Shown here in pieces: positions 1-64,000 of a stretch of DNA of 64,000 nucleotides. Origin of the DNA: Cenococcum geophilum (taxonomy: Eukaryota); NCBI GenBank assembly GCA_050273025.1, contig CP158635.1, positions 21,266,001 to 21,330,000 of the forward strand, written 5' to 3'. Under the pieces are notes generated by a model. The model made no database searches, was not told the origin of the DNA, and saw nothing but the letters and a program-made list of their open reading frames with translations. How positions within the stretch are numbered: the stretch's first letter is position 1; the number at the start of each line of letters is the position of its first letter. The position numbers were made by a program, and so were the translations under genes.

Positions 1-1666
1 AAATAGCAAAGTAGAGGATAGAGACTCTAATAAATCTTTATAAGGACCTCTATTTTTTTGTAAAACTAATATAAAAAAAGATAAAGAAGTACTATAATAA
101 TAAAAGATTTAAGGGACTAGATCTAAAGGAGGGGGATAAAGTATAGTTATTATATAAAATTTTTATAAGTTAATAACTAAGTAAAAAGTTGGACCACGTT
201 AGACTAAGACTATTTAATATTATAGCTAAGATTTTAGGGGTTATATATAGACTTAACTTACTAACAAGAATAAAAATCTACCTTATATAGTATATCGCGA
301 TACTAGAGCTAGTATATAGAGATATAAAGCTACTAGTTTGTAAAGCAGATACGTATAGAGAATAAAAGGAAGATAAATAGTAGGTTTTAAGGATTATTAA
401 TTATAAGGATATTAATAATAAAATATAGTATAAAGTAAAGTAGATAGGTTATAATAAAACTACCTAGAAGCTATTATAGAACTTAAGGAAGTCTATAGAA
501 AAGGTATAGAAGTATTAGAAGAGAACGGGTTAGGTAATATTAAAAAGAAGCTAAAGATAAAGGGATTAGTTAAAGGTAATAAATAAGCCAAATTATTTAA
601 GGGATCCACTATTAGTATATAAGTTATTTCCGTCTCTTCTTAATTAGAATCCTTTTTAGCCTCCTTAGCCTTAAGCTTAAAGAGACCTTACTTAATAAAA
701 CGTATCTCTTTAGAGCGCACCTTTTTATAAACTTTTATTAAATAAAATAACCGAGTATAAGTATATAGTTAAGCTTTTAGGGCCTAAGACGCTTTATTAG
801 AATAACATTAAACCTTAGCAAGAGCTTTAGCTAGCTTACTCTCTAGTTTTTTAGTAACTACTAATATATAAGACCCTAAGACATATTAGATAAGAAATAA
901 GACGATTATAGAAAATTATAAGATATATATATTTAGCGCTAGAAACGGATTAAACGTTATAGGATAACTATATATTCGCTTATATACACTTAGTATAGAA
1001 AGAAGGTTAGTAACTAGATGGAGCTGCAATTATAATATATATTAACTTCTTTTCTATATAATAAGAATAGGACGGTATAACTTTACTAAGTAAAAAATAA
1101 ATATTACTAGCTAATTATAACGATTAGATATAAAAAATCTAATAGGAGGTATTAGAGATAATAAAGGTTATTAAATTAAAAATGGGAATGTTATACCTCT
1201 AATAAATAACTTAAAGATAGGAGATATCTTTAAGGATAAAAATAAAAAGAAGGGGAATAGTATTACGGACCTTATATTAACAGTAGCATAAATATTAAGA
1301 AAAGATATAAATAGGTTAGTTAAGATAGTATAGGAGGCACTAAAACTAATTAAGCTATAAAATAAGGGGTAGCTAAGTTATATAGCTAGTTATGTTATAA
1401 GTTCGGAATATAGGAATATAGGAATATAGAAACGTAACGTACTAACGTACTAAGCATATTTCTTAGGCGCAGTATTATATATTTAAAGGACTATAGTCCC
1501 TACCTAGATAGTTCTCTTCTTTATAGTAAATCTTAGAATATAATTTAGAGTTAATCTATTAGGTAACTACTTCACTAGTTATATTATCGTTATTAACTTA
1601 CTAGTTACCTATATACTTAGCCCATTAGTAAGTCTACTATAGTATCTCCTATAAGGCTTTATTATA
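1..1666 (+). mobile_element. Ty3/Gypsy chromovirus G0, 3' end (integrase C-terminus, chromodomain, PPT, 3' LTR 1261-1666); RIP-degenerate, 5' part outside window
   Basis: 1-530 aligns by eye with 16370-16900 and 52710-53230 (GDKVWL, KKLDHVRLGPF, chromodomain YEVKW-GY-TTWEP after de-RIP). Purine tract aaaaagaaggggaatag precedes LTR start tattacggac. LTR matches 26831-27237. Confidence 0.9.
530..1152 (-). pseudogene. Antisense accessory gene of Gypsy G0: Zn2Cys6-like cysteine cluster + intron + coiled coil (RIP-mutated)
   Basis: De-RIP reading MPP..LGEVMPSCSRCAEKKLVCVAIAAPSGRQPSSCAECTRANMRSSCDVRSVSSAE / intron / WSR..EKLESELAKALAEV. Homologous to 16890-17516 and 53225-53836. Confidence 0.7.
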
Positions 1667-1841
1667 GTTTAAAGAGAACGTTATAGACGCAATTAATTAG
1701 CTACCCTACTCGCCTAATTTAAACCCTATTAAGTACGCCTAGGTATATACGCAACTCTAAAAAGGAGGTAGTTAAGAAGCTATTTAAGGCCCTAGTAATT
1801 TACTAAAACGAGATAGCTTCTACCTTTTTCAAGTCTTTAAT
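1667..1841 (+). mobile_element. Tc1/mariner DDE transposase remnant (oldest layer)
   Basis: tag cta ccc tac tcg cct aat tta aac cct att aag tac gcc tag = WPPYSPDLNPIEHAW after de-RIP. Followed in another frame by a Tc1-like C-terminal helix (..WNEIA.TFFESLI). Confidence 0.75.
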
Positions 1842-2777
1842 TGTTAAATAGACAGTTAGGAATAAAAACTCTGTCTTATTATAAGAGGCTTTAGAGCCTT
1901 ATTATATATACTAAATAAGTAGCAAATAGAATAACAATAATGTTATTATTTAGTTGGTAATATATAATAAAAGTAGGTAATAAGACGTTTAATAAGACAT
2001 TGTATATAAATACGATCTAGTTTAATAGATAGCAATACAATAATAGTAAAGAGATTCAATTTAGGTTAATATACCCCCTTAATTATATAGAGCCTTTTAG
2101 GCTGCTATAGAAATACTAAAAAATTACGATACTAATTTGGTATTAGGTTAAAGCAATCTTTTATAGAGTTACCTTGCCTAAAATATTATCCAGAATTAAA
2201 AGGCTTTAATTACTAAATAAATATCTTATGCATTTAACGAGGTAAAGCGTTTATTAAGCTATTTACTATTATATCTATAGTAGGAACCTACTTAATATTA
2301 AGCCTTTCTTTACAAACTTCTTGGCGGAGCTAGTAGTAATAAATATTAACGTATTAGAGCTTAGCGTCGCTTTTAGTTAGGAGTTAAATCGTCTATATAT
2401 TATCGCAATATATTACTTACTTCTTAGTAATATTAAATCCGACTTCTTTAAAGAATTACTGCTACCAAATTAACTTAGTAGCTATATGCGATAGGGCTAG
2501 AAGCTCTACTTTTGTACTTAATTTTATTGCTAATCCCTGCTTAATTAATTACCAGTTAATCAGTCCTCTAAATAAGGTAAATAGATAGCCTTCTATGCTG
2601 TTCTTATTACCTAAATTATCTCTAAATAACGCGCTACTTGCCTTTGCGAAGATATAGTTTATTATATTCTCCTTAAGTACTTAATTATAAGAGTCTTAGT
2701 TTAATAAATGTAGGTAATTACCCTTATAGTAGCTGCGCTATAAATTAATAATAGATTTTAAGAGAATTTTAATAGCT
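1842..2777 (-). mobile_element. Ty1/Copia C0, 3' end (RNase H ~2220-2660, PPT ~2072-2080, probable 3' LTR 1842-2071); interrupted by Gypsy A, short continuation at 26814-26830
   Basis: Minus-strand de-RIP reading GYLFTLFGGLIDW..STEAELLALSHAATELIWWQRFF..IYCDN..HVDIHHHWLRQEV..WVPTADMVADGLTKAL is the Copia RNase H. aagggggta lies just before the LTR start. The left LTR edge is approximate. Confidence 0.8.
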
Positions 2778-3611
2778 TACTTTATAACGGGACTAGCCTA
2801 GTTATAGTAGAAACGTCTTAACAAAACACTCGACAAATAAATTCTACCGAATTCTACTAGCTTAATCGACTTCTGCTAAGTTCTGTTAAGATTAATTAAA
2901 TTTTACTAAAGTCCGTTAAAGACCGCGTACGTATATACGCACGTATCGACTACTAAGACCCCTAACTATTTAATTATAAGATTCTCTTGTTATTCCTTTC
3001 TCTTTTTTATACAACGTCTTATTCTCTATAAGAGCTATACCCCTAGATTTAGATAGAATATATTTTATTCCTTTAAGTCTGCTTTAAAGCCTCTTCGTAC
3101 CCTTATATTATGTTGCGTTAATATAACTACTATTAAAATAGTAAATAAACTTAAATCCTTTACGTTAACTATAAGTATTATAGCCCTAGTTAGGGAGCAG
3201 TTATCTATAATATAAAAGTTTTTAATAGATGCCTTAGCCTAGTAATAGGCCATATTAGAAGCTTAGTACTAGTAATTAATAGAAGTAATTCGCGAAAAAC
3301 TCTATAACGTAAAAGCACTTATATTAGAGACCCTAATACCGCTTATAAATAAGATTAAAATAATAGTATCTAAACCTGGCCTATTAAACACCAATTATAA
3401 ACTAGTAATAGTAGTATAACCCATATCTATAATAAATTTAATACCTATTATGAAATCTAAAATGCTTTCTAACCCTCTAATATTTAATAAAAATTAAAAT
3501 AACCTACGTTCCTTTATAACTAAGCTCTATTTTAAACTTTTAATAAACTATAACTAATACCCTACTAAAGCTAGTAAGGTTAGCTCTAGAATATCTTATT
3601 TAAGTAAGGAC

Positions 3612-5043
3612 GGTATATTAGTATTTTATTAAGGCGCTAAGATCCTAAAGGCCTCCTAGTAGGATTTTAATTTTCCTAATTGTTTTAGTTCTTCTAATAG
3701 GTTTCTAGTAGGCTTCTAATAGGATCTTAATCGTCCTAATTGTCCTAATAGGCTTCTACTAGGATCTTTAATTTTTCTAATTGTGCTATTTAGCTCCTAA
3801 TAGGAAACTAGTATTTCCTAATTATCCTATTAAGCTTTTAATAGGAAACTAGTATTTCCTAATCGTCCTAATAGGCTTTTAATAGGACACTAGTATTTCC
3901 TAATTATCCTATTAGGTTCCTAGCAGAATACCCCTTAAGCAATACCCCCCTAAATACGATACCCCCTCCTTAATATAATACCTCTCCCCTAATGTAATAC
4001 CTCCCCCCTAATATAACACATACCCCTATATACGCGTACGTATAATATATAGTGCTATTAGATCCCCGCTATATTCCTAATAGCCTATATATACCTCTGC
4101 TAAGTTACCTCCTTTATAGCCACCTTTTTTTTACCCTTCCTTATATCCTCCCTATCTTAGGAGTTCTAGAACGGCAGCTAGTAGAGAACTGTTACTAGAA
4201 CTAGATAACCGCCCTAAAGCTAAACAACTATTACTAGAACCAGACAACCGTCGCTAGAACTAAATAACTATTGCTAAAACTAGATAACCGTCGCTAGAAC
4301 TAGATAGATAACTACCCTAAAGCTAGATAACCGTTACTAGAACTAGACGACCGTCGCTAGAACTAGATAGCCGTCGCTAAAACTAGATAACCGTTACTAA
4401 AACTTAACCGTTGCTAGAACTAGATAACAGTTATTAAAACTAGATAACCGTTGCCAGAACCAGATAATAACTATTTAAATAACTAGCTAGCAAACACTAT
4501 AAACGATTTAATTAATTGATTAATTAAATTAAACTAAAGCTTTAATATTGGCCTATCACCGAATCAAATCAAGGCCTCCTAAGGAGGGACCTTAAATAAC
4601 TACCGTTTGAATATAATCAGAGCCTTTAATGGGGCCGACCCCTTCCCTAAATTAAATTAGATACTAATATAAGCAGGTAGGTAAGTAGGTAGGTAGGTAA
4701 ATAGGTAGATAAGTAAGTAGACAAGTAGGTAGATAAGTAGGTAGACAGGCAGATAAGTAGGTAGATAGGCACTAGGCCTAGTTAAGAAATCAATATATAG
4801 CTAGGGGATTATTGGAAACACTGGTAATTAACGGTTTAGAGCCTCTGCGGGAGCCTTACCCCTTATCTCCTTAATTAATTGCTTAACGCCTAAGTAGATA
4901 TAGACATAGACATAGACATAGGTGGTAGGTAGGAAGGATTAATTTAAATAGATAGCTTAAAGTATCCTGTATATAAAATAGGGCCTAAAATTAAACTAAT
5001 TTTTATATTTTAACTACTATAAATACTAGAGTATTAATATACC
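3612..5043. repeat. Tandem-repeat-rich insertion interrupting gag of Gypsy A
   Basis: gag reading (..SKD) breaks at ~3612 and resumes ~5050. Arrays at 3650-3920 (ctaataggatcttaattttcc-like), 3930-4010, 4190-4470 (21-mer gctagaactagataaccgtc-like), 4675-4770 (GTAG microsatellite). 4060-4520 is homologous to 47234-47650. Boundaries approximate. Confidence 0.6.
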
Positions 5044-5942
5044 TTATTTTAAACCCCTATAATAATGGAACTAAGACTTTATAAGCTTTTTCTTAGAATA
5101 TTTAGGCCTTATTAGTAAACTAGATTAGAATAAAGCCGCTAGAGTTACTGCTCTTCGTTAAGCTATTTTAGATAAAATTAGAGTATAGCTAATAGGTAAA
5201 AAACTGCTAAAAGACTTACCTAAATTTGCTATAATATGTTAACAAATTAATAAGGACCTTTAATATAATAAATGAACTTATTCTCTAAAACTAGCTACAT
5301 CTTACGTTTAGAACTCTATAAAACTAATATATACCCTAAAACGCAATCTCTTTTTAAAACTAAAAAGCCCTATATATAACCTAATGGACCTTAACGTTAC
5401 TTAATCCTATATACCCCTAGGAACTAATAAATAAAAACTAAAGCCGTAAATAGAGAATGCTTTAAATATAGTAAAAAGGACTATATTTAGAGGAACTGTT
5501 AAACTTACCCCTTTAAAAAGGTTTGCCGTAGCTCCTCCTAGTCCTTAAATTACACCTATTCTATAAATTATACTTAGTTGCTATAAAGTATCTTACCTTT
5601 AGTTAACTTAGAAAATAAATAATTCTTAGGGTTAAGTCGCATCTTAGGATAGGAAGTAGAAGAGTATTAAGTATCTAGGCTCTTTTAGCGCTAACATATA
5701 ATATAACTCCCTTAAAATACTTAGTAAAATTTAAATACTTAAAAAATAGAAGAAAGTATAAATTCTAATAGATAGCGGAGCTACTAGTATAGGCTTTATT
5801 AATATAAACTACGCGAAAACTTAACGCTTAAACTTAAAAACAACTTAATAAGCCTTAAGGCCTATAAGGCTTTAATGGTAAACCCTTAATATATAGTAAA
5901 TTAACGTACTATACTCTTATAAAAATGCAGATAGGTAAATAC

Positions 5943-6541
5943 TATAAGGTAATAAGCTCCGCACCACTCAGCCACACAAACCTATAAAAGGTAAACGAGT
6001 GATTGGCTTGATGCTAGGCATGGCTATACGGAACAATATATATAGGCGAGGTGACGAATTACCTAACAATGCATCCCTTCCAATGGCGACTGTCCTTAGG
6101 CGCAACGTTCTGTCCCGTAGGCTTAGGGGCGCAGGATTAGGCCAGGCTACGGTCGCTAATGCGTTATTATGCCTTAGGGGTTGTCGCGCTTAATATACTA
6201 GACCTCTAGCAGCTATAGCGCGGCGCCTAAAGAGGCCGCCTTGCGCTTTAATTGTAGGGACTAGCGTCTTTGGTTATGGTATTAACCCAACTAAGCTAAG
6301 GCTTAGTTGCGTAACCGGCTCCTTTAGTTATATAATTAGTAGGTTATCCCTAAGTCAGCCTAGGGTATAAACGAGGTTCGAACCTATAAGGCCCTAGGTA
6401 TTAAGCCAGTCACTATATAAAGTAATAAGCTCTGCACTACTTAGCCATATAAACCTATAAAAGGTAAACGAGTGACTGGCTTAATGCTAGGCACGGTTAT
6501 ATGAAATAATATATATAGGCGAGGTGACGAATTACCTAACA
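5943..6541 (-). mobile_element. TRIM (non-autonomous miniature LTR element), 599 bp
   Basis: 126-bp direct repeats 5943-6068 and 6416-6541; TSD AATAC at 5938-5942 and 6542-6546; minus-strand PPT ttggaagggatgcat; 347-bp internal region with no recognisable retro ORF. Confidence 0.92.
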
Positions 6542-9500
6542 AATACCTTAAATACATTTCCCTATTTATAACACCCTTAAAGTAATATAAGGTAATACTT
6601 AGACATAAATAGCTAAAATAATATAACCTTTTAATTAGCCGGGTTAAAAAAATACTAAAGTTCCGTATAACCTACTACTAAAGCTATTACTTAAAACACT
6701 ACTTACCCTATAAATATATATATAACTATTTAAATTTAATATAATATAAATTGCCCTTACTATAAACCTTAAGCTAATATAATAAAGCTATAACTACTAA
6801 TTATAGCAAAGAATATAAAGATATTGCGCTAAAATCTTTTAAATTTTATGTAATATAAGCCGCACCATTTATTTTATTAGAAAAAAAATAAAACTATAAA
6901 ATCTCTGCTATAATAATAGAAGATATTAAGAAGGCGCTAGAAATAAAGCAATATATAAACCCTTAACCTCTTATATTTAAAGAGTATTATAATCTAATTA
7001 ATAAGTTTAAAAAAGAATTTATAGACTAACTACCCCTGTACTAAGATAAGTACGATTTTAAGATAGAACTAAAACCTAGTATAATTTTAAAGTTTGGTCT
7101 ATTATATGGTATATTATATATAAAAAAACCGCCTATAATATATTAATATATTAATAAACATCTAGAAAAAGAATTAATTTGCTTTAGTTAATCTCTATTT
7201 ACCTTACCTATACTATTTATTAAAAAGCCAGAAGAAGGTTTAAAATTCTATATTAGTTATTAAGCTCTAAACGTAATTATAATATAAAACTAATATCTAA
7301 TTCCTCTGATTTAAGAAACGCTTAACTGCTTAGTAAAGGTATAGTACTTTATAGGGCTTAATATAGTTACTACCTTTAACTAAATCTATATTTATAAAGG
7401 AGATAAAAAGTATATAGCCTTTTATATATAATAGGGACTCTTCAAATACTTAATAATGCCGTTTAATATAAAATATGGTCCTAGTATATTTTAGTAATAT
7501 ATTAATAATACTCTTCGCGAATTTCTCAATATATTTATTACCGCGTATATTAATAACATCCTAACCTACTTATCTTTACTTTCTAAGTATTAAAAGCATA
7601 TCTAAATAGTTTTTAAACGCCTGTAAAATATAGCCTTATAATATAATATTAAGAAATGCAAGTTCTACGCGTTTAAGGTAATATACTTAGGCTTAATTAT
7701 ATCCTATAATGGAATTAAAATAGACCTAAAGAAAGTTGCTATAATTATAAACTAGGAAAGTCCTAGTAATGTATAAGATATTTAAGGATTTCTAGAATTT
7801 GTAAATTTTTATTATTAATTTATTAATTACCTTTTAAAACTTATTTAGTTATTAGTAAACTTAATAAGGAAGAATATAAGATTTAAATAGACTATTAAAT
7901 GTAAATAAGCCTTTAATAACCTGAAGTATTATTTTATAACCGCTCTAATTCTTACCTACTTTAATTCTAACCTTAAATATATTATTAAAATAGACTCGTC
8001 TAATTATATACTAGGAGGAGTATTATCGCAATATAACAAAACGGGCGAGCTATACCTAGTAGCTTTTCTTTTCTAGAAACTTACCCCTACTATATTAAAC
8101 TATAAGATATATAATAAGGAACTGCTTGCAATTATTAGATACTTTAAATAAGGGTGTCTAAAACTAGAAGGATTGTTATTTCTAATACACATATTAACGA
8201 ACTATAAAAACCTATAGTACTTTATAACTATAAAGCAAATAATATAGTGCTAAATTTATTAGGCCAAATACCTTTTATAATTTGGCTTTAAAATTATATA
8301 CTAACCTAGCAGACTTAATTAGAAGCCTAACTTATTAATATAATAATTATAGGATTTACTTACGAACGCCTTTAACAAATGGATTATAAATTAATTATAA
8401 ATTCTACTACCCCCTAAACACTTTAAGAAACTACGCTCTATATTTCTAGATAAAGAGCTCTATAGAAATAAATTAGAAATTAATAAACTAATAGAGTACG
8501 AATATAAGAATAACTCCTAGATAGTAGATATAATTATTAGTCACATAGGGTGACTTACTAATAACGACTACTTAAGTAGGTTATAGTAATATTAGTTAAA
8601 AAGCTTGCTTCTTTATTAACGGAGGGCGAGGAGCTTAAGGCTCCTCGCTACGCTAGTACTGTGGCGATACGTAATAACCGCTTACTTTATTTCTAACACT
8701 AGCAACTTTTCTTTTATAGTTGCCATCTATATATAAATACTGCTTAACTAGCGTAACAAATATAAATCCTCCTTACTTACTATTGCTATTATAATATAAG
8801 TCTTGCTGTTTTAAATTTTGCCTCTTAGCATATAGTGCTTTCTTACTTATAAGTTATAGGTAGATATTGTGTTAGGGCGCTAAGGCGCTAGTTATAAGCG
8901 AGCTAATAGTAATTTTCTATACCGGGTATAGAAAATCCTAATTAGCTAGTTAAAATTAGGGTTTATAAAATATTATACTCTTACTCCCTTTTAACCTAAC
9001 CTTTAACCTATATATATAGAGTATTTATATTAACAAACGTTTCTAAAGCCTTGTTTAGGTTTACCTTTATTATTATATTTACTAGGTTGTCTTAGCTATT
9101 AATTTATTAAATTTTAAAGAGTTTTTGCCGTTTATAGGATTACTAAAGTACTATAATGTTAATTATAAGGCGCTTCTCCTTTATAGTACTAAGCTTAACT
9201 AAACACTTATAAAGGGAATATAAGTCGGTATATACAATTATAGAAATAACGGTGAGTTTAAGTTAATCTATAATTATCTTTAGGGTAGTTCTAATTGTAA
9301 TTACTATATTAACTCCGCTAACTATTTTATATATCTCTAACGCTAGAACACTTTAAGTAATATATTTACTCTTAGTTAAGCTCTAATAGATAAGATTGCC
9401 GTAGATTATAAAGTTATTCTCTTTAGTAGATTTGTTTATAATAATAATCTTATATCCTAACTAGGAACTAAAATCTTTATTATTTATAAACAATCTATTA

Positions 9501-10047
9501 ACAAATATAAAGAGCTTAGCGGTAGGAAGATTAATAGGTACGTAGAGTAGTCCCTAATTAAGATGGTTTATTTACTAGGAAAGGCGCTTATTTATAGCAA
9601 GAATATTATCCTTAGTTAGTTCCTAGTATTAAGCGGCAATAGAGAGATTAAATAAAGCCTTAGGTTAATAGATAAAAGTAATATAAGCTTTATAAGCGCG
9701 TTACTCTATATATTCTTACTTTAAAGAATTAACGTTAATAACGTTAATTTTCTTACCTTAACCCTTCTGGCGTAAAGTAATAAAATTCTTATTTAGGGAG
9801 AGGATATATCTATTAAAGAGTAATAGTGTTATTAAATTAAGTTTTTCCTTTAGCTTTGCTATAAGATTTATCTTTACTAGCTCGTCTTCTTTAAGAGCTA
9901 AAAATTGGTCGTCTCCTAAGATAATTATATTATTAGTTTATATGCCAATAATTCTAAATGGGGTTCCCGTGGTTATAATAAGGAAGTATAAATTAAATAT
10001 AGAAGTAGTTATTAAAAGTTTCTCTTTATAGTGCTTGCTATAGGTAG

Positions 10048-13000
10048 TATTACGGACGCTTTAAGTACGATATTATAACTACTTAGAGAAGAGTTGGAAG
10101 AAGCTAGTTGGTTAATATAGGCACGGTCTAGGATGGATCCGGTAGAACTATATAACGAGAAATAGTAACTAAGTCACGTAATGTAATCTATATAATCTAT
10201 ATAATCTATATAATCCGCAATAGAGTAGATAGAGTATACGTACCTTACGTATAAGGAGGGTTTCTTAGGAGTATGGTTGTATATTTAAAGGACCACAGTC
10301 CCTACTCTAGATAGTTCTTTCCTTACAGTAATTCTCAGAATACAATTAGAGTTAATCTATTAGGCAACCACTCTACTAGTTATTATTACGTTATTAACTT
10401 ACTTATAATACCTATATACCTAGCCTAATAATAAGCCCATTGTAGTACTTGCTATAAGGTTCCGTTATATAATTACTACCTAGTTACGGTTTTAATAAGT
10501 TAAATAATATGCCACTAAAAGCAGCCACTATAACACCATTAATGGCGGTAACTACTTTAAGGTCTAGAGGCGACACTAGTATAGCAGATACTAACTTATA
10601 ACAACCTATAACGGTTAAACAATTATAAGAGATAGTTAACTAGTTAACAGAGAATAATGCGACACTTAAATAAAGGATTAATAGGATAGGCGTAGTAAAG
10701 GTTAAGTTACTATTAATTAAAAGATTCTTAGGAGAAAGATTAAAGCTTAAAGGATTTCTTACGCAAATACACTTTAAGGTAGCGCAGGAAGGAGTAAAGC
10801 TAGTAATACCTATAGATTAAATAGCTTACGCGGGATTATTCTTGTTAGGAAGAGCACTTAAATAGTTTAAGCCTTACCTTATAGAAATATAAGCAAATGG
10901 AATAATAACCACTAATTAAGAGGTGTGGTTTATATTCTTAAGTTAGGAGGGATTTATAGAGCGACTTATACAAATATTTGGAGACCTGGAGGTAGTAACT
11001 ATAGCGGAAAGAAAACTCCAAGATATTACGTAATAAACTTTAGCAATTAAGTATATAATACAGTTCTAAACGCTAGCTATATAAGTTAAGTGGAATAATA
11101 GGGCGCTTATAGCATAGTATAAATAGGGACTTAAGGCTAAAGTCTAGGACGTAATTATTTTAATAGAAGATGCGGACACCCTAAGGGAATTAATAGATTA
11201 AGCGATAAAGATTAATAATAGGATCTTCTAAAGGGAACAGACTAAGAGAGATTAGGATAGAGTTCTATAGTCGTATAAGGCGCAAAGTACGCAACAACTA
11301 AAGCTAAATTAGAAACTATAGTATAGCGCAGAGCTAATAGACCTAAGCAGTACTAAAGAAGCCTATAAGAGATAGAGTAAGAAACTATAAAAACCTAGAG
11401 GTTAAGGATCTAGTAATTACAGAACTAAGAAGTAAAGGCTAAACTAGGGATCTTATTAGCAGAAGACGTTTAGGCGGACTCTATAGTAAAGTTAATAGTT
11501 TAAAGATGGAGCTTATATAAATTGCAGGAAATAGGGTTATTTCGCAAGGGATTATAAAGATAGTTAGAGTTACTATATAATAAAGGGAACCTAACTAGCA
11601 AAAGACACACACGTATAGAGGGACGATAGTGTACTATAAGGAATAAAAGAATGTTTAATTAGGAGTTTCGCGTTTTGTTATAATAACGCATACTAAATTT
11701 ATAAAAACGCTAAGTACGGCGCAAGCTATTAGCTATAAAAGCTAAAGTTAAGAGGACTTAGAGGAACTAAAGAGTTAGATAAAAAAATAAGATTAACTCT
11801 ATAAGCTAAATTAGGATGTTATAGTAACATACGGACAATAATTAGCGACGATAATAATGGAATTAGAGTATTTATTAATTAATAGCGATAAGGATAGTAA
11901 GGGAACTAACTAGGGGTATCTAAACCTTAATAACGCGATAGAAGTAGAGACTAAGACCGCCATAGAGTAAGGTTTAGTAACGGGCATTATAACACCGTTG
12001 GATACGGCATCCATCGCTTTATAAGATAAAAGGAGCAATATCTAAAGACGATTAAGTAAGTAGATAACTACTAGTACTAGCTTACCACTTAATAAAGGCA
12101 AAAGGCTAAAGGCTTAAGATTCTTAAGACGAGATAAGAGAGATCTAAGACTCCAAAGATAGGATAAGGACAGCTTAAGGACCTATAACGGACAAAAACCG
12201 ATGGAGTAGAGCAGCGGCTTAATTTAAAGATATATAAATAAGCGAGGGATAAGAGTTCCTAACGGCATAAGATTCTTAAGACAAGATAAGTAAGATTTAA
12301 GACTCTTAAGACGAGATAAGAACACTATAGACGCCTAGTTAGACTAAGGCGAGAGCTAAACTTAAGTTAAAAGCAAGCTTAGGATTAAGAATCTTATAGG
12401 ACTAAGATTTTAATAAATAAATAAGGACTATTAACAAAATTAGAGAATCCGTAATATAAATAGCAGTTAAACTAGGAGACAGATATATAGATCTAGAAGA
12501 CTTACTAGGGAAATATAGTGTTTAGCCTAAAGATTAAAAAGTTAATACTAAGATTAAGAAGTAAGAGAACTTTAAGGATCCACTTATAAGACGCGATAGA
12601 AAAGAAACCATAGAGGAATTTAGAGTAAGGATTACCTTATAGCAAGAATAGAAACTAGATAAGAGATCTAGTATATTAGGACGTATAAGGGACAGAGTAC
12701 CTATATAAAAAGTCACTAATAGGCTTAGAGTAGGTATACTAAGAGCCAAGTAGCTTACCAAACTGGAATAAGAAGAGGATCTAGGGATTTTAATTAGGTT
12801 TAAAGAATAATATATAAAGGGCTGTTATAACGCAGTAATAAGAAGATACTTCCTTACAAATAAGCCGTATATACTTAAAGGGTTATACTAAAAGTGGTAT
12901 AAACAACGATATAATAATAAGTAGGAAGATTTTTATATATAGTTAGATAAGAAAGTTATCTAAAACCACCTAATTATAAAAAAGGCTATAACACATATTA

Positions 13001-16000
13001 AAGGGGCCTTAATTATAACGTTAAAAGATTTAAAGGAGCAATTAGAGGACTGGAGAAGTGAAAGACGAATCTTAATACCTGCGAATAAAGTTATAACGCT
13101 TAGATTAATATAAGAGAAGTTTAAACTTAAGGATAAAGACAAGCTAAGAGTTAACCCAAGACACTAAGCATATTATATACTATTATAGATAGTATATATA
13201 GATAATACGTGCAATATATATAGAGCACCTAAGGACAAAAATTAGAAGTATTTAATAAGAATATATTGGATAACGGATGAGGCGAAATATTAAAATGCTA
13301 AGTATATACATAGTTGGCACCTAGTAGAAGTTTAAAAATAAGAGGACTTAATACTTTAACCAGGAAAATTCCTTACAGAAAAATGCCTAAATGGATAATA
13401 ATAGTAGGAATATCTAGAAAATACCTGTCTATGGTATATTAAAGATAAAAAGCGAACTAAGTATTGGCCTAAGTTGGACTAAGTATAACTAGGATTAAGC
13501 AGCTAATAGTTGGGAAAAGTAGAGGCTTATAAAACTAAAGGGAACTAGTAGTAGAGCCTTAGACCCTTAAAGGAATTTAAGGATAACACCTAAATTTATA
13601 AGTTAAGTGGCAAGATTAACAGTTTAAGGCATTAATAGATAGTGGAGCAATAAGGAACCATATTTTACTAGCAGCAGTTAAAAAAAATAGGGTTACTACA
13701 CAGAAAAAAGGAGTACTTTTACCTATTAGTAATAATTTTAGGAGATCTAATAGCCTATAAAGGAGGTATTGTTAATCTTAAAACAGGACCTATTTAGTTA
13801 ACTATTAAAGGGAGATAGATTAAGATGTCTTTTAATATATTACTATTAGGAAATAATAAAGCAGTATTAGGAATACCTTAGTTACAGAAATACAATCTAA
13901 AAATCGATTAGGTTATAGGTTAGGTCGATATTAAGGATACTTAACGCCGTAAGATGTAATAACAGGCCAAGTTAGTATAGTACTAAGTAGGAGCAACCTA
14001 TAAGGAAATAGAGAAGGGGTTAAGCTATATACCAAAGAGATACCATAAGTATAGTAAGAAACTATAGTCACTAAAGAGTAAAAAGCTGTTAGAGTACGTA
14101 GTATAGGATTATAAAATAGAATTAGAACTAGGAACAAGTCTAAGGTTCTTTTTAATCTATAAGCTTACTAAAGAGGAAGGTAGAGCACTTAAAGAGTTTA
14201 TTTAGGAGAACTTATAAAAGGGATATATTAGACCATCGCAGTTATTAGTAGGTTATTTAGTACTGTTCGTCCTAAAGAAAAATAGCAAGCTAAGGCTGTG
14301 TATTAACTATAGATAGTTAAACAGCATCACTAGGAAGGATAGGTATCCTTTACCCTTAATTAGCGAAATTTAAGATAGGATTGGTAATATGTAAATCTTT
14401 ACAAAGATAGATCTAAGATAGGCGTACCATTAGATTAAAATTAAGGAAGGCGATGAATAAAAGGCAGCCTTTAGGTTAAAGGAAGGACTATATAAACCAT
14501 TAGTTATACAATTCGGGCTTATAAACGCACTAGCAACGTTTTAAAAGCGAATTAATAATATATTAGGAGAATACTTAGATGAATTTGTTATAGTATATCT
14601 TAATAATATTATTATCTATTTAATAATAGAGGAAGAATATAGAGAATACGTTGAATGGGTTTTAAAGAGACTATAAGAGGAATAGATGCTAGTAGTAATT
14701 AAGAAATACGAGTTCTTTACTAGGAAGACTAATTTTATTAGATTTATTATTAAACTAGGCCAACTTAGTATAGAGCTAAAGAAGATTAAGGCTATAGTGA
14801 ATTAGTAGGAACTAGAGAACGTTATATAGTTAAGATTGTTCCTAGGGTTTTATAATTACTGCAGAAGGTTTATAGCGTAATGGTTAAAAGATATTAAACC
14901 ATTTACGCGGTTAATAAAGAAAGAAGAACTATAGGTATAGGGAAAGGAGCAATAAGAACTGTTTAAGAAAGTTAAAGAGTTATTTACCTAGGAGCTAGTT
15001 TTTAAGATCTATTAACTAGGTCTAGAGATGGTTATAAAAATAGATATATTAGACTTTACATTAGGAGTATGCTTTATATAAAAGTATCTAAATAGATGGC
15101 ACCTAGTAGCATACTATAGTTAAAAGATAACACCACTAGAGTTAAACTATAACATCTATAACAAAGAGTTATTAGGTATAGTTACAGCACTAAAGGAATA
15201 GAAAGCATTCTTATAAGGCACAGAAAAACTATTTATAGTTAAGATGGATTATAAGAACCTAATAGGATTCCTAATAAAGGAACTTAACTAAAGATAAGTT
15301 AAATAGGCAGAGATGCTTATAGAATACTATTTTAAGATTTAGCATATTAAGGGTATAGACAATACGCGGGCCGACGTACTAAGTTAAAAAGCTAAACTAT
15401 AAAATAATAAGAAGCTATTAGGGGCTTTACTACAAAAAGATATAGATAGGTTAATTAGGTATAATTATCCAAAAATTATAATAACTTAGAAAAAATTAAA
15501 GAAAGTTTATAAGTTACTAGAAAGCTTTTAGGTATAAAGAATTCTAAAAGCACAGCTAGAAGATCTATAGACGGATATATACAAAAACTAAGAAGTAAAG
15601 TATATCCTAAGAAGCATAGTAGAGCACTTTATAGAAGATTTCTATAAGGGATTAACTTAAGGACATAATAGGGCTATAGGCTTAGTGTTAAGACTCTAAA
15701 AGGAGTATATCATTAACGGAATCTAGAGGATAGCTAGGAAGGTCACTAAAGAGTATTTAAATTGCTAAAGAAATAAACTAACGAGGCATAAGCTATATAG
15801 AGGGCTATAACCTATTAAAATACCAAAGAGACTATAGGAGGTTATATTATAGGACTTTATTATAAAGTTACTAAAATTAAGAGATCCTATTACCAAATAA
15901 GATCATAACGCGATCTTAGTAATAGTGGATAAGCTTATAAAGTAGGGATACTTTATAGCATATACAGAAGAGATATTAGCAAAAGATGTCGCTAGAATCT

Positions 16001-18046
16001 ATATTAAAAAAGTATTTATAAGACATAGAGTACTAAGTAAGATTATATTAGATAGAGATCTAAGATTTATAGCAGTATTTTAGGAGGTATTCTTAGCGGA
16101 GTAAAAAGTTCGAGCAGTAACTTCTACCGTATATTATCCGCAGACAGACGGCTAAATAAAAAGATTAAATTAGACACTAGAGCAGTATCTAAGGCACTAT
16201 ATTAATCACGTATAGAATAATTAGGTATTATTATTACTAGTTATATAGTTTATATATAATACAACACCACAAAAAGGAATAGGTACGTTACTATTTAAGG
16301 CGAATTATAGATATAAGCTAAGAACATTATTATCGCCACGTTAAGTAAAGAAGATAAGTAGTATAGCTAAGCAAAGGATAGAGACACTAATAAATCTTTA
16401 TAAAAACCTTACGGAAACAGCTAAGGTAGTATAATAGAGAATAAAGAAATACTACGACGCTAAAAGATCTAAGGGACTAGATCTTAAGGAGGGAGATAAA
16501 GTATAGCTACTATATAAAAATTTTAAGAGTCGACGACTAAGTAAGAAGTTGGACTATATTAGACTAGGACCTTTCGAAATTATATAAAGAATTTCACCAG
16601 TTACATTTAAGTTAAACCTACTAGCTAAGATAAAAATCTACCCTATACAGCATATTATAATACTAGAGCTAGTATATAGGAATATTAAGCTACTAGTCTA
16701 CAAAGTAGACACGTATAGAGGACGAGAAGAAGACGAATAATAAGTTTTAAAGATTATTAGTTATAAGAACGTTAACAATAAAATATAGTATAAGGTTAAG
16801 TAGATAGGCTATAATAAGACTACCTAGGAACTACTAAAAAATTTAAAGAACGCTATAAGAAAGGTACAGGAGTATTAAAAGAGATTAGGTTAGGCAACAT
16901 TAATAAAAAAGGATTAAAAAAGGAGTTACTTAAGGGGGACCTAGGAGGAACAGCTACTGAACTATTTAGACTTGTTTTCTTTATAAGGGAGTCCGTTCTT
17001 TTATTACTAAGTTCCTACAGACCTTATTCTATAAGCTTCTACTCTTTAAAATAACCCTTTTTATAAACCTATTTAAGACGTAAAAGATAAGCAGAGGCTA
17101 GAAAACAAGTTTTAAGAGTATACTGTTAAGCGGCCGCAGCCTCTTATTCCGCCTCTCGCGATTAACGCAGTTTATTAAGGGCACTTAAGAGCTTACTATT
17201 AAGCTTTACAGCAGTAAATTAAACACGAGACCCTATAATAAATTACTTAGAAAACTTAAAGACTATTAAGAGTTATAGGACGTGTATACTTAGCGTTAGA
17301 AATAAAGCGAACATCGTAGAACAAATAAATATTTACTTTAGTGCACTCTAAATAAGAGGAAGGTTGCCGAGATAAAGGACTTACTAGCGTAACGCAAACT
17401 AACCCCTCTTTCGCACAACGAGAACACGGAGATAGTATTACTTTACCTAGCGATAGTATAACGGTGATAGTACGAGCGCGACAGGCTATAGAAGAAAGAG
17501 AAGTTACTTTTGGTATAATAAGTAATAATGTTAACTAAATTAATTAGACGGATATTATACCTCTAGTAAATAACTTAGAGATATTTAGAATCTTTAAGGA
17601 CAAAGATAAAGAGGAGGGAGATAGTGTTATAGACGCTTTAAGTACAATATTATAACTACTTAGAGAAGAGTTAAAAGAAGCTAGTTAGTTAATATAGGCA
17701 CGGTCTAGAATAGATCTGGTAGAACTATATAACGAGGAATAGTAACCAAGTCACGTAATATAATCTATATAATCTATATAATCTATATAATCCGTAATAG
17801 AGTAGATAAAGTATACGTACCTTACGTATAAGGAGGGTTTCCTAGGAGTATAGTTATATATTTAAAGGACCACAGTCCCTACTCTAGATAGTTCTTTCCT
17901 TATAGTGATTCTTAGAATACAATTAGAGTTAATCTATTAGGCAACTACTCCACCAGTTATTATTACGTTGTTAACTTACTTGCAATACCTACACACCTAG
18001 CCCAATAATGAGCCCATCGTAGTACTTGCTACAAGGTTCCGTTATA
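10048..18046 (+). mobile_element. Ty3/Gypsy chromovirus C, full length (~8.0 kb), same family as G0, D and F
   Basis: LTRs 10048-10469 and 17625-18046; TSD GGTAG at 10043-10047 and 18047-18051; PPT aaagaggagggagatag. gag from ~10509, protease ALIDSGA ~13630, RT ~14100-14900, RNase H, integrase, chromodomain ~16735-16880. Confidence 0.93.
16890..17516 (-). pseudogene. Antisense accessory gene of Gypsy C: Zn2Cys6-like cluster, 55-bp intron (17287-17233), coiled coil
   Basis: Directly readable SPCSRCAKEGLVC..SP.SRQPSS(C>Y).ECTK.N....(C>Y)DVR..S.A; branch ctaa and acceptor tag; exon 2 WSRV..AAAKLDSELSSALDELRQSREAEQEAAAA after de-RIP. Confidence 0.75.
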
Positions 18047-21000
18047 GGTAGCCCACTAATAAGTTCCTACTTCTGCAATTTTATATAATAGCTTAAGCAT
18101 AACTATAATCGTATCTTTAGGATATTGATAGCAAATTTACTCTAGAAGGTATGCCAATATTAAGCGCTAAAGGTGCGTCTCTAATTAGATATAGGCCTAG
18201 GTAATATCTTATAAATAAACCGCCATTTTATTCTTTATTAAGGAGGGAGCTAGCGTAATAATAACTTACTAACTAGCTTATTAAATTATAGGAGATTATA
18301 TAAGAATTACCTCCTTACTATTATTATTATAACCTTAGATAATAAGCCTTAATTTCTTAAATAGGGCGTTAGTAGCTTTACCTTTAATCTTATTAACTAT
18401 TCTTAACTTAAAGATACAAACTTTATTAAACTTAGTAGGGTTATATTTCTTAAATTTAAAGACTCCTCTTATAATAAGACTATCAATCTCCTACTTATTA
18501 GATGCTTAGAAAGGAGCTCTAGGGGTTATAATATAACCTTCCTTTTAGAGCTATTTTGCGAGCTTAAAGTTAGCCTTCTCCTTAGCTGTTATAAAGGCCA
18601 TTAATAACTCGACTTTATTCTTAATAGCGGTAATAAATTACGCTTTAAAATTAACAAGGTATTAACGATTTTATAATCCCTTTAGGCGACCTCTACTGCG
18701 TTATAGTTGCGGCATATCTACTATAATTATATTAGGATTGTAGTTACCTTCTAGAGTATATTAATCGTGGTTCTCCTTTAAGGTATCTTTTAGGGCATCC
18801 TATAAAGGCTTAGAACTATTATCTTTATAGTAAGGCTTAATAATAGTTAAACGGAATTAAGTAGGTCCGTAAGGCATCTAAATAGTATAAGTTTAACTAT
18901 TAATTATAATAAGTTGGTGTGGGCCTAACTACCCTCCCTTTTTACGCTATATATATACCTTAGACTAAAGTAGCAGATTAAGCGTAGTTAAGGTATTTAG
19001 GCTATTTCTTATTTCTAGTATATTATTAACCTAGCGTATAGCATAGAGACGTTATACCTCCTTTATTACCTTATAAATAGCCTTAGCTTATTATATAACG
19101 GAGGGAGATAGTAAAGAATTGTTAGTTACTTAAGGGTAGGCGCTAAAGACTAGTAATATAGGTATAAGCCTATCCGGGCTAGCGGAGTTATTAACAGCCT
19201 TAACGGCTATTTATCAGATAAGCTCTTTATTAGCGCCCTCTAGTTCTAAAGAAATAATCTTATATACGCGGCGTAACGGCGTATAATATCGCTCTACTTT
19301 TTTAATACTATTATATGCCTTAATAGGGACTTCCTTAACCTTAATTGCTATTACCTTTATCTATTATTAAAACTTTATAGATAAGAAGTTTTTTTCTACG
19401 TTATAGACGATTTAATTAGGGGGTCCTATATAAATATTAATCTAGTATAATTAAAGGGTATCCTATATATTGTTAGCTAATATATCCTTTAAGAAACGTA
19501 CGGCTTAAAAGGAGGTTAAGAAGTTAATAACTTAGAGTACTAGCTTGCCGCTAAAATATATAACGTTAATAATAATACAGAAGTTAAAGTTATAGTTATC
19601 TTTAAGGGTAAACTTAAATCGGCTAGGGGACTTTTAGTTTATTTAATAGTAATAGCAGTACTTTATAAAATACTTAATTGCCTTAACCTTAACTTTATAA
19701 CCTACTTATTAAAGAACCCTAAGCAATTAATAAATAGATAGGTGGCTAAATTAACGGTATAGTTAACGTAACTTTAACTTAGTTAGGTGGCTCTAAGTAA
19801 TACTTTTTTTTAGTTAATAAAGGAGTAACTAAGGGTAGCCCTACTTGCGTATAATAGGTACCCAATTATCTCCCTATATAAGCATATTCTTAAGGTTATC
19901 GAGCTTAACGCCTAATTTATTTATATCTCTAATATAAAATAGAAATAGAGTATTTATAGAAATAACGTGGAAAGTAATATACCCTAAGGGGGTTTAGACC
20001 CTAATTATACTAAGAGAGATTATAGTACTCTTGCTAAAACGTATTATATATTAGCCTACCGTTAATTGTTAATCTAGATAGAGGTATTAAGTTATTAAAG
20101 GGCTCGAACTTAAGGTTCTCCTACTATAAATACTCCTATAGCTCTAGTATCTGGTATAATACTATAGAAGATATTCGCAGAGTATCTATTATTAAAGAAA
20201 AACGCGGAGCTTTTCTTTAGCTTATTAAAGATATTTAACTTCGTAATAGAATATAGCGTAGATTAGTTATTAAGAATAGTAATAGTTTGTATACTATCTA
20301 CCTTACTATACTTAGTAAAGTATTGGTTAGGTAAGTAGTCCTTAATTTCTATATCTATAAGGAGCTATTTAGCCTTATTAACCTTACCCTTAAGATCTTT
20401 TATGCCTTTATATTAAACTAAGAAGCTTTAGAAGTAGGCTATAGTAACCTTATAATTTTTAACATTTCTTACACTCTAGCGAAACTTATTATATACCTCC
20501 TTTTGCTTATTAAGAGAATGCCTAGTTAACTAGTAATTCGGTTTCTTATAAACGTAGCACTTTTTTTAGCAATTACTTTAAAATAAACCTCTATAAGGAC
20601 CTCTACCTTTACCTTATAGTTATTAATTATACCCTCTACTATATTACCTACCACGGCTACTATATATTTAATTAGTCTAGTTATAATTATATTAGTTGGC
20701 TAGGTTAATTAAAGTAGGTTAAAGTTAGGCATTAAATTGCTATACTTCTTAAGAGCGTAAAGCGGTGCTAATAGAAGATCTTAATTAAGTATATACTCCT
20801 TTATAAGTATTTACAAGATTAAAGAGAGTAAGGTTATATTCTTTAACGCCTTAGTATACGCTAATAACTTAATTACGTAGGCTAAAATCCTCTTAATATA
20901 ATTTAGATAAACCATACTAAATTATTTAAAGTTAATTAAAGAGCTTTTAAAGATAATTAAGCCGAGGGACACCTAGGTTTATAGCAATAATCCTTAAAAA

Positions 21001-23763
21001 GGTAGTCTCTCTCTATTCTAATATATACTACTACTTATTCTCTTTTATTTTAAAGTAGTATCTTAACTTATATATTATGCGGTTAAAATTATATCCTTTT
21101 CCTGCTAAATAATTATAATAGAAGGTACTAGCTTAGCCCTTAAGTATAACAGAATAGGCGTTATAGTATTAATTAAACTATATTCCTACCTTCTAGTAAT
21201 AGTTCTAAAAGATACGCAATTTCAAATTAAGAACATTATATAATTCCCTGCTAAACTTCTTCTCTTAATCTAAATAGAGCTTCGCAAGCTCTATAAGTAA
21301 TTTTAAACTACCTCTAATTTAAGATTAAGATAGAGGAAGTAGGAGTTACATTATAGGCTGTAGTAGGGACTTAGGTTAAGTCGGTGGAGTTTAAAAGTTA
21401 TTAAATTATAAAGCAATAGGATCCTATGCCTGCTTTTATTAGGGTATAGTATCTAAAGTTAAAGTTATAGGTTAGATTAGATATAGAGGAGTTAAAGGTA
21501 GAAATAGATTCGTCTCTAGAGGTATATTACTTAGATTCTATTATAAGTTAAGCTTCCTTATAGTGCGTAGTTAATACTTAACCTCTTATTAAGTCCATTT
21601 ATGCTCTTCTTTTACATTAATAACCTACTCCTAAATATTATCTTTAATAGTATTCCCGTCCATAGGCATAAACACTCTATACTCCCGTAAGAAGTTATAA
21701 AAGTCTTATATAATATCCTCCTTTATAGGAGTCTATATTCCCTTTATCTATTTAATAAAGTCCTCCCTTATATAGTACCATAGTATAGTATTATTATATT
21801 CACTGTCTTTATAGTATACTATACGGTATAATAGAAATCCGTTTAAGTCTTACTAATTAATATCTTTAAGGTTAGTTATATCGGTATTCTATATCTCTAG
21901 GTTAATATCTTTCTTATACTTCTTTAGGTAGGTTAACGCTATAATAAAATCTATAAAGGTATACGGAGGGTATTAAGGTAGTTATTTAACGCGTTTTAAT
22001 AAAAAGATTAAGGAAAATAAGGGTTGTTTAACGTGTAATTAGGTAGTAATTATAATTCTATAGTCTATAAAGGTACATAAAGGGTATTAAGGTAGTTATT
22101 TTTAACGCGTTTTAGATATTAACTTAGGACTTTAGGTTTAGTGACACTTCTAACCTAAAGTACTTAACTAAATCTTTATAAACGTGGTTGTTCTATATAA
22201 TAAACGCAACTTAGTATCTCCTAGTACTTAATAACACTTCTATTACTAGTTTTTCGTAAGTATAGTATCGCCGGGATCTATTCCATATAAGCGCATGTAG
22301 CACCCCTATATAAGACTGTCTCTTCTATTTAAAAACCTAGCTGCTCTATAGTTAACTATATATTTAACCACTAATTAGTGTTAGTTATATAGGGTGACTC
22401 ACCAATAACAACTACTTAAGTAGGTTATAGTGATATTAGTTAAAAAGCTTGCTTCTTTATTGACGGAGGGCGAGGAGCTTAAGGCTCCTCGCCATGCTAG
22501 TGCCGCGGCGATACGTGACGACCGCTTGCCTTATTCCCGACAATAATAAAAGTAATTTAATAGGAAAACGGTAATATAGGGATAGTATACTCGCTAAATA
22601 TAAAATCTATAATAATCGGTTATATTATTAATAGAAGAGAGTAGTCCCAAATTCTAAAACCTTATAATTTAAGATACTTAAATTTATATGCAACTCTCCT
22701 ATAATAGGATATGCTAGCCGTATAAAGATATATAAGATAATTTAATAAGCGTATTACTGGCCTATAATATATAACTACGTGTAAAAATATATAAGTAGAT
22801 AGAATGTACGTATGTAAGAAGACTTCTTACATAAAAAAAATAGGGAGTACTTTAACCGTTGCTAATTCTAATGCAAAGATAGCAAGATATCTTAATTAAC
22901 TTTATAGTCGACTTGCCTAGCAGTAATAGGTTTATAAATATTATGGTAATTATTAACTATTTTATAAAAATACGATATATAATTCCTATAGACTCTATTA
23001 ATACAATATTAGTAGCCGAATGTTTTATTAAATACGTCTTTAGGCTATATAGACTTTTTAATTTAATAATATCCGACTAAGAAAGCTAGTTCGTTTTAGA
23101 CTTTTGGCAAGCCTTATATAAATAATTAGATATATAAACACGACTCTTTACTATATTTTACCTAAAGATAGATAGCTAAACCAAAATTATAAACGCGATT
23201 ATAGAGTAATATCTATAAATATACTACTTCTACCTATAGGGCGACTAAGAAAAGTAGCTGCCTTTAGCTAAGTTTACTGCGAATAATATAATAAACATAT
23301 TAATAGGCGTAACGCCGTTCTACGCAACCTATAAATAAAACCCCTAACTTATATTTAAATTATAACCCAAAATTAATATAATAGGACCTATAATTAAACG
23401 GATTTAGTTAATTAAATAAAGTAGTTAACAGAACTATTATAAAGTAAATTAGTATATACTTAAGTAGTATGGAAATGGCATATAAATAAGGGATAAGCTC
23501 CTACGTAGGACTTTAAGGAAGATAATATAGTTTATTTAAATATACGAAACCTAAAGACCTAACGGCCCTTAAAAAACTTAATTAGAAGTTTGTGGGCCTA
23601 TATAGAATTAAGAAGAAACTAAGCCCATATACCTATAAACTTAAACTATTAACTAAAATAAAAATATACCCGGCGTTTTATATAAGCTTACTATAACCTT
23701 TAAAAGGTAAACCTATAATACGCAAAGTGCCGCCGCCACCTCCTATAATTATTAATAATAGTA

Positions 23764-25871
23764 CGGAGGTAGCGGTCAAAAGTTCCTAGCCCCCCCTGCG
23801 CCATCAATGCGCCACCAATACGCCACAAATTTCTTTCTTGGCGTTCCGAATTAGGAAGGAGGCTAGTACGGAAGATGGATTTTGGCTCTCTATGACGAGA
23901 GTGTAGATATAAAACATCATGGTGGTAATATATAGGATTACTGCTTCTGCCCACTAGCTAGCCCACCACCTCGTCCACCACCTTGTCCACCACCTCGCCC
24001 ACCACCTCGCCCACCACCTCGCCGTGGCTTCTTTCCTTTCGATGACTCAGCCTGCTGCTGCTGTAGCTCCTGCTGCTGTTGTGGCTCTTGTTTGGGCTCA
24101 ATAAACGTCTTATTAAGTAGCTCAATTAGCAGGCAGCGTCATAGGTTCCGTCGTGGCTCCGGAGGTAGAGCTTAAGGCGGTTTAGGAGGTGATTCAGGAG
24201 GTGGCTCTAGAGGCTCTTGGGGTGGCTCTTGGGGTGGTTCTTAAGGTAGCCCATAAGCTTCTTATATCGCGAAGATAGCAGTAAGAGCAGCGCCAGCAGT
24301 GCTCTTAGCTACTGGTGCCTTCTTTAGAGCACGTCGTCGTGGCTTTAGCTGCGGCTCTTCCTCCTTAATATTAAATATATCCTCCTAATTATGCTACGGA
24401 ACTTAGTATTCTAATAGCCCTAGTTAACATGGCTTATCTAATAAGTCTTCGCGATACTCGTTGCCTCCTTTAAGCCTTATTATCTCCTATATATAGCAAG
24501 GGATCCTCTTAATTCAACGCTGGATTCGCCACTGCTCTAGCTCCCTCTATACTTTATACCAGGCTTTCTTAGTAGGCTTTTAAGCTATAAGGGCGCCCTT
24601 CTTAGTAGTAACTCTCTTAAGGTATGGCCACGCTGGCTTTATTATATTTATATCGGGCGAATTACTATATTAGGTAAGGCGTTAAACTTCTACAGCGCTT
24701 ATTAAAAGGTCGTAATACTTAGCAACGTAAGCGGGAGTCTTATCTTCTTAAATTAGCGTATTTAGAAGATTCTTTTAGTAAGCTTAAGCAAACGGAATTA
24801 GCTTTAGTGTAAGAATAAACGTTATATAGCGATACTAATTAACTCCTTTACCACTACCTTTTATAAGCTTACCGTAACTTTTATCCCATTTCCATATAGA
24901 TTTCTTACCTATAAAATTTCGTATTCCCGTTCTCCTTATAGCAGTTATAAGCTCCCATTCTGTTCTTACAATAGGTTTAAGTTCGGCGTTAATTTTAATA
25001 AGATTAGCTGTTGCAGTAGCTTATTATTATATTATCTTAACGGTCCAAATATAGTAGGGGCCCTTTCTATAATATAAGAAGCTGCCCTAGAATATAAACT
25101 TTAAATAGCCCTTCTACTAAGGTCTTATTGTAGATCTAAGAAAGCGTTCTTTTGGCTGCCTCTATACGTAATAGCCTTTAAGGCAATAACTAAGAATAAC
25201 TAAAGTCTTATTGCTCTAGATAACGTTTATCTAATCCTCTAAAGTCTAGTCCTTATAGCGAAGGCAGAACTTAAGCCTATCCTTCTTTATCTGCGCTGAA
25301 AGACCGGGCTTATAAGTAGCCTTAGTCTTACGGAAGTTCTGCGATTTAAGGATTCGCTATATAGTTCCGGCACTAAGATCGGTATTAAAAGCAAGTCGCT
25401 TAGTACTCTTTTCCCTACTATAGCGGTCATAACGAACCTTCTTAATAACTTCTTAAATCTTAGTAGATGTATATTTAGTTAGACGACCTAATTAAGGTGC
25501 ATCTCTAAGGTAAATATTAAGAATTGTGCGGCTTTTGGTCTCGTCAAAGCCGCGTTTCCCTGCTTCTTAGATGACCGATTTAATGCGGGAGACGCTTATT
25601 CTAGTAGCGGCTTAAATATCGGCATTTATGCTGCTATAAATCTTTATAGTAAGGGCCTAAGCCCTTATACAGATGTTGTATAAGTTACCTATTACAAATA
25701 GTAAGATATAATAAGGATTTAATGTATTTTAAAAGCTTATAGAGTATATTAAGGGGAGAGTCGCATATATCGCAACCCCGCAGTGCGCGCCAAGCATCGC
25801 TTACGCCATACTAAGCCACTAAAGGCTAGCGCACATCTGGGGGGGGCCAGGAACTTTTAACCGCTACTTCG
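23764..25871 (-). mobile_element. Tc1/mariner DNA transposon (~2.1 kb) inserted between integrase and chromodomain of Gypsy A
   Basis: TA on both sides (23762-3, 25872-3). ~32-bp imperfect TIRs cggaggtagcggtcaaaagttcctagccccccc vs reverse complement cgaagtagcggttaaaagttcctggccccccc. Confidence 0.9.
23938..25692 (-). pseudogene. Tc1-family DDE transposase (RIP-inactivated) with long low-complexity C-terminal tail
   Basis: De-RIP motifs QEDK.PA, WCGNSPDMNMIEPAWPYLKR, GGNEYRE. Continues into Pro/Gln-rich sequence and ends KKPRRGGGRGGGRGGGQGGGRGGG..QKQ* (one apparent frameshift in the tail). Confidence 0.8.
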
Positions 25872-26830
25872 TAATGGTTCTTACTTTATTAACTTAATTA
25901 ATAATATATAATTGAAAATATAATCTAAATAATTTAAACTTCTTATTAAGTGGGAAGGATATAAAATATAAATATAGGAAACTTATAAATAAATTAAACT
26001 AACATGCCTCCCTAGTAAAAGAATTCTATAAAGACTATCCTTTACAGCCTACTTTAGCTAGATAGACGCGATATAAAGGTAAATAACTACTACCTAATAT
26101 AAATACACGAAATATAATAATAGGAAACTTAAATTTAAAAAGAACTTAAAATATACTATAACGCTTATAATACGGTTATATAATATATAAGATATTAAGA
26201 AACTTTAACCACTGGTTAAAGTTATTTAATTAGTTAGATTTGCCTTGCTGAAACTTACTATAAAGATATTAGTTTAGCTTACCGCCTTAACTAAGCTAAT
26301 AGTGATTTTCTATACTAGGTATAGAAGATTTTAATTAGTCTATTTAATAATTAGAACTAGTAAAATACTATATTACTACCTAACGCAAATACACGAAACG
26401 CAATAAGTTATAAGTCTTAACTGAAATTAAATTATTTTAAACCTTTAATTAAAGTAGGGGGTACTATAATGGGACTAGCCTAGTTATAGTGGGAACATCT
26501 TAGTAAAATACGTAACGAATAAATTCTAACGCTTTAACTAAATTCTGCTAAATTTTACTATCTTAATTAACTTCTACTAAGTTCTATTAAGATTAATTAA
26601 ATTCTACCAAAGTCCATTAAAAACCGCGTGCGTATATATGCACGTATTAATCACTAAGATCCCTAACTATTTAATTATAATATTTTCTCGTTATTCCTTT
26701 CTTGTCTTTACGCAACGTCTTATTCTCTATAAGAGCTATACCCCTAGATTTAAATAGAATATATTTTATTCCTTTAAATCTGCTTTAAAGCCTCTTTATA
26801 CCCTTATATACTTATAGTTCTCGCTATATC

Positions 26831-29800
26831 TATTATGGACCTTATATTAGCAGTAGTAAAACTAATAAGAAGAGATATAAACGGATTAGTTAAGATAGTA
26901 TAGCAGGTGCTGGAACTAATCGAGCTATAAAATAAAGGGTAGCCGAGTTATATAGCTAGTTACATTATAAGTTCGGAATGTAGAAACGCAACATACTAAC
27001 ATACTAATGTACTAACGTACTAACGTACATTTCTTAGGCGCTATATTATTTATTTAAAGGACTATAGTCTCTACCTAGATAGTTCTCTTCTTTATAGTAA
27101 ATCTTAGAATATAATTAGAGTTAATCTATTAGGTAACCTACTCTACTAGTTATATTTATGTTATTAACTATTTCTTAACCTATATACCCAGCCCATTAAT
27201 AAGTCCATCATGGTATTTCCTATAAGGCTTTATTAAATATTTATTACTAAGGTTATAGTAAAGAAAGTTAAATAATATACCATATAAATTAGTAACTATA
27301 ACGCCACCTATTATAATAACTACTTTAGGATTAGGAGGAGATACTAACATACATAACAATAAGTTAGCAATGGTTACAATAAACTAGCTTAGGAGTATTG
27401 TAAAGTAAAATAATGCTAATAATTAGGCGCTCCTTTAGCAGTTATAAGATATAAAGAGAGAAAATATTAAAATACTATTAATTAAAAGATTCTAAGAAGA
27501 AAAGTATAAGCTAAAGGAATTCCTTATATAGATGAAACTAAAAATCCGATATAAAGAAACGAAGCTAAAGTAGGCTATAGATTAGGTCGCGTATATTGGG
27601 TTATTCTTAATAGGTAGGGCACTTAAGTAGTTTAAATCTTATTTTATGGAGATATAGGCTAATAGATTAGTAACCACTAATTTAAAAACGTGGTATATAT
27701 TTTTAAGCTAGGAAGGATTTGCTAGTAGACTAATATAAATATACAGAGATCTAAAATCGGTAGTAACGGCTAAAGGGAAGCTATATTAGCTTATATAAAA
27801 AGGATCGGCTATAGACTATACGATATAGTTCTAAACGCTAATAGCGTAGATTAAGTAGAACTAAGGGGCATTAATAGCTTAGTATAAGAGAGGGCTAAAG
27901 GCTAAAGTCTAAGTAACTATAATACTAATAGACGATCTAAGTAATATAAGAGAGCTTATTAAGTAAGCTATTAAAGTAAATAAGCGGCTATACTAGAGCA
28001 AGAAGTTAAGTAGAATATTATAGGGACTAAGATATATACGGAAGATACACTAATAGGTATTTAAGCTATAGTATAACGCAGAGCTAATAGACCTAAGTGG
28101 TACCAAAAAAAATAGGAATGGACGACTGTGGAAACCTAAAGAATAAGAATTATGTAATTAAAGATCTAAAAAGTAGAGGCAGAACTAGGGATCTTAGCAG
28201 TAGAAGATATTTAGGTAGACTCTATAGTAAGAAAAGTAGTACAAAAAAGGAGCTTATATAAACTGCAGAAAATAGAGTTATTTCGCTAAAGACTACAGAG
28301 GTGGTTAGGGTAACTACGTAGTAAAGGGAATAAAGCTAGTAAACGATATATATATATAAAGGGATAATAATATACTACAAGGAACAAAAGAATGTTTAAT
28401 TAAAAGTTTTGCGTTTTGTTATAATAACGCATACTAAGTTTATAAGGACGCTAAGTACAGCGTAAGCTATTAGCTATAAGAGAGTTAGATAAAGAATAAG
28501 ATTAACTCTATAAACTAGATTAGGACTAAGACGGTATAATAAGCTAGTAGTTAGCGAAGAAAGTTCTTACGCACCAGTTCTATTTGGTAATAGAATTTAA
28601 AGATTAAGATAATTAGACTATTAGTAGCGATAATAAGGCAATAAAGGCAGCTTACTAGGAGTATATAGACTTTAAAGACATAATAATAGAGGTAGAGATT
28701 AAATCTATTATAGAGAGAGGATTAGCAATAGGGATTAAGACTCTATTAGATACAATATCTATCGCTTTATAAGACGTAAGAGAAGTAGGGCAGTAAACTA
28801 CTTTAGCACTTAATAAAGGTAAAAGGCTAAAGGCTTAAGATTCTTAAGGTAAGATAAGATATGCTTAAGGACCTATAATAAAAAGTAATTAATAGAGCAG
28901 AGTAGTAGCTTAATTTAAAGACTAATAAATAAGCACGGGACGAAGATTCCTAGGGCACTAAGATTCTTAAGACTAGATAAGGACGCTATAAAAGCCTAAT
29001 TAGACTAAGGCTAAAGTAAAGCTTAAAAAAGAAGCAGGCTTAGGGTTAGAAGCACCCGTATTAGGCGAATAAGACGTTTAGCCTTAGAGTCGAACGATTA
29101 ATACCGGAATTATAAGATTTAAAGATTTAGAGAATTTAATAAGCTAATATAAACCAGGAAAAGACTAGGAGGGATTTAAGAACTAAATTAAAGCGTAGTA
29201 AGAATAGCGAGTTTACTATAGGTTAAAGATACTAGGTAAACTAAAGATAACCTTATAAAGGGTTACTAATAGGCCTAAAGCAGGCACGCCAAGAGTAAAG
29301 TGGCTTAAAAAACTAGAATAAGAAGAGAACTTAGAGGTCTTAACCAGATTTAAAGAACGGCATATAAAAGGCTGTTGTAATGCAGTAATAACGAGATACT
29401 TCCTTATGGATAAATAATATACACTAACAGAGCTATACTAAAAGTGGTATAGGTAGAGATGTAATAACGACTAGGAAGACTTCTACTTATAGTTAAATAA
29501 AAGAGTTGTTTAGGACTAAGCGATTATAGAGAAACGTATAAGTTATATTAAGGGAGCATTAATTATAATGTCTAAAAACCTAAAAGAACGATTAGAGGAC
29601 TAAAGATAAGAAAGATAGATCTTAGTACCTATAAATAAGAAACTAACGTTTAGATTAACTAAATAAAGATTTAAACTTAAGAGTAAAGATAAGCTATAAG
29701 TTAACCTAAGACACCTAGTATATTATATATTAGTATAGATTGTATATATAGACGATATATAATATATATATATATAAATCTAAAGGAAAAGAATCGAAAG

Positions 29801-30909
29801 TACCCTATAAGGATATATTAGGCGCTAGATAAGCGATAGTATAGAAATGCTAAATATATATATGGCTAGCATTTAATAAAAGTTTAGAAATTAGATAACT
29901 TAATACCTTAATTAGAAATATTCCTTATAAAAGAATACTTAGATAGATAATAGTAGTAGGAATACCTAGAGAATACGTATCTATAGTATATTAAGGATAA
30001 GAAGCAAACTAGGTATTAGCTATAAAAAAAGCTAAATATAGCAGGATCTAGTAGCTAATAATTAGGAAAAGTAGAGGCCTATAGGACTAAAGGGAGCTAA
30101 TAGTAGAGCCTTAGACCCTTAAAGGAATTTAAGAACTGCACCTAAATTTGTAAGTTAATTGGTAAGATTAATAGTTTAAAGTACTAATAGATAGTAGAGC
30201 AACGAGGAACTATATCTTATTAGTAGTAGTTAAAAGGATAGGGTTACCTTACGGACAGAAGGAGCACCCTTACCTATTAGTTATAATTTTAGGAGGTTTA
30301 ATAGCCTGTAGAGGAGGCATTATTAATCTTAAAATAGGACCAATTTAGATAACCATTAAAGGAAGACCAATTAAGATATTTTTTAATATCCTACTATTAG
30401 GACGGGATAAAGCAGTATTAGATATACTTTAGTTATAAAAAATATAATCTAAAGATCGATTAGATTATAGGGTAGGTTAATATTAAAAATACTTAACCGT
30501 ATAAAAGACGTATAGTAACCAAGTTAGTATAGTACTAAATTAGAGCAACTTATAAAGAAACTAAAAAAGGGCTAAGCTATATACTAAAGAAATACCATAA
30601 GTATAGTAAAAGGCTATAGAGCCCAGAAAGCAAAAAGCTGTTAAAGTATATAGTATAGAACTATAAGATAGAATTAGAACTAGAAATAAGTTTAAAGTTC
30701 TTTTTAATTTATAAGTTAACTAAAGAAGAGTTAAGAGCATATAAAGGGTTTATTTAAGAAAACTTACAGAAAGGATATATTAGACTATTATAGTTATTAG
30801 TAGGTTATCTAGTACTATTCGTACTATAAAAAAAAACTTAGGTTATATATTAACTATAAACAATTAAATAGCATTATAAGGAAGGATAGGTATTCTTTAC
30901 CCTTAATTA
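26831..30909 (+). mobile_element. Ty3/Gypsy D, 5' half (LTR 26831-~27237, gag, protease, start of RT), truncated
   Basis: LTR matches 1261-1666; internal region collinear with 10470-14365; breaks after RT motif KDRY.LPLI. Confidence 0.88.
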
Positions 30910-33174
30910 AAAGACTAAAGAGTAAACTATCTCTAGCTCTTATTAAGGTTTAGCGACGCTCTAATAAAGTATCTTAGGCCCTAAAGATTCAGCTAAATAT
31001 CTACGCTCAGTTAACCCATCTCTTAAAGGTTTGTAAGAAAGTACATTTAAAGAAGTCATATCTAGCAGAGTAAGGCTTAGCGGAACTTAAGGCTAAGAAG
31101 GCTAAAAAGAATTTTAATTAAGAAGAGGCGGAAACAGCTAGTACGCTGGTAGTAGATCTCTTAGATACTTTAGCTTATCTATTACCTTTAACTAATCCTT
31201 TTATCTTTAACTCCTTTTTAATATTACCTAACCTATTTTCTTCTAATACTTCTATACCTTTTTTATAGCTTTCTTTAAGTTCTATAATAGCTCCTAGGTG
31301 GTTTTATTATAGCCTATCTACTTTACTTTATACTATATTTTATTATTAATGTCCTTATAACTAATTATCTTTAAAACTTACTATTTATCTTCTTCTTATC
31401 CTCTATATATATCTGCTTTATAAACTAGTAGTTTTATGTCTCTATATGCTAGTTCTAGTATTATAATATACTATAAAGGGTAAATCTTTATCTTTACTAG
31501 TAAATTAAGTCTGTATATAACTTTTAAAATCCTTTCTGCGATTTTAAATAGTCCTAGTCTAACTTTTTACTTTGTCGTTAACTCGTGAAATTTTTATATA
31601 ATAGCTATACTTTATCCCTCTCTTTTAGATTTAGTCTCTTAGATCTCCTAGTATTATAATACTTTTTATTTTTTTTATACTAGTTTTACTATAAAGTAGA
31701 GGTCTTTATAAAGATTTATTAGAGTCTCTATCCTTTACTTAGCTATACTACTTTTTTTTTTACTTATTATAGTAATAACGATATTTCCAGCTTATATCCG
31801 TAATTCGCCTTAAATAGTGACATCTTTATACCTTCCTATGGTATTACGTTGTATATAAACTATATAACTAGTAATAATAATACCAAATTATTCTATGTGT
31901 GATTAATATAATATCTTAGGTACTGCTTTAGTGTCTAATTTAATCTTTCCGTTTAACCGTCTATCTATAGATAGTATGCTATTAATATTACTACGCGAAC
32001 CCCTTATTCCATTAAAAATACCTCTTAAAATACTACTATAAATCTTAGATCCCTGTCCGATATAATTTTACTTCATACTCTATATCTTATAAATACTTCC
32101 TTTATATAGATTCTAGCAATATTCTCTACTAAAGTTTTTTCTATATATGCTACAAAATAGCCCTATTTAGTGCATTTGTCCACTATTATAAGGATTATAT
32201 TATACTCCTATTTAGTAATAGGATCTTTTAATTTTAGTAACTTTATAATAAAGTTATATAATATAGTTTCTTATAGTTTCTCTAGTATCTTAATAGGCTG
32301 TAGCTTTCTATACGGCTTATACCTTATTAGCTTATTTCTTTAGTAATTTAGATATTTCTTTATAACTTTTCTTGCTAAACCCTAGATTCTATTAATAATA
32401 TACTCCTTCTAAAGTCTTAATACTAACCCTTAGGCTCTATTATGTCCTTATATTATTCCTTTATAGAAATCTTTAATAAATTCTTCCGTAATTCCCTTTA
32501 GGATATATATGTTTGTTCTTTACTTATACTAGTCCACTTTTAGGTCCTCTTACTATACTTTATAAATCCTCCTTATCTAATTACTTTCCGGTAATTTATA
32601 CGTTGCTACTGGCTTTAGGTAATTATACTTAATTAATTAATCTTTATTTTTGCGTAGTATTGCTCCTAATAGCTTCTTATTATTTTATAGTTTAGCTTTT
32701 CTACTTAGCGCGTTAGCTCTCGCATTCTTTATGCCTTTAGTATACTAAATCTTAAAATAATATTCTGTAAGTATCTCTATCTATCTAATTTATCTTTAAT
32801 TAAGTTCTTTTATTATTAGGAACCCCATTAGGTTCTTATAATCCATCTTAACTATAAATAGTTTTTCCATGTCTATAACAATGCTCTCTATTCTTTAACT
32901 ACTATAATTATACCTAATAACTCCTTATTATAAATGTTATAGTTTAACTCTAGTGGTATTATTTTCTAACTATAGTATACTACTAGATGCTATATATTTT
33001 TGTACTTTTATAGTAAATATACTCCTAGTATAAAGTCTAATACGTTTATTTCTATAACCATTTCTAGTCCTAGTTAGTAGATCTTAAGGATTAGTTTCTA
33101 GGTAAATAATTCCTTAAGTTTTTAGAATAGCTTCTTTTACTTACTTTCCTATATCTATAGTTCCTCTTTCTTTA
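30910..33174 (-). mobile_element. Inverted Gypsy segment (RNase H, integrase, chromodomain, part of antisense gene), no LTR
   Basis: Reverse complement aligns with ~14912-17200 and with 1-850. Exon 2 of the antisense gene therefore reads on + at 30910-31231. Confidence 0.85.
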
Positions 33175-34156
33175 TTGATATTTGCCAGGAAACAGCATGA
33201 AGGTAAATTAAATACTTTGTCAGCATGGCCAGTTTAACTGACAAGCTGTAGACGGGATGATACTAGCGTATTATTCCATCCAAAATGTAATATCTAGACA
33301 AGCAATTTTTCCCTAGTGTACTAATTTTCTTTAGTTCAACGTCATGCATCTAGTCTTACGGTTGAGGGGCGGGGGAGGCACCAACCCCGTATATACATAT
33401 GATCAGATACAGCCAGAAATGGGTATCGCTGCTGGTGGCCTCATAAAACAGGCTATCGTGCGCGACACAGGTCGCAAATGGCTCGCCACTCAGACGAAAA
33501 CATTCAACATGCAGGTTCTGAATACTCTGCACTTCCGTCATGTGACAGGCTTCCAACCATCTGAGCCTCCCATCGACGCTCGAACCTATGCAACCTATGG
33601 CTACCCTTTCTTCAGCATGTACGAGGAACCCAGTGATGTGTCTGGCGATTTCTCTCTTGTTAAGTCTATAGGTCATCCAAGATCTATCCATCAGCCCCAG
33701 GATTGAGAATATCACCAACAGACCGCCGCCATTTGCCCGTCTAGTGCCAAAGCTAGCGCTTCCTCTGCATCTAGTTCCGGATTGCTTGTGGAGTGGGTAT
33801 GTCACACATGTACGCTCATAAACAGCAGCGAAATGTCCTTCTGCGATTCCTGCATGACCCACCGGCGCCACCCAGCGAACTTGGGAGTGGCGGCCTCTTC
33901 GAAAGAAAGTCAAGCGGATTGGACGTGCCATATCTGTACACTCATCAATGGTGCCGAAAGACCCGACTGCGACGCTTGTTTGACCCGCCGAAGTCCTCCG
34001 GCAACTCCAGCAGTGCCAGCCATGGCAGCAGGAATACCGAGGGACCGAGGGGACAACAAAGTAGGGTTCTGGAACCCGAATGGGCCAATGAATAAATTTA
34101 GGTCCTTGCAGGACTTGGAGAGGGAGTTGGCGGAGCGAGGGACGGCAATTTTTTAA
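33175..34156 (+). pseudogene. 5'-truncated ubiquitin-like domain protein with conserved fungal C-terminal domain and two RanBP2/NZF-type zinc fingers
   Basis: Spliced LIFARKQHE/DGMILAYYSIQN/FNVMHLVLRLRGG (introns 33203-33251, 33287-33334). Then EMGIAAGGLIKQ..FNMQVLN..YGYPFFSMYEEPS; in-frame TGA at 33704-33706; then WVCHTCTLIN..FCDSC and WTCHICTLIN..DCDAC; stop at 34156. Confidence 0.8.
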
Positions 34157-34365
34157 GAGATCTTTGACTTGAAAACTTTTGTGGAATTTGGACAAGCTTG
34201 AACATGGCGTGAGCTAATTATAAATAAATGATATGACTTGGACATCACTGCTTTTAAGTAATTTAAATGAAATAAGAGAAATCCTCGGCATTATATGTGC
34301 TCCGCAATGTAAGAAGGAGAAATAAAAGTACAGAATTAGAGGATTTCAGGTATACCCAGATGTTG

Positions 34366-35870
34366 TCACGTGGACATTGAGTAAGTATTTTGTTGCTTCT
34401 CAATCATAGTGGTCATGTTTAACAATAAAGAAATATAGCTATTCACAATCCCCCAAGTCTGCGCGAGCGGCGAGAGAAGCTTGCATCCTTCTCTTAAAAT
34501 CCGCTCCGGCCCTTTGGAGCAGTGATCTTGTTGGATTGGCGTGGCGTGGATCTGAGGCCAAATCCACGCCATCCACCAAAAAGACGATTTGCCGCCAGGA
34601 TCGCCACGGCGCTCCAGTGTAGATATATACTATATATAGTAAGTCTTAGCATAGGCTTAGTGTTATAATTAAGGAGTAGAGTGTAGTTGAACTTACTAAA
34701 AAGGGTACTAGATTTGCTTACCACCTCCCTTTAAGCGTCCCTCTATAATCTTATCGTCCTTAATAACTTTTACCTTATCGCTAAGTGCACCCTCTACCTT
34801 AAAGCCCCCGATTGCGTTAAACTCTTCCTTAAGGCCCTTACCCTAAGCTTTACTAACTACTATATGTGGCTAAGGCAGAGCTCCTACAGCCTTACGAGCG
34901 GCAGAGGCTTATGCGGGTAGGCGCGGCTGGGCTTATAGGAAAATATCGCTCTATATAATTGAGGGAGGCAAAATAGAGCCATAGCGCGATCGCGTATGGA
35001 GGAAGGACGTAGGAAGGAAAGCAATATGGGCGGCTCCCCGAGATTGTATGGAAAACACTCCTATTTTTGAACTCCGAGCTCCACCGATTGGCTTAACACC
35101 ACGCTTTGACACCTTATTAATCCTTCCTCCTTAGCCTCTTTCTTCTAATTGGGTATAGAACTGGCGCTCCAGGAGCTCTAAGGCTTCAAGATCCACTCCG
35201 CGCCACCAATTAAATCAGTAGATCCACCGCCAAAGCAAATTGGATCCAGCCATCCACGCCATATTGCCGCCAATCCAACAAGATCACTGCTTTGGAGGAG
35301 CATACGCTGCCCACACTGGTTATATATGCTCTCATCTAGGTTGGATGGCCGTGTCGAACAAAAAGTTACACAATCTCATCACCGTTCGGCCTATCGAGAC
35401 GTATGAACGTAGGGTCTTCGTAATTGGATGCATTGTGGGAGGATGATGTAGGAAGAGAGCTCGTCAATGGACATTGGAGTGAGTGATTTGGGGACGCGCT
35501 CCCGCTTCTACTCCCAGCATTTTTGTCCGAAGTTTTATAATCAACACCTTCCAATGACAGGTGGCTGGCAAGAGCCGTATACGAGCCATATGCCCATAAT
35601 GCAAGCGCTACGAGGAGGATGGCTGGAGCTTCGTAGAATACACCGCCGCACGTGCCAGAATAGTTCCTGCTGGTCGATGCTCTTTCCCGAATTCGAATAT
35701 GCTGTTGTAGATAGTGCTGCAGCTATCGTCCGAATAAAAAGAAATGGAGTTAGAATTACCACGAGCCACATGAAGATGGAGCACAGTTGGGTGTTCGCTT
35801 CCTGATGACAAGGCAATTGTGCTGTTTACTGCCCAGTGCATTTGTCGATCTGGTGCAGATCAGAAGATGA
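34366..35870 (-). pseudogene. Fungal-specific transcription factor, C-terminal half, frameshifted and split by a hAT MITE
   Basis: Fragments HWAVNSTIA..GSEHPTVLHLHVAR/VILTPF, LFWHVRR, IRLDRPNGDEIV*LFVRHGHP..MRAYITSVG, continuing across the MITE into GPERILREGCKLL. Resembles the C-terminal region of a fungal Zn-cluster TF family as I recall it; not database-confirmed. Confidence 0.6.
34520..35289. mobile_element. hAT-superfamily MITE, 770 bp
   Basis: Perfect 22-bp TIR cagtgatcttgttggattggcg (34520-34541 / 35268-35289); 8-bp TSD CTTTGGAG (34512-34519, 35290-35297); subterminal atcca/tggat repeats. Confidence 0.95.
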
Positions 35871-35890
35871 GGAAGACCGTCTATTCAAAC

Positions 35891-36209
35891 TATGAAGAAA
35901 GGAAGCTATATATACATGAGGAAGATGTAGGTAATAAGGGGGAAACAAGGGGAGGTACGTAATAGGAACATGGGGTACACAGCGGGTGGTAGTACAGAAG
36001 CTTTAGATAATATTAGTGACTTAGTTAATTAAGGCACGAGCACGGCAAGAGGGACGCGCAAGCCTATACGATTGGATTGTCTATAAACGAGTATCTAAAG
36101 CTAGAGAAAGGAAAGAAGAAGAGTAGCGCCGGCTAAAGTAGGGTTCTTTTATACGGCCCTTTAGTCACATAACCGCAAAGTTCTACCAAATTCTGCTAGT
36201 GCCGTAACA
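35891..36209 (-). repeat. Possible solo LTR
   Basis: Minus strand starts tgttacggc and ends cttcata (RIP of ..caca). Flanks caaac / atagt do not form a TSD and there is no second copy in the window. Confidence 0.35.
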
Positions 36210-39200
36210 ATAGTAATAATTAATAATAGTTATCTAAATAACTATAATACTATTATATAACTAGAACTTAAGACTTTACTAACTTATCTACTAATAGGCT
36301 TATTAGATCTCTATTAAATTAAGTAATAGAGTAGTATTAGGTAAGAGAGAATACTAAAGAATACTATAAAAAGACTATTAAGTAGTATAGAGGATACTTA
36401 GAAAAGGTTTATTATTACTAAAATACTAAAAGTCTATATATAGACTCTGTATAGTATATAAACTTAAGCTTTATATAGTAAAAAAATTAGAAAGATTATA
36501 TTCTCTATATATTTTACTAAAATTTTAGTTAAAAAGGCAGGGATATAATATATTAAGCTTTATTAAATTTCTAGAATAATACCTTTATACGCCTATAGAT
36601 TACTATATAGATTGGCGTTATACTAAGCTAAATTAGTATTACGCTATATATGTTAGGTGAAACCTAAGTAGATAGTTATATAGCCGCAAGGTATAGGCGA
36701 CCCTAGGGCAACCCAGGGGTGACTCGCCCATAAGGCACGTGCTCTACACGTGCCTAGGGAAAACCCTTCCTACCTTATATATAGACTCCTCCTTTTCCCT
36801 TAAGGATTTGTCTCTGTCTATACAATATACCTATTATTCTATTATTAGACTCCCTATCTATATCTTTACCTTATATTTAAATCCTTACCAATCCCCTTAG
36901 AAGGATAGCCGGTTTAATTTTCCTATAATGCCTCCGAAAAAAAAACCGACGCCTACACCTAACGGTAATACGCTAGCGATGTGACCGTAGAACGCCTTAG
37001 GATTTAGTGCAAATAAAACCGCTAGAAGTATACTAGTAGAATTTAAGCCACCTTCTAAACCTTAAAACGATTAGATATCTATAAACGCTAAAGACTAGTT
37101 TAACTTATATACCTAGGCTTAATAGAAGCTTAGTAAGGTTACTAGCGTCCTACCTAATACCGCTAATATAAAGGAGCTAGATAAGCTGGCTAAGAAAATA
37201 GCTAACTTATAGAGCATTATCGATTCGATAAAGCCCTCCCGTTACCCTTTTAGTAAAGAGTATAAGTTATATAGCGAACACATACGCCAAATAAATCTTA
37301 ACGCCCTAGTTAAGAAGTTACTACCTAATATTAGCGGTATTACTTATTAGCATTTTAACTGGTAGATCGCCGCAGTTAAGAACCAATTTAAGGTTAATAA
37401 TGCTAACTATAACTGTAAGTGACGTACGTGTTGGGCTATTAAAGGTCTTATAAAAAAGAAGATAATTACCTAACTAGTTTATTGCCGGTTAGGTACTAAG
37501 GATAAGGGTCCTTTACTATAGGACGAATTTAAGACTATAGTCTAAGACTAGATTAGGAATCCTATAGAAAGACGCTTTAATAACGCTATAATGTACTATA
37601 CGGCTGTTATAAAGGAGAACTAGAGGTTTAATGTCTTCCTAGCCCATATACGTAGCTTAGAGGACCTCTTCTTATATACCCCTTTTATTAATCCTAAATA
37701 ATAGGTAGACTTTTAGTTCTTATATCTCTCAGCCCACCTATAAGTAGAGCTCTTCCGCTAGAACTTTGCCTAATAGGTAAAAACTACTAAAGACCTCTTT
37801 AATAAAATCCGCTATATAAAGTAATTACTTAATACTATAAAGCTCGCAGAAGATTGCGTAAGTAGTAGCGGCAAATTATTATATATAAAGCGCGGTCGCA
37901 GTATAGGCTCTATAGAGTTAGGCTTAGGGAATAGAACCTAAAAAGGGCGACGCTTTTTTAAGTAAACTCCTAGGGAGACTACCTAAAAGCTGGATGGCTT
38001 AGGGGACCCCCTAGACACCGGTGCTACGTAGGCGAGTTAAAGGACCGTAGGCGGCCACCGTAAGGAATACTGGAAGTAGCCCAATAAAGAGAAGTTAGCT
38101 CGGCCTTTAGAAAACCTAAAGCCCTAGTAGCGTATCTCTTTTAACTATAACTAGGGCCTAATATAAAGGGAGAAAAGAAATGTATTGTAGTATATATTGC
38201 GATAAATACGCCCTAGGGTAAAGTCCGCCTATATATTTTATATAATAATAGGTGCTAAATTAACCTTATTAATTAAGACGTTGTCTATAAGTTTAACCTG
38301 CCTATACGCTACGCGCTATATCTACGTAAACCTATTGCATGTTTCCTTAATAATAACTAGATAATAATCTGGGATACTTATAATCTAATAGTTACTACTA
38401 GCGACTCCTAGGGTACCTCTTACACTATTAGCCCGCAGACCTTTTAGGGCGGCTTATTTAATGGTTATAATATAGTTCTTAAATAGGATTAGCTTGCGGA
38501 AGTAGATTTATTAATTAGCTTCTGTTCTAGATAGTTTATCTAGGGTACTTTAAACCCTAAACGCCTCTAGATAGTTACCCTTAACGCTCTTCTCGCAGAT
38601 ATTAAGGCTAGTAAAATAGTCTATTTACTATAGCTAGAAGACTCTTTTTCTACGCCGGTTATAAACATAATAGAGGACCTATTATTACTGGCAGCGAGTA
38701 CCTATATAGACCCTCCGGATATAGAGACACCGGTTATAAATATAGTAGAGGACCTACTGTTACTAGCAGCGAGTACCTATAAAGACCCTTCGGTGCTAGC
38801 GCAGATCACCTATATATAAGGGGGAGGTGATTAAAACCCTAAAACTATTAAGTATACTATAGCGGAGCTATATACACTCTTAATGCGAGTATACCTATAA
38901 AATGTATATTGGCTGTATCCTTCTCTCTACTAGCTCTTAGAAGTATACTACTATATAATAGTTGCCTTGACCTCCGTAGCCCTTAGCCTACTAGATATAT
39001 ATAAGGAGGAAATTAATATCTTCTCTAATAAGCTAGTAAGTATACTACCATAGAACTCTAAGTATAACTATGCGATCAACTTAGAAAAAGGCAAGATGCT
39101 ACTATAAATGCCCCTCTATAACCTCTTATAGAAAGAGTTATAGATTCTATAAGAGTACCTAGACAGTGCTCTTAAAAGGGGCTAGATTAGGCCTAGTAAG

Positions 39201-42200
39201 TCGCCTACTAGAGTGCTTATCCTCTTTATACCGAAAGTAGATGGTATAATATAGTTATGCATTAACTATAGACGCCTAAATAAGATTACAATTAAGAACC
39301 GGTACCCCCTACTATTAGTTAGCGAACTCTTTAATAGGCTTAGCTATGCGAAGATATTTATAAAGCTAGATCTTTATAATACGTACTATAGGATTTATAT
39401 TAAAAAGGGAAATAAATAGAAGACCGTATTTAAGACACGCTATAGTTACTTTAAGTACCTAGTAATGCCCTTTAGTCTTACTAACGCCCCTATAACATTT
39501 TAGAGCTATATTTATAAAGCTCTAGAAACCCTAGTAGATACTATCTATATAGTTTACCTAGATAATATTCTTATCTACTTAAATAATAAGGATAAGTACG
39601 TCAAGTACGTTAAGCAGGTACTATAACAGCTCCGCGCTTAGGGCCTATACGCCAAACTATTAAAATATATCTTTTATACTAAGAACGTTAAGTTTCTGGG
39701 CTTTATCGTTACCCCTAGGGGTATTATAATGGACCCTAACCGCGTAAAAGCTATTAAGGAATAGCCTAAGCCTAAGTTCTATAGGGACATCTAGGTCTTC
39801 CTTAACTTTGCTAACTTCTATAGGTAATTTGTCTGGAACTACTTAGATACTATATACCCCCTATATATATATCTTGTATAAGCATATCGCGACCTAATAT
39901 TAGATAGGGAGAGGAAGTAAAAGCGTAAGTTAAAAGGGCCTACTAAATAGTACTAACCTTGGTCCTAGCCTAATAACGCGTAGTAGGCGTTCTATAATCT
40001 ACGCGCTATATTTATATAGGCTCCTCTACTTCGCCACTTTAACCCTAATTTACCCCTAATAGTAATTACTAACGCTTTTAATTATGCCTATAGCGGTATA
40101 CTTCTATAGCCTTTAGGGTAAGGAGATTAACTCTACTAGCACCTAATCGCCTATTATAGTTAGAAGCTTACTAGCCTAGAAGTATAATATAATATATATA
40201 ATAAAGAACTACTTACTATAGTGCAATGCTTTAAGACATGGTGCTATTACCTTAAATACGCCGCGTATATAACGCGCGTGCTCTATAATTATAATAATCT
40301 TAGGTACTTTATAACCACTAAGAGCTTATCTACTTACTAGGCCCAGTATACTAAGGAACTAGCTAAGTTTAATTTTAAGATTAAATATAAGCTAGGTAAA
40401 GCAAATCCTGTTAATATACTATCCTGGCGCCTGGATTATACTAAAGGCTTTAAATATAGCAGTAAGAGGACAATCCTTAATGCTATGCTGCCTATATTAT
40501 AGCAAAAGTTGCGGGTTATAGGCCTTATAGGCGGCCCTAGTGCTACTATACTAAACTAGTAAGTAGCATACGTGTAGTATATAAGCGACCCTTATAAACT
40601 TGGCGCCGGCGGACTAGAGCGTCCTACTATTCTCTCTAAAACTACTTTAACTGGCCTAATAGCGCTTAACCCTAGGGAAGACCCCTTAGCCTAGGCTATA
40701 GTCCCCTATAATAATTTAACAAGTTACCTATATATTATATATTACTTCGCTAGTACCGACTTTACGTAGAGTCTCGTGCTATAGTAAGAGGTAGTAATAG
40801 CTGCTTTAGCTAAAACAGCGTTTACAGAACACCCCCCTAAGTCACTAGTTAATTTTATTTATAGAGTATAAAAAAGGGATACCTTTATATACTCTATATA
40901 TAATTAGTTAATCTAGGAATAAGTTCCTACTAGTAATAAAGACTATACCCTTAATAATTAAAGACTTCTAAGGTAAAATAATAAGGTCTAGGTGCTAAAT
41001 TGTATACTACTATAATAGGAGATCCTTAAGCGGAATTATAACAATCCTATAGGCGGCTACTATGGTTTTAACTATACTTTTAAGGTAATTGCGTAGAAGT
41101 ATATTTGGAACGGCCTTACCTAAGACCTCCGTAAATACCTAGATAATTATAATGCCTACTAACGCTTTAAATCGCGCCGCTATAAACCCTATAGTGAGCT
41201 GTAGCCTCTCTATGTCCCTACCCGAGCCTAGTAGTATTATTTACTTAACTTTATTACGGATCTCCTAGAGTCTAAAACTCCTAATGGCGTAGAGTATAAC
41301 TCCGTCCTTATCCTTATAGACCATTTTATAAAGCTAGTACGCTACTATTTAGTGCGTAAGATAATTAATGCTACGTAACTCGCAGAACTCTTATTTAGAG
41401 TCTTTATATAAATAAGGCCTCTAGATAATATTGTCTCTAATAGGGGTAGTATATTTATAAGTAAGTATTAGAGCACTATATGCTACTATCTCCGCGTTTA
41501 ATATAAACTTAGTACTATATTCTACCTGCAGATAGATAGTTAGACGGAGCGCTAGAACTAGGAGCTTAAGGTATACCTACGTATATTTATAAACTAGGAA
41601 CAGTCTAATTAGGCCTCTCTACTTAAAGAAGTAGCCTTTACCTATAACTCTAAGGTCTATACTATAATAAAGCGTTCCCTTATTAAGCTTGCCTATAGCT
41701 AGCTACTAAACATCCTAGACGGAGTTTTAGACAGCGTTTAAGACGCCTAGTAAGGTAGGGAGGGGTCTGAGTTAATAAATATCTAACTTATAGAGACGTA
41801 CCTATAACGCCTGCGCCTTATATATAAGGCAGCGGCGGCGTTAATAATGCACGCCTAAAAGCTTTAGGTAAAATACTATAATTATTACTACGTAGCTAAG
41901 CACTTTGCCGTCGGTAAATGAGTCCTACTTTCCTCTAAGAACATCCGCATAAAACGTCCCTATAAAAAGCTTAACTATAAGTTTATAGGACCGTTTTAGA
42001 TCCTAGAGCGCGTAGGGCAGTAAGTATATAAGCTAAAGCTTTTACCTACTATGGCATGGCTCCACCTAGTCTTTTATATCTCCCTACTAGAGCCTTATAG
42101 GTTACGCCCTAGGTTTTAACCCCCGGTAGTAAAAGAGCTTAAGAAAGGTAGCTGGGAAGTAGAAGCAATTATCGCCTACTAGGATTATGCTAGATAACCA

Positions 42201-45200
42201 TAGTACCTTATTAAATGGCTAGGATAGTTAAATAAGTATAATAAATGGAAATACGAGATAGAACTTAAGAATTGTTAATAACTGCTAGATAAGTACCGTA
42301 AGTGGGACACCCTAGCCTTATAGCCGAAGCGTAGGCGAAAAGTAAGCGCCGCTATTAAAATATAACCTGCATTAAAGCGGAGTAGAGGACGTCCTAAGGG
42401 ATTAAAGAATAAGCGATTGCTGTAAGAACTATAGCTTTAATTTAAAAAGCACCCTTTCTAGACCTAGTCCGTTACTCTATACTAGCTAAGTAAATTGTTT
42501 ATATATTAGAGAATAGGCCCGTTTATAACTAGGGTTTATTTAACCAAGGTTTATAACCTGCTAGTAATCTACCGGTAGTAACCTATACTAATAACTTATA
42601 TACTATTCTACGTATATACTACGCAAATAACGTATAAGGCTAAAATATAGGTTAGCGGCGGGTCTAATAGGTATATAGCCTTACCGTCCTAATCTAGCTG
42701 TATATAAATAACCTATAACCTACCCACGAAGTATATACGGCGTTATACCGGCATAGTGTAAGGCTAAAGTAGGGTTAGCGGCGGATTTAATAGGTATATA
42801 GCCTTACTGTTTACGAATCTGGCTATATATAAATAACCTATAACCTACCCGCGAGGTACTAGCGACCTGCCTATATAAGCGAGCTTTAGAATATTTCTAG
42901 TCTACTAAATTTAAGCGACGGTATTAAGCTCTACTAGCTCTACCTATTAAATAGACTAATTAGGATTTTCTATACCGGGTATATAAAATCGCTATTAGCT
43001 CGGTTAAATGCGGGGGAGTCTTAGTAAGGCAAATCTGACTAATTAGATAACTTTAACCGCCGGTCAAAGTTCCTTAACATCTTCACGCCGCGTATGTATA
43101 CCCGTCTCTCTATATATAAAATTAAAACACTCTTTCCCCTTTAAATTTTTTCCTTACTAAGGTTTTTTAGGGGTTTTATTAAGGCTTAAGTATATAAAGG
43201 ATTGGGGACGACCCTTTTTAAAGGGGGTGTTACGGACGCTTTAAGTACGATGTTATGACTACTAGGAAGGGAGTCGGAAGAAGCTAGTTGGTTAATATTA
43301 GCACGGTCTAGTATAGAGCCAGTGGAACCATATAATAAGGAATGGTAAGCGAGTTATATAATGTGCTACGTAAGGAATAAGAGGAACGGAGGGAACTTAT
43401 ATACCTTACGTATAATGCGTACCTTATATATAAGGAGGGTTTCCTAGAAGTACGGTTATGTATTTAAAGGACTACAATCCCTACTCTAGATAGTTCTTTC
43501 CTTATAGTAATTCTTAGAATACAATTAAAGTTAATCTGTTAGGTAACCACTCCACTAGTTATTATTACGTTGTTAACTTACTTGCAATACCTACACACCT
43601 AGCCTAATAATAAGCCCATCGTAGTACTTGCTATAAAGTTCCGTTACATAATTACTACCTAGTTACGGTTTTAATAAGTTAAATAATATACCACCAAAAG
43701 TAGCCACTATAACGCCATCGACGGCGGCAACTACTTTAAGGTCTGGAGACGACACTAATATAGTAGATACTAACTTATAACAACCTGTGACGGTCGGATA
43801 ACTATAAGAGATAGTTGACCAGTTAATAGAAAATAATATAATACTTAAATAAAGGATTAACGGGATAGGCGTAGTAAAGGTTAAGTTACTATTAATTAAA
43901 AGATTCTTAGGAGAAAGATTAAAGCTTAAAGGATTTCTTATATAAATACACTTTAAGGTAGCGCAGGAAGGAGTAAAGCTGGTAACGCCTATAGATCGAA
44001 TAGCTTACGCGGGATTATTCTTATTAGGAAGAGCACTTAAATAATTTAAGCCTTACCTTATAGAAATATAGGTAAATAGAATAACAACCACTAATTAAGA
44101 GGTGCGGTTTATATTTTTAAGTTAGGAAGGATTTGTAGAGCGACTTATATAGATATTTAGAGACCCAGAGGCAGTAACTATAGCGGAAAGAAAACTTTAA
44201 GACATTATGTAATAAACCTTAGCAATTAAGTATATAACGCAGTTCTAAACGCTAGCTATATAAGTTAAGTGAAATAATAGGGCGCTTATGGCACAGTATA
44301 AATAGGGACTTAAGGCTAAAGTCTAGGACGTAATTATTCTAATAGAAGATGCGGACACCCTAAGGGAATTAATAGATTAAGTAATAAAGATTAACAACAG
44401 GATCTTCTAAAGGGAATAGACTAAGAGAGGTTAGGATAGAGTTTTATAGTTATATAAGGCGTAGAGTACGTAACGACTAAAGCTAAGTTAGAAATTATAG
44501 TATAGCGCAGAGCTAATGGACCTAAGCGGTACTAAAGAAGCCTATAAGAGATAGAGTAAAAAACTATAAAAACCTAGAGGTTAAGGATCTAGTAATTATA
44601 GGACTAAGGAGTAAAGGCTAAACTAGGGATTTTATTAGTAGAAGACGTTTAGGCAAACTCTATAGTAAAGTTAATAGTTTAAAGACGGAGCTTATATAAA
44701 TTGCGGGAAATAGGGTTATTTTATAAGGGATTATAAAGATAGTTAGAGTTATTATATAATAAAGGGAACCTAACTAGTAGAAGACATATATATATAGAGG
44801 GATAATAGTGTACTGCGAGGAACGAAAGAATATTTAATTAGAAGTTTCGCGTTTTGTTATAATAACGTATACTAAATTTATAAAGACGCTAAGTATGGCG
44901 TAAGCTATTAGCTATAAGAGCTAGAGTTAAGAGGACTTAAAGGAACTAAAGAGTTAGATAAAGAATAAGATTAACTCTATAAGTTAAATTAGGATATTAT
45001 AGCAACATACGGATAATAATCAGCAATAATAATAATAGAATTAGAGTATTTATTAATTAATAGCGATGAGGATAGTAAAGGAACTAACTAGGGGTATCCA
45101 AACCTTAATAACGCAATAGAAGTAGAGACTAAGACCGCTATAGAGCAAGGTTTAATAACGGGTATTATAACACCGTTAGATATAGCATCTATCGCTTTAT

Positions 45201-46310
45201 AAGACGGCAGGAGCAGTATCTAAAAGAGATTAAGTAAGCAGATAACTGCTAGTGCTAGCTTACCACTTAATAAAGATAAAAGGCTAAAGGCTTAAGATTC
45301 TTAAGACGAAATAAGAGAGATCTAAGATTCTAAAGATAGGATGAGGATAGCTTAAGGGCCTATAACGAATAAAAACCGATAGAGTAGAGCAGTAGCTTAG
45401 TTTAAAGATATACAAATAAGCTTAGGATAGAGTTTCCCACAGGCATTAGATTCTTAAGATGAGATAGATAAGATTTAAGACTCTTAAGACGAGATAAGAA
45501 CACTACGGATACCTAGTTAAACTAAGGCGGGAGCTAAGCTTAAGTTAGAAGCAAGCTTAGGATTAAAGAATCTAAGGGACTAAGAATTTAGAGTATAAAT
45601 AAGGACACCTATAGGCAAGAGGCAAGGAGCTTCCTTATAGATTAGAGAATCTATAATATAAATAGCAGTTAGACTAGGAGATAGATATATAGACCTAAAA
45701 GACTTACTAGGGGAATACAGTATTCAGCCTAAAGATTAAAAAGTCGATACCAAGATTAAGAAGTACGACGACTTTAAGGATCCACTTATAAGATATAAAA
45801 GAAAAGAAACTATAGAGGAATTTAGAGCGAGAATTACCTTATAGTAAGAATAGAAACTAGATAAGAGATTTAGTATATTAGGATGTATAAGGGATAGAGC
45901 ACTTATATAAAAGGTCACTAATAGGCCTAAAGTAGGCACACTAAGGGCTAAGTGGCTTACTAAATTAGAATAAGAAGAGGATCTAGGGATTTTAACTAGG
46001 TTCGAAGAACAATATATAAAGGGCTATTATAACGCAGTAATAAGAAGATACTTCCTTACGGACGAGCCGTATACACTTAAAGGGTTATACTAAAAGTGGT
46101 ATAGACAACGATATAATAATAAGTGGGAAGATTTCTATATATAGTTAGATAAGAAAGTTATCCAGGACCACCCGATTATAGAAAAGGCTATAACTTATAT
46201 TAAAGGAGCCTTAATTATAACGTTAAAGGATCTAAAGGAGTAATTAGAGGCATCGGGAAAATATTCGCAGGATGAGATTTAAGTAGACTTTGGTTTTCGC
46301 GTTTCGCGTA

Positions 46311-46705
46311 ATTGACATGCAATTTGACCAACTCGACACGCAATTAACTAACTTGACACGCAATTGACTAACTTGACATGCAATTTAACCAACTCAACAC
46401 GCAGTTGACCTACTTGATATATAATTTAACTAACTTAACACGCAGTTGACCTACTTGACATGTAATTTAACTAACTTAACACGCAGTTGACCTACTTAAC
46501 ATGTAATTTAACTAACTTAATACGCAGTTGACCTACTTAATATATAATTTAACTAACTTAATACGCAGTTGACCTACTTAACATGCAATTTAACTAACTT
46601 AATACGCAATTGACCTACTTAATATGCAATTTAACTAACTTAACACGCAATTGACCTACTTGACATATAATTTAACTAACTTAACATATAGTTAACCTAC
46701 TTAAC
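46311..46705. repeat. 20/21-bp subterminal tandem array with 41-bp higher-order period
   Basis: Alternating gcagttgacctacttgacat / gcaatttaactaacttaacac units. Confidence 0.9.
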
Positions 46706-46836
46706 AACTTTAAAAGCTAACTGTATATTTCTTAACGTGCGATTAAGGTAAAGTTATATGCTATATATTTAACTATTATATATAATCCTATACAATCTTA
46801 TACAATCTCATACAATCTTATAGTCTTATTACTTGG

Positions 46837-47232
46837 AGGCTCTGCACGAGGCTCTATACGAAGCTCTGCGTACAGAGGCTCTGCACGAAGCTCTGCGCAT
46901 AGAGGCTCTGCACAAAGCTCTGCACGAAGCTTCGCATAAGGCTCTTCACGAGGCTCTACACGAAGCTCTGCGTACAGAGGCTCTGCACGAAGCTCTGCAC
47001 GAAGCTCTGCACGAAGCTCTGCACGAAGCTCTGCACGAAGCTCTGCACGAAGCTCTGCACGAAGCTCTGCACGAAGCTCTGCACGAAGCTCTGCACGAAG
47101 CTCTGCACGAAGCTCTGCACGAAGCTCTGCACGAAGCTCTGCACGAGGCTCTGCGCGAAGCTCTGCGTACAGAGGCTCTGCACGAGGCTCTGCGCGAAGC
47201 TCTGCGTACAGAGGCTCTACACGAAGCTCTGC
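46837..47232. repeat. 12-bp minisatellite (gctctgcacgaa)n
   Basis: Long perfect run at ~46980-47145 with variant units on both flanks; source of the EALH-repeat ORF. Confidence 0.95.
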
Positions 47233-47365
47233 ATCGGGTCCCCGCTATATTCCCGATAGCCTCTACACGTGCCTCTACCCTATGTAACCACCTTATTTTT
47301 TACCCTTCCTTCCTTCTTTATATCCTCCCTACCTAGGGAGGCACCAGAACGGCAGCCAGCAGAGG

Positions 47366-47606
47366 ACCGTTGCTAGAACTAGACGACCGTCGCCAGAACC
47401 AGATGACCGTTACCAGAACCAGACGACCATCGCCAGCCAGACGACCGTCGCCAGAACCAGACGACCGTCGCCAGCCAGACGACCGTTACCAGAACCAGAC
47501 GACCGTTGCCAGAGCCAGACGACCGTCGCCAGAACCAGACGACCGTTGCCAGCGCCAGACGACCGTCGCCAGAACCAGACGACCGTCGCCGTCGCCAGAC
47601 GACAAC
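47366..47606. repeat. 21-bp minisatellite (gccagaaccagacgaccgtc-like), followed by a GTAG/GCAG microsatellite at 47655-47920
   Basis: Direct reading; RIP-mutated counterpart at 4190-4470. Confidence 0.9.
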
Positions 47607-50600
47607 GACTAGCCAGCCAACACTATAAACGATTCGATCGATCGATCGAATTAAGGTAGCACAGACAGGTAGGCACAAACAGGTAGATGCTAACGGGTAG
47701 GTAGATGTAGATAGGTAGGCAGATGCAGACAGGTAAGCAGATGTAAATAGGTAGGTAGATACTAACGGGTAGGTAAATATAGATAGGTAGGCAGATGCAG
47801 ATAGGTAGGCAAATGCAGACAGGTAGATGTAGATAGGTAGGCGATGCAGATAGGTAGGTAGATGCAGATAGGTAGGCGATGTAGGTAGGTAGGTAAGTCA
47901 ATAGGTACAGTAGATAGGTAGAAGAGAACCATCGCTATATTATATTAAATTATCTAAAATAATAATATTTATTTTGCTAGCCTTATAAATAGCTTTAAAA
48001 TAGCTTTTATTTATTTAAAATATGCTATTAGTATAAAAGAGGTAAATATAATTATGGTTGCCAAATGCGCAGGTTGCGCGCAGGCTGCGCGCAGGCTGCG
48101 TGTCAAAAAAACACGACATAGGCTAGTCGGTCGAGTTGCCAAATGACCTCAACTGCGCGCCAATTGCGTCAACCACCAACCATTGAGGCCATTGAAAGGG
48201 TACCATATTTTGCCGATGGGACTAGAGAAGTAAAAGGCAAATCTTAGTACCTGTAAATAAAGTCGCAACGCTTAGATTAACATAAGAGAGGTTTAAACTT
48301 AAGGATAAAGATAAGCTAAGAGTTAACCTAAGACACTAAGCATATTACACACTATCGTAGATAGCATACGTGGATAATGCGTGCAATATATATAGAGCAC
48401 CAAAAGATAAAAATTAAAAATATCTAGCAAAAATATATTAGTTAATAAATAAGGCGAAATATTAAAACGCTAAGTATATGTATAGTTAATACCTAGTAAA
48501 AGTTTAAGAATAAGGGAACTTAACGCTTTAACCAGGAAGATTCCTTATAGAAGAATCCCTAGATAGACGACAATAGTGGGAATATCCAGAGAATACCTAT
48601 CTATGGCATATTAAAGATAAAAAGCGAACTAAGTATTAGCCTAAGTTAGACTAAGTATAAATAGGATCTAGTAGCTAATAGTTGGGAAAAGTAGAGGCTT
48701 ACGGGACTAGAGGGAACTAGTAGTAGAGCCTTAGACCCTTAAAGGAATTTAAGGTTAACACCTAAATTTACGAGTTAGGTAGCAAGATTAACAGTTTAAG
48801 GTATTAATAGATAGTAGAGCAATAAGGAACTATATCTTACTAGCAGCAGTTAAAAGAATGGGGTTACTATATAGGAAAAAGGAACATTTTTACCTATTAG
48901 TAACAATTTTAGGAGATCTAATAGCCTATAGAGGAGGCATTATTAATCTTAAAACAGAACCTATTTAGATAACTATTAAAGGGAAATAGATTAAGATGTC
49001 TTTTAATATATTACTATTGGGGAATAATAAGGCAGTATTAGGAATGCCTTAGTTATAGGAATATAATCTAAAGATCGATTAGGTTATAGGTTAGGTCGAT
49101 ATTAGAGATACTTAACGCCGCAAGATATAATAATAAGCTAAGATAGTATAGTACTAAGTAGGAGTAACCTACAAAGAAACAGAAAAAGGGTTAAGCTATA
49201 TACTAAAGAGATACCATAAGTACGGCAAGAAACTATAGTCACTGGAAAGTGAAAAGCTGTTAGAGTATATAGTATGGGATTATAAAATAGAATTAGAACT
49301 AGGAATAAGTCTAAGGTTCTTTCCAATCTACAAGCTTACTAAAGAAGAAGGTAGAGCATTAAAAGAGTTTATCTAGGAAAACTTATAAAAGGGATATATT
49401 AGACTATCGCAATTATTAGCGGGTTATTTAGTACTGTTTATACCGAAGAAAAATAGCAAGCTAAGGCTGTGTATTAACTATAAATAGTTAAACAGCATTA
49501 CTAGAAAGGATAGGTATCCTTTACCCTTAATTAGCGAAATATAAGATAGGATAGGTAATGCGCAAATCTTTACAAAAATAAATCTAAGATGGGTGTACTA
49601 TTAGATTAGAATTAAGGAAGGCAACAAATGGAAGGCAGCCTTTAGGTCAAAGGAAGGACTATATAAACTATTAGTTATACAATTCGGGCTTATAAACGCA
49701 CTAGCAACGTTTTAAAAGCAAATTAATAATATATTAGGAGAACACTTAGATGAATTTATTATAGCATATCTCAATAATATTATTATCTACTTAATGACTA
49801 AGGAAGAATATAAAGAATATATTAAATAGGTTTTAAAGAGACTACAGGAGGAACAGATGCTAGTAGTAATTAAGAAATATAAATTCTTTACTAGGAAGAC
49901 TAATTTCGTTAGATTTATTATTAAACTAGGCCAACTTAGTATAGATTTAAAGAAGATCGAAGCTATAGTAAATTGGCAGGAACTAGAGAACGTTACGCAG
50001 TTAAGATTGTTCCTAGGGTTTTGCAATTACTATAGAAGGTTTATAGCGCAATAGTTAAAAGATATTAAACTATTTACGCGGTTAATAAAGAAAGAAGAAC
50101 TATAGGTATAGGGAAAGGAGCAATAAGAACTATTTAAGAAAGTTAAAGAGTTATTTACCTAGGAGCTAGTTTTTAAGATCTATTAACTAGGACTAGAGAC
50201 AGTTATAGAAACAGATACATTAGACTTTAACTAGGGGTATACTTTATATAAAAGCATCTAAATGGATAGCACCTAGTAGCATACTATAGTTAGAAGATAA
50301 CACTACTAGAACTAAACTATAACATTTATAACAAGGAGTTATTAGGTATAGTACAGCATTAAAGAAATAGAGAGCATTCTTATAAGGCATAGAAAAACCA
50401 TTTATAGTTAAGATGGATTATAAGAACCTAACAGAATTCCTAATAATAAAGGAACTTAACTAAAGACAGGTTAGATGGGCAGAAATGCTTATAAAATACT
50501 ATTTTAAGATTTAGTATACTAAGGGTATAAACAATATAAGGGCAAATGCTCTAAGTTAAAAAGCTAAACTATAAAATAATAAGAAGCTATTAGGGGCTTT

Positions 50601-50670
50601 ACTACAAAAAGATACAAATGGGTTAATTAGGTATAATTATTCAAAAATTACAGTAACTTAGAAAGAATTA

Positions 50671-51819
50671 TATAAGATTCAATTTACCGTCCAACCTAGT
50701 CCCCCTAATGGGTCCACACAGACTAATTCCTATGGGAAAAACCTCCTTACTAAGAAAAACCCCATTTTTAAGTGTACAAAAAACCCCTAGGGGAGACGTA
50801 AGAGGTAATATTCCAGATAATATCCATACTATATTAACGGGAGGAAAAACACTGTTAGGTTGCTACTTTAAGACTCCCTTTACATAGGAGTGTCTAAATA
50901 CCTATCTTGCCCTATCTGCTATTTAAACTATCTTTGCTACATTTATATATTGCTTGTCTAAGTCGTGTGCCTATCCCTAGCTCCTTTTCTAAGTCTTCTG
51001 TAAATATCTCCTAATAGATAACACTTGCGTTCCGCCTGAGCCTATATGCTAAGGTTTCTTATCTACTCCTTTATTAAAGGGTTTCTATAACGGGGTGTAT
51101 ATAACTTAGTATTGCTTTTGCCCTAGGGCCCAAACCTAGGCCCTTATACCTATTTGTAAGGTATAGGAGGACAATCTAGTATTTAATAGGGGGCCTAATC
51201 CCTATAATTAGATACCTAGGTTACCGGATAATGTTAAAATAGGGGGCCTCTGCTACGCTTAGGGCGCGGATTGCTTATATATGTGTGTAAATACTATATA
51301 GTGTGTGTAGTATTTATAGGAGGGAGGGGGTACGCCGAAGGGATAATACTTGTCGATTTAATGTCCAAATATGTACATTAGAGACGTAGTAGCGGTGTTT
51401 AAACTTTTTTGCTAAGGCTCACCCCTTAGTAAAAAATCTTTGCACCACCATGACGTCGCTGCGTAGGCGCTGCGCAGCCGTATACACGTCTCTGCGTTTG
51501 CTCTGGTAGTCTATTAACACAATCTAAATGGAACATTAATAGTAGCTGCTAGGTTCCCGGGCTCCACCGCATAGGGGTGCAGAAGTCGCTTTTCTGGAGT
51601 CGTCTTTTTGACTGGTCTGGCGCCAAGGCCTGTGAAAACTCTGCTGTTCTAACGGCGTCAAGGGTTAAGTATTTAAAGGCCCCCTCTAGCCACAACGTAA
51701 CGCTGCTGCATTAGTAACAGACGAGATCCTCTCTCTTAGCTTAACTATGCGGACAAGATGAGACGGAAAGGAACCCCCATAGGACCGTATGGGTCGGATC
51801 TCGATTTTAGTATTCCCCT
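50671..51819. mobile_element. Unclassified 1149-bp insertion with 14-bp target duplication
   Basis: cttagaaagaatta at 50657-50670 and 51820-51833; single copy at the empty site in C (~15485). No TIR, LTR or poly(A) seen; several hairpins. Confidence 0.8.
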
Positions 51820-53224
51820 CTTAGAAAGAATTAAAGAAAGTTTATAAGTCACTAGAAAGCTTTTAGGTATAAAGAATTCTAAAAGCATAGCTAGAAGATT
51901 TATAAATGGATATATACGAAAACTAAAAAGTAAAGTATATCCTAAGAAGCATAGCAGAGCACTTTATAGAAGATTTCTATAAGGGATTAACTTAAGGATA
52001 TAATGGGGCCATGGGCTTAGTGTTAAGACTTTAAGAGGAGTATATTATTAACGGAATCTAGAGGATAGCTAGAAGGGTTACTAGAGAGTGTCTAGATTGC
52101 TAAAGAAATAAACTAATAAGGCATAAGCTATATAGAGGGCTATAACCTATTAAAATACTAGAAAGACTATAGGAGGTTATATTATAGGACTTTATTATTA
52201 AGTTGCTAAAATTAAGAGATCCTATTACCGGATAAGATTATAACGTAATCTTAGTGATAATAGATAAGCTTATAAAGTGGGGATACTTTATAGCGTATAC
52301 AGAAGAAATATTAGTAGAAGATGTCGCTAGAATCTATGTTAAAGAAGTGTTTACAAGATATGGAGTATTAAGTAAGATTATATCGGACAGAGATCTAAGA
52401 TTCGTAGCAGCATTTTAGAAGGTATTCTTAGCGGAGCAAGGAGTTTAAGCAGCAACTTTTACCGCATATTATCCGCAGACAGACAGTTAAACGGAAAGAT
52501 TAAATTAGACACTAGAGCAGTATCTAAGGCACTATATTAATCACGCATAGAATAATTGGGTATTATTGTTATTAGTTATATAGTTTATATATAATGTAAT
52601 ACTATAGGAAGGAATAGGTACTTTACTATTTAAGGCGAATTATAGATATAAGCCAAGAATATTATTATTGCTATATTAAGTAAAGAAAACGAGTAGTATA
52701 GCTAAGTAGAGAATAGAGACTTTAATAAATCTTTATAAGAACCTTATGGAAATAGCTAAGGTAGTATAGCAAAGAATAAAGAAATACTATGACGCTAAGA
52801 GATCTAAGGGACTAGATCTTAAGGAGGGAGATAAAGTATGGCTACTATATAAAAATTTCAAGAGTTAATAACTAAGTAAGAAGTTGGACCACGTTAGACT
52901 AGGACCTTTTAAAATTACATAAAAAGTTTTACCGGTTATGTTTAAGTTAAACCTACTAGCTAAAATGAAAATCTACCCTATATAGTATATTGTAATGCTA
53001 GAGCCAGTATATAGAAATATTAAGCTACCAATCTATAAAGTAGACACGTATAGAGGATAAGAAGAAGATAAATAGCAAGTTTTAAAGATTGTTAGTTACG
53101 AGGACGTTGATAATAAAATATAGTATAAGGTTAAGTAGATAGGCTATAATAAGACTACCTAGGAACTACTAAAAAATTTAAAGAATGTTATAGGAAAGGT
53201 ATAGGAGTATCGGAAGAAAATAGG

Positions 53225-53836
53225 TTAGGTAATATTAATAAAGAAGGATCGTTAAAGAATAAGTTACCTAAGGGGGACCTAGGAAGAACGACTGCCGAAC
53301 TACTTAGAGTTGTTCCCTTTATAGGAAGAGAGTTAGTTCTCTTATTACTAAGTTCCTGCAGACCTTGTTCTATAAGTTTCCACTCCTTAAAATAAACCTT
53401 CTTACGAACTTTCTTAAGATAAAGGAGATAAGCAGACGCAGAGATATGGGCCTCTAAAGCCTTCTGCTCCGCATTCTAAGAACGTTCTAACTTAGTAAGG
53501 GTATAAGTCAGCTTACTATCTAGATAAGCAGCAGCGGATTAAATATAAAACCCTATAATAAATTACTTAGGGAACTTAAAGACTATTAAGAGTTATAGGA
53601 CGCGTATACTTAGTATTAGTAGAAGAGCGAACGTTATAGGACAAATAAATATTCGCTTTAGTGTACTTTAAGCAAGAGGAAGGTTGCTGAGATAAAGGAC
53701 TCGCTAACGCGACGTAGACTAACCCCTCTTTTATATAACGAGAATACGGAGACAGTATTATTTCACCTAGCGACAGTATAGCAGTAATAGTACGTGCACA
53801 ATGTTGCGCGTGTGAAGAAGAAGAAGCTTTAGGTAT
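53225..53836 (-). pseudogene. Antisense accessory gene of Gypsy F (Zn2Cys6-like + intron + coiled coil)
   Basis: De-RIP MPKASSSSHAQHCART..LSLGEIM.SPCSRC.KEGLVCVALASP.SQQPSSC.ECTKAN. Donor atacgc (RIP of GTACGC) at the same position as in copy C. Confidence 0.75.
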
Positions 53837-55773
53837 AATAAGTAACGATATTAACTAGATTAATTAGACGGATATTATACCTTTAGTAAATAACTTAGAG
53901 ATGCTTAGAATCTTTAAGGATGAAGATAGGAAGGAGGGAAATGGTGTTATAGACGCTTTAAGTACAATGTTATAACTACTGGGAAGGGAGTCGGAAGAAG
54001 CTAGTTAGTTAATATTAGCACGGTCTAGTATAGAGCCAGTGGAATCATATAATGAGGAATAGTAAGCGAGTTATATAACGTGCTATGTAAGGAACGAGAG
54101 GAATGGAGGGAACTTATGTACGTTATATATAATGCGTACCTTATGTATAAGGAGGGTTTCCTAGGAGTATAGTTGTGTATTTAAAGGACTACAGTCCCTA
54201 CTCTAGATAGTTCTTTCCTTGTAGTGATTCTTAGAATATAATTAGAGTTAATCTATTAGGTAACCACTCCACCAGTTATTATTACGTTATTGACTTACTT
54301 GTAATACCTACACACCTAGCCCAATAACAAGCCTATTGTAGTACTTACTACAAGGTTCCGTTATAGGGGGGGCATTATTAGGTAAAACCTAAGTAGATAA
54401 TTATATAGCCGTAAGGTATAGGCGACCCTAGGGCAACCTAGGGGTGACTTACCTATAAGGTACGTGCTCTATATATGCCTAGGGAAAACCCTTCCTACCT
54501 TATATACAGACTCCTCCTTTTCCCTTAAGGATTCGTCTCTATCTATACAATATACCTATTATTCTATTATTGGACTCCCTATTTATATCCTTACCTTATA
54601 ATATAAAGCTATTAAGCTTTAATTAGTAGTAGACGGATTCTATTTATAGGAGGTAGGCTTTATATTAACCCCTATAAAAATAAAACTAGATTTTAAATAA
54701 AACTAGTAATTATAGATACGCTTATAGCTATCCTATTTTATTACTTATCCTTCTTTAAATATTTTAAAGCCTTTTAAAAAAGCCCTAGAAGTAGAGTAGG
54801 CAAGTATTTAAATTGAATTTAACTTTTAACTTTTAGCTTTTTATAGGTAGGAAAGGCCTAGGGTTAAAGGTTAAACAAAGGAACCTATAATGAAAGTTTT
54901 ACTATACTATAGAGGAAGAGTTGGGGAATATAATACCGCAGATAGGCTTCTTACCTATAACGGCAAAGGAAGGCTTGCAAACCTATTATAAAGGTGCTTT
55001 AGCAGTATTAGTTCCCTACCTCTTTCCATCTCCAAAAAAATATTAGGGTTTTAGGGTTCCGGTAAAACCACTATACCTACCCGGCCACTATATTATATTT
55101 CCGCTTTTAGACCTAAACAAAGTCGTTTTAAGCTAAAACTATTAGCAAGAATCCTAAGAGCTATAGTAGTATAGTAGTATAGCCCTGTGTATTCCTATGC
55201 TAAACTTAGCTAGTCCTAAGCATATTTAAGCCCTTCTACTTATACCTAATTTTACCCTAAGCACGTTATAGAGACTAAAATTAGGCACTGTTATATCTAG
55301 GAGCTCCTAGTTTTAGGCCTCTAGTATTCTCTAAAGGGGCCTAGTTTAGAGACCCGCGTCTAGAGATAGCTTAAAAGAGGGGACCCCTTCTTGGCTAGCC
55401 TTTTAGCCTCCCATCTTAGCTAGCCCTTTTATTTAACTAGCTTGTCTATTCTAGCTAGCCTACTTAATCGGCGAACCCTTTTATTCGTCTGGCTTCTCTT
55501 TTCGCCTAGCCTATACAAAAATACCAGTTTAAATAGATATATAAGTTCTACCTTTACAATTATTTCCTTCTTTAGGTTTAAAAACTTGTAGGTAGAGCTT
55601 AAATTAAACCAGTTCTTTGACGCCTATTATAGGGGGCTTAATAAGCTAGAGTTGGGGAGGGATAGAAGATCTAGTACAAAAGAAGGCAATAAAATAGATA
55701 ACTTAACCTAGGAGCTAGTACTTATAGAGGACAATTTATTAATCCACCCCTAGCTATTTTCGTCGGCGGTAGC

Positions 55774-55811
55774 GGCCCAGTTTAGGGAACCCGGGTTCCC
55801 TAAACTAGGCC
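55774..55811. other. 38-bp palindrome with perfect 28-bp core
   Basis: agtttagggaaccc|gggttccctaaact (55779-55806), extendable to 19-bp arms with one RIP-type mismatch. Confidence 0.85.
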
Positions 55812-56023
55812 CACGCGTAAACTCGATAAAATCTACAAAGAATGATAGAGATAGCAGGTATAGACATGGCCACCTTAAGTAATAAGCTTAGGGGCCTAGA
55901 AATGGGACTGAGTATGACTAAAATGCTTTGGAGGCTCCTCCGATGAAGGGTGAAGAGAGTGAGTATAACTGAGCTGAAGTTAAGCCGGGTAAAATATTGC
56001 TTAGTCAAACCTGAATACCGCTA

Positions 56024-56404
56024 ACGTGTTTTATCAGTCATCCAGTAGCCCAAAAACCACTAAAAATTGGAAAAACTGCACCTTGATATCTTGACAACGG
56101 CTTAATAATAAATTCCGAAATTTTATAATTAGCCTTTTGTGCCTATATTAATAAAGTTCTAGTGTAATAAGTCTGGCCAATATTAAAGATATCAGGTTTT
56201 AGCCCCTAATTTTAAGCTAAATTGCGATATTTTTAGAGCTGCTTAACAGATTATTTTTTAAATCTAATAAGAGGTTTAAAATAGGTACAAAAGGCTAATT
56301 ATAAAATTTTGGAATTTATTATTAGGCCATTGTCGAGATATCAAGGTGCAGTTTTTCCAATTTTTAGTGGTTTTTGGGGCTACCGGATGACTGATAAAAC
56401 ACGT
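56024..56404. mobile_element. Tc1/mariner-pogo type MITE, 381 bp, at the AT/GC border
   Basis: ~123-bp TIRs 56024-56146 and 56281-56404 beginning acgtgttttatcagtcatcc; TA on both sides (56022-3, 56405-6). Confidence 0.93.
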
Positions 56405-56787
56405 TAACTTGATTGGGTGCTAAGACTTTTGCGGATATGCACCAATACCGACAGGATAATCTTCGTGGATCCAGACAGCATTGTTCATTCGACCTTTCTA
56501 GTATTCTTGAATTTTATTCAAGAAATCTGGTAAACGGCGTTTTTAAGCCTAAAAATACTAAACCGAACTAGAACCTCGAGATCTTTAATGTGCACCAATG
56601 AATACTGCCACCAGATGAAACATTCTTATCCAGCCCTCATGTTGAAAGTTGAGCGGGACTTCTCTCGAAGGGTTCACTTTGTTGAAAAGTATACTCACAG
56701 CTTTATCGAACCGTCGAACCGTCGAAGCGTTATCCTCAATTTTGCTAATCTTTCCAAAGCGGCTTCGTACGAACCTCGAGCGGGACA

Positions 56788-58501
56788 CTAGGCTTGAAAG
56801 AACACCTGCTGCCCTCTCGCCACAGTGTCTAGTGATAGCTTCGGAGGCTCAACCGCCAACTCTACAGTCGCAACACCCGTCGTGGTCAAAACCTTCCCAT
56901 CAGCATCCACTGCATCAGCCACAACCCCTTCAACCCTTCCTCCCTTGACAACAAGCTCGGTCTCAAAGCTCGTCCTCTTCGCCTCGCCCAAGAACGACCT
57001 AGAGCCAGCCTCATCAGCCACGGAGAAGAAACGCCAAACCGCAGTCTCCGTATCTCCATTCCACGAGACATAGGCCGTAGTGCCGCCACTTTCACTCTCA
57101 AGAAGAACAATCGACGGGACTTCATTCGGCAACCCAGTCCAGTTGTACCTGAATCCACGGTAGTTCTCGACGCCTTCGCCGAGGAAACCCGAGTCCATGT
57201 ACGCGTGAAAGATCGGGGTGCCATCTGCTCGAAACTCTGTGACGGCGCCTTCAGAGCCCCAATTCACAAGAGCGTTGCCATTAGGCAGGAGCTGGGTGCT
57301 CCCCTGGGACTTGGACAGCAGATCGTCCGGCGGATAGAAACCCTGCACAAGCGTAGCCTCCCATGTCCTAGTGTTGAGCTTAATAATCTTGCCCGAAGAC
57401 GTCGGCGCTGTGTGGACTTCACGCCCACGTCCATCTTCAGTGCCATGGGCAGAGTTGTCGTACAAGGAGATGACCTCTTCATCTCCGTCCTGCGAGACGA
57501 AGCGTGCGTGGTGCTGGAAGCAGAACTTGACGCCCTTACCGAGCTTAAAGTCGGATTTCTTGCCGTCGAGGCGCCAAATGATGTCGCCGGTGGAGCCGTT
57601 GATCTTGTGGACGGAGCAGGCGTCGCGGGCGGATATGAGGTAGTTGCCCGAGGTGTCTTTGTCAACGGAGTTGATGTGGAAGTAGTCCCAGGCGTCGGAG
57701 GAGTTGAAACCGGAGCCGGCTTGGCCGGGGTTGATTGGGAGGACGGATTCGGAAGGGGAGACGTGGGAGAGGCTGGACCATTCGAAGAGGAGATGGCCGG
57801 TGGTGAGATCGAGTTCTGTTATGAATCTATTAGCACAGCGGCTGGCGCAAGAGAGTAGAACGATGAGCTACCTTGGAAGATGGCATTGACAATCCACTGT
57901 TGCTCTGGCGAAGCGCCCCATCTCGTCAGATCTCGCGGAACCGGCTGGTAGACCTGAATCAACGCCGTCTCCTCGTTGATGACATGAAACTCGTGCTTGT
58001 CCGTGAGCTTGTGGTTGCCAGCCCTCAGCTCTCGGATAGTCTCATAGTGCTGGTCCAAAATGGTGGTGTGCCCATGACCATGGCCGTATCCAGCATCTGT
58101 TCTATTTGGTCAAAACACCATCGACAGCATAAAAAGGAGCGCTTACTATGATCACCCTCAAAAGAGAACAGCACATCCATCCCATTCCATCTCGCCTTCT
58201 GGAAGTTGGTTGCCCAAATGGAGTAATACCCATATCCCGACCAGACCAAATCACCATCGTCGCGAAGGATGTACGGAGCAGCTTGGCGGGGCCCGTGCTG
58301 CTCCCTAGCTTTATCGGGGAAGCCGGCAAAGGGCGCGAGGAATAGGTATCCCTTTTCGACATCCGCAGTCGCAGAAATAGTAATGTTCAGACGCGGCGGC
58401 GCCAGATCCGGTCTCGACTTGAACTGCCAGTCCGCAGAGACAAGAGGCAAAGCCGCCAGCGCAATGGCAACCAAGGGTAAAAGCACGCCACGGTATTTCA
58501 T
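56788..58501 (-). CDS. Secreted arylsulfotransferase (ASST-domain) protein; exons 58501-58147, 58096-57872, 57815-56788
   Basis: Signal peptide, FKSRPDLAPP, PYILRDDGDLVWSG, DKHEF, WDYFHINSVDKD, FCFQHHARF, SQGSTQLLPNGN..WG, YVSWNGDTE; GT-AG introns restore one frame. Confidence 0.92.
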
Positions 58502-58963
58502 GGTGCTGGCGGACGATATTCGCTACCCATGTTAGAGTGCGTTAAGGTCGCCATGGGGAATGAAGGATACATTGACCTTGTTGAGGCTTCCGCACTATGA
58601 GGGCAATTTGGACAGGTAGAAAGAAAGCTGCCGGAGGAATTGGTAAAGGTGTAAGAGAAATTGGAGAAGGCACCAGATCTCGCTACTCATAAAGTAATGA
58701 CATGTCACCTCGGCGAACTTGGTGGCGTAATTCATGTTCGTTCGGCGTGATGCAGAGGGGTAAAGTCCGGGTTCTGACAAGCGTATGCATGAGCTGCAAA
58801 ACTTTTCAACGGCTTTAGGACTAACCTGGTTACAGCTTCCCTGGTTGCCGTTTATCGATAAGACTTCTACTTATCTTGCTGCTGTGGTGCTGCCCACGTC
58901 TTGTCTCTCAAGTTCATAGATTCCTCTTGTCATTTTGCGCTACCGTCTGGCAGAATACTGAAA

Positions 58964-60829
58964 ATGGCGATTTCTTCTTCTGACTCGGCGGATATAGAAC
59001 AAGACGTTGACGAGACGTCCCCTCTTCTCACGAATCAACACGAGCAAAAATGGAAACCACCGAAGGGCTTCATGTGGATAGAAGTTGGTAAGTTCATGCC
59101 CCGGTAAGACCTCGCCAATTGGATCTCCATGTTCTCTTCAGCTAATGAGCAAAGCAATATTCGCGAATGTCTTCCTCACAGGCTTCGACGGTACCATCAT
59201 GGCATCGACTTACGCATTGATATCCTCGGAATTTTCAGCCGCCAACACGGCGTCGTGGCTCACAACATCCTATCTCATCACGACCACGGCCTTCCAGCCG
59301 CTCTATGGCCGCTTCTCTGACATCTTTGGACGCCGTACCTGCTTCTTTATCGCTGGTACCTCCTTCATGATTGGCTGCTTAGGCTGTGCGGTCGCACAGA
59401 CTGTGTGGGTGCTGAATCTGATGAGAGCAGTGACGGGAATAGGAGGAGGTGGACTGATGACCGTGGCGACGATTATCAACAGCGACTTGATTCCGTTCAG
59501 AAAAAGAGGTATTTACCAAGCTGTGCAGAATGTGCTCTTCGGCTTTGGCAGCATATGTGGAGCGAGCCTGGGAGGAGTGATTGCTGACACTATTGGCTGG
59601 CGATGGTGCTTTATACTGCAGGTGCCGGTCTCCCTTCTTGCTCTTGGAGTCGGATACTTTGCAATCAAAAATCCTGAGAAGTTCGGACATGATGCCTTGG
59701 ATGCGGAAGACCAAAGGTCCGTGTGGCGGAAGGTGGACATTGCCGGATCCGCGCTGCTAATCCTCAGTCTATCTGCCCAGCTTGTTGCGCTGAGTCTTGG
59801 GGGAAACGAACTCCCTTGGAGCAACGTATGGGTCATCACAACGTTGGTCGGAAGCGTGGTACTGCTCGGCTTATTCGTCCTGGTCGAAGCAAAGACCAAG
59901 GCTCTGCCAATTATCCCTCTGCGCATGCTCCGTGGCTTTCGACCAATCGCGACACAATTGGCGAATGTCTTCTTTGGAATGGCTGCGTATGCGGTAAGTC
60001 TCCTGTGGTGCCAGCAGTCGGCAATGCGCTCTGATTCGGTCTGTTAGTTCCTCTTCCAGGTGCCGCTCTTCTTCCAAGTTGTGCTTGGAGAATCGGCATC
60101 CAGGGCTGGAAGCAGACTCATCATCCCATCGCTTGCGACGCTCATAGGAGGTGTGATTGCTGGCGTCGTCATGTCCCGTTGGGGCAAGCTCGCTTCGCTC
60201 GTCAGAGCTGGAGCCTTCCTCATGACTCTTGGAAACGTCCTCGTTGCCACCTTCGAGTTCCACGACTCTGGTTGGAAGTACATCGTCTATCTCTTTCCCG
60301 CCAACCTTGGACAAGGCATGGCGTATCCTAGCACCCTGTTTACGTTTCTGGCGATATTCGATCATTCAGGTTAGTGTTCACGTTTCAACTAATGCCGAGC
60401 AAACAGGCTGACCCAGCGAGCAGACCACGCCGTTTCCTCATCGACCGTCTATTTGATCCGTTCTCTCGGGACGGTTTGGGGCGTGGCTATAACTTCTGCG
60501 ATAACGCAAAATGTGCTCAAGGCTCGCTTGCCCGGCGCTCTGAGTGGAATACCAGATAAATGGAGAGTGCGCCTTTTGCTGTTTTTCCCTGTTGGAACCT
60601 TACAATTGGATGCGTGGAAGCTGACATTTCCACTTCCTCTCGCTAGGTCATCGACGAGATTCGACACTCAGTGGGAGCACTCCATCAATTGCCGCCAGAT
60701 GTGGAGATGCGGGCGCGCATGGTGTATTACGAAGGCATCCGACTGTCGTTTATCGCTTCCTCTGGGTTCGCTCTTGTCGGCTTCATTGCCGCGCTCTTTA
60801 CGAGAGGGCGGGGTCTCGAGCGCTCTTGA
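58964..60829 (+). CDS. MFS transporter, 14-TMS DHA2/Vba-like; introns 59088-59154, 59994-60047, 60370-60423, 60567-60646
   Basis: DETSPLL N-terminal motif, FLTGFDGTI, SWLTTSYL, FQPLYGRFSDIFGRR, GGGGLMT, GWRWCF; spliced frame ends at TGA 60827-60829. Confidence 0.92.
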
Positions 60830-61281
60830 CGAAGGGCTGTTAAACAAGATTGGAAGAAGAGGGAAATTAGAGATGGGTTGGGGAGTGGACAGGTTGAGAC
60901 AGATGGGGACTGGCGTTCGTAGGATTAGGATCTCAGGATTAGATTTTGCATGACTTGTGGAACAGCATGTGATCGGTATTCTACCACTCCAAGGTCTGAA
61001 ATGCGTTCGTCAAGCAGACTCGATCCCGCGAAGAGCTTCGCTCGCCGTGCGGATGATTGTGTGATGGCTGAACTGTAACCTGCCACCCGGGACAGCGACT
61101 CAGACATCGTTGTTCTGGCTGACTCAGCATCACCGCCACCTCCTTGTGGGATTTCCTCGGACTCGCACGCCATGTGGCTCAACCCCCGGCAACCTCGCCC
61201 TCGTCAATGTTTGTGCCATTTCTGACCATCAAGGCGTCAGAGCAACTGTTTCATCCGTTTTCATGACTTCGCAGGGCTCAA

Positions 61282-63262
61282 ATGATGTCTGCCTCCTCTT
61301 CCGTGGAAAGTGGCTCAGACATTCCAATGCTTCTTATCAAGAACACGAGGCTCGAAGCGCGCCGCGACGCATCTTCGAAGGCCTCATGGTCCAGCTCGAG
61401 CGATGAAGAGCTGCAGTCGCTCCTCTACTCTCCGAGTTCGGATAAAGATGAGGATCCAGTCACTGCAGCGTTGTTAGGCGATGACGCCGGCAAAGGCAAG
61501 GGACTCGCTCTTGGCGTCCCTGGTGCCGAGAAGAGATTCTTCTTCCAGCGGTCAAAGACGAGATATGATCCCGAGGCGATTGCGACTCAGCCGTCTGTCT
61601 TTGACGACCCGGATACGCTGGAAGAGTATCGGCCTCCGGACGAGTGGGAGAATGTGCACCGCTTCGATCCAGATGCGAGATGGACGTGGGGTGAAGAGCA
61701 CAAGTTGATTCGTAAGATTGACTTGAGGATCATGATGTTTGCGGCGTTGATGTTTATGGCGTTGGAACTGGATAGGTCAAATATCTATCAGGCGCTGACG
61801 GACGACTTTTTGGACGACCTGGGGATGACTACGAATGGTACGTATGGCTAGAGGCTGAGAATGAAGACAATGCTAATCGCTCCGAGATTACAATTTGGGG
61901 AATAGCGTCTTCAAGTTTGCGTTTCTTTGTGCCGAAGTGCCATCACAGTTAGTAGCAAAATGGGTTGGACCCGACCTCTGGATACCAACCCAGATGGTTG
62001 TATGGTCGCTCGTAGGCTCTTCGCAATACTACTTGAAGGGGCGGACATCATTCTTATTATGTCGAGCGTTTTTGGGAATGCTCCAGGGCGGCTTCATCCC
62101 CGAGGTCTGCCTTTAGCTAGCAATTGTACAAACGCATTCTGACCTGCCCAGGTGATTTTATATCTATCATACTTTTACAAGCACCACGAGCTCTCATTGC
62201 GGCTCGGCTTTTTCTGGACCGCCTCTGCCTTTGCCGATGTTCTCGGCGGCTTCCTTGCCTTTGGCATCCTCCACCTGCGCGGTGTGAACAATCGCGCTGG
62301 CTGGCGGTGGCTCTTTCTCATCGAAGTAGGTTCATCTCTCCTGCACTCCTCATCCCTACTCTAATTCCTCAAAGGGCCTCATCACCCTCGTCGTCGGCCT
62401 CCTAGCCTTCGCCCTCATGCCATCAAGTCCAACCTCCACCTCCGGCTGGCTCCGCGGCTCGCACGGCTGGTTCACCTCACGCGAAGAAACCATCATGGTA
62501 AACCGCGTCATCCGCGAGGACCCAAGCAAGAGCTCCATGCACAACCGCGAGCCCCTAACCCCCAAGCTCCTCTGGCAAAGCATCAAAGACTTCGACCTTT
62601 GGCCCCTCTACATCCTCGGCCTCAACTTCCAAACGCCCATGTTGACTCCGAGCAACTACCTCACCCTCTCTCTCAAAGGGCTAGGCTTCGGAACCTTTGG
62701 TACCAACTTGCTCGTCATCCCAAGCAAAGTCCTGCATGTCGTCACGATGCTGGGCCTCACATATGCCGGCGAGGTTCGCAGCGAGCTCACGTATACGGCG
62801 CTCTTCGGCCAGCTCTGGGCCCTCCCGTTCATCATCTTCATCAACGTCTTCGACATAACCACCATCAACAAGTGGCTCGCCTGGCTCGTCATGACGCTGC
62901 TGCTCTGTTACCCCAGCGCCCACCCCATCCAAGTCGGCTGGAACTCGCGGAATTCAAATACAGTTCGCTCGCGGACTGTGTCGGCTGCGATATACAACAT
63001 GAGCGTGCAGACGTCGGGCATTGTCGCTGCGAACATCTACCGCGATGATGACGCGCCGAGGTATGCGCGTGGTAACAGGGTGCTGTTGGGCATTCTTGTG
63101 CTGAATATTTTTCTGTACCTAGGCACGAAGGTGTATTATAAGAAGAGGAATGAGTACAAGGAGAGGAAGTGGGATTCTATGACGCAGGAGGAGAAGATGG
63201 CGTATCTGGCTACGACGAGTGATAAGGGGAATAAGAGGTTGGAGTTTAGATTTGCCCATTGA
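61282..63262 (+). CDS. MFS anion:cation symporter (Dal5/allantoate permease family), AstA/Soa1-like sulfate/sulfonate transporter; introns 61838-61886, 62105-62151, 62326-62374
   Basis: [77 protein letters not shown]-terminal [11 protein letters not shown]. Substrate is inference. Confidence 0.9.
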
Positions 63263-63787
63263 GGAGTGGTAGACCCCAATGCGAGACCATAGAGAATTAT
63301 AGAACGGGTGTCGATAGCGCTGTGTTACCTTCCTATAAGAGTATAGATCAGGGGTATCTGTGACTCATTCGCCGTGTATATATAGCCTCATTTTCTTCGT
63401 AGATTTCAATCTTTACACGAGTTTCCCTGACGCACGGACTTCCGATGGACAACGGGAAACGACTGATGAGAGCAATATCTCTAGCGAGAGTAGTATTCGA
63501 TGGCTTCCCCATGTATCAGACATGAAGTGAAAACAGCAAAGTCCAGCAGCCTTCTACCGCTGCCGCCAGCCAGGCCAGGAGGCAATATGGGAAGCAAGGC
63601 AACATTCCCAACTTAACCTCTCAATATCACACAAAATTGGAGCACATTGCCCTGTCTAATTCCATCTAGTTTTCCAATGTCGAGCGCCGGCGATAAGGTT
63701 ACTACCAACGCCTTCCACAGCCTAAGAGGAAGGGGTTCTTCAAGGTTTTGAACATATTACGCTGGTTAGAGTTAGGGTTGCTAATCA

Positions 63788-63936
63788 ACCAACCGTTTCA
63801 ACTGATTGATTGATTGCCAAGGCCTCAATTCAATTCAATTCAATCGAAGCTTTATATATTAGATGATCAATTAATCGTGAGGCTCAATTGAATTAAATTG
63901 AATTAAATTGATTGAAATCCAGTTGAAACATTTGGT
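63788..63936. repeat. Small inverted-repeat (MITE-like) element with (CAATT)n/(AATTG)n arms
   Basis: gtttcaactg 63795-63804 vs cagttgaaac 63920-63929; inner caattcaattcaatt vs aattgaattaaattg; no clear TSD. Confidence 0.5.
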
Positions 63937-64000
63937 GTTTTTATGTCGAGATGCCTGAGGAGGTCTTTGAGGATGCTCCGTCTAGATTTTAGTAATGCCT

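What the first reader, a model, noticed from the sequence alone, without database searches (positions are those of the whole stretch)
5943..6541. Fungal TRIM with a perfect 15-bp Tf1-type self-priming duplex
Seen: the sequence next to the 5' LTR (attaagccagtcact, 6400-6414) is the exact reverse complement of agtgactggcttaat inside that LTR (6471-6485), ~25-30 nt downstream of a minus-strand TATA run (~6509-6517). Known: Tf1/sushi elements prime reverse transcription by folding the mRNA 5' end onto the PBS rather than using tRNA, whereas described TRIMs mostly use tRNA PBSs. Inference: a tRNA-independent 0.6-kb parasite; the small size may also reduce RIP (it is visibly GC-richer than its host).
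Basis: partly seen in the sequence, partly recalled or inferred. Interest (0 to 1): 0.72.

Follow-up and report, generated by a model that had tools for sequence, protein, structure and literature searches.

The report
Self-priming fungal mini-retrotransposon with tRNA-like relic
A 599-base, gene-less jumping element of a fungus most likely starts copying itself with the first 15 letters of its own RNA instead of a borrowed tRNA, and it also carries tRNA-gene-like promoter boxes on either side of its repeat boundary; it is a new variant of known transposon biology.

Summary
Confirmed: a minus-strand TRIM (126-bp LTRs, 5-bp TSD) inserted in a RIP-wrecked Ty3/Gypsy pol, with a 15/15 LTR:PBS duplex (0 of 20,000 shuffles). 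At least 24 two-LTR copies lie in the genome. Self-priming is supported by two-sided changes between lineages (positions 1, 4-5, 14), a distant 448-bp family with another 14-nt duplex at the same place, no matching host tRNA among those found, and chromoviruses here with 10-nt LTR:PBS duplexes. No start site or cleavage was shown. The copy is heavily RIP-mutated; its perfect duplex is partly a RIP coincidence, so 'escapes RIP' is unsupported. One family member is held whole in RNA-type assemblies. Best reading: Pol II, Tf1-type priming, chromovirus helper; bold reading: a Pol III-transcribed self-priming TRIM. Not found in print in eight searches; this scan noted the 448-bp family and similar elements on other DNA before.

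The parts
5938..5942 (.). target-site duplication (AATAC), left
   Evidence: matches 6542-6546
5943..6068 (-). 3' LTR, 126 bp (terminal CA mutated to TA by RIP)
5998..6012 (-). copy of the primer segment in the 3' LTR, 13 of 15 complementary to the PBS in this copy
6069..6081 (-). polypurine tract plus short spacer before the 3' LTR
   Evidence: 1 of 21 columns with a shared transversion in 26 copies
6082..6341 (-). variable non-coding internal region; subfamilies differ by blocks
   Evidence: 130 of 228 columns with shared transversions or deletions; no ORF of 120 aa
6342..6360 (-). conserved leader hairpin shared by families A and B (candidate packaging signal; function inferred)
   Evidence: 56 of 60 cells Watson-Crick in 12 little-mutated copies; invariant, so no covariation
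6362..6456 (-). tRNA-like module spanning U5, LTR end, PBS and leader (called by ARAGORN in less mutated copies, not in this one)
6375..6384 (-). box-B-like motif (a second, here broken, copy at 6363-6373)
6400..6414 (-). primer-binding site, one base behind the 5' LTR, complementary to 6471-6485
6416..6541 (-). 5' LTR, 126 bp
6437..6447 (-). box-A-like motif in U5 (RIP-mutated in this copy)
6459..6462 (-). T4 run, 24-27 nt behind the predicted RNA start; kept in 26 of 26 family-A copies, T5 in the 448-bp family
6471..6485 (-). predicted self-primer and RNA 5' end (start of R; inferred, not mapped)
6508..6517 (-). TATA-like box, 32 nt before the primer (31 in the 448-bp family)
6522..6537 (-). 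U3 hairpin at the LTR start
6542..6546 (.). target-site duplication (AATAC), right
5401..5942 (+). host element, upstream part: RIP-broken pol with an aspartic-protease-like DSG motif read by eye (no Pfam hit)
6547..8800 (+). host element, downstream part: RIP-broken Ty3/Gypsy pol (RVT_1, RT_RNaseH), 58 stops in 751 codons

Best explanation
A multicopy, recently mobile, non-coding LTR retroelement (TRIM). It is transcribed from the TATA box in U3, most likely by Pol II, starting about 32 nt downstream at the first base of the 15-nt segment (inferred). That 5' end folds onto the PBS one base behind the LTR; neighbouring U5 bases pair with the LTR end and with the first leader bases, as in the three-duplex 'pretzel' of Tf1 (inferred from base-pairing). 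The RNase H of a co-packaged chromovirus reverse transcriptase cuts off the primer, and the helper's RT and integrase copy and insert the element with a 5-bp TSD (inferred by analogy; helper not identified). The U5-PBS-leader region descends from, or mimics, a tRNA-Leu-like gene; its boxes are conserved but it does not encode a working tRNA, and its role is open.
For: 24 two-LTR copies aligned from 30 loci (6 left out: 2 duplicates, 4 partial or interrupted); 18 of 24 with an exact 5-bp TSD, 3 with one transition. Duplex: 331 Watson-Crick, 14 G-U, 15 mismatched of 360 cells, departures being transitions. Two-sided changes not explained by RIP: position 1 A-U to G-C (L008, L018, L082), positions 4-5 AA:UU to UU:AA in family B (L040, L041, L044, L046, L088), plus position 14 in L088. 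The 442-448-bp family, alignable in its 5' region (score 81.5, best of 2000 shuffles 67.5), has a different 14-nt duplex at the same place, 31 nt behind its TATA (7 of 7 rows). Pairing stops at the same outer base in all. Primer:PBS pair probability 0.96. No host tRNA gene end fits (0 hits; at most 5 nt in 11 tRNAs), whereas two Copia-type elements here carry the iMet anticodon-loop PBS. Chromoviruses of this genome show 10-nt LTR:PBS duplexes (4 of 8 fetched pol loci, one more at 8 nt with a shifted boundary, 3 unresolved); L105 has a 1404-aa open pol with RT, RNase H, integrase and chromodomain. L013 has identical LTRs and its LTR+internal unit is a closed 481-nt contig without differences or flanks in 2 of 4 runs laid.
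Against: No RNA 5' end, cleavage product or cDNA end was seen: the one raw-read run gave 26 partial reads from relatives and no pile-up of ends. Only 7 of 24 copies keep a perfect duplex (RIP after insertion). The host tRNA set is incomplete (63 of 10,237 candidates scored, 11 found). No coding element shares the LTR/PBS junction (26 hits, all at TRIM copies) or the leader hairpin. The covarying lineages are few (about four independent events). The duplex (15 nt) is longer than Tf1's 11 nt and the helpers' 10 nt. Conserved boxes A and B and the T-run are not explained by a Pol II model.
Confidence: 0.8

Rival explanations
1. Self-priming as above, but the genomic RNA is made by Pol III: TFIIIC binds box A (U5) and box B (leader, so only the 5' LTR is a full promoter), the TATA box places the start at the primer, the T4-5 run is partly read through in the 5' LTR and ends the RNA in the 3' LTR, giving an R of about 27 nt (a Cassandra-like design).
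For: ARAGORN calls the module in 4 of 24 copies against 0 of 2000 shuffles and in the 448-bp family at a relaxed threshold (2 of 2; shuffles 2 of 2000; 0 of 8 control leaders). Best host matches are class II tRNA genes, two of them Leu. A RIP-tolerant box-B core survives in 25 of 26 copies, through the second copy where the first is broken (L009, L090, L091); boxes are kept while the T-stem is weak (25 Watson-Crick, 32 G-U of 60), as expected for a DNA-level promoter. T-run in 26 of 26.
Against: Both box-B copies are broken in L087 (intact TSD) and L014. Box A lies 38 nt behind the primer start, further than in ordinary tRNA genes (own knowledge). A terminator 24 nt after the start would have to leak. 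The closed contigs need at least 30 nt of overlap, more than 27 (read-through could supply it). Rfam: 18.9 bits against a cut-off of 47. Family B's box B deviates, and its ARAGORN call appears only at a threshold that 6-11% of shuffles pass. No Pol III data exist here.
Confidence: 0.25
2. The PBS is read by a host tRNA (3' end at the TGG 7 nt behind the LTR, or an anticodon-loop half as in fungal Copia and Helenus), and the LTR complement is structural or incidental.
For: A TGG lies within the PBS; the host tRNA set seen is incomplete; 5-bp TSDs fit Copia as well as chromoviruses.
Against: No tRNA gene end fits families A or B; best complement to 11 tRNAs is 5 nt, tRNA-Asp and iMet included; the LTR segment changes together with the PBS in every lineage, which a tRNA primer would not require.
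Confidence: 0.06
3. The tRNA likeness is a by-product of the pretzel stems and chance, without tRNA ancestry or function.
For: The 5' strand of the 'acceptor' stem and part of the D arm are the same bases that form the U5 duplexes; the minimum-energy fold from the tRNA-like start is not a cloverleaf; four-base 'anticodon' in family A.
Against: Box B and its spacing are not part of the pretzel, yet are kept in two families with unrelated primers, with the LTR end in the anticodon loop in both; shuffles and self-priming controls do not score.
Confidence: 0.2

Closest known systems
Tf1/sushi group of self-priming Ty3/Gypsy chromoviruses (Tf1, Tf2, Tj1, Tosmo1-3, Tcry1; proposed for Maggy, Skippy, Cft-1, Boty, Grasshopper, Afut1)
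   Same: RNA 5' end complementary to the PBS next to the LTR; start behind a TATA box; flanking U5 duplexes ('pretzel') possible. Seen in passages of PMC7175516, PMC4600332, 10.1101/2022.12.06.519325, PMC6317226, PMC6934838.
   Different: No coding capacity, 126-bp LTRs, 15-nt rather than 11-nt duplex, tRNA-like boxes around the PBS; phylogenetic membership cannot be tested without a pol gene.
[quoted passage not shown]
   Same: Under 1 kb, two short LTRs, PBS and PPT, non-coding, TSD, solo LTRs (passages of PMC6934838, PMC3532108, PMC13570524).
   Different: Described TRIMs in the passages seen use tRNA-derived PBSs or have none identified; here the PBS pairs with the element's own LTR.
Helenus (tRNA-bearing TRIMs; TRIMp3 proposal), Kojima 2024, PMC10886601
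   Same: TRIM with box A and box B of a tRNA gene, no working tRNA, 5-bp TSD in fungi.
   Different: Helenus carries the whole tRNA-like sequence inside each LTR, uses tRNA or half-tRNA primers (Copia helpers in fungi), is listed only from basidiomycetes among fungi, and the author found no self-complementarity with the tRNA-like part; here the boxes straddle the LTR end and bracket a self-priming PBS in a RIP-active fungus.
Cassandra (5S-bearing, Pol III-transcribed TRIM)
   Same: Short RNA-gene promoter in a TRIM, short R, tandem arrays (seen here in the 448-bp family).
   Different: 5S rather than tRNA boxes, wholly within the LTR, tRNA-Met PBS (PMC7215508 passages); Pol III transcription is not shown here.

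Membership tests
TRIM | two terminal direct repeats of 100-250 bp, total under 1 kb | tested here: met
   126-bp LTRs, 599 bp; copies 525-603 bp
TRIM | non-coding internal domain with PBS and PPT | tested here: met
TRIM | TSD and dispersed copies | tested here: met
   18 of 24 exact 5-bp TSDs, copies on all 7 contigs
TRIM | PBS complementary to a tRNA (classical definition) | tested here: not met
   tRNA set incomplete
Tf1/sushi self-priming elements | PBS complementary to an LTR segment behind the TATA box | tested here: met
   with two-sided changes
Tf1/sushi self-priming elements | that segment is the RNA 5' end and is cut off by RNase H | not testable with these tools
   one search gave no RNA ends
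Tf1/sushi self-priming elements | three-duplex pretzel | tested here: inconclusive
   short U5:LTR-end (41 WC + 3 GU of 48; 22 of 24) and U5:leader (41 + 1 of 48) stems in 12 little-mutated copies; nearly invariant, one two-sided change seen by eye in family B
Tf1/sushi self-priming elements | chromovirus RT/integrase phylogeny | tested here: not met
   no coding sequence; works like Tf1 but cannot be a member by this feature; no coding parent found
Helenus | tRNA-derived sequence with boxes A and B inside the LTR | tested here: not met
   box A in LTR, box B 30 nt into the internal region; the fungal Helenus LTRs seen in the supplement hold both boxes
Helenus | tRNA or half-tRNA primer | tested here: not met
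TRIMp3 (proposed group) | small-RNA-gene-derived Pol III promoter motifs | tested here: inconclusive
   for; (L087) against
TRIMp3 (proposed group) | transcription by Pol III | not testable with these tools
   no polymerase-specific data

The most novel reading that the evidence does not exclude
A lineage of fungal TRIMs built on a captured tRNA(Leu)-like gene whose anticodon loop became the LTR end: box A (in the LTR) and box B (behind the PBS) form a Pol III promoter present only at the 5' LTR, the TATA box sets the start at the self-primer, and the T-run defines a short R. It would be a Pol III-transcribed, tRNA-independent LTR parasite that needs neither a Pol II promoter, nor a host tRNA, nor a reading frame, and so can stay expressed and mobile in RIP-ravaged heterochromatin.
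Probability: 0.25. Interest if true: 0.78.

Novelty: new variant of a known kind. Interest (0 to 1): 0.5.

Why it matters
Self-priming has been shown only for Tf1 and inferred for its coding relatives; a small non-coding family with natural two-sided changes in a 14-15-nt duplex is good comparative support that the signal is portable and lets a parasite use any helper regardless of tRNA preference. TRIM finders that look for tRNA PBSs would miss or mislabel such elements, and tRNA finders call their 5' ends as tRNA genes. If the split boxes are a working Pol III promoter, this joins two designs known separately (Tf1 priming, Cassandra/Helenus promoters) and gives a simple test of how non-coding elements persist under RIP.

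Tried and rejected
Coding parent with the same LTR: patterns for the LTR/PBS junction, PBS+box B, leader hairpin and post-PBS+box B (84 hits, control 4) returned only TRIM copies, one LTR-less fragment (L095) and chance hits; the long copies L031 and L032 are TRIMs with insertions. tRNA priming: rejected. RIP escape by small size: not supported; the one nested test (L031: TRIM parts substrate index 1.11, younger Copia internal 0.54, but Copia LTRs 1.20) is inconclusive. Start-site mapping: run X24 gave 26 partial reads of relatives, no ends. The 'empty site' contig in X11 (depth 2.4, 12 other letters in 125) may be another copy of the host repeat, so it is not counted as a polymorphism. Rfam gave nothing above a cut-off. 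The multicopy tRNA-like hits proved to be a separate SINE, not the source of the module. Pol III targeting of insertions: no tRNA gene in the flanks scanned. 7 of 15 metagenome pattern hits are unrelated GC-rich DNA. The acceptor and anticodon rows were mis-indexed and are replaced. A pattern search for host tRNA genes was no better than its control. Literature searches found no self-priming TRIM; subscription journals and Repbase were not searched.

Full report
Observation. The element lies on the minus strand at 5943-6541: LTRs of 126 bp (113 identical, 13 transitions), TSD AATAC, one spacer base, then 15 bases (6414-6400) that are the exact complement of 6485-6471 in the 5' LTR. None of 20,000 LTR shuffles gives a 15-nt complement to the first 25 leader bases. 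The TATA-like box starts 32 nt before the paired segment. The insertion interrupts a RIP-broken Ty3/Gypsy pol near its protease.

Family. A search of the window's genome (178 Mb, 7 contigs; 40 of 257 candidates scored) gave 50 matches. Of the 30 loci returned I aligned 24 two-LTR copies; 2 were duplicates and 4 partial or interrupted. 18 of 24 have exact 5-bp TSDs, 3 differ by one transition; five solo LTRs checked have 5-bp flanks matching at 4-5 bases. LTR pairs range from identical (L013) to about 80%. Subfamilies differ by blocks in the internal region: in 26 copies (22 genomic, L014 and L020 dropped as interrupted or truncated, plus 4 metagenomic) 9 of 176 columns from the TATA box to the leader hairpin carry shared transversions or deletions, against 130 of 228 in the rest (related copies and long deletions inflate the second count). 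A metagenome scan gave 15 hits, 8 of them relatives.

Duplex. Over 24 copies 331 of 360 cells are Watson-Crick, 14 G-U, 15 mismatched; 7 copies are perfect. In the window copy both arms carry the same CpA/TpG transition relative to L013, a RIP coincidence and not selection. Changes that RIP cannot make are two-sided: pair 1 is G-C in L008, L018 and L082; pairs 4-5 are reversed (UU:AA) in a sister family B (L040, L041, L044, L046, L088; one B copy, in L006, is decayed with a mismatch); pair 14 is U-A in L088. A 442-448-bp family noted earlier by this scan on other DNA, which I fetched and checked, aligns with family A in its 5' region (81.5 against a best of 67.5 in 2000 shuffles) and has a wholly different 14-nt duplex 31 nt behind its TATA box (7 of 7 rows). 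These are about four independent events, not a formal test. Folding from the primer start gives pair probabilities of 0.96 and 0.97. Short U5:LTR-end and U5:leader stems flank the duplex, the layout described as the Tf1 'pretzel' (10.1101/2022.12.06.519325, passages).

tRNA priming. No tRNA gene end complementary to the TGG register exists for families A or B. The longest complement to 11 host tRNA genes is 5 nt; the set is partial. [quoted passage not shown]

Helpers. No coding element shares the junction or the hairpin. Of 8 well-preserved pol loci fetched, 4 show 10-nt LTR:PBS duplexes two bases behind the LTR, 1 shows 8 nt with a shifted boundary and 3 were not resolved; one has a 1404-aa frame with RT, RNase H, integrase and chromodomain. 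Chromovirus help in trans is therefore plausible but unproven.

tRNA-like module. ARAGORN calls a 94-95-nt tRNA-like gene across U5, LTR end, PBS and leader in 4 of 24 copies (not the window copy) and in 0 of 2000 shuffles of each of two copies; the 448-bp family is called only at a relaxed threshold (2 of 2; shuffles 2 of 2000; control leaders 0 of 8); family B only at a threshold that 6-11% of shuffles pass. In families A and D the LTR's last bases fall in the anticodon loop and the PBS begins in the 3' strand of that stem, so cloverleaf and primer duplex exclude each other. The best host matches are class II tRNA genes (Leu-CAG, Leu-TAG, one unassigned; 0 of 300 shuffles; length favours them). 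The motifs match those given for Helenus boxes (PMC10886601). A box-B core tolerant of RIP survives in 25 of 26 copies, by way of a second copy where the first is broken; both are broken in L087 and L014. The T4 run after the primer is kept in 26 of 26. Against a functional tRNA: a four-base anticodon, weak T-stem, a non-cloverleaf minimum-energy fold and 18.9 bits in Rfam against a cut-off of 47. I read it as tRNA-gene ancestry with retained boxes (about 70%), and a working Pol III promoter as possible (about 25%). Earlier notes on other DNA judged such a promoter weak or unsupported; those on other genomes I could not check.

Expression and age. L013 is held at 0.98-1.00 of its words in 20 of 24 listed runs, 6 on record as RNA. 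I laid 4: in X1 (RNA by guess) and X9 (metatranscriptome) the LTR+internal unit forms one closed 481-nt contig with no differences and no flank depth, as an LTR-to-LTR RNA with 30 nt or more of overlap, a circle, or a many-copy DNA would give; contigs show no start, strand or level. X24 raw reads gave no ends.

RIP. The window copy differs from L013 by 85 C>T-type changes (38 CpA, 30 CpG) and 17 others, partly subfamily differences; GC runs from 0.407 to 0.576 across copies. The family does not escape RIP; being non-coding and younger than its hosts suffices to explain the GC contrast.

Comparison and novelty. It is a TRIM that works like Tf1 but is not a Tf1/sushi member by coding criteria and not Helenus, whose boxes lie inside the LTR and whose primers are tRNAs (PMC10886601: parts 1-4 and 6 of 6 read, supplement seen as search passages only). 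Other papers were seen as passages: PMC4600332, PMC6317226, PMC7175516 (11-base primer, RNase H cut), PMC6934838, PMC4646964, PMC11042837, PMC3532108, PMC7215508, PMC13570524, 10.1101/2022.12.06.519325 (supplement closed). The original Levin and Butler papers were seen only as citations. Eight searches found no self-priming TRIM or split-box TRIM; Repbase and subscription journals were not covered. Statements on RIP chemistry and on ordinary Pol III spacing rest on my own knowledge.

Verdict. Real, well supported as a self-priming TRIM (0.8), a new variant of a known kind; interest 0.5, rising to about 0.78 if the split boxes prove to drive Pol III transcription.

Noticed in passing
L092 (metagenome contig), 5' LTR: The stretch from base 12 of the primer to the far end of the PBS is cleanly inverted (best fit at cut 11, 7 mismatches against 46-68 for other cuts). 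The ends coincide with the Tf1-type 11/12 cut and the duplex base; one contig, could be a misassembly.
   Followed up: partly
L119 (G000:C3:18114600-18116000): In the 448-bp family, an inverted copy without 5' LTR is joined into another copy within the primer sequence, resembling insertion by PBS homology described for Tf1 (PMC11042837, passages); L121 and L122 are tandem copies sharing an LTR.
   Followed up: partly
L014:1344-1572: A solo LTR of the 448-bp family sits in a family-A LTR with its 5-bp duplication across the predicted RNA start (LTR positions 55-59). One case only.
   Followed up: partly
L113-L116, L118: A tRNA-headed SINE of about 600 bp ending in (TATC)n with target duplications; 7 hits.
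   Followed up: partly
L041, L054, L055, L057 (about 1380-2010): Family-B LTRs occur as head-to-head palindromes joined at the U3 hairpin, at several loci; heavily RIP-mutated. Origin unexplained.
   Followed up: no
L044-L051, L043: A near-identical decayed family-B copy with a Gypsy solo LTR inside recurs at 8-9 loci, so it was carried by a larger repeat.
   Followed up: no
L006:1501-2103: A family-A TRIM inserted 2 bases into the 3' LTR of a family-B TRIM.
   Followed up: yes
L031:1091-6875; L109:6098-8513: Copia-type elements with the iMet anticodon-loop PBS; the first is inserted in a family-A TRIM.
   Followed up: partly
L032:763-3213: A 2.4-kb poly(A)-tailed insertion in reverse orientation inside a TRIM copy.
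   Followed up: no
G000:C7:400000-820000 (L105-L110): A cluster of nearly unmutated Ty3/Gypsy elements (4 best RT_RNaseH hits without stops of 150 scored) and a family-A solo LTR, suggesting a region little touched by RIP.
   Followed up: partly
L009 flanks: The flanks share 10 bases rather than 5.
   Followed up: no
runs X9 and X11: Deep contigs (depth 83 and 171) hold the U5 end of a related LTR followed by an inverted copy of the LTR end.
   Followed up: no
window 10039-18047 and 43219-54367: Two related RIP-degraded LTR elements with about 425-bp LTRs, the second with nested insertions.
   Followed up: no

Follow-up and report, generated by a model that had tools for sequence, protein, structure and literature searches.

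A palindromic module framed by twin CCAAT boxes recurs in Copia and Gypsy retrotransposons of a filamentous fungus

A 47-bp dyad, in which a CCAAT box and an inverted CCAAT box enclose a 25-bp palindrome, recurs in both Copia and Gypsy LTR retrotransposons of the 178-Mb genome G000. We favour, at roughly even chances, its interpretation as a composite double-stranded DNA site for transcription factors that was spread by recombination, a site that would belong to the LTR promoter of one Gypsy family while being kept by the others as a portable, enhancer-like block. The cis signals of LTR retrotransposons are usually deemed family-specific, whereas here one block is found in thousands of copies and in both superfamilies, in a host genome that is swollen with retrotransposons despite RIP. 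If functional, the module would name a host factor complex on which this expansion relied, show that regulatory parts move between Copia and Gypsy, and provide a 47-bp testable handle on element activity under fungal genome defence.

The window analysed, a stretch of 64,000 nt (G000:C1:21266001-21330000), is an AT-rich, RIP-mutated nest of LTR retrotransposons from a filamentous fungus, with a composite RIP index above 0.8 across most of 1-56 kb. Self-comparison identified the LTR pairs of Gypsy A (2783-3108 and 26465-26809), Copia B (about 8535-8698 and 22379-22542) and Gypsy E (36653-36881 and 54366-54607). These LTRs give no BLAST match to one another, in keeping with the original prediction, which had called them unrelated. 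Elements A and E lie on the plus strand. Element B lies on the minus strand, with RT motifs in X-read frames and its 3′ LTR at 8535-8698; it is of the GalEa type, and a GalEa hairpin site, a feature described in the accessible text of PMC5445492, is found right behind its 5′ LTR. The polypurine tract (PPT) and 3′ LTR of A occupy 26453-26809 (plus strand). In E, the polypurine tract and the initial bases of the 3′ LTR are found at 43198-43213 (plus strand), the remainder (54366-54607) being displaced by an inserted element, F. A transposase remnant, presumably Tc1/mariner-like from its motifs, is inserted in the integrase/chromodomain region of A (about 24300-25860, minus strand, X-read frames). 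Outside the repeat block, host genes are located at 56788-57864 (minus strand) and 59082-60044 (plus strand), with arylsulfotransferase and MFS transporter domains.

All three predicted copies of the module are present in the window: 8901-8947 in Copia B, 26294-26340 in Gypsy A and, with the 47-mer on the minus strand, 42954-43000 in Gypsy E. A CCAAT box, 4 nt, the 25-bp palindrome, 4 nt and an inverted CCAAT box follow one another. In B, the worn box lies at 8903-8907, the palindromic core at 8912-8936 and the inverted box at 8941-8945; the cores of A and E are located at 26305-26329 and 42965-42989. The palindrome has 12-bp arms, as originally described, around a single central base, and is embedded in a longer imperfect stem. 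All three copies are RIP-worn forms, and their outer AGCTAAT/ATTAG arms are worn CCAAT boxes. The unworn form is visible in less mutated natural copies from G000 and from metagenome contigs, one of which (L156) reads AGCCAATAGCG ATTTTCCATCCCGGGGATGGAAAAT CCTGATTGGCT. Readings of the module as a Helitron end, a hammerhead or a C/D box were abandoned after such low-RIP copies had revealed the CCAAT boxes. The module follows the sense of its element in A and opposes it in B and E, at about 125 bp (A), 200 bp (B) and, before the insertion of F, 210 bp (E) from the 3′ LTR. It is accompanied in B by a conserved, asymmetric tail of about 28 bp (8873-8900, minus strand), homologous to the U3 of a Gypsy family whose LTR contains the module, and in A by a tail (26270-26293, plus strand) in which short words of the B tail appear in inverted arrangement.

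A RIP-tolerant core pattern matched 272 exact sites in G000 and none in the reversed control. G000 holds at least 2,291 module cores (controls, 0), a lower bound because the E variant and more worn copies escape the core pattern. At least 121 stretches with the module were found in metagenome contigs; a host gene beside one of them is 95% identical to its G000 counterpart, so that these copies widen the range merely to a close relative. Viral contigs gave no match. All copies come from one species complex, and conservation may therefore partly reflect recency. The flanks of 240 sites formed 18 multi-copy clusters and 70 singletons, the clusters spanning Copia and Gypsy in both orientations, several of them being subfamilies of one GalEa lineage. 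One module is found per element end, with the exception of cluster 5, which has two.

For 66 of 71 sites picked by pattern alone, an LTR or the 3′ end of a known LTR element is no more than 450 bp away, and three of the other five appear LTR-like. When copies were picked from the pol side, blind to the module, it was present in 30/30 Copia B and 25/30 Gypsy A copies, each set counting the window's own copy. Four of the five module-less Gypsy A copies have suffered insertions or truncations; the fifth (L287) has a deletion of about 90 bp that includes the flanks. Neither a random scatter of sites with target-site duplications nor an absence from other copies of these families was thus observed. 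The idea that a tiny hitch-hiking element favours 3′ UTRs as an independent, MITE-like transposon is largely refuted, and we leave it hardly any probability. Its inverted-repeat form, its thousands of copies and their two orientations would suit a MITE, but the flanks are conserved family sequence without target-site duplications, the sites keep to LTR-element ends, and the sole clean loss, in L287, takes flanks along with the module.

Three placements were recognized. In A, B, E and further families, the module lies in the 3′ UTR ahead of the PPT. It is part of the LTR itself in the L228 family, and in families 9 and 11 it is found about 250 bp past the gag or pol stop, 2.2-3.1 kb before the 3′ LTR. 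The predicted distance of at most 300 bp from the 3′ LTR therefore holds for the three window copies but not for these last three families. In every family mapped, the module is located about 50-800 bp behind the last gag or pol stop, even where the LTR is 2-3 kb away. Both orientations occur: the near-identical GalEa elements L241 and L242 carry the module in opposite orientations, GalEa copies being antisense in 29 cases and sense in one. Module-free relatives exist (L138:3386, L287, L111, L171 and the whole C family). A location of the family 9 module inside the LTR was considered and rejected, L229 being a tandem of two elements that share a 240-bp LTR, with the module internal. Together with L304/L305 (G000:C1:589,600-600,700), this locus comprises two gag-only elements. 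In the L229 family, and likewise in a 10.3-kb Gypsy relative, sequence of coding-like appearance extends for 2-3 kb beyond the module.

In the Gypsy element L228, both 229-bp LTRs contain the module, at positions 36-82. Its primer site has 10-nt complementarity to LTR positions 162-171. By analogy with Tf1 self-priming, as presented in the accessible text of PMC5445492, transcription would start at about LTR position 162, which would place the module 80-126 bp upstream of the start. A CT-rich box lies between the module and this putative start, and no TATA match was found in L228. By position, the module would thus be a U3 promoter element in the L228 family, whereas those of A, B, E and families 9 and 11 lie outside the LTR. 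The complementarity of the primer site of the L228 family to its own LTR, as in Tf1-type self-priming, was noted at L228:2294-2320 and L105:1700-1790. An LTR at L131:500-720 retains the tail and the CT box but has lost the palindrome; the module of that family is found in the 3′ UTR.

Relics of such LTRs are found in Copia. In many Copia copies the sequence downstream of the module aligns with the L228-type LTR for 26 to 147 nt. The 3′ UTRs of GalEa elements, 217-555 bp long, are mosaics, and some of them include a Gypsy-like PPT with the beginning of an LTR, or else a CT box or a complete LTR end. Among 65 distinct GalEa UTRs that could be delimited (from 73 pol ends), the core and tail are kept in 64, while three other blocks are present in 48, 42 and 12; a blind sample of GalEa UTRs had core and tail in 25/25. 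Because foreign LTR ends and PPTs lie within the Copia UTRs, the transfer probably went from Gypsy to Copia. This direction applies to the L228-type relics and is not extended to Gypsy A and E, whose tail type is inverted. These relics, and flank clusters from both superfamilies, support the proposal that a cis module has been exchanged across superfamilies. Template switching or nested insertion may have copied pieces of a Gypsy 3′ end or LTR into the non-coding sequence downstream of the last gene in other Gypsy and in Copia elements, where they would then have been trimmed and inverted.

Recombination could also be the whole explanation. A stable hairpin would stall reverse transcriptase and, as the sole homology between families, would be the place where template switches cross. 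The switches would shuffle flanks and homogenise arms, and the block would be a passenger of an insertion-tolerant non-coding stretch, of no benefit to the element. We consider this unlikely. Such a hinge would account for the mosaic UTRs with breakpoints beside the module, for the amplification of module-free variants (the C family; L138:3386) and for occurrence in one species complex only, and patch exchange or arm-to-arm copying would explain why paired positions change jointly (see below). It fits poorly with the rarity of clean losses (1 deletion in 30 A copies, 0 in 30 B copies), with linker length and CCAAT consensus being kept on both sides, with the equal spacing in a second palindrome, and with the promoter-like place in the LTR family. 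Even as a hinge only, the module would document recombination across superfamilies.

The boxes themselves argue for a protein-binding site. According to the accessible text of PMC7144946, the CCAAT-complex consensus is CCAATVR and the footprint of the complex takes in the 13 nt that follow CCAAT. Intact left boxes read RR-CCAAT-VR in 156/156 cases. In intact right boxes, RR was found in 162/164 and VR in 74/164, the rest being RIP-type G>A changes. With two 13-nt footprints (PMC7144946, as far as its text is accessible), exactly the central 7 bp would be left free. The 4-nt linkers keep their length and consensus but not their pairing: of the 138 copies in which the two boxes are intact, 134 have purine-purine at position -4 and 98 have C.C at position -2. 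We thus envisage two CCAAT-binding complexes (HapB/C/E, the fungal NF-Y) that would face inward, and a symmetric partner protein that would occupy the palindrome enclosed by them. The block would serve one Gypsy family as the upstream activating portion of an LTR promoter that lacks a TATA box; elsewhere it would be retained because the element still profits from it, either as an enhancer that works in both orientations or as an island that opens chromatin. A dimeric protein site was the best of the three guesses in the original prediction, once the CCAAT boxes are added, but its CCG/CGG centre did not survive: the centre is CC-N-GG, and most copies lack a CCG/CGG zinc-cluster site.

A second palindrome, P2, points in the same direction. 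It is 23 bp long, unlike the module (P1) in sequence, has a single CCAAT box and is common to Gypsy and GalEa elements. In Gypsy A it spans 26201-26232 (minus strand; palindrome 26201-26223, with one worn box 17 bp from the axis), and in Gypsy E 43040-43071 (plus strand; palindrome 43049-43071, also with a worn box). With its box, P2 occurs at 3,626 G000 sites (control, 0). The distance from box to axis is 17 nt in both palindromes. In a scan of 13-29.5 nt, 565 P1 and 147 P2 matches were found at 17; copies within P1 or P2 are related, so that the weight rests on the agreement between the two. A third family combining a CCAAT box with a dyad was sought in 1.23 Mb of loci, where none exceeded 4 copies. 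The unpaired linkers of fixed length, the use of both orientations, the matching spacing in P2, the retention in UTRs and the LTR position in L228 all support the composite site.

Other observations weigh against the composite site. Most families carry the module outside the LTR, 5-10 kb downstream of the 5′ promoter, where the action of a classical fungal upstream activator is not expected. RNA reads cross the module without a pile-up of starts, at low depth. The module-free relatives, and the origin of all copies from one species complex, also count against it. The core comes in two forms, which differ in having C..G or G..C at a single symmetric pair; among the 2,291 G000 sites 1,079 and 1,210 are pure and only 2 mixed. 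This joint switch counts against the composite site because independent half-sites do not predict it. Host sequences showed no excess of the half-site (3 versus 1 in the control) or of a relaxed box-plus-dyad geometry (8 versus 16), and with no host sequence sharing the geometry a host partner factor cannot be named. The ERSE motif bound by NF-Y/ATF6, CCAAT-N9-CCACG, was present at 0/320 intact boxes; the spacing is similar, with the letters CCATG/CCATC.

The joint switch, found in 10 of the 18 clusters, would fit a palindrome that pairs as nucleic acid. Near its 3′ end, genomic RNA or cDNA could form a hairpin or an intermolecular duplex that serves in dimerisation, export, stability after the stop codon or a pause of reverse transcription, an alternative we regard as possible but rather unlikely. 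A palindrome works either way round, and the 3′ UTR and U3 are alike located at the 3′ end of the RNA. In every family mapped, the module comes within about 50-800 bp after the last gag or pol stop. Both strands fold strongly, with z from -3.9 to -9.0, the window copy giving -3.9 and -4.8, and for one natural copy the self-duplex reaches -68.5 kcal/mol against -53.8 for two hairpins. P1 and P2 differ in sequence while both being near-perfect dyads. The switch also occurs among Gypsy A copies that show 2 transversions between their flanks over about 800 bp; the corresponding tree covers Gypsy A only (37 rows, 6 changes), with weak support and no shuffle control. Yet only 1 of 12 arm pairs covaries, though very strictly, the others being invariant apart from RIP, and a single-pair switch is given equally by patch exchange or by arm-to-arm copying in reverse transcription. 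A pairing signal also leaves unexplained why the linkers, although unpaired, are fixed in length and match the CCAAT consensus, and why the asymmetric tail is retained in both orientations. An Rfam scan, suggested in the original prediction, gave no family at gathering score: there was no match in the window, and four low-RIP loci yielded two generic miRNA-hairpin matches far below threshold. In retroviral dimer-initiation hairpins, the DIS palindrome is located in a loop near the 5′ end. These hairpins, also named in the accessible text of PMC5445492, resemble the module in being self-complementary and able to form an intermolecular duplex, but in the module the palindrome is the stem, lies near the 3′ end and occurs in either orientation.

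RNA containing the module does exist. Four RNA runs gave 93 raw reads over L105:500-3200, at low depth and with strand uncalibrated, without pile-ups of starts or ends. The un-RIPed module sequence was found within longer pieces, from family-9-like and L087-like elements; L228 was absent from the RNA matches listed. At L087 / L240 (G000:C1:667,225), the module is part of a Copia 3′ end that has suffered little mutation and is separated by a few hundred bases from a host gene; two presumed RNA assemblies contain matching sequence at high depth.

The C/F/G0 family lacks the module, as predicted, in all 17 of its 3′ segments (at least 500 bp), and P2 is absent too. The antisense gene attributed to this family is suggested by a Cys-rich minus-strand frame at 17259-17534 that recurs in F and L150 and is followed by a coiled-coil-like stretch, but searches of Pfam, a protein database and Atlas gave it no support. 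Its Cys pattern is reminiscent of a Zn2Cys6 cluster. A bolder conjecture, which we find decidedly improbable, is that the twin-CCAAT palindrome is a licence, independent of position and orientation, traded by Copia and Gypsy. As a host-factor platform on the integrated copy or cDNA, it would keep the element transcribable within RIP and heterochromatin, or help the cDNA to reach and tether to chromatin. Each element would then need one of two things, this block or a Cys-rich regulator of its own, for which the C/F/G0 antisense frame would be an example.

No description of the module was found in the literature listings searched or in the accessible texts of PMC5445492 and PMC12910237. PMC12910237 (2026), on a TE-rich, RIP-affected ascomycete genome, has no mention of palindromes, CCAAT or hairpins in its accessible text. 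On the best reading, the action of the module may resemble that of NF-Y-type LTR enhancers or of Sirevirus RM boxes, but it is a member of neither group, nor of the GalEa conserved hairpin site (CHS). NF-Y is described as binding mammalian LTRs with partner sites at fixed spacing, also in closed chromatin, and human LTR12/ERV-9 and MLT1 have CCAAT boxes in U3 and partner sites at fixed distance (PMC3730095; PMC12065363, accessible parts). The fungal module differs in its two inverted boxes around one palindrome, its place mostly outside the LTR and its occurrence in Copia and Gypsy, and its binding is predicted. The RM boxes of plant Copia Sireviruses, for which a regulatory role has been proposed, and their PPT-flanking inverted repeat are likewise conserved, palindromic, non-coding dyads in LTR and internal sequence of divergent elements (PMC2829016, accessible part). 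RM boxes are, in contrast, short, CGG-CCG cored, of high copy number per LTR and found in one Copia genus (same source); the module shares their dyad symmetry but is mostly single, CCAAT-framed and present in both superfamilies outside plant Sireviruses.

Aspergillus CBC:HapX bipartite sites also combine a CCAAT box with a downstream partner site at fixed spacing, but their motif CSAAT-N12-RWT was found at 0/320 intact boxes of the module, and a symmetric twin-box layout is not described in the accessible text of PMC7144946. The CHS, finally, is a conserved hairpin or palindrome common to families of one fungal species, and B has one. According to the accessible text of PMC5445492, it takes the place of the primer site, immediately behind the 5′ LTR (CTGATCAGT/CTAATTAGT), and is confined to GalEa; the module has another sequence, lies at the 3′ end and occurs also in Gypsy. 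The CHS of B, of the published sequence 1, is a separate feature at 22370-22378 (minus strand), adjoining the 5′ LTR. GalEa LTRs contain other odd-centred 25-bp palindromes without CCAAT boxes, at 8625-8649 (in the 3′ LTR of B) and 22469-22493 of the window and at L243:6635-6660.

Follow-up and report, generated by a model that had tools for sequence, protein, structure and literature searches.

What is the spliced reading frame that lies antisense near the 3' LTR of a Ty3/gypsy element in this part of the Cenococcum geophilum genome, and what kind of protein would it encode? An earlier note, made on the whole 64,000-nucleotide stretch analysed here (the window), had taken it for a GAL4-type Zn2Cys6-like gene belonging to the element. 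The best explanation overall, which we hold to be probable, is that the window contains RIP-killed copies of an antisense accessory gene of a Ty3/gypsy chromovirus family. We demonstrate the structure of this gene, its position, the purifying selection acting on it and its occurrence in many copies of the element; its product is discussed below in more conditional terms.

An antisense gene between pol and the 3' LTR

The features of the full-length element (element A) and of the four gene copies in the window (c1 to c4) are as follows.

10048..18046, plus strand: element A, a full-length, RIPped Ty3/gypsy chromovirus copy of 7,999 bp (self-BLAST, LTR alignment)
10048..10469, plus strand: 5' LTR of element A, beginning TATTAC (RIPped TGTTAC), final bases GTTATA
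17596..17624, plus strand: purine-rich tract (polypurine tract) against the 3' LTR, read from the sequence
17625..18046, plus strand: 3' LTR of element A, from which the antisense gene would read outward-in
17516..17288, minus strand: c2 exon 1, stop-free, with the RIPped start codon ATA at 17516-17514
17287..17233, minus strand: c2 intron, 55 nt, phase 1, 5' AT (RIPped GT), 3' AG
17232..16853, minus strand: c2 exon 2, eight in-frame RIP stops, stop codon TAG at 16855-16853
53836..53608, 53607..53553 and 53552..53188, minus strand: exon 1, intron and exon 2 of c3 (whole 53188..53836)
1152..931, 930..876 and 875..493, minus strand: exon 1, intron and exon 2 of c1, of a second subfamily (whole 493..1152)
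30909..31268, plus strand: c4, a fragment of exon 2 only, four stops

The two LTRs of element A are 92% identical and have TG..CA-type ends, with both TG and CA RIPped to TA. A 5-bp target-site duplication, GGTAG, is present on both flanks (10043-10047 and 18047-18051). The LTRs, the duplication and the polypurine tract are as expected of a Ty3/gypsy chromovirus. The pol frames of the window are too RIPped for Pfam (236 stops), and pol was typed on an intact relative, L003, with which the window element copies align at the DNA level. Its domain order is aspartic protease, RVT_1, RT_RNaseH, Integrase_H2C2, rve (30.6 bits, slightly below the cut-off of 32.6), SH3_Tf2-1 and Chromo (1092-1140). 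A Gag with a CCHC knuckle is also encoded by the element.

In the window, the antisense gene lies between the pol chromodomain end and the 3' LTR. The start codon of c2 is 108 nt inward of the LTR edge, and the polypurine tract is presumed to fall within the 5' untranslated region. Exon 1 of c2 encodes a basic N-terminal segment followed by a six-cysteine module, and exon 2 encodes the long-helix region, a linker and a conserved C-terminal motif. Both exons are found in three window copies and exon 2 only in one, with in-frame stops numbering 0-10. In c3, RIP has introduced no in-frame stop into exon 1 and two into exon 2; c1 has 10 stops and a frameshift close to the N-terminus. The window copies are RIP-killed relics from which the protein can no longer be made.

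The antisense frame was thus found at all four places where the earlier note had put it, although several details needed correction. The 5' ends of the copies had been placed exactly, but the 3' ends had each been set 37 nt before the actual stop codon. The fourth copy does consist of exon 2 only, but it is on the plus strand, in an inverted partial element: window 33176..31185 matches element A 14913..16936, and this truncated, inverted copy is fused to a forward copy that breaks off inside its reverse transcriptase. The stop codon had been said to overlap the end of pol. This holds for the recognisable pol, over about 10 chromodomain codons, but in intact relatives the pol frame continues. 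Divergence beyond RIP was borne out, with 123 transversions, 52 gap columns and 157 transitions between c1 and c2.

Intact relatives and protein architecture

Intact copies with an open spliced frame, which the earlier note had proposed to look for, are present in two un-RIPped relatives on metagenome contigs, L002 and L003 (GC 0.47-0.48), and these were used directly instead of a de-RIPped consensus. The two-exon frame encodes 209 amino acids in L002 and 197 in L003, with all six cysteines present and a GT..AG phase-1 intron of 55 nt. From the N-terminus, the protein consists of a basic helix, the six-cysteine module, a helix of about 100 residues, a variable acidic linker and a conserved hydrophobic-acidic C-terminal motif.

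Beyond the cysteines, where the earlier note had placed a coiled coil, residues 98-199 form a single helix with pLDDT 93-98 in the full-length AlphaFold2 model. The cysteine module is modelled with much lower confidence: pLDDT 43-59 in the domain model (domain mean 58), and below 50 for its second half in the full-length model. Tested crudely for heptads, the long helix as a whole gave only a weakly positive result (a/d hydrophobic fraction 0.62 vs 0.51 shuffled, P=0.03), and the same test on its most conserved part gave P=0.36. A predicted complex of two copies of residues 29-190 of a relative (P0171) with zinc, made without an alignment, scored 0.10 vs a mark of 0.32, which speaks neither way on oligomerisation.

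Among 84 gene copies in 75 metagenome loci, 82 adjoin the integrase/chromodomain end on the opposite strand. This agrees with the earlier view of an element-borne gene next to the 3' LTR, and no stand-alone copy outside an element was seen among these 84. The copies are not independent, as 69 of the 75 loci are on contigs with one common prefix.

A conserved intron in the antisense gene

The intron of about 55 bp that had been described at a conserved position measures 55 nt in c1, c2 and c3 and is in phase 1 in each. It interrupts a TGG codon, with the 5' GT RIPped to AT and the 3' AG retained. Of 85 aligned copies, 84 have an intron of 55 nt and one has an intron of 64 nt; in all 85 the length is 1 mod 3. 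At the 5' end, 25 copies have GT and 60 have AT of the RIP type; at the 3' end, 81 have AG and 4 have AA. The intact introns run GTACGC..CTAG in L002 and GTGCGC..GTAG in L003. The intron survives retrotransposition because the sense genomic RNA cannot be spliced there.

Seven open reading frames (P0048, P0153, P0171, P0173, P0176, P0177 and P0179) lack the 55 nt and are continuous over the exon junction. They come from short environmental contigs, which could be RNA or DNA, and may be taken as a hint of expression. In a survey of sequencing runs, only two entries contained about 5% of the sampled words. Reads from four sequencing runs, none of which contains this locus itself, are pieces of related copies with 85-95% likeness, and no joint at 17233-17287 was seen in these reads of related copies. 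In one raw RNA run, 17 partial reads, likewise from related copies, were placed at 16732-16951 only. These reads are uninformative on both expression and splicing.

Selection on the antisense frame

For the single pair of intact elements, L002 and L003, dN/dS was 0.06 for exon 1, 0.23 for exon 2 and 0.08 for pol proper. The gene is under purifying selection, as the earlier note had expected of un-RIPped homologues.

On the sense strand of L002 and L003, the pol frame stays free of stops across the whole antisense gene and on into the 3' LTR; in L008 the same is true up to the contig edge. The frame passes through the polypurine tract and takes in 120-140 nt of the 3' LTR. That pol should be open across the whole antisense gene was unexpected, and since it is open throughout, some of the conservation here may serve the sense strand.

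This overlap bears on a rival account, in which the antisense frame arises as a by-product of the pol tail on the sense strand, or antisense RNA alone matters, and the protein is non-functional. The open pol frame of L002, L003 and L008 fits such an account. So does exon 1, where the third positions of the pol and antisense frames coincide and periodicity cannot separate the two. Exon 2 speaks against it. The pol frame laid over exon 2 has a dN/dS of 0.73 between L002 and L003, against 0.23 for the antisense frame, and the variable positions are the third of antisense codons and the second of pol codons. In this pair, differences within exon 2 fall at 39 of 118 antisense third positions vs 29 of 235 other sites (Fisher 7e-6), and over about 88 copies the frequency of transversions is 0.125 at antisense third positions vs 0.046 and 0.052 at the other two. 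Third-position variation jumps to the antisense frame just as the intron predicts, by a shift of one base precisely across the 55-nt GT..AG interval, and past the antisense stop codon the periodicity reverts to the pol frame. Exactly the same interval is absent from the seven intronless ORFs. We consider the by-product account highly improbable.

The antisense gene may stem from overprinting of the pol tail, because the pol frame is stop-free but selection acts on the antisense frame. Taken further, this gives a joint reading that we regard as possible though rather doubtful as a whole. Here about 0.9 kb would code on both strands, with the pol frame kept stop-free and amino-acid selection acting on the spliced antisense frame. 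The gene would have arisen by overprinting of the pol tail, its product would be a DUF3716/zinc-cluster DNA-binding regulator of the element's own LTR or of host silencing, and the arrangement would be common to many Pezizomycotina elements.

The cysteine module and its family membership

The module has the spacing C-x2-C-x6-C-x13-C-x2-C-x8-C, where each position is C or RIP-derived Y. The spacing given previously was right in all gaps except the second, which is x6 and not x5. Of the six cysteines, c2 has kept four and c3 and c1 one each; at the sixth position all three window copies have Y, and C is found there only in relatives. A profile built from two stop-free exon-1 peptides matched 152 proteins at E<=1e-3 among 1.84 billion, and the same C/Y spacing is present in about 103 of the 150 matches listed. 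The antisense ORF is therefore beyond chance. The matches of the word-indexed protein search included no NCBI- or UniRef-named protein and were unnamed JGI/ENA entries, hypothetical or plainly mislabelled.

The PROSITE pattern for Zn2Cys6 clusters is C-x2-C-x6-C-x(5-12)-C-x2-C-x(6-8)-C. The module fits it in every gap except the linker, which at 13 residues is one above the range. A rival reading, close to that of the earlier note, is that the protein is a true GAL4-type Zn2Cys6 transcription factor which forms a coiled-coil dimer and binds the element's LTR. What it shares with GAL4-type proteins (PF00172) is a set of six cysteines, grouped as two C-x2-C-x6/8-C halves, with a long helix after them, and the layout of cluster, helix and acidic-hydrophobic tail is similar to that of a miniature Gal4-like activator. 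The nearest ESM Atlas cluster carries the automatic name 'Zn(2)-C6 fungal-type domain-containing protein' (score 0.91). Weak Zn_clus matches at E<=1 were obtained for 7 of 42 family members, the best at 0.0063.

These matches scored 13.2 bits for window copy c2, 13.6 for P0153 and 17.0 for L002 exon 1, against a cut-off of 21. They align the first cysteine triplet only, and on the profile side just positions 18-37 of 39, its latter half. Among Pfam families, DUF3716 (PF12511), a cysteine-rich fungal domain whose function is unknown, covers the module best. It scored slightly higher, with 18.6 bits for L002 exon 1 over the whole profile (positions 4-59 of 59) and 15.4 for P0172 (cut-off 22). 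At E<=1 it was matched by 3 of the 42 family members, with a best E-value of 0.0006. Neither PF00172 nor PF12511 reached its Pfam gathering score. DUF3716 is also the sole named family among the Atlas neighbours of the N-terminal domain alone (28% of members, cluster score 0.76). A profile search of PDB sequences gave 0 matches at E<=10 and so reached no solved Zn2Cys6 protein. Foldseek likewise gave 0 matches, which is uninformative since the query was the low-confidence domain model (mean pLDDT 58). Besides the long linker and the half-aligned profile, the module differs from Zn2Cys6 clusters in having few basic residues between the second and third cysteines (A-K-E-G-L-V). Membership of the GAL4-type family, as suggested before, was not supported, and we regard a true Zn2Cys6 transcription factor as unlikely. 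From its sequence, the module probably binds zinc and lies at the border of both DUF3716 and Zn_clus.

Alternatively, the protein could act in retrotransposition itself and not in transcription. It might, for instance, bind the genomic RNA or its cDNA, the integrase or chromatin, and the cysteine module would then be a zinc knuckle that contacts nucleic acid or protein. The gene's confinement to elements, where 82 of 84 copies adjoin pol and none is stand-alone, is consistent with this, as are purifying selection equal in strength to that on pol and the failure of the searches to reach a transcription-factor family. DUF3716 proteins are, in addition, carried by an unrelated class II transposon, REP9 of Zymoseptoria tritici, according to the passage on these genes in PMC8232023. 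The element, however, already has a Gag with a CCHC knuckle, and we find a direct role in retrotransposition somewhat unlikely.

Our preferred reading, an antisense accessory gene of the chromovirus family, would work as follows. The gene would be transcribed from a promoter in or beside the 3' LTR, and the antisense transcript would then be spliced and translated. The product may be a nuclear protein that binds nucleic acid and regulates either the expression of the element itself or host silencing.

Comparison with known systems

Judged on layout, the closest known case appears to be brtn of Boty-like elements, as it is described in papers that cite the original report. In these passages, brtn is an additional antisense gene of Boty-like Ty3/gypsy retrotransposons in Botrytis cinerea (PMC8365987, PMC4227169 and PMC5987419, citing Zhao et al. 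2011, Virology 417:248). The description in PMC4227169 gives a Boty-like element gag, ZnF_C2HC, RP, RT, IN and CHROMO domains together with brtn. Going by these citing descriptions, brtn resembles the present gene in being an antisense extra gene at the 3' end of pol in a chromodomain gypsy element. The brtn-type position, antisense between pol and the 3' LTR of a chromovirus, is found both in the window and in the related loci. A Monilinia transcript that matches both chromodomain Pol and BRTN, as reported in the relevant passage of PMC5987419, is consistent with an overlap of the kind found here.

A literature search on antisense zinc-cluster genes in fungal chromoviruses returned nothing relevant, and for the Boty brtn gene no later work was found beyond the citing passages in PMC8365987, PMC4227169 and PMC5987419. 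In plants, gypsy elements carry additional ORFs, some of them antisense, between pol and the 3' LTR, as outlined in part of a review (PMC7264820). As described there, they occupy the same place in the element in different hosts, and the likeness considered here is one of position.

Implications for fungal chromoviruses

An antisense accessory gene of this layout is already on record from Botrytis, in the Boty-like elements of the citing passages. To this we add that the gene is widespread (152 profile matches, 84 copies in 75 metagenome loci), that in one intact pair selection on the antisense protein is as strong as on pol, that the protein has a defined architecture of six-cysteine module, long helix and conserved tail, and that within the sample the gene never occurs outside an element. 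The open pol frame over the antisense gene makes the region a compact natural case for the study of opposite-strand overlapping genes. Fungal retrotransposons shape genome compartments and in Botrytis yield small-RNA effectors, as stated in the part of PMC8365987 that deals with them. Should the protein control the LTR or work against silencing, such fungi would contain a regulator that a transposon encodes.

Antisense gene copies in a RIPped block of elements

Most 2-kb bins in the first 55 kb of the window are AT-rich (GC 0.27-0.39), and GC is 0.49-0.53 across the last 8 kb. The TpA/ApT ratio is 1.6-2.2 in the antisense gene copies versus 0.68 in one intact relative, a signature of RIP. Self-comparison and LTR alignment resolved the following element copies.

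Element copies in the window
10048-18046: element A, full length, carrying gene copy c2
10048-10469 and 17625-18046: LTRs of element A, 92% identical to each other
about 43219-54367: second full copy, interrupted at 46250-48219
3-1667: 3' element fragment
27030-30909: forward fragment, joined to the inverted fragment 33176-31185

Element A is bordered on both sides by the 5-bp target-site duplication GGTAG, and a purine tract lies directly 5' of its 3' LTR. The forward fragment ends at about 30909 within the reverse transcriptase, where its inverted partner, consisting of 33176..31185 and an exon-2 remnant, meets it head-to-head. The junction within 27030-33176 suggests a nested insertion or rearrangement inside the RIPped block. 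The 2-kb insertion that splits the second full copy (46250-48219, GC ~0.43) contains a tandem array at 46262-46768, with ~9-12 units of 41-nt period. Long open frames lie on both strands of the GC-rich end (56788-63262) and are ordinary host genes adjoining the RIPped repeat block.

Examples of open frames at the GC-rich end
56788-57867: minus strand
59082-60047: plus strand, resembles a membrane-transporter segment
62330-63262: plus strand, resembles a membrane-transporter segment

The earlier note placed an antisense ORF at four sites, and we found it in each copy, on the strand opposite pol. Being part of the inverted fragment, copy c4 lies on the plus strand.

Antisense gene copies in the window
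c2, minus strand: exon 1 17516..17288; intron 17287..17233; exon 2 17232..16853; stops 0 + 8
c3, minus strand: exon 1 53836..53608; intron 53607..53553; exon 2 53552..53188; stops 0 + 2
c1, minus strand: exon 1 1152..931; intron 930..876; exon 2 875..493; frameshift and 10 stops
c4, plus strand: no exon 1 or intron; exon 2 fragment 30909..31268; 4 stops

The 5' ends first proposed were exact, and the 3' ends all fell 37 nt before the stop. The start codon of c2 reads ATA, a RIPped ATG. The six-cysteine pattern is present with a second gap of six residues rather than the five claimed, so that the cysteine positions (C or RIP-derived Y) are spaced C-x2-C-x6-C-x13-C-x2-C-x8-C. Four cysteines are left in c2 and one each in c1 and c3; Y occupies the sixth position in each of these copies. 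The copies differ by more than RIP, as proposed. Together with c4, c1 forms a second subfamily; its alignment to c2 shows 123 transversions and 52 gap columns, and c1 shares the cysteine spacing of c2 and a 55-nt intron at the identical place, as also anticipated. The window copies are dead.

Intact relatives and the intron

A profile of two stop-free exon-1 peptides, searched against 1.84 billion representative proteins, matched 152 proteins at E<=1e-3, of which 49 reached E<=1e-10; almost all of the 152 are short, RIP-style ORFs. Among the 150 matches listed, ~103 retain the C/Y spacing, and all six cysteines are present in two. Word-indexed searches seeded with the least-mutated matches recovered un-RIPped proteins, including P0153 and P0171; the matches in these searches were all from JGI or ENA metagenomes, and none bore a meaningful protein name. 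A metagenome scan yielded 75 loci, which are not independent, since 69/75 are on contigs with one common prefix. Of the 75, three are un-RIPped. The gene is complete in L002 and L003 (GC 0.47-0.48), where the spliced frame is open over 209 aa and 197 aa and the 55-nt intron reads GTACGC..CTAG and GTGCGC..GTAG, respectively; L008 has the last part of exon 2.

RIP at TpG changes a GT intron start to AT. Across 85 aligned copies spanning the intron, including L002 itself and two window copies, the 5' dinucleotide is GT in 25 and AT in 60, and the 3' dinucleotide is AG in 81 and AA in four. Intron length is 55 nt in 84 copies and 64 nt in one, and it is 1 mod 3 in all 85. Seven ORFs on short environmental contigs read through the junction, from DAEW directly into SRV, without the 55 nt; they are best explained as putative assembled spliced transcripts.

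Selection on the antisense frame

Codon periodicity was compared for one pair, L002 versus L003. In pol proper, differences amount to 0.29-0.37 at pol third positions versus 0.06-0.11 elsewhere. In exon 2, differences occur at 39/118 antisense third positions, each the second position of a pol codon, versus 29/235 other positions (Fisher 7e-6), and past the antisense stop codon the periodicity goes back to the pol pattern. In exon 1 the two frames share their third positions; variability there increases from antisense position 2 through 1 to 3, fitting the antisense frame. Transversions alone, from ~88 copies, leave the picture unchanged. For the same single pair, dN/dS (Nei-Gojobori) is 0.06 in antisense exon 1 and 0.23 in antisense exon 2, which bears out purifying selection on the antisense protein; it is 0.08 in pol proper and 0.73 in the pol frame over exon 2. 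Together, periodicity and dN/dS indicate that the selected frame moves by one base across the 55-nt GT..AG interval, as predicted for a spliced antisense protein gene. With the open two-exon frames of L002 and L003, this upholds the spliced gene originally proposed.

Position in the element and the open pol tail

The integrase/chromodomain end of pol adjoins the antisense gene, on the opposite strand, in 82 of 84 gene copies; of the two exceptions, one sits where its contig ends and the other lacks a neighbouring pol. No stand-alone antisense gene was seen among these 84. The pol of L003 encodes protease, RT, RNase H, integrase, SH3 and chromodomain, identifying the element as a chromovirus. 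Upstream of it, an ORF of at least 900 aa (L003:4204-6903, minus strand), long for gag, begins with a gag-like N-terminus and one CCHC knuckle; a stretch of ~600 residues follows, which has DSQDEM-type repeats and is Cys/His-rich at its end. In the window, element A has ~2.9 kb between its 5' LTR and pol, room for a similar long ORF.

The sense pol frame of L002 and L003 has no stop after the chromodomain. It crosses the entire antisense gene and the polypurine tract without interruption and extends 120-140 nt into the 3' LTR, which adds 281 residues to the frame in L003; the L008 frame likewise has no stop up to the contig limit. The tail spans L002:3784-4718, L003:29-906 and L008:2-387, matching window 16853-17760 at c2. 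When codons were resampled synonymously with the antisense protein fixed, the pol frame was open in 0.1-1.2% of trials, and when the LTR part, 5' leader and intron were shuffled, in 0.1-0.4%. Thus, the open pol tail is not due to chance. Its amino-acid sequence over exon 2 drifts almost neutrally.

A 9-nt unit is repeated in tandem three or four times in the U3 part of the LTR (window 17750-17795; L002:3715-3750). The repeats of the RIPped window copy are GATTATATA-like; those of the intact relative are ACGTGATGT-like and adjoin short CACATG/CATGTG palindromes. The units could serve either strand as promoter or enhancer elements.

Identity of the antisense protein

The antisense protein reached no Pfam family. 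On the intact L002 exon-1 peptide, DUF3716 scored 18.6 bits (cut-off 22) over its entire profile, and Zn_clus aligned by only the second half of its profile, scoring 17 bits (cut-off 21). Among 42 family members at E<=1, Zn_clus touched seven and DUF3716 three. With Zn_clus below its cut-off and no match of the family profile to PDB sequences, the GAL4-type cluster of the earlier note is not demonstrated. AlphaFold2 modelled the N-terminal cysteine domain alone poorly (mean pLDDT 58); in the full-length model, the second half of this module stays at pLDDT <50, residues 98-199 form a single helix (pLDDT 93-98) and the tail is disordered. A crude heptad test of the helix was weakly positive (P=0.03). 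Neighbours in the ESM Atlas are clusters from Ascomycota with lengths of 192-214 aa, and one of them carries the automatic name Zn(2)-C6 protein (score 0.91); for the N-terminal domain alone, DUF3716 was the only named family among Atlas neighbours. The module is thus best described as a six-cysteine domain, probably zinc-binding, at the DUF3716/Zn_clus border. According to PMC8232023, a Zymoseptoria class II transposon carries DUF3716 genes.

Possible function and relation to brtn

The analysis shows how the gene is built, where it lies, that it is under selection and that it is confined to elements. Antisense transcription would begin in or next to the 3' LTR, whose edge lies 108 nt from the antisense start codon, and the transcript would be spliced. 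The protein may bind nucleic acid and so regulate the element or host silencing; that it serves the retrotransposition cycle directly is about as likely. In layout, the window gene matches brtn, an additional antisense gene of Boty-like Ty3/gypsy elements in Botrytis cinerea, as cited in PMC8365987, PMC4227169 and PMC5987419. By this analogy, the layout of the antisense gene appears to be already known, and two additions are worth pursuing: the evidence that its protein is under selection, and the pol frame that overlaps the gene without a stop.
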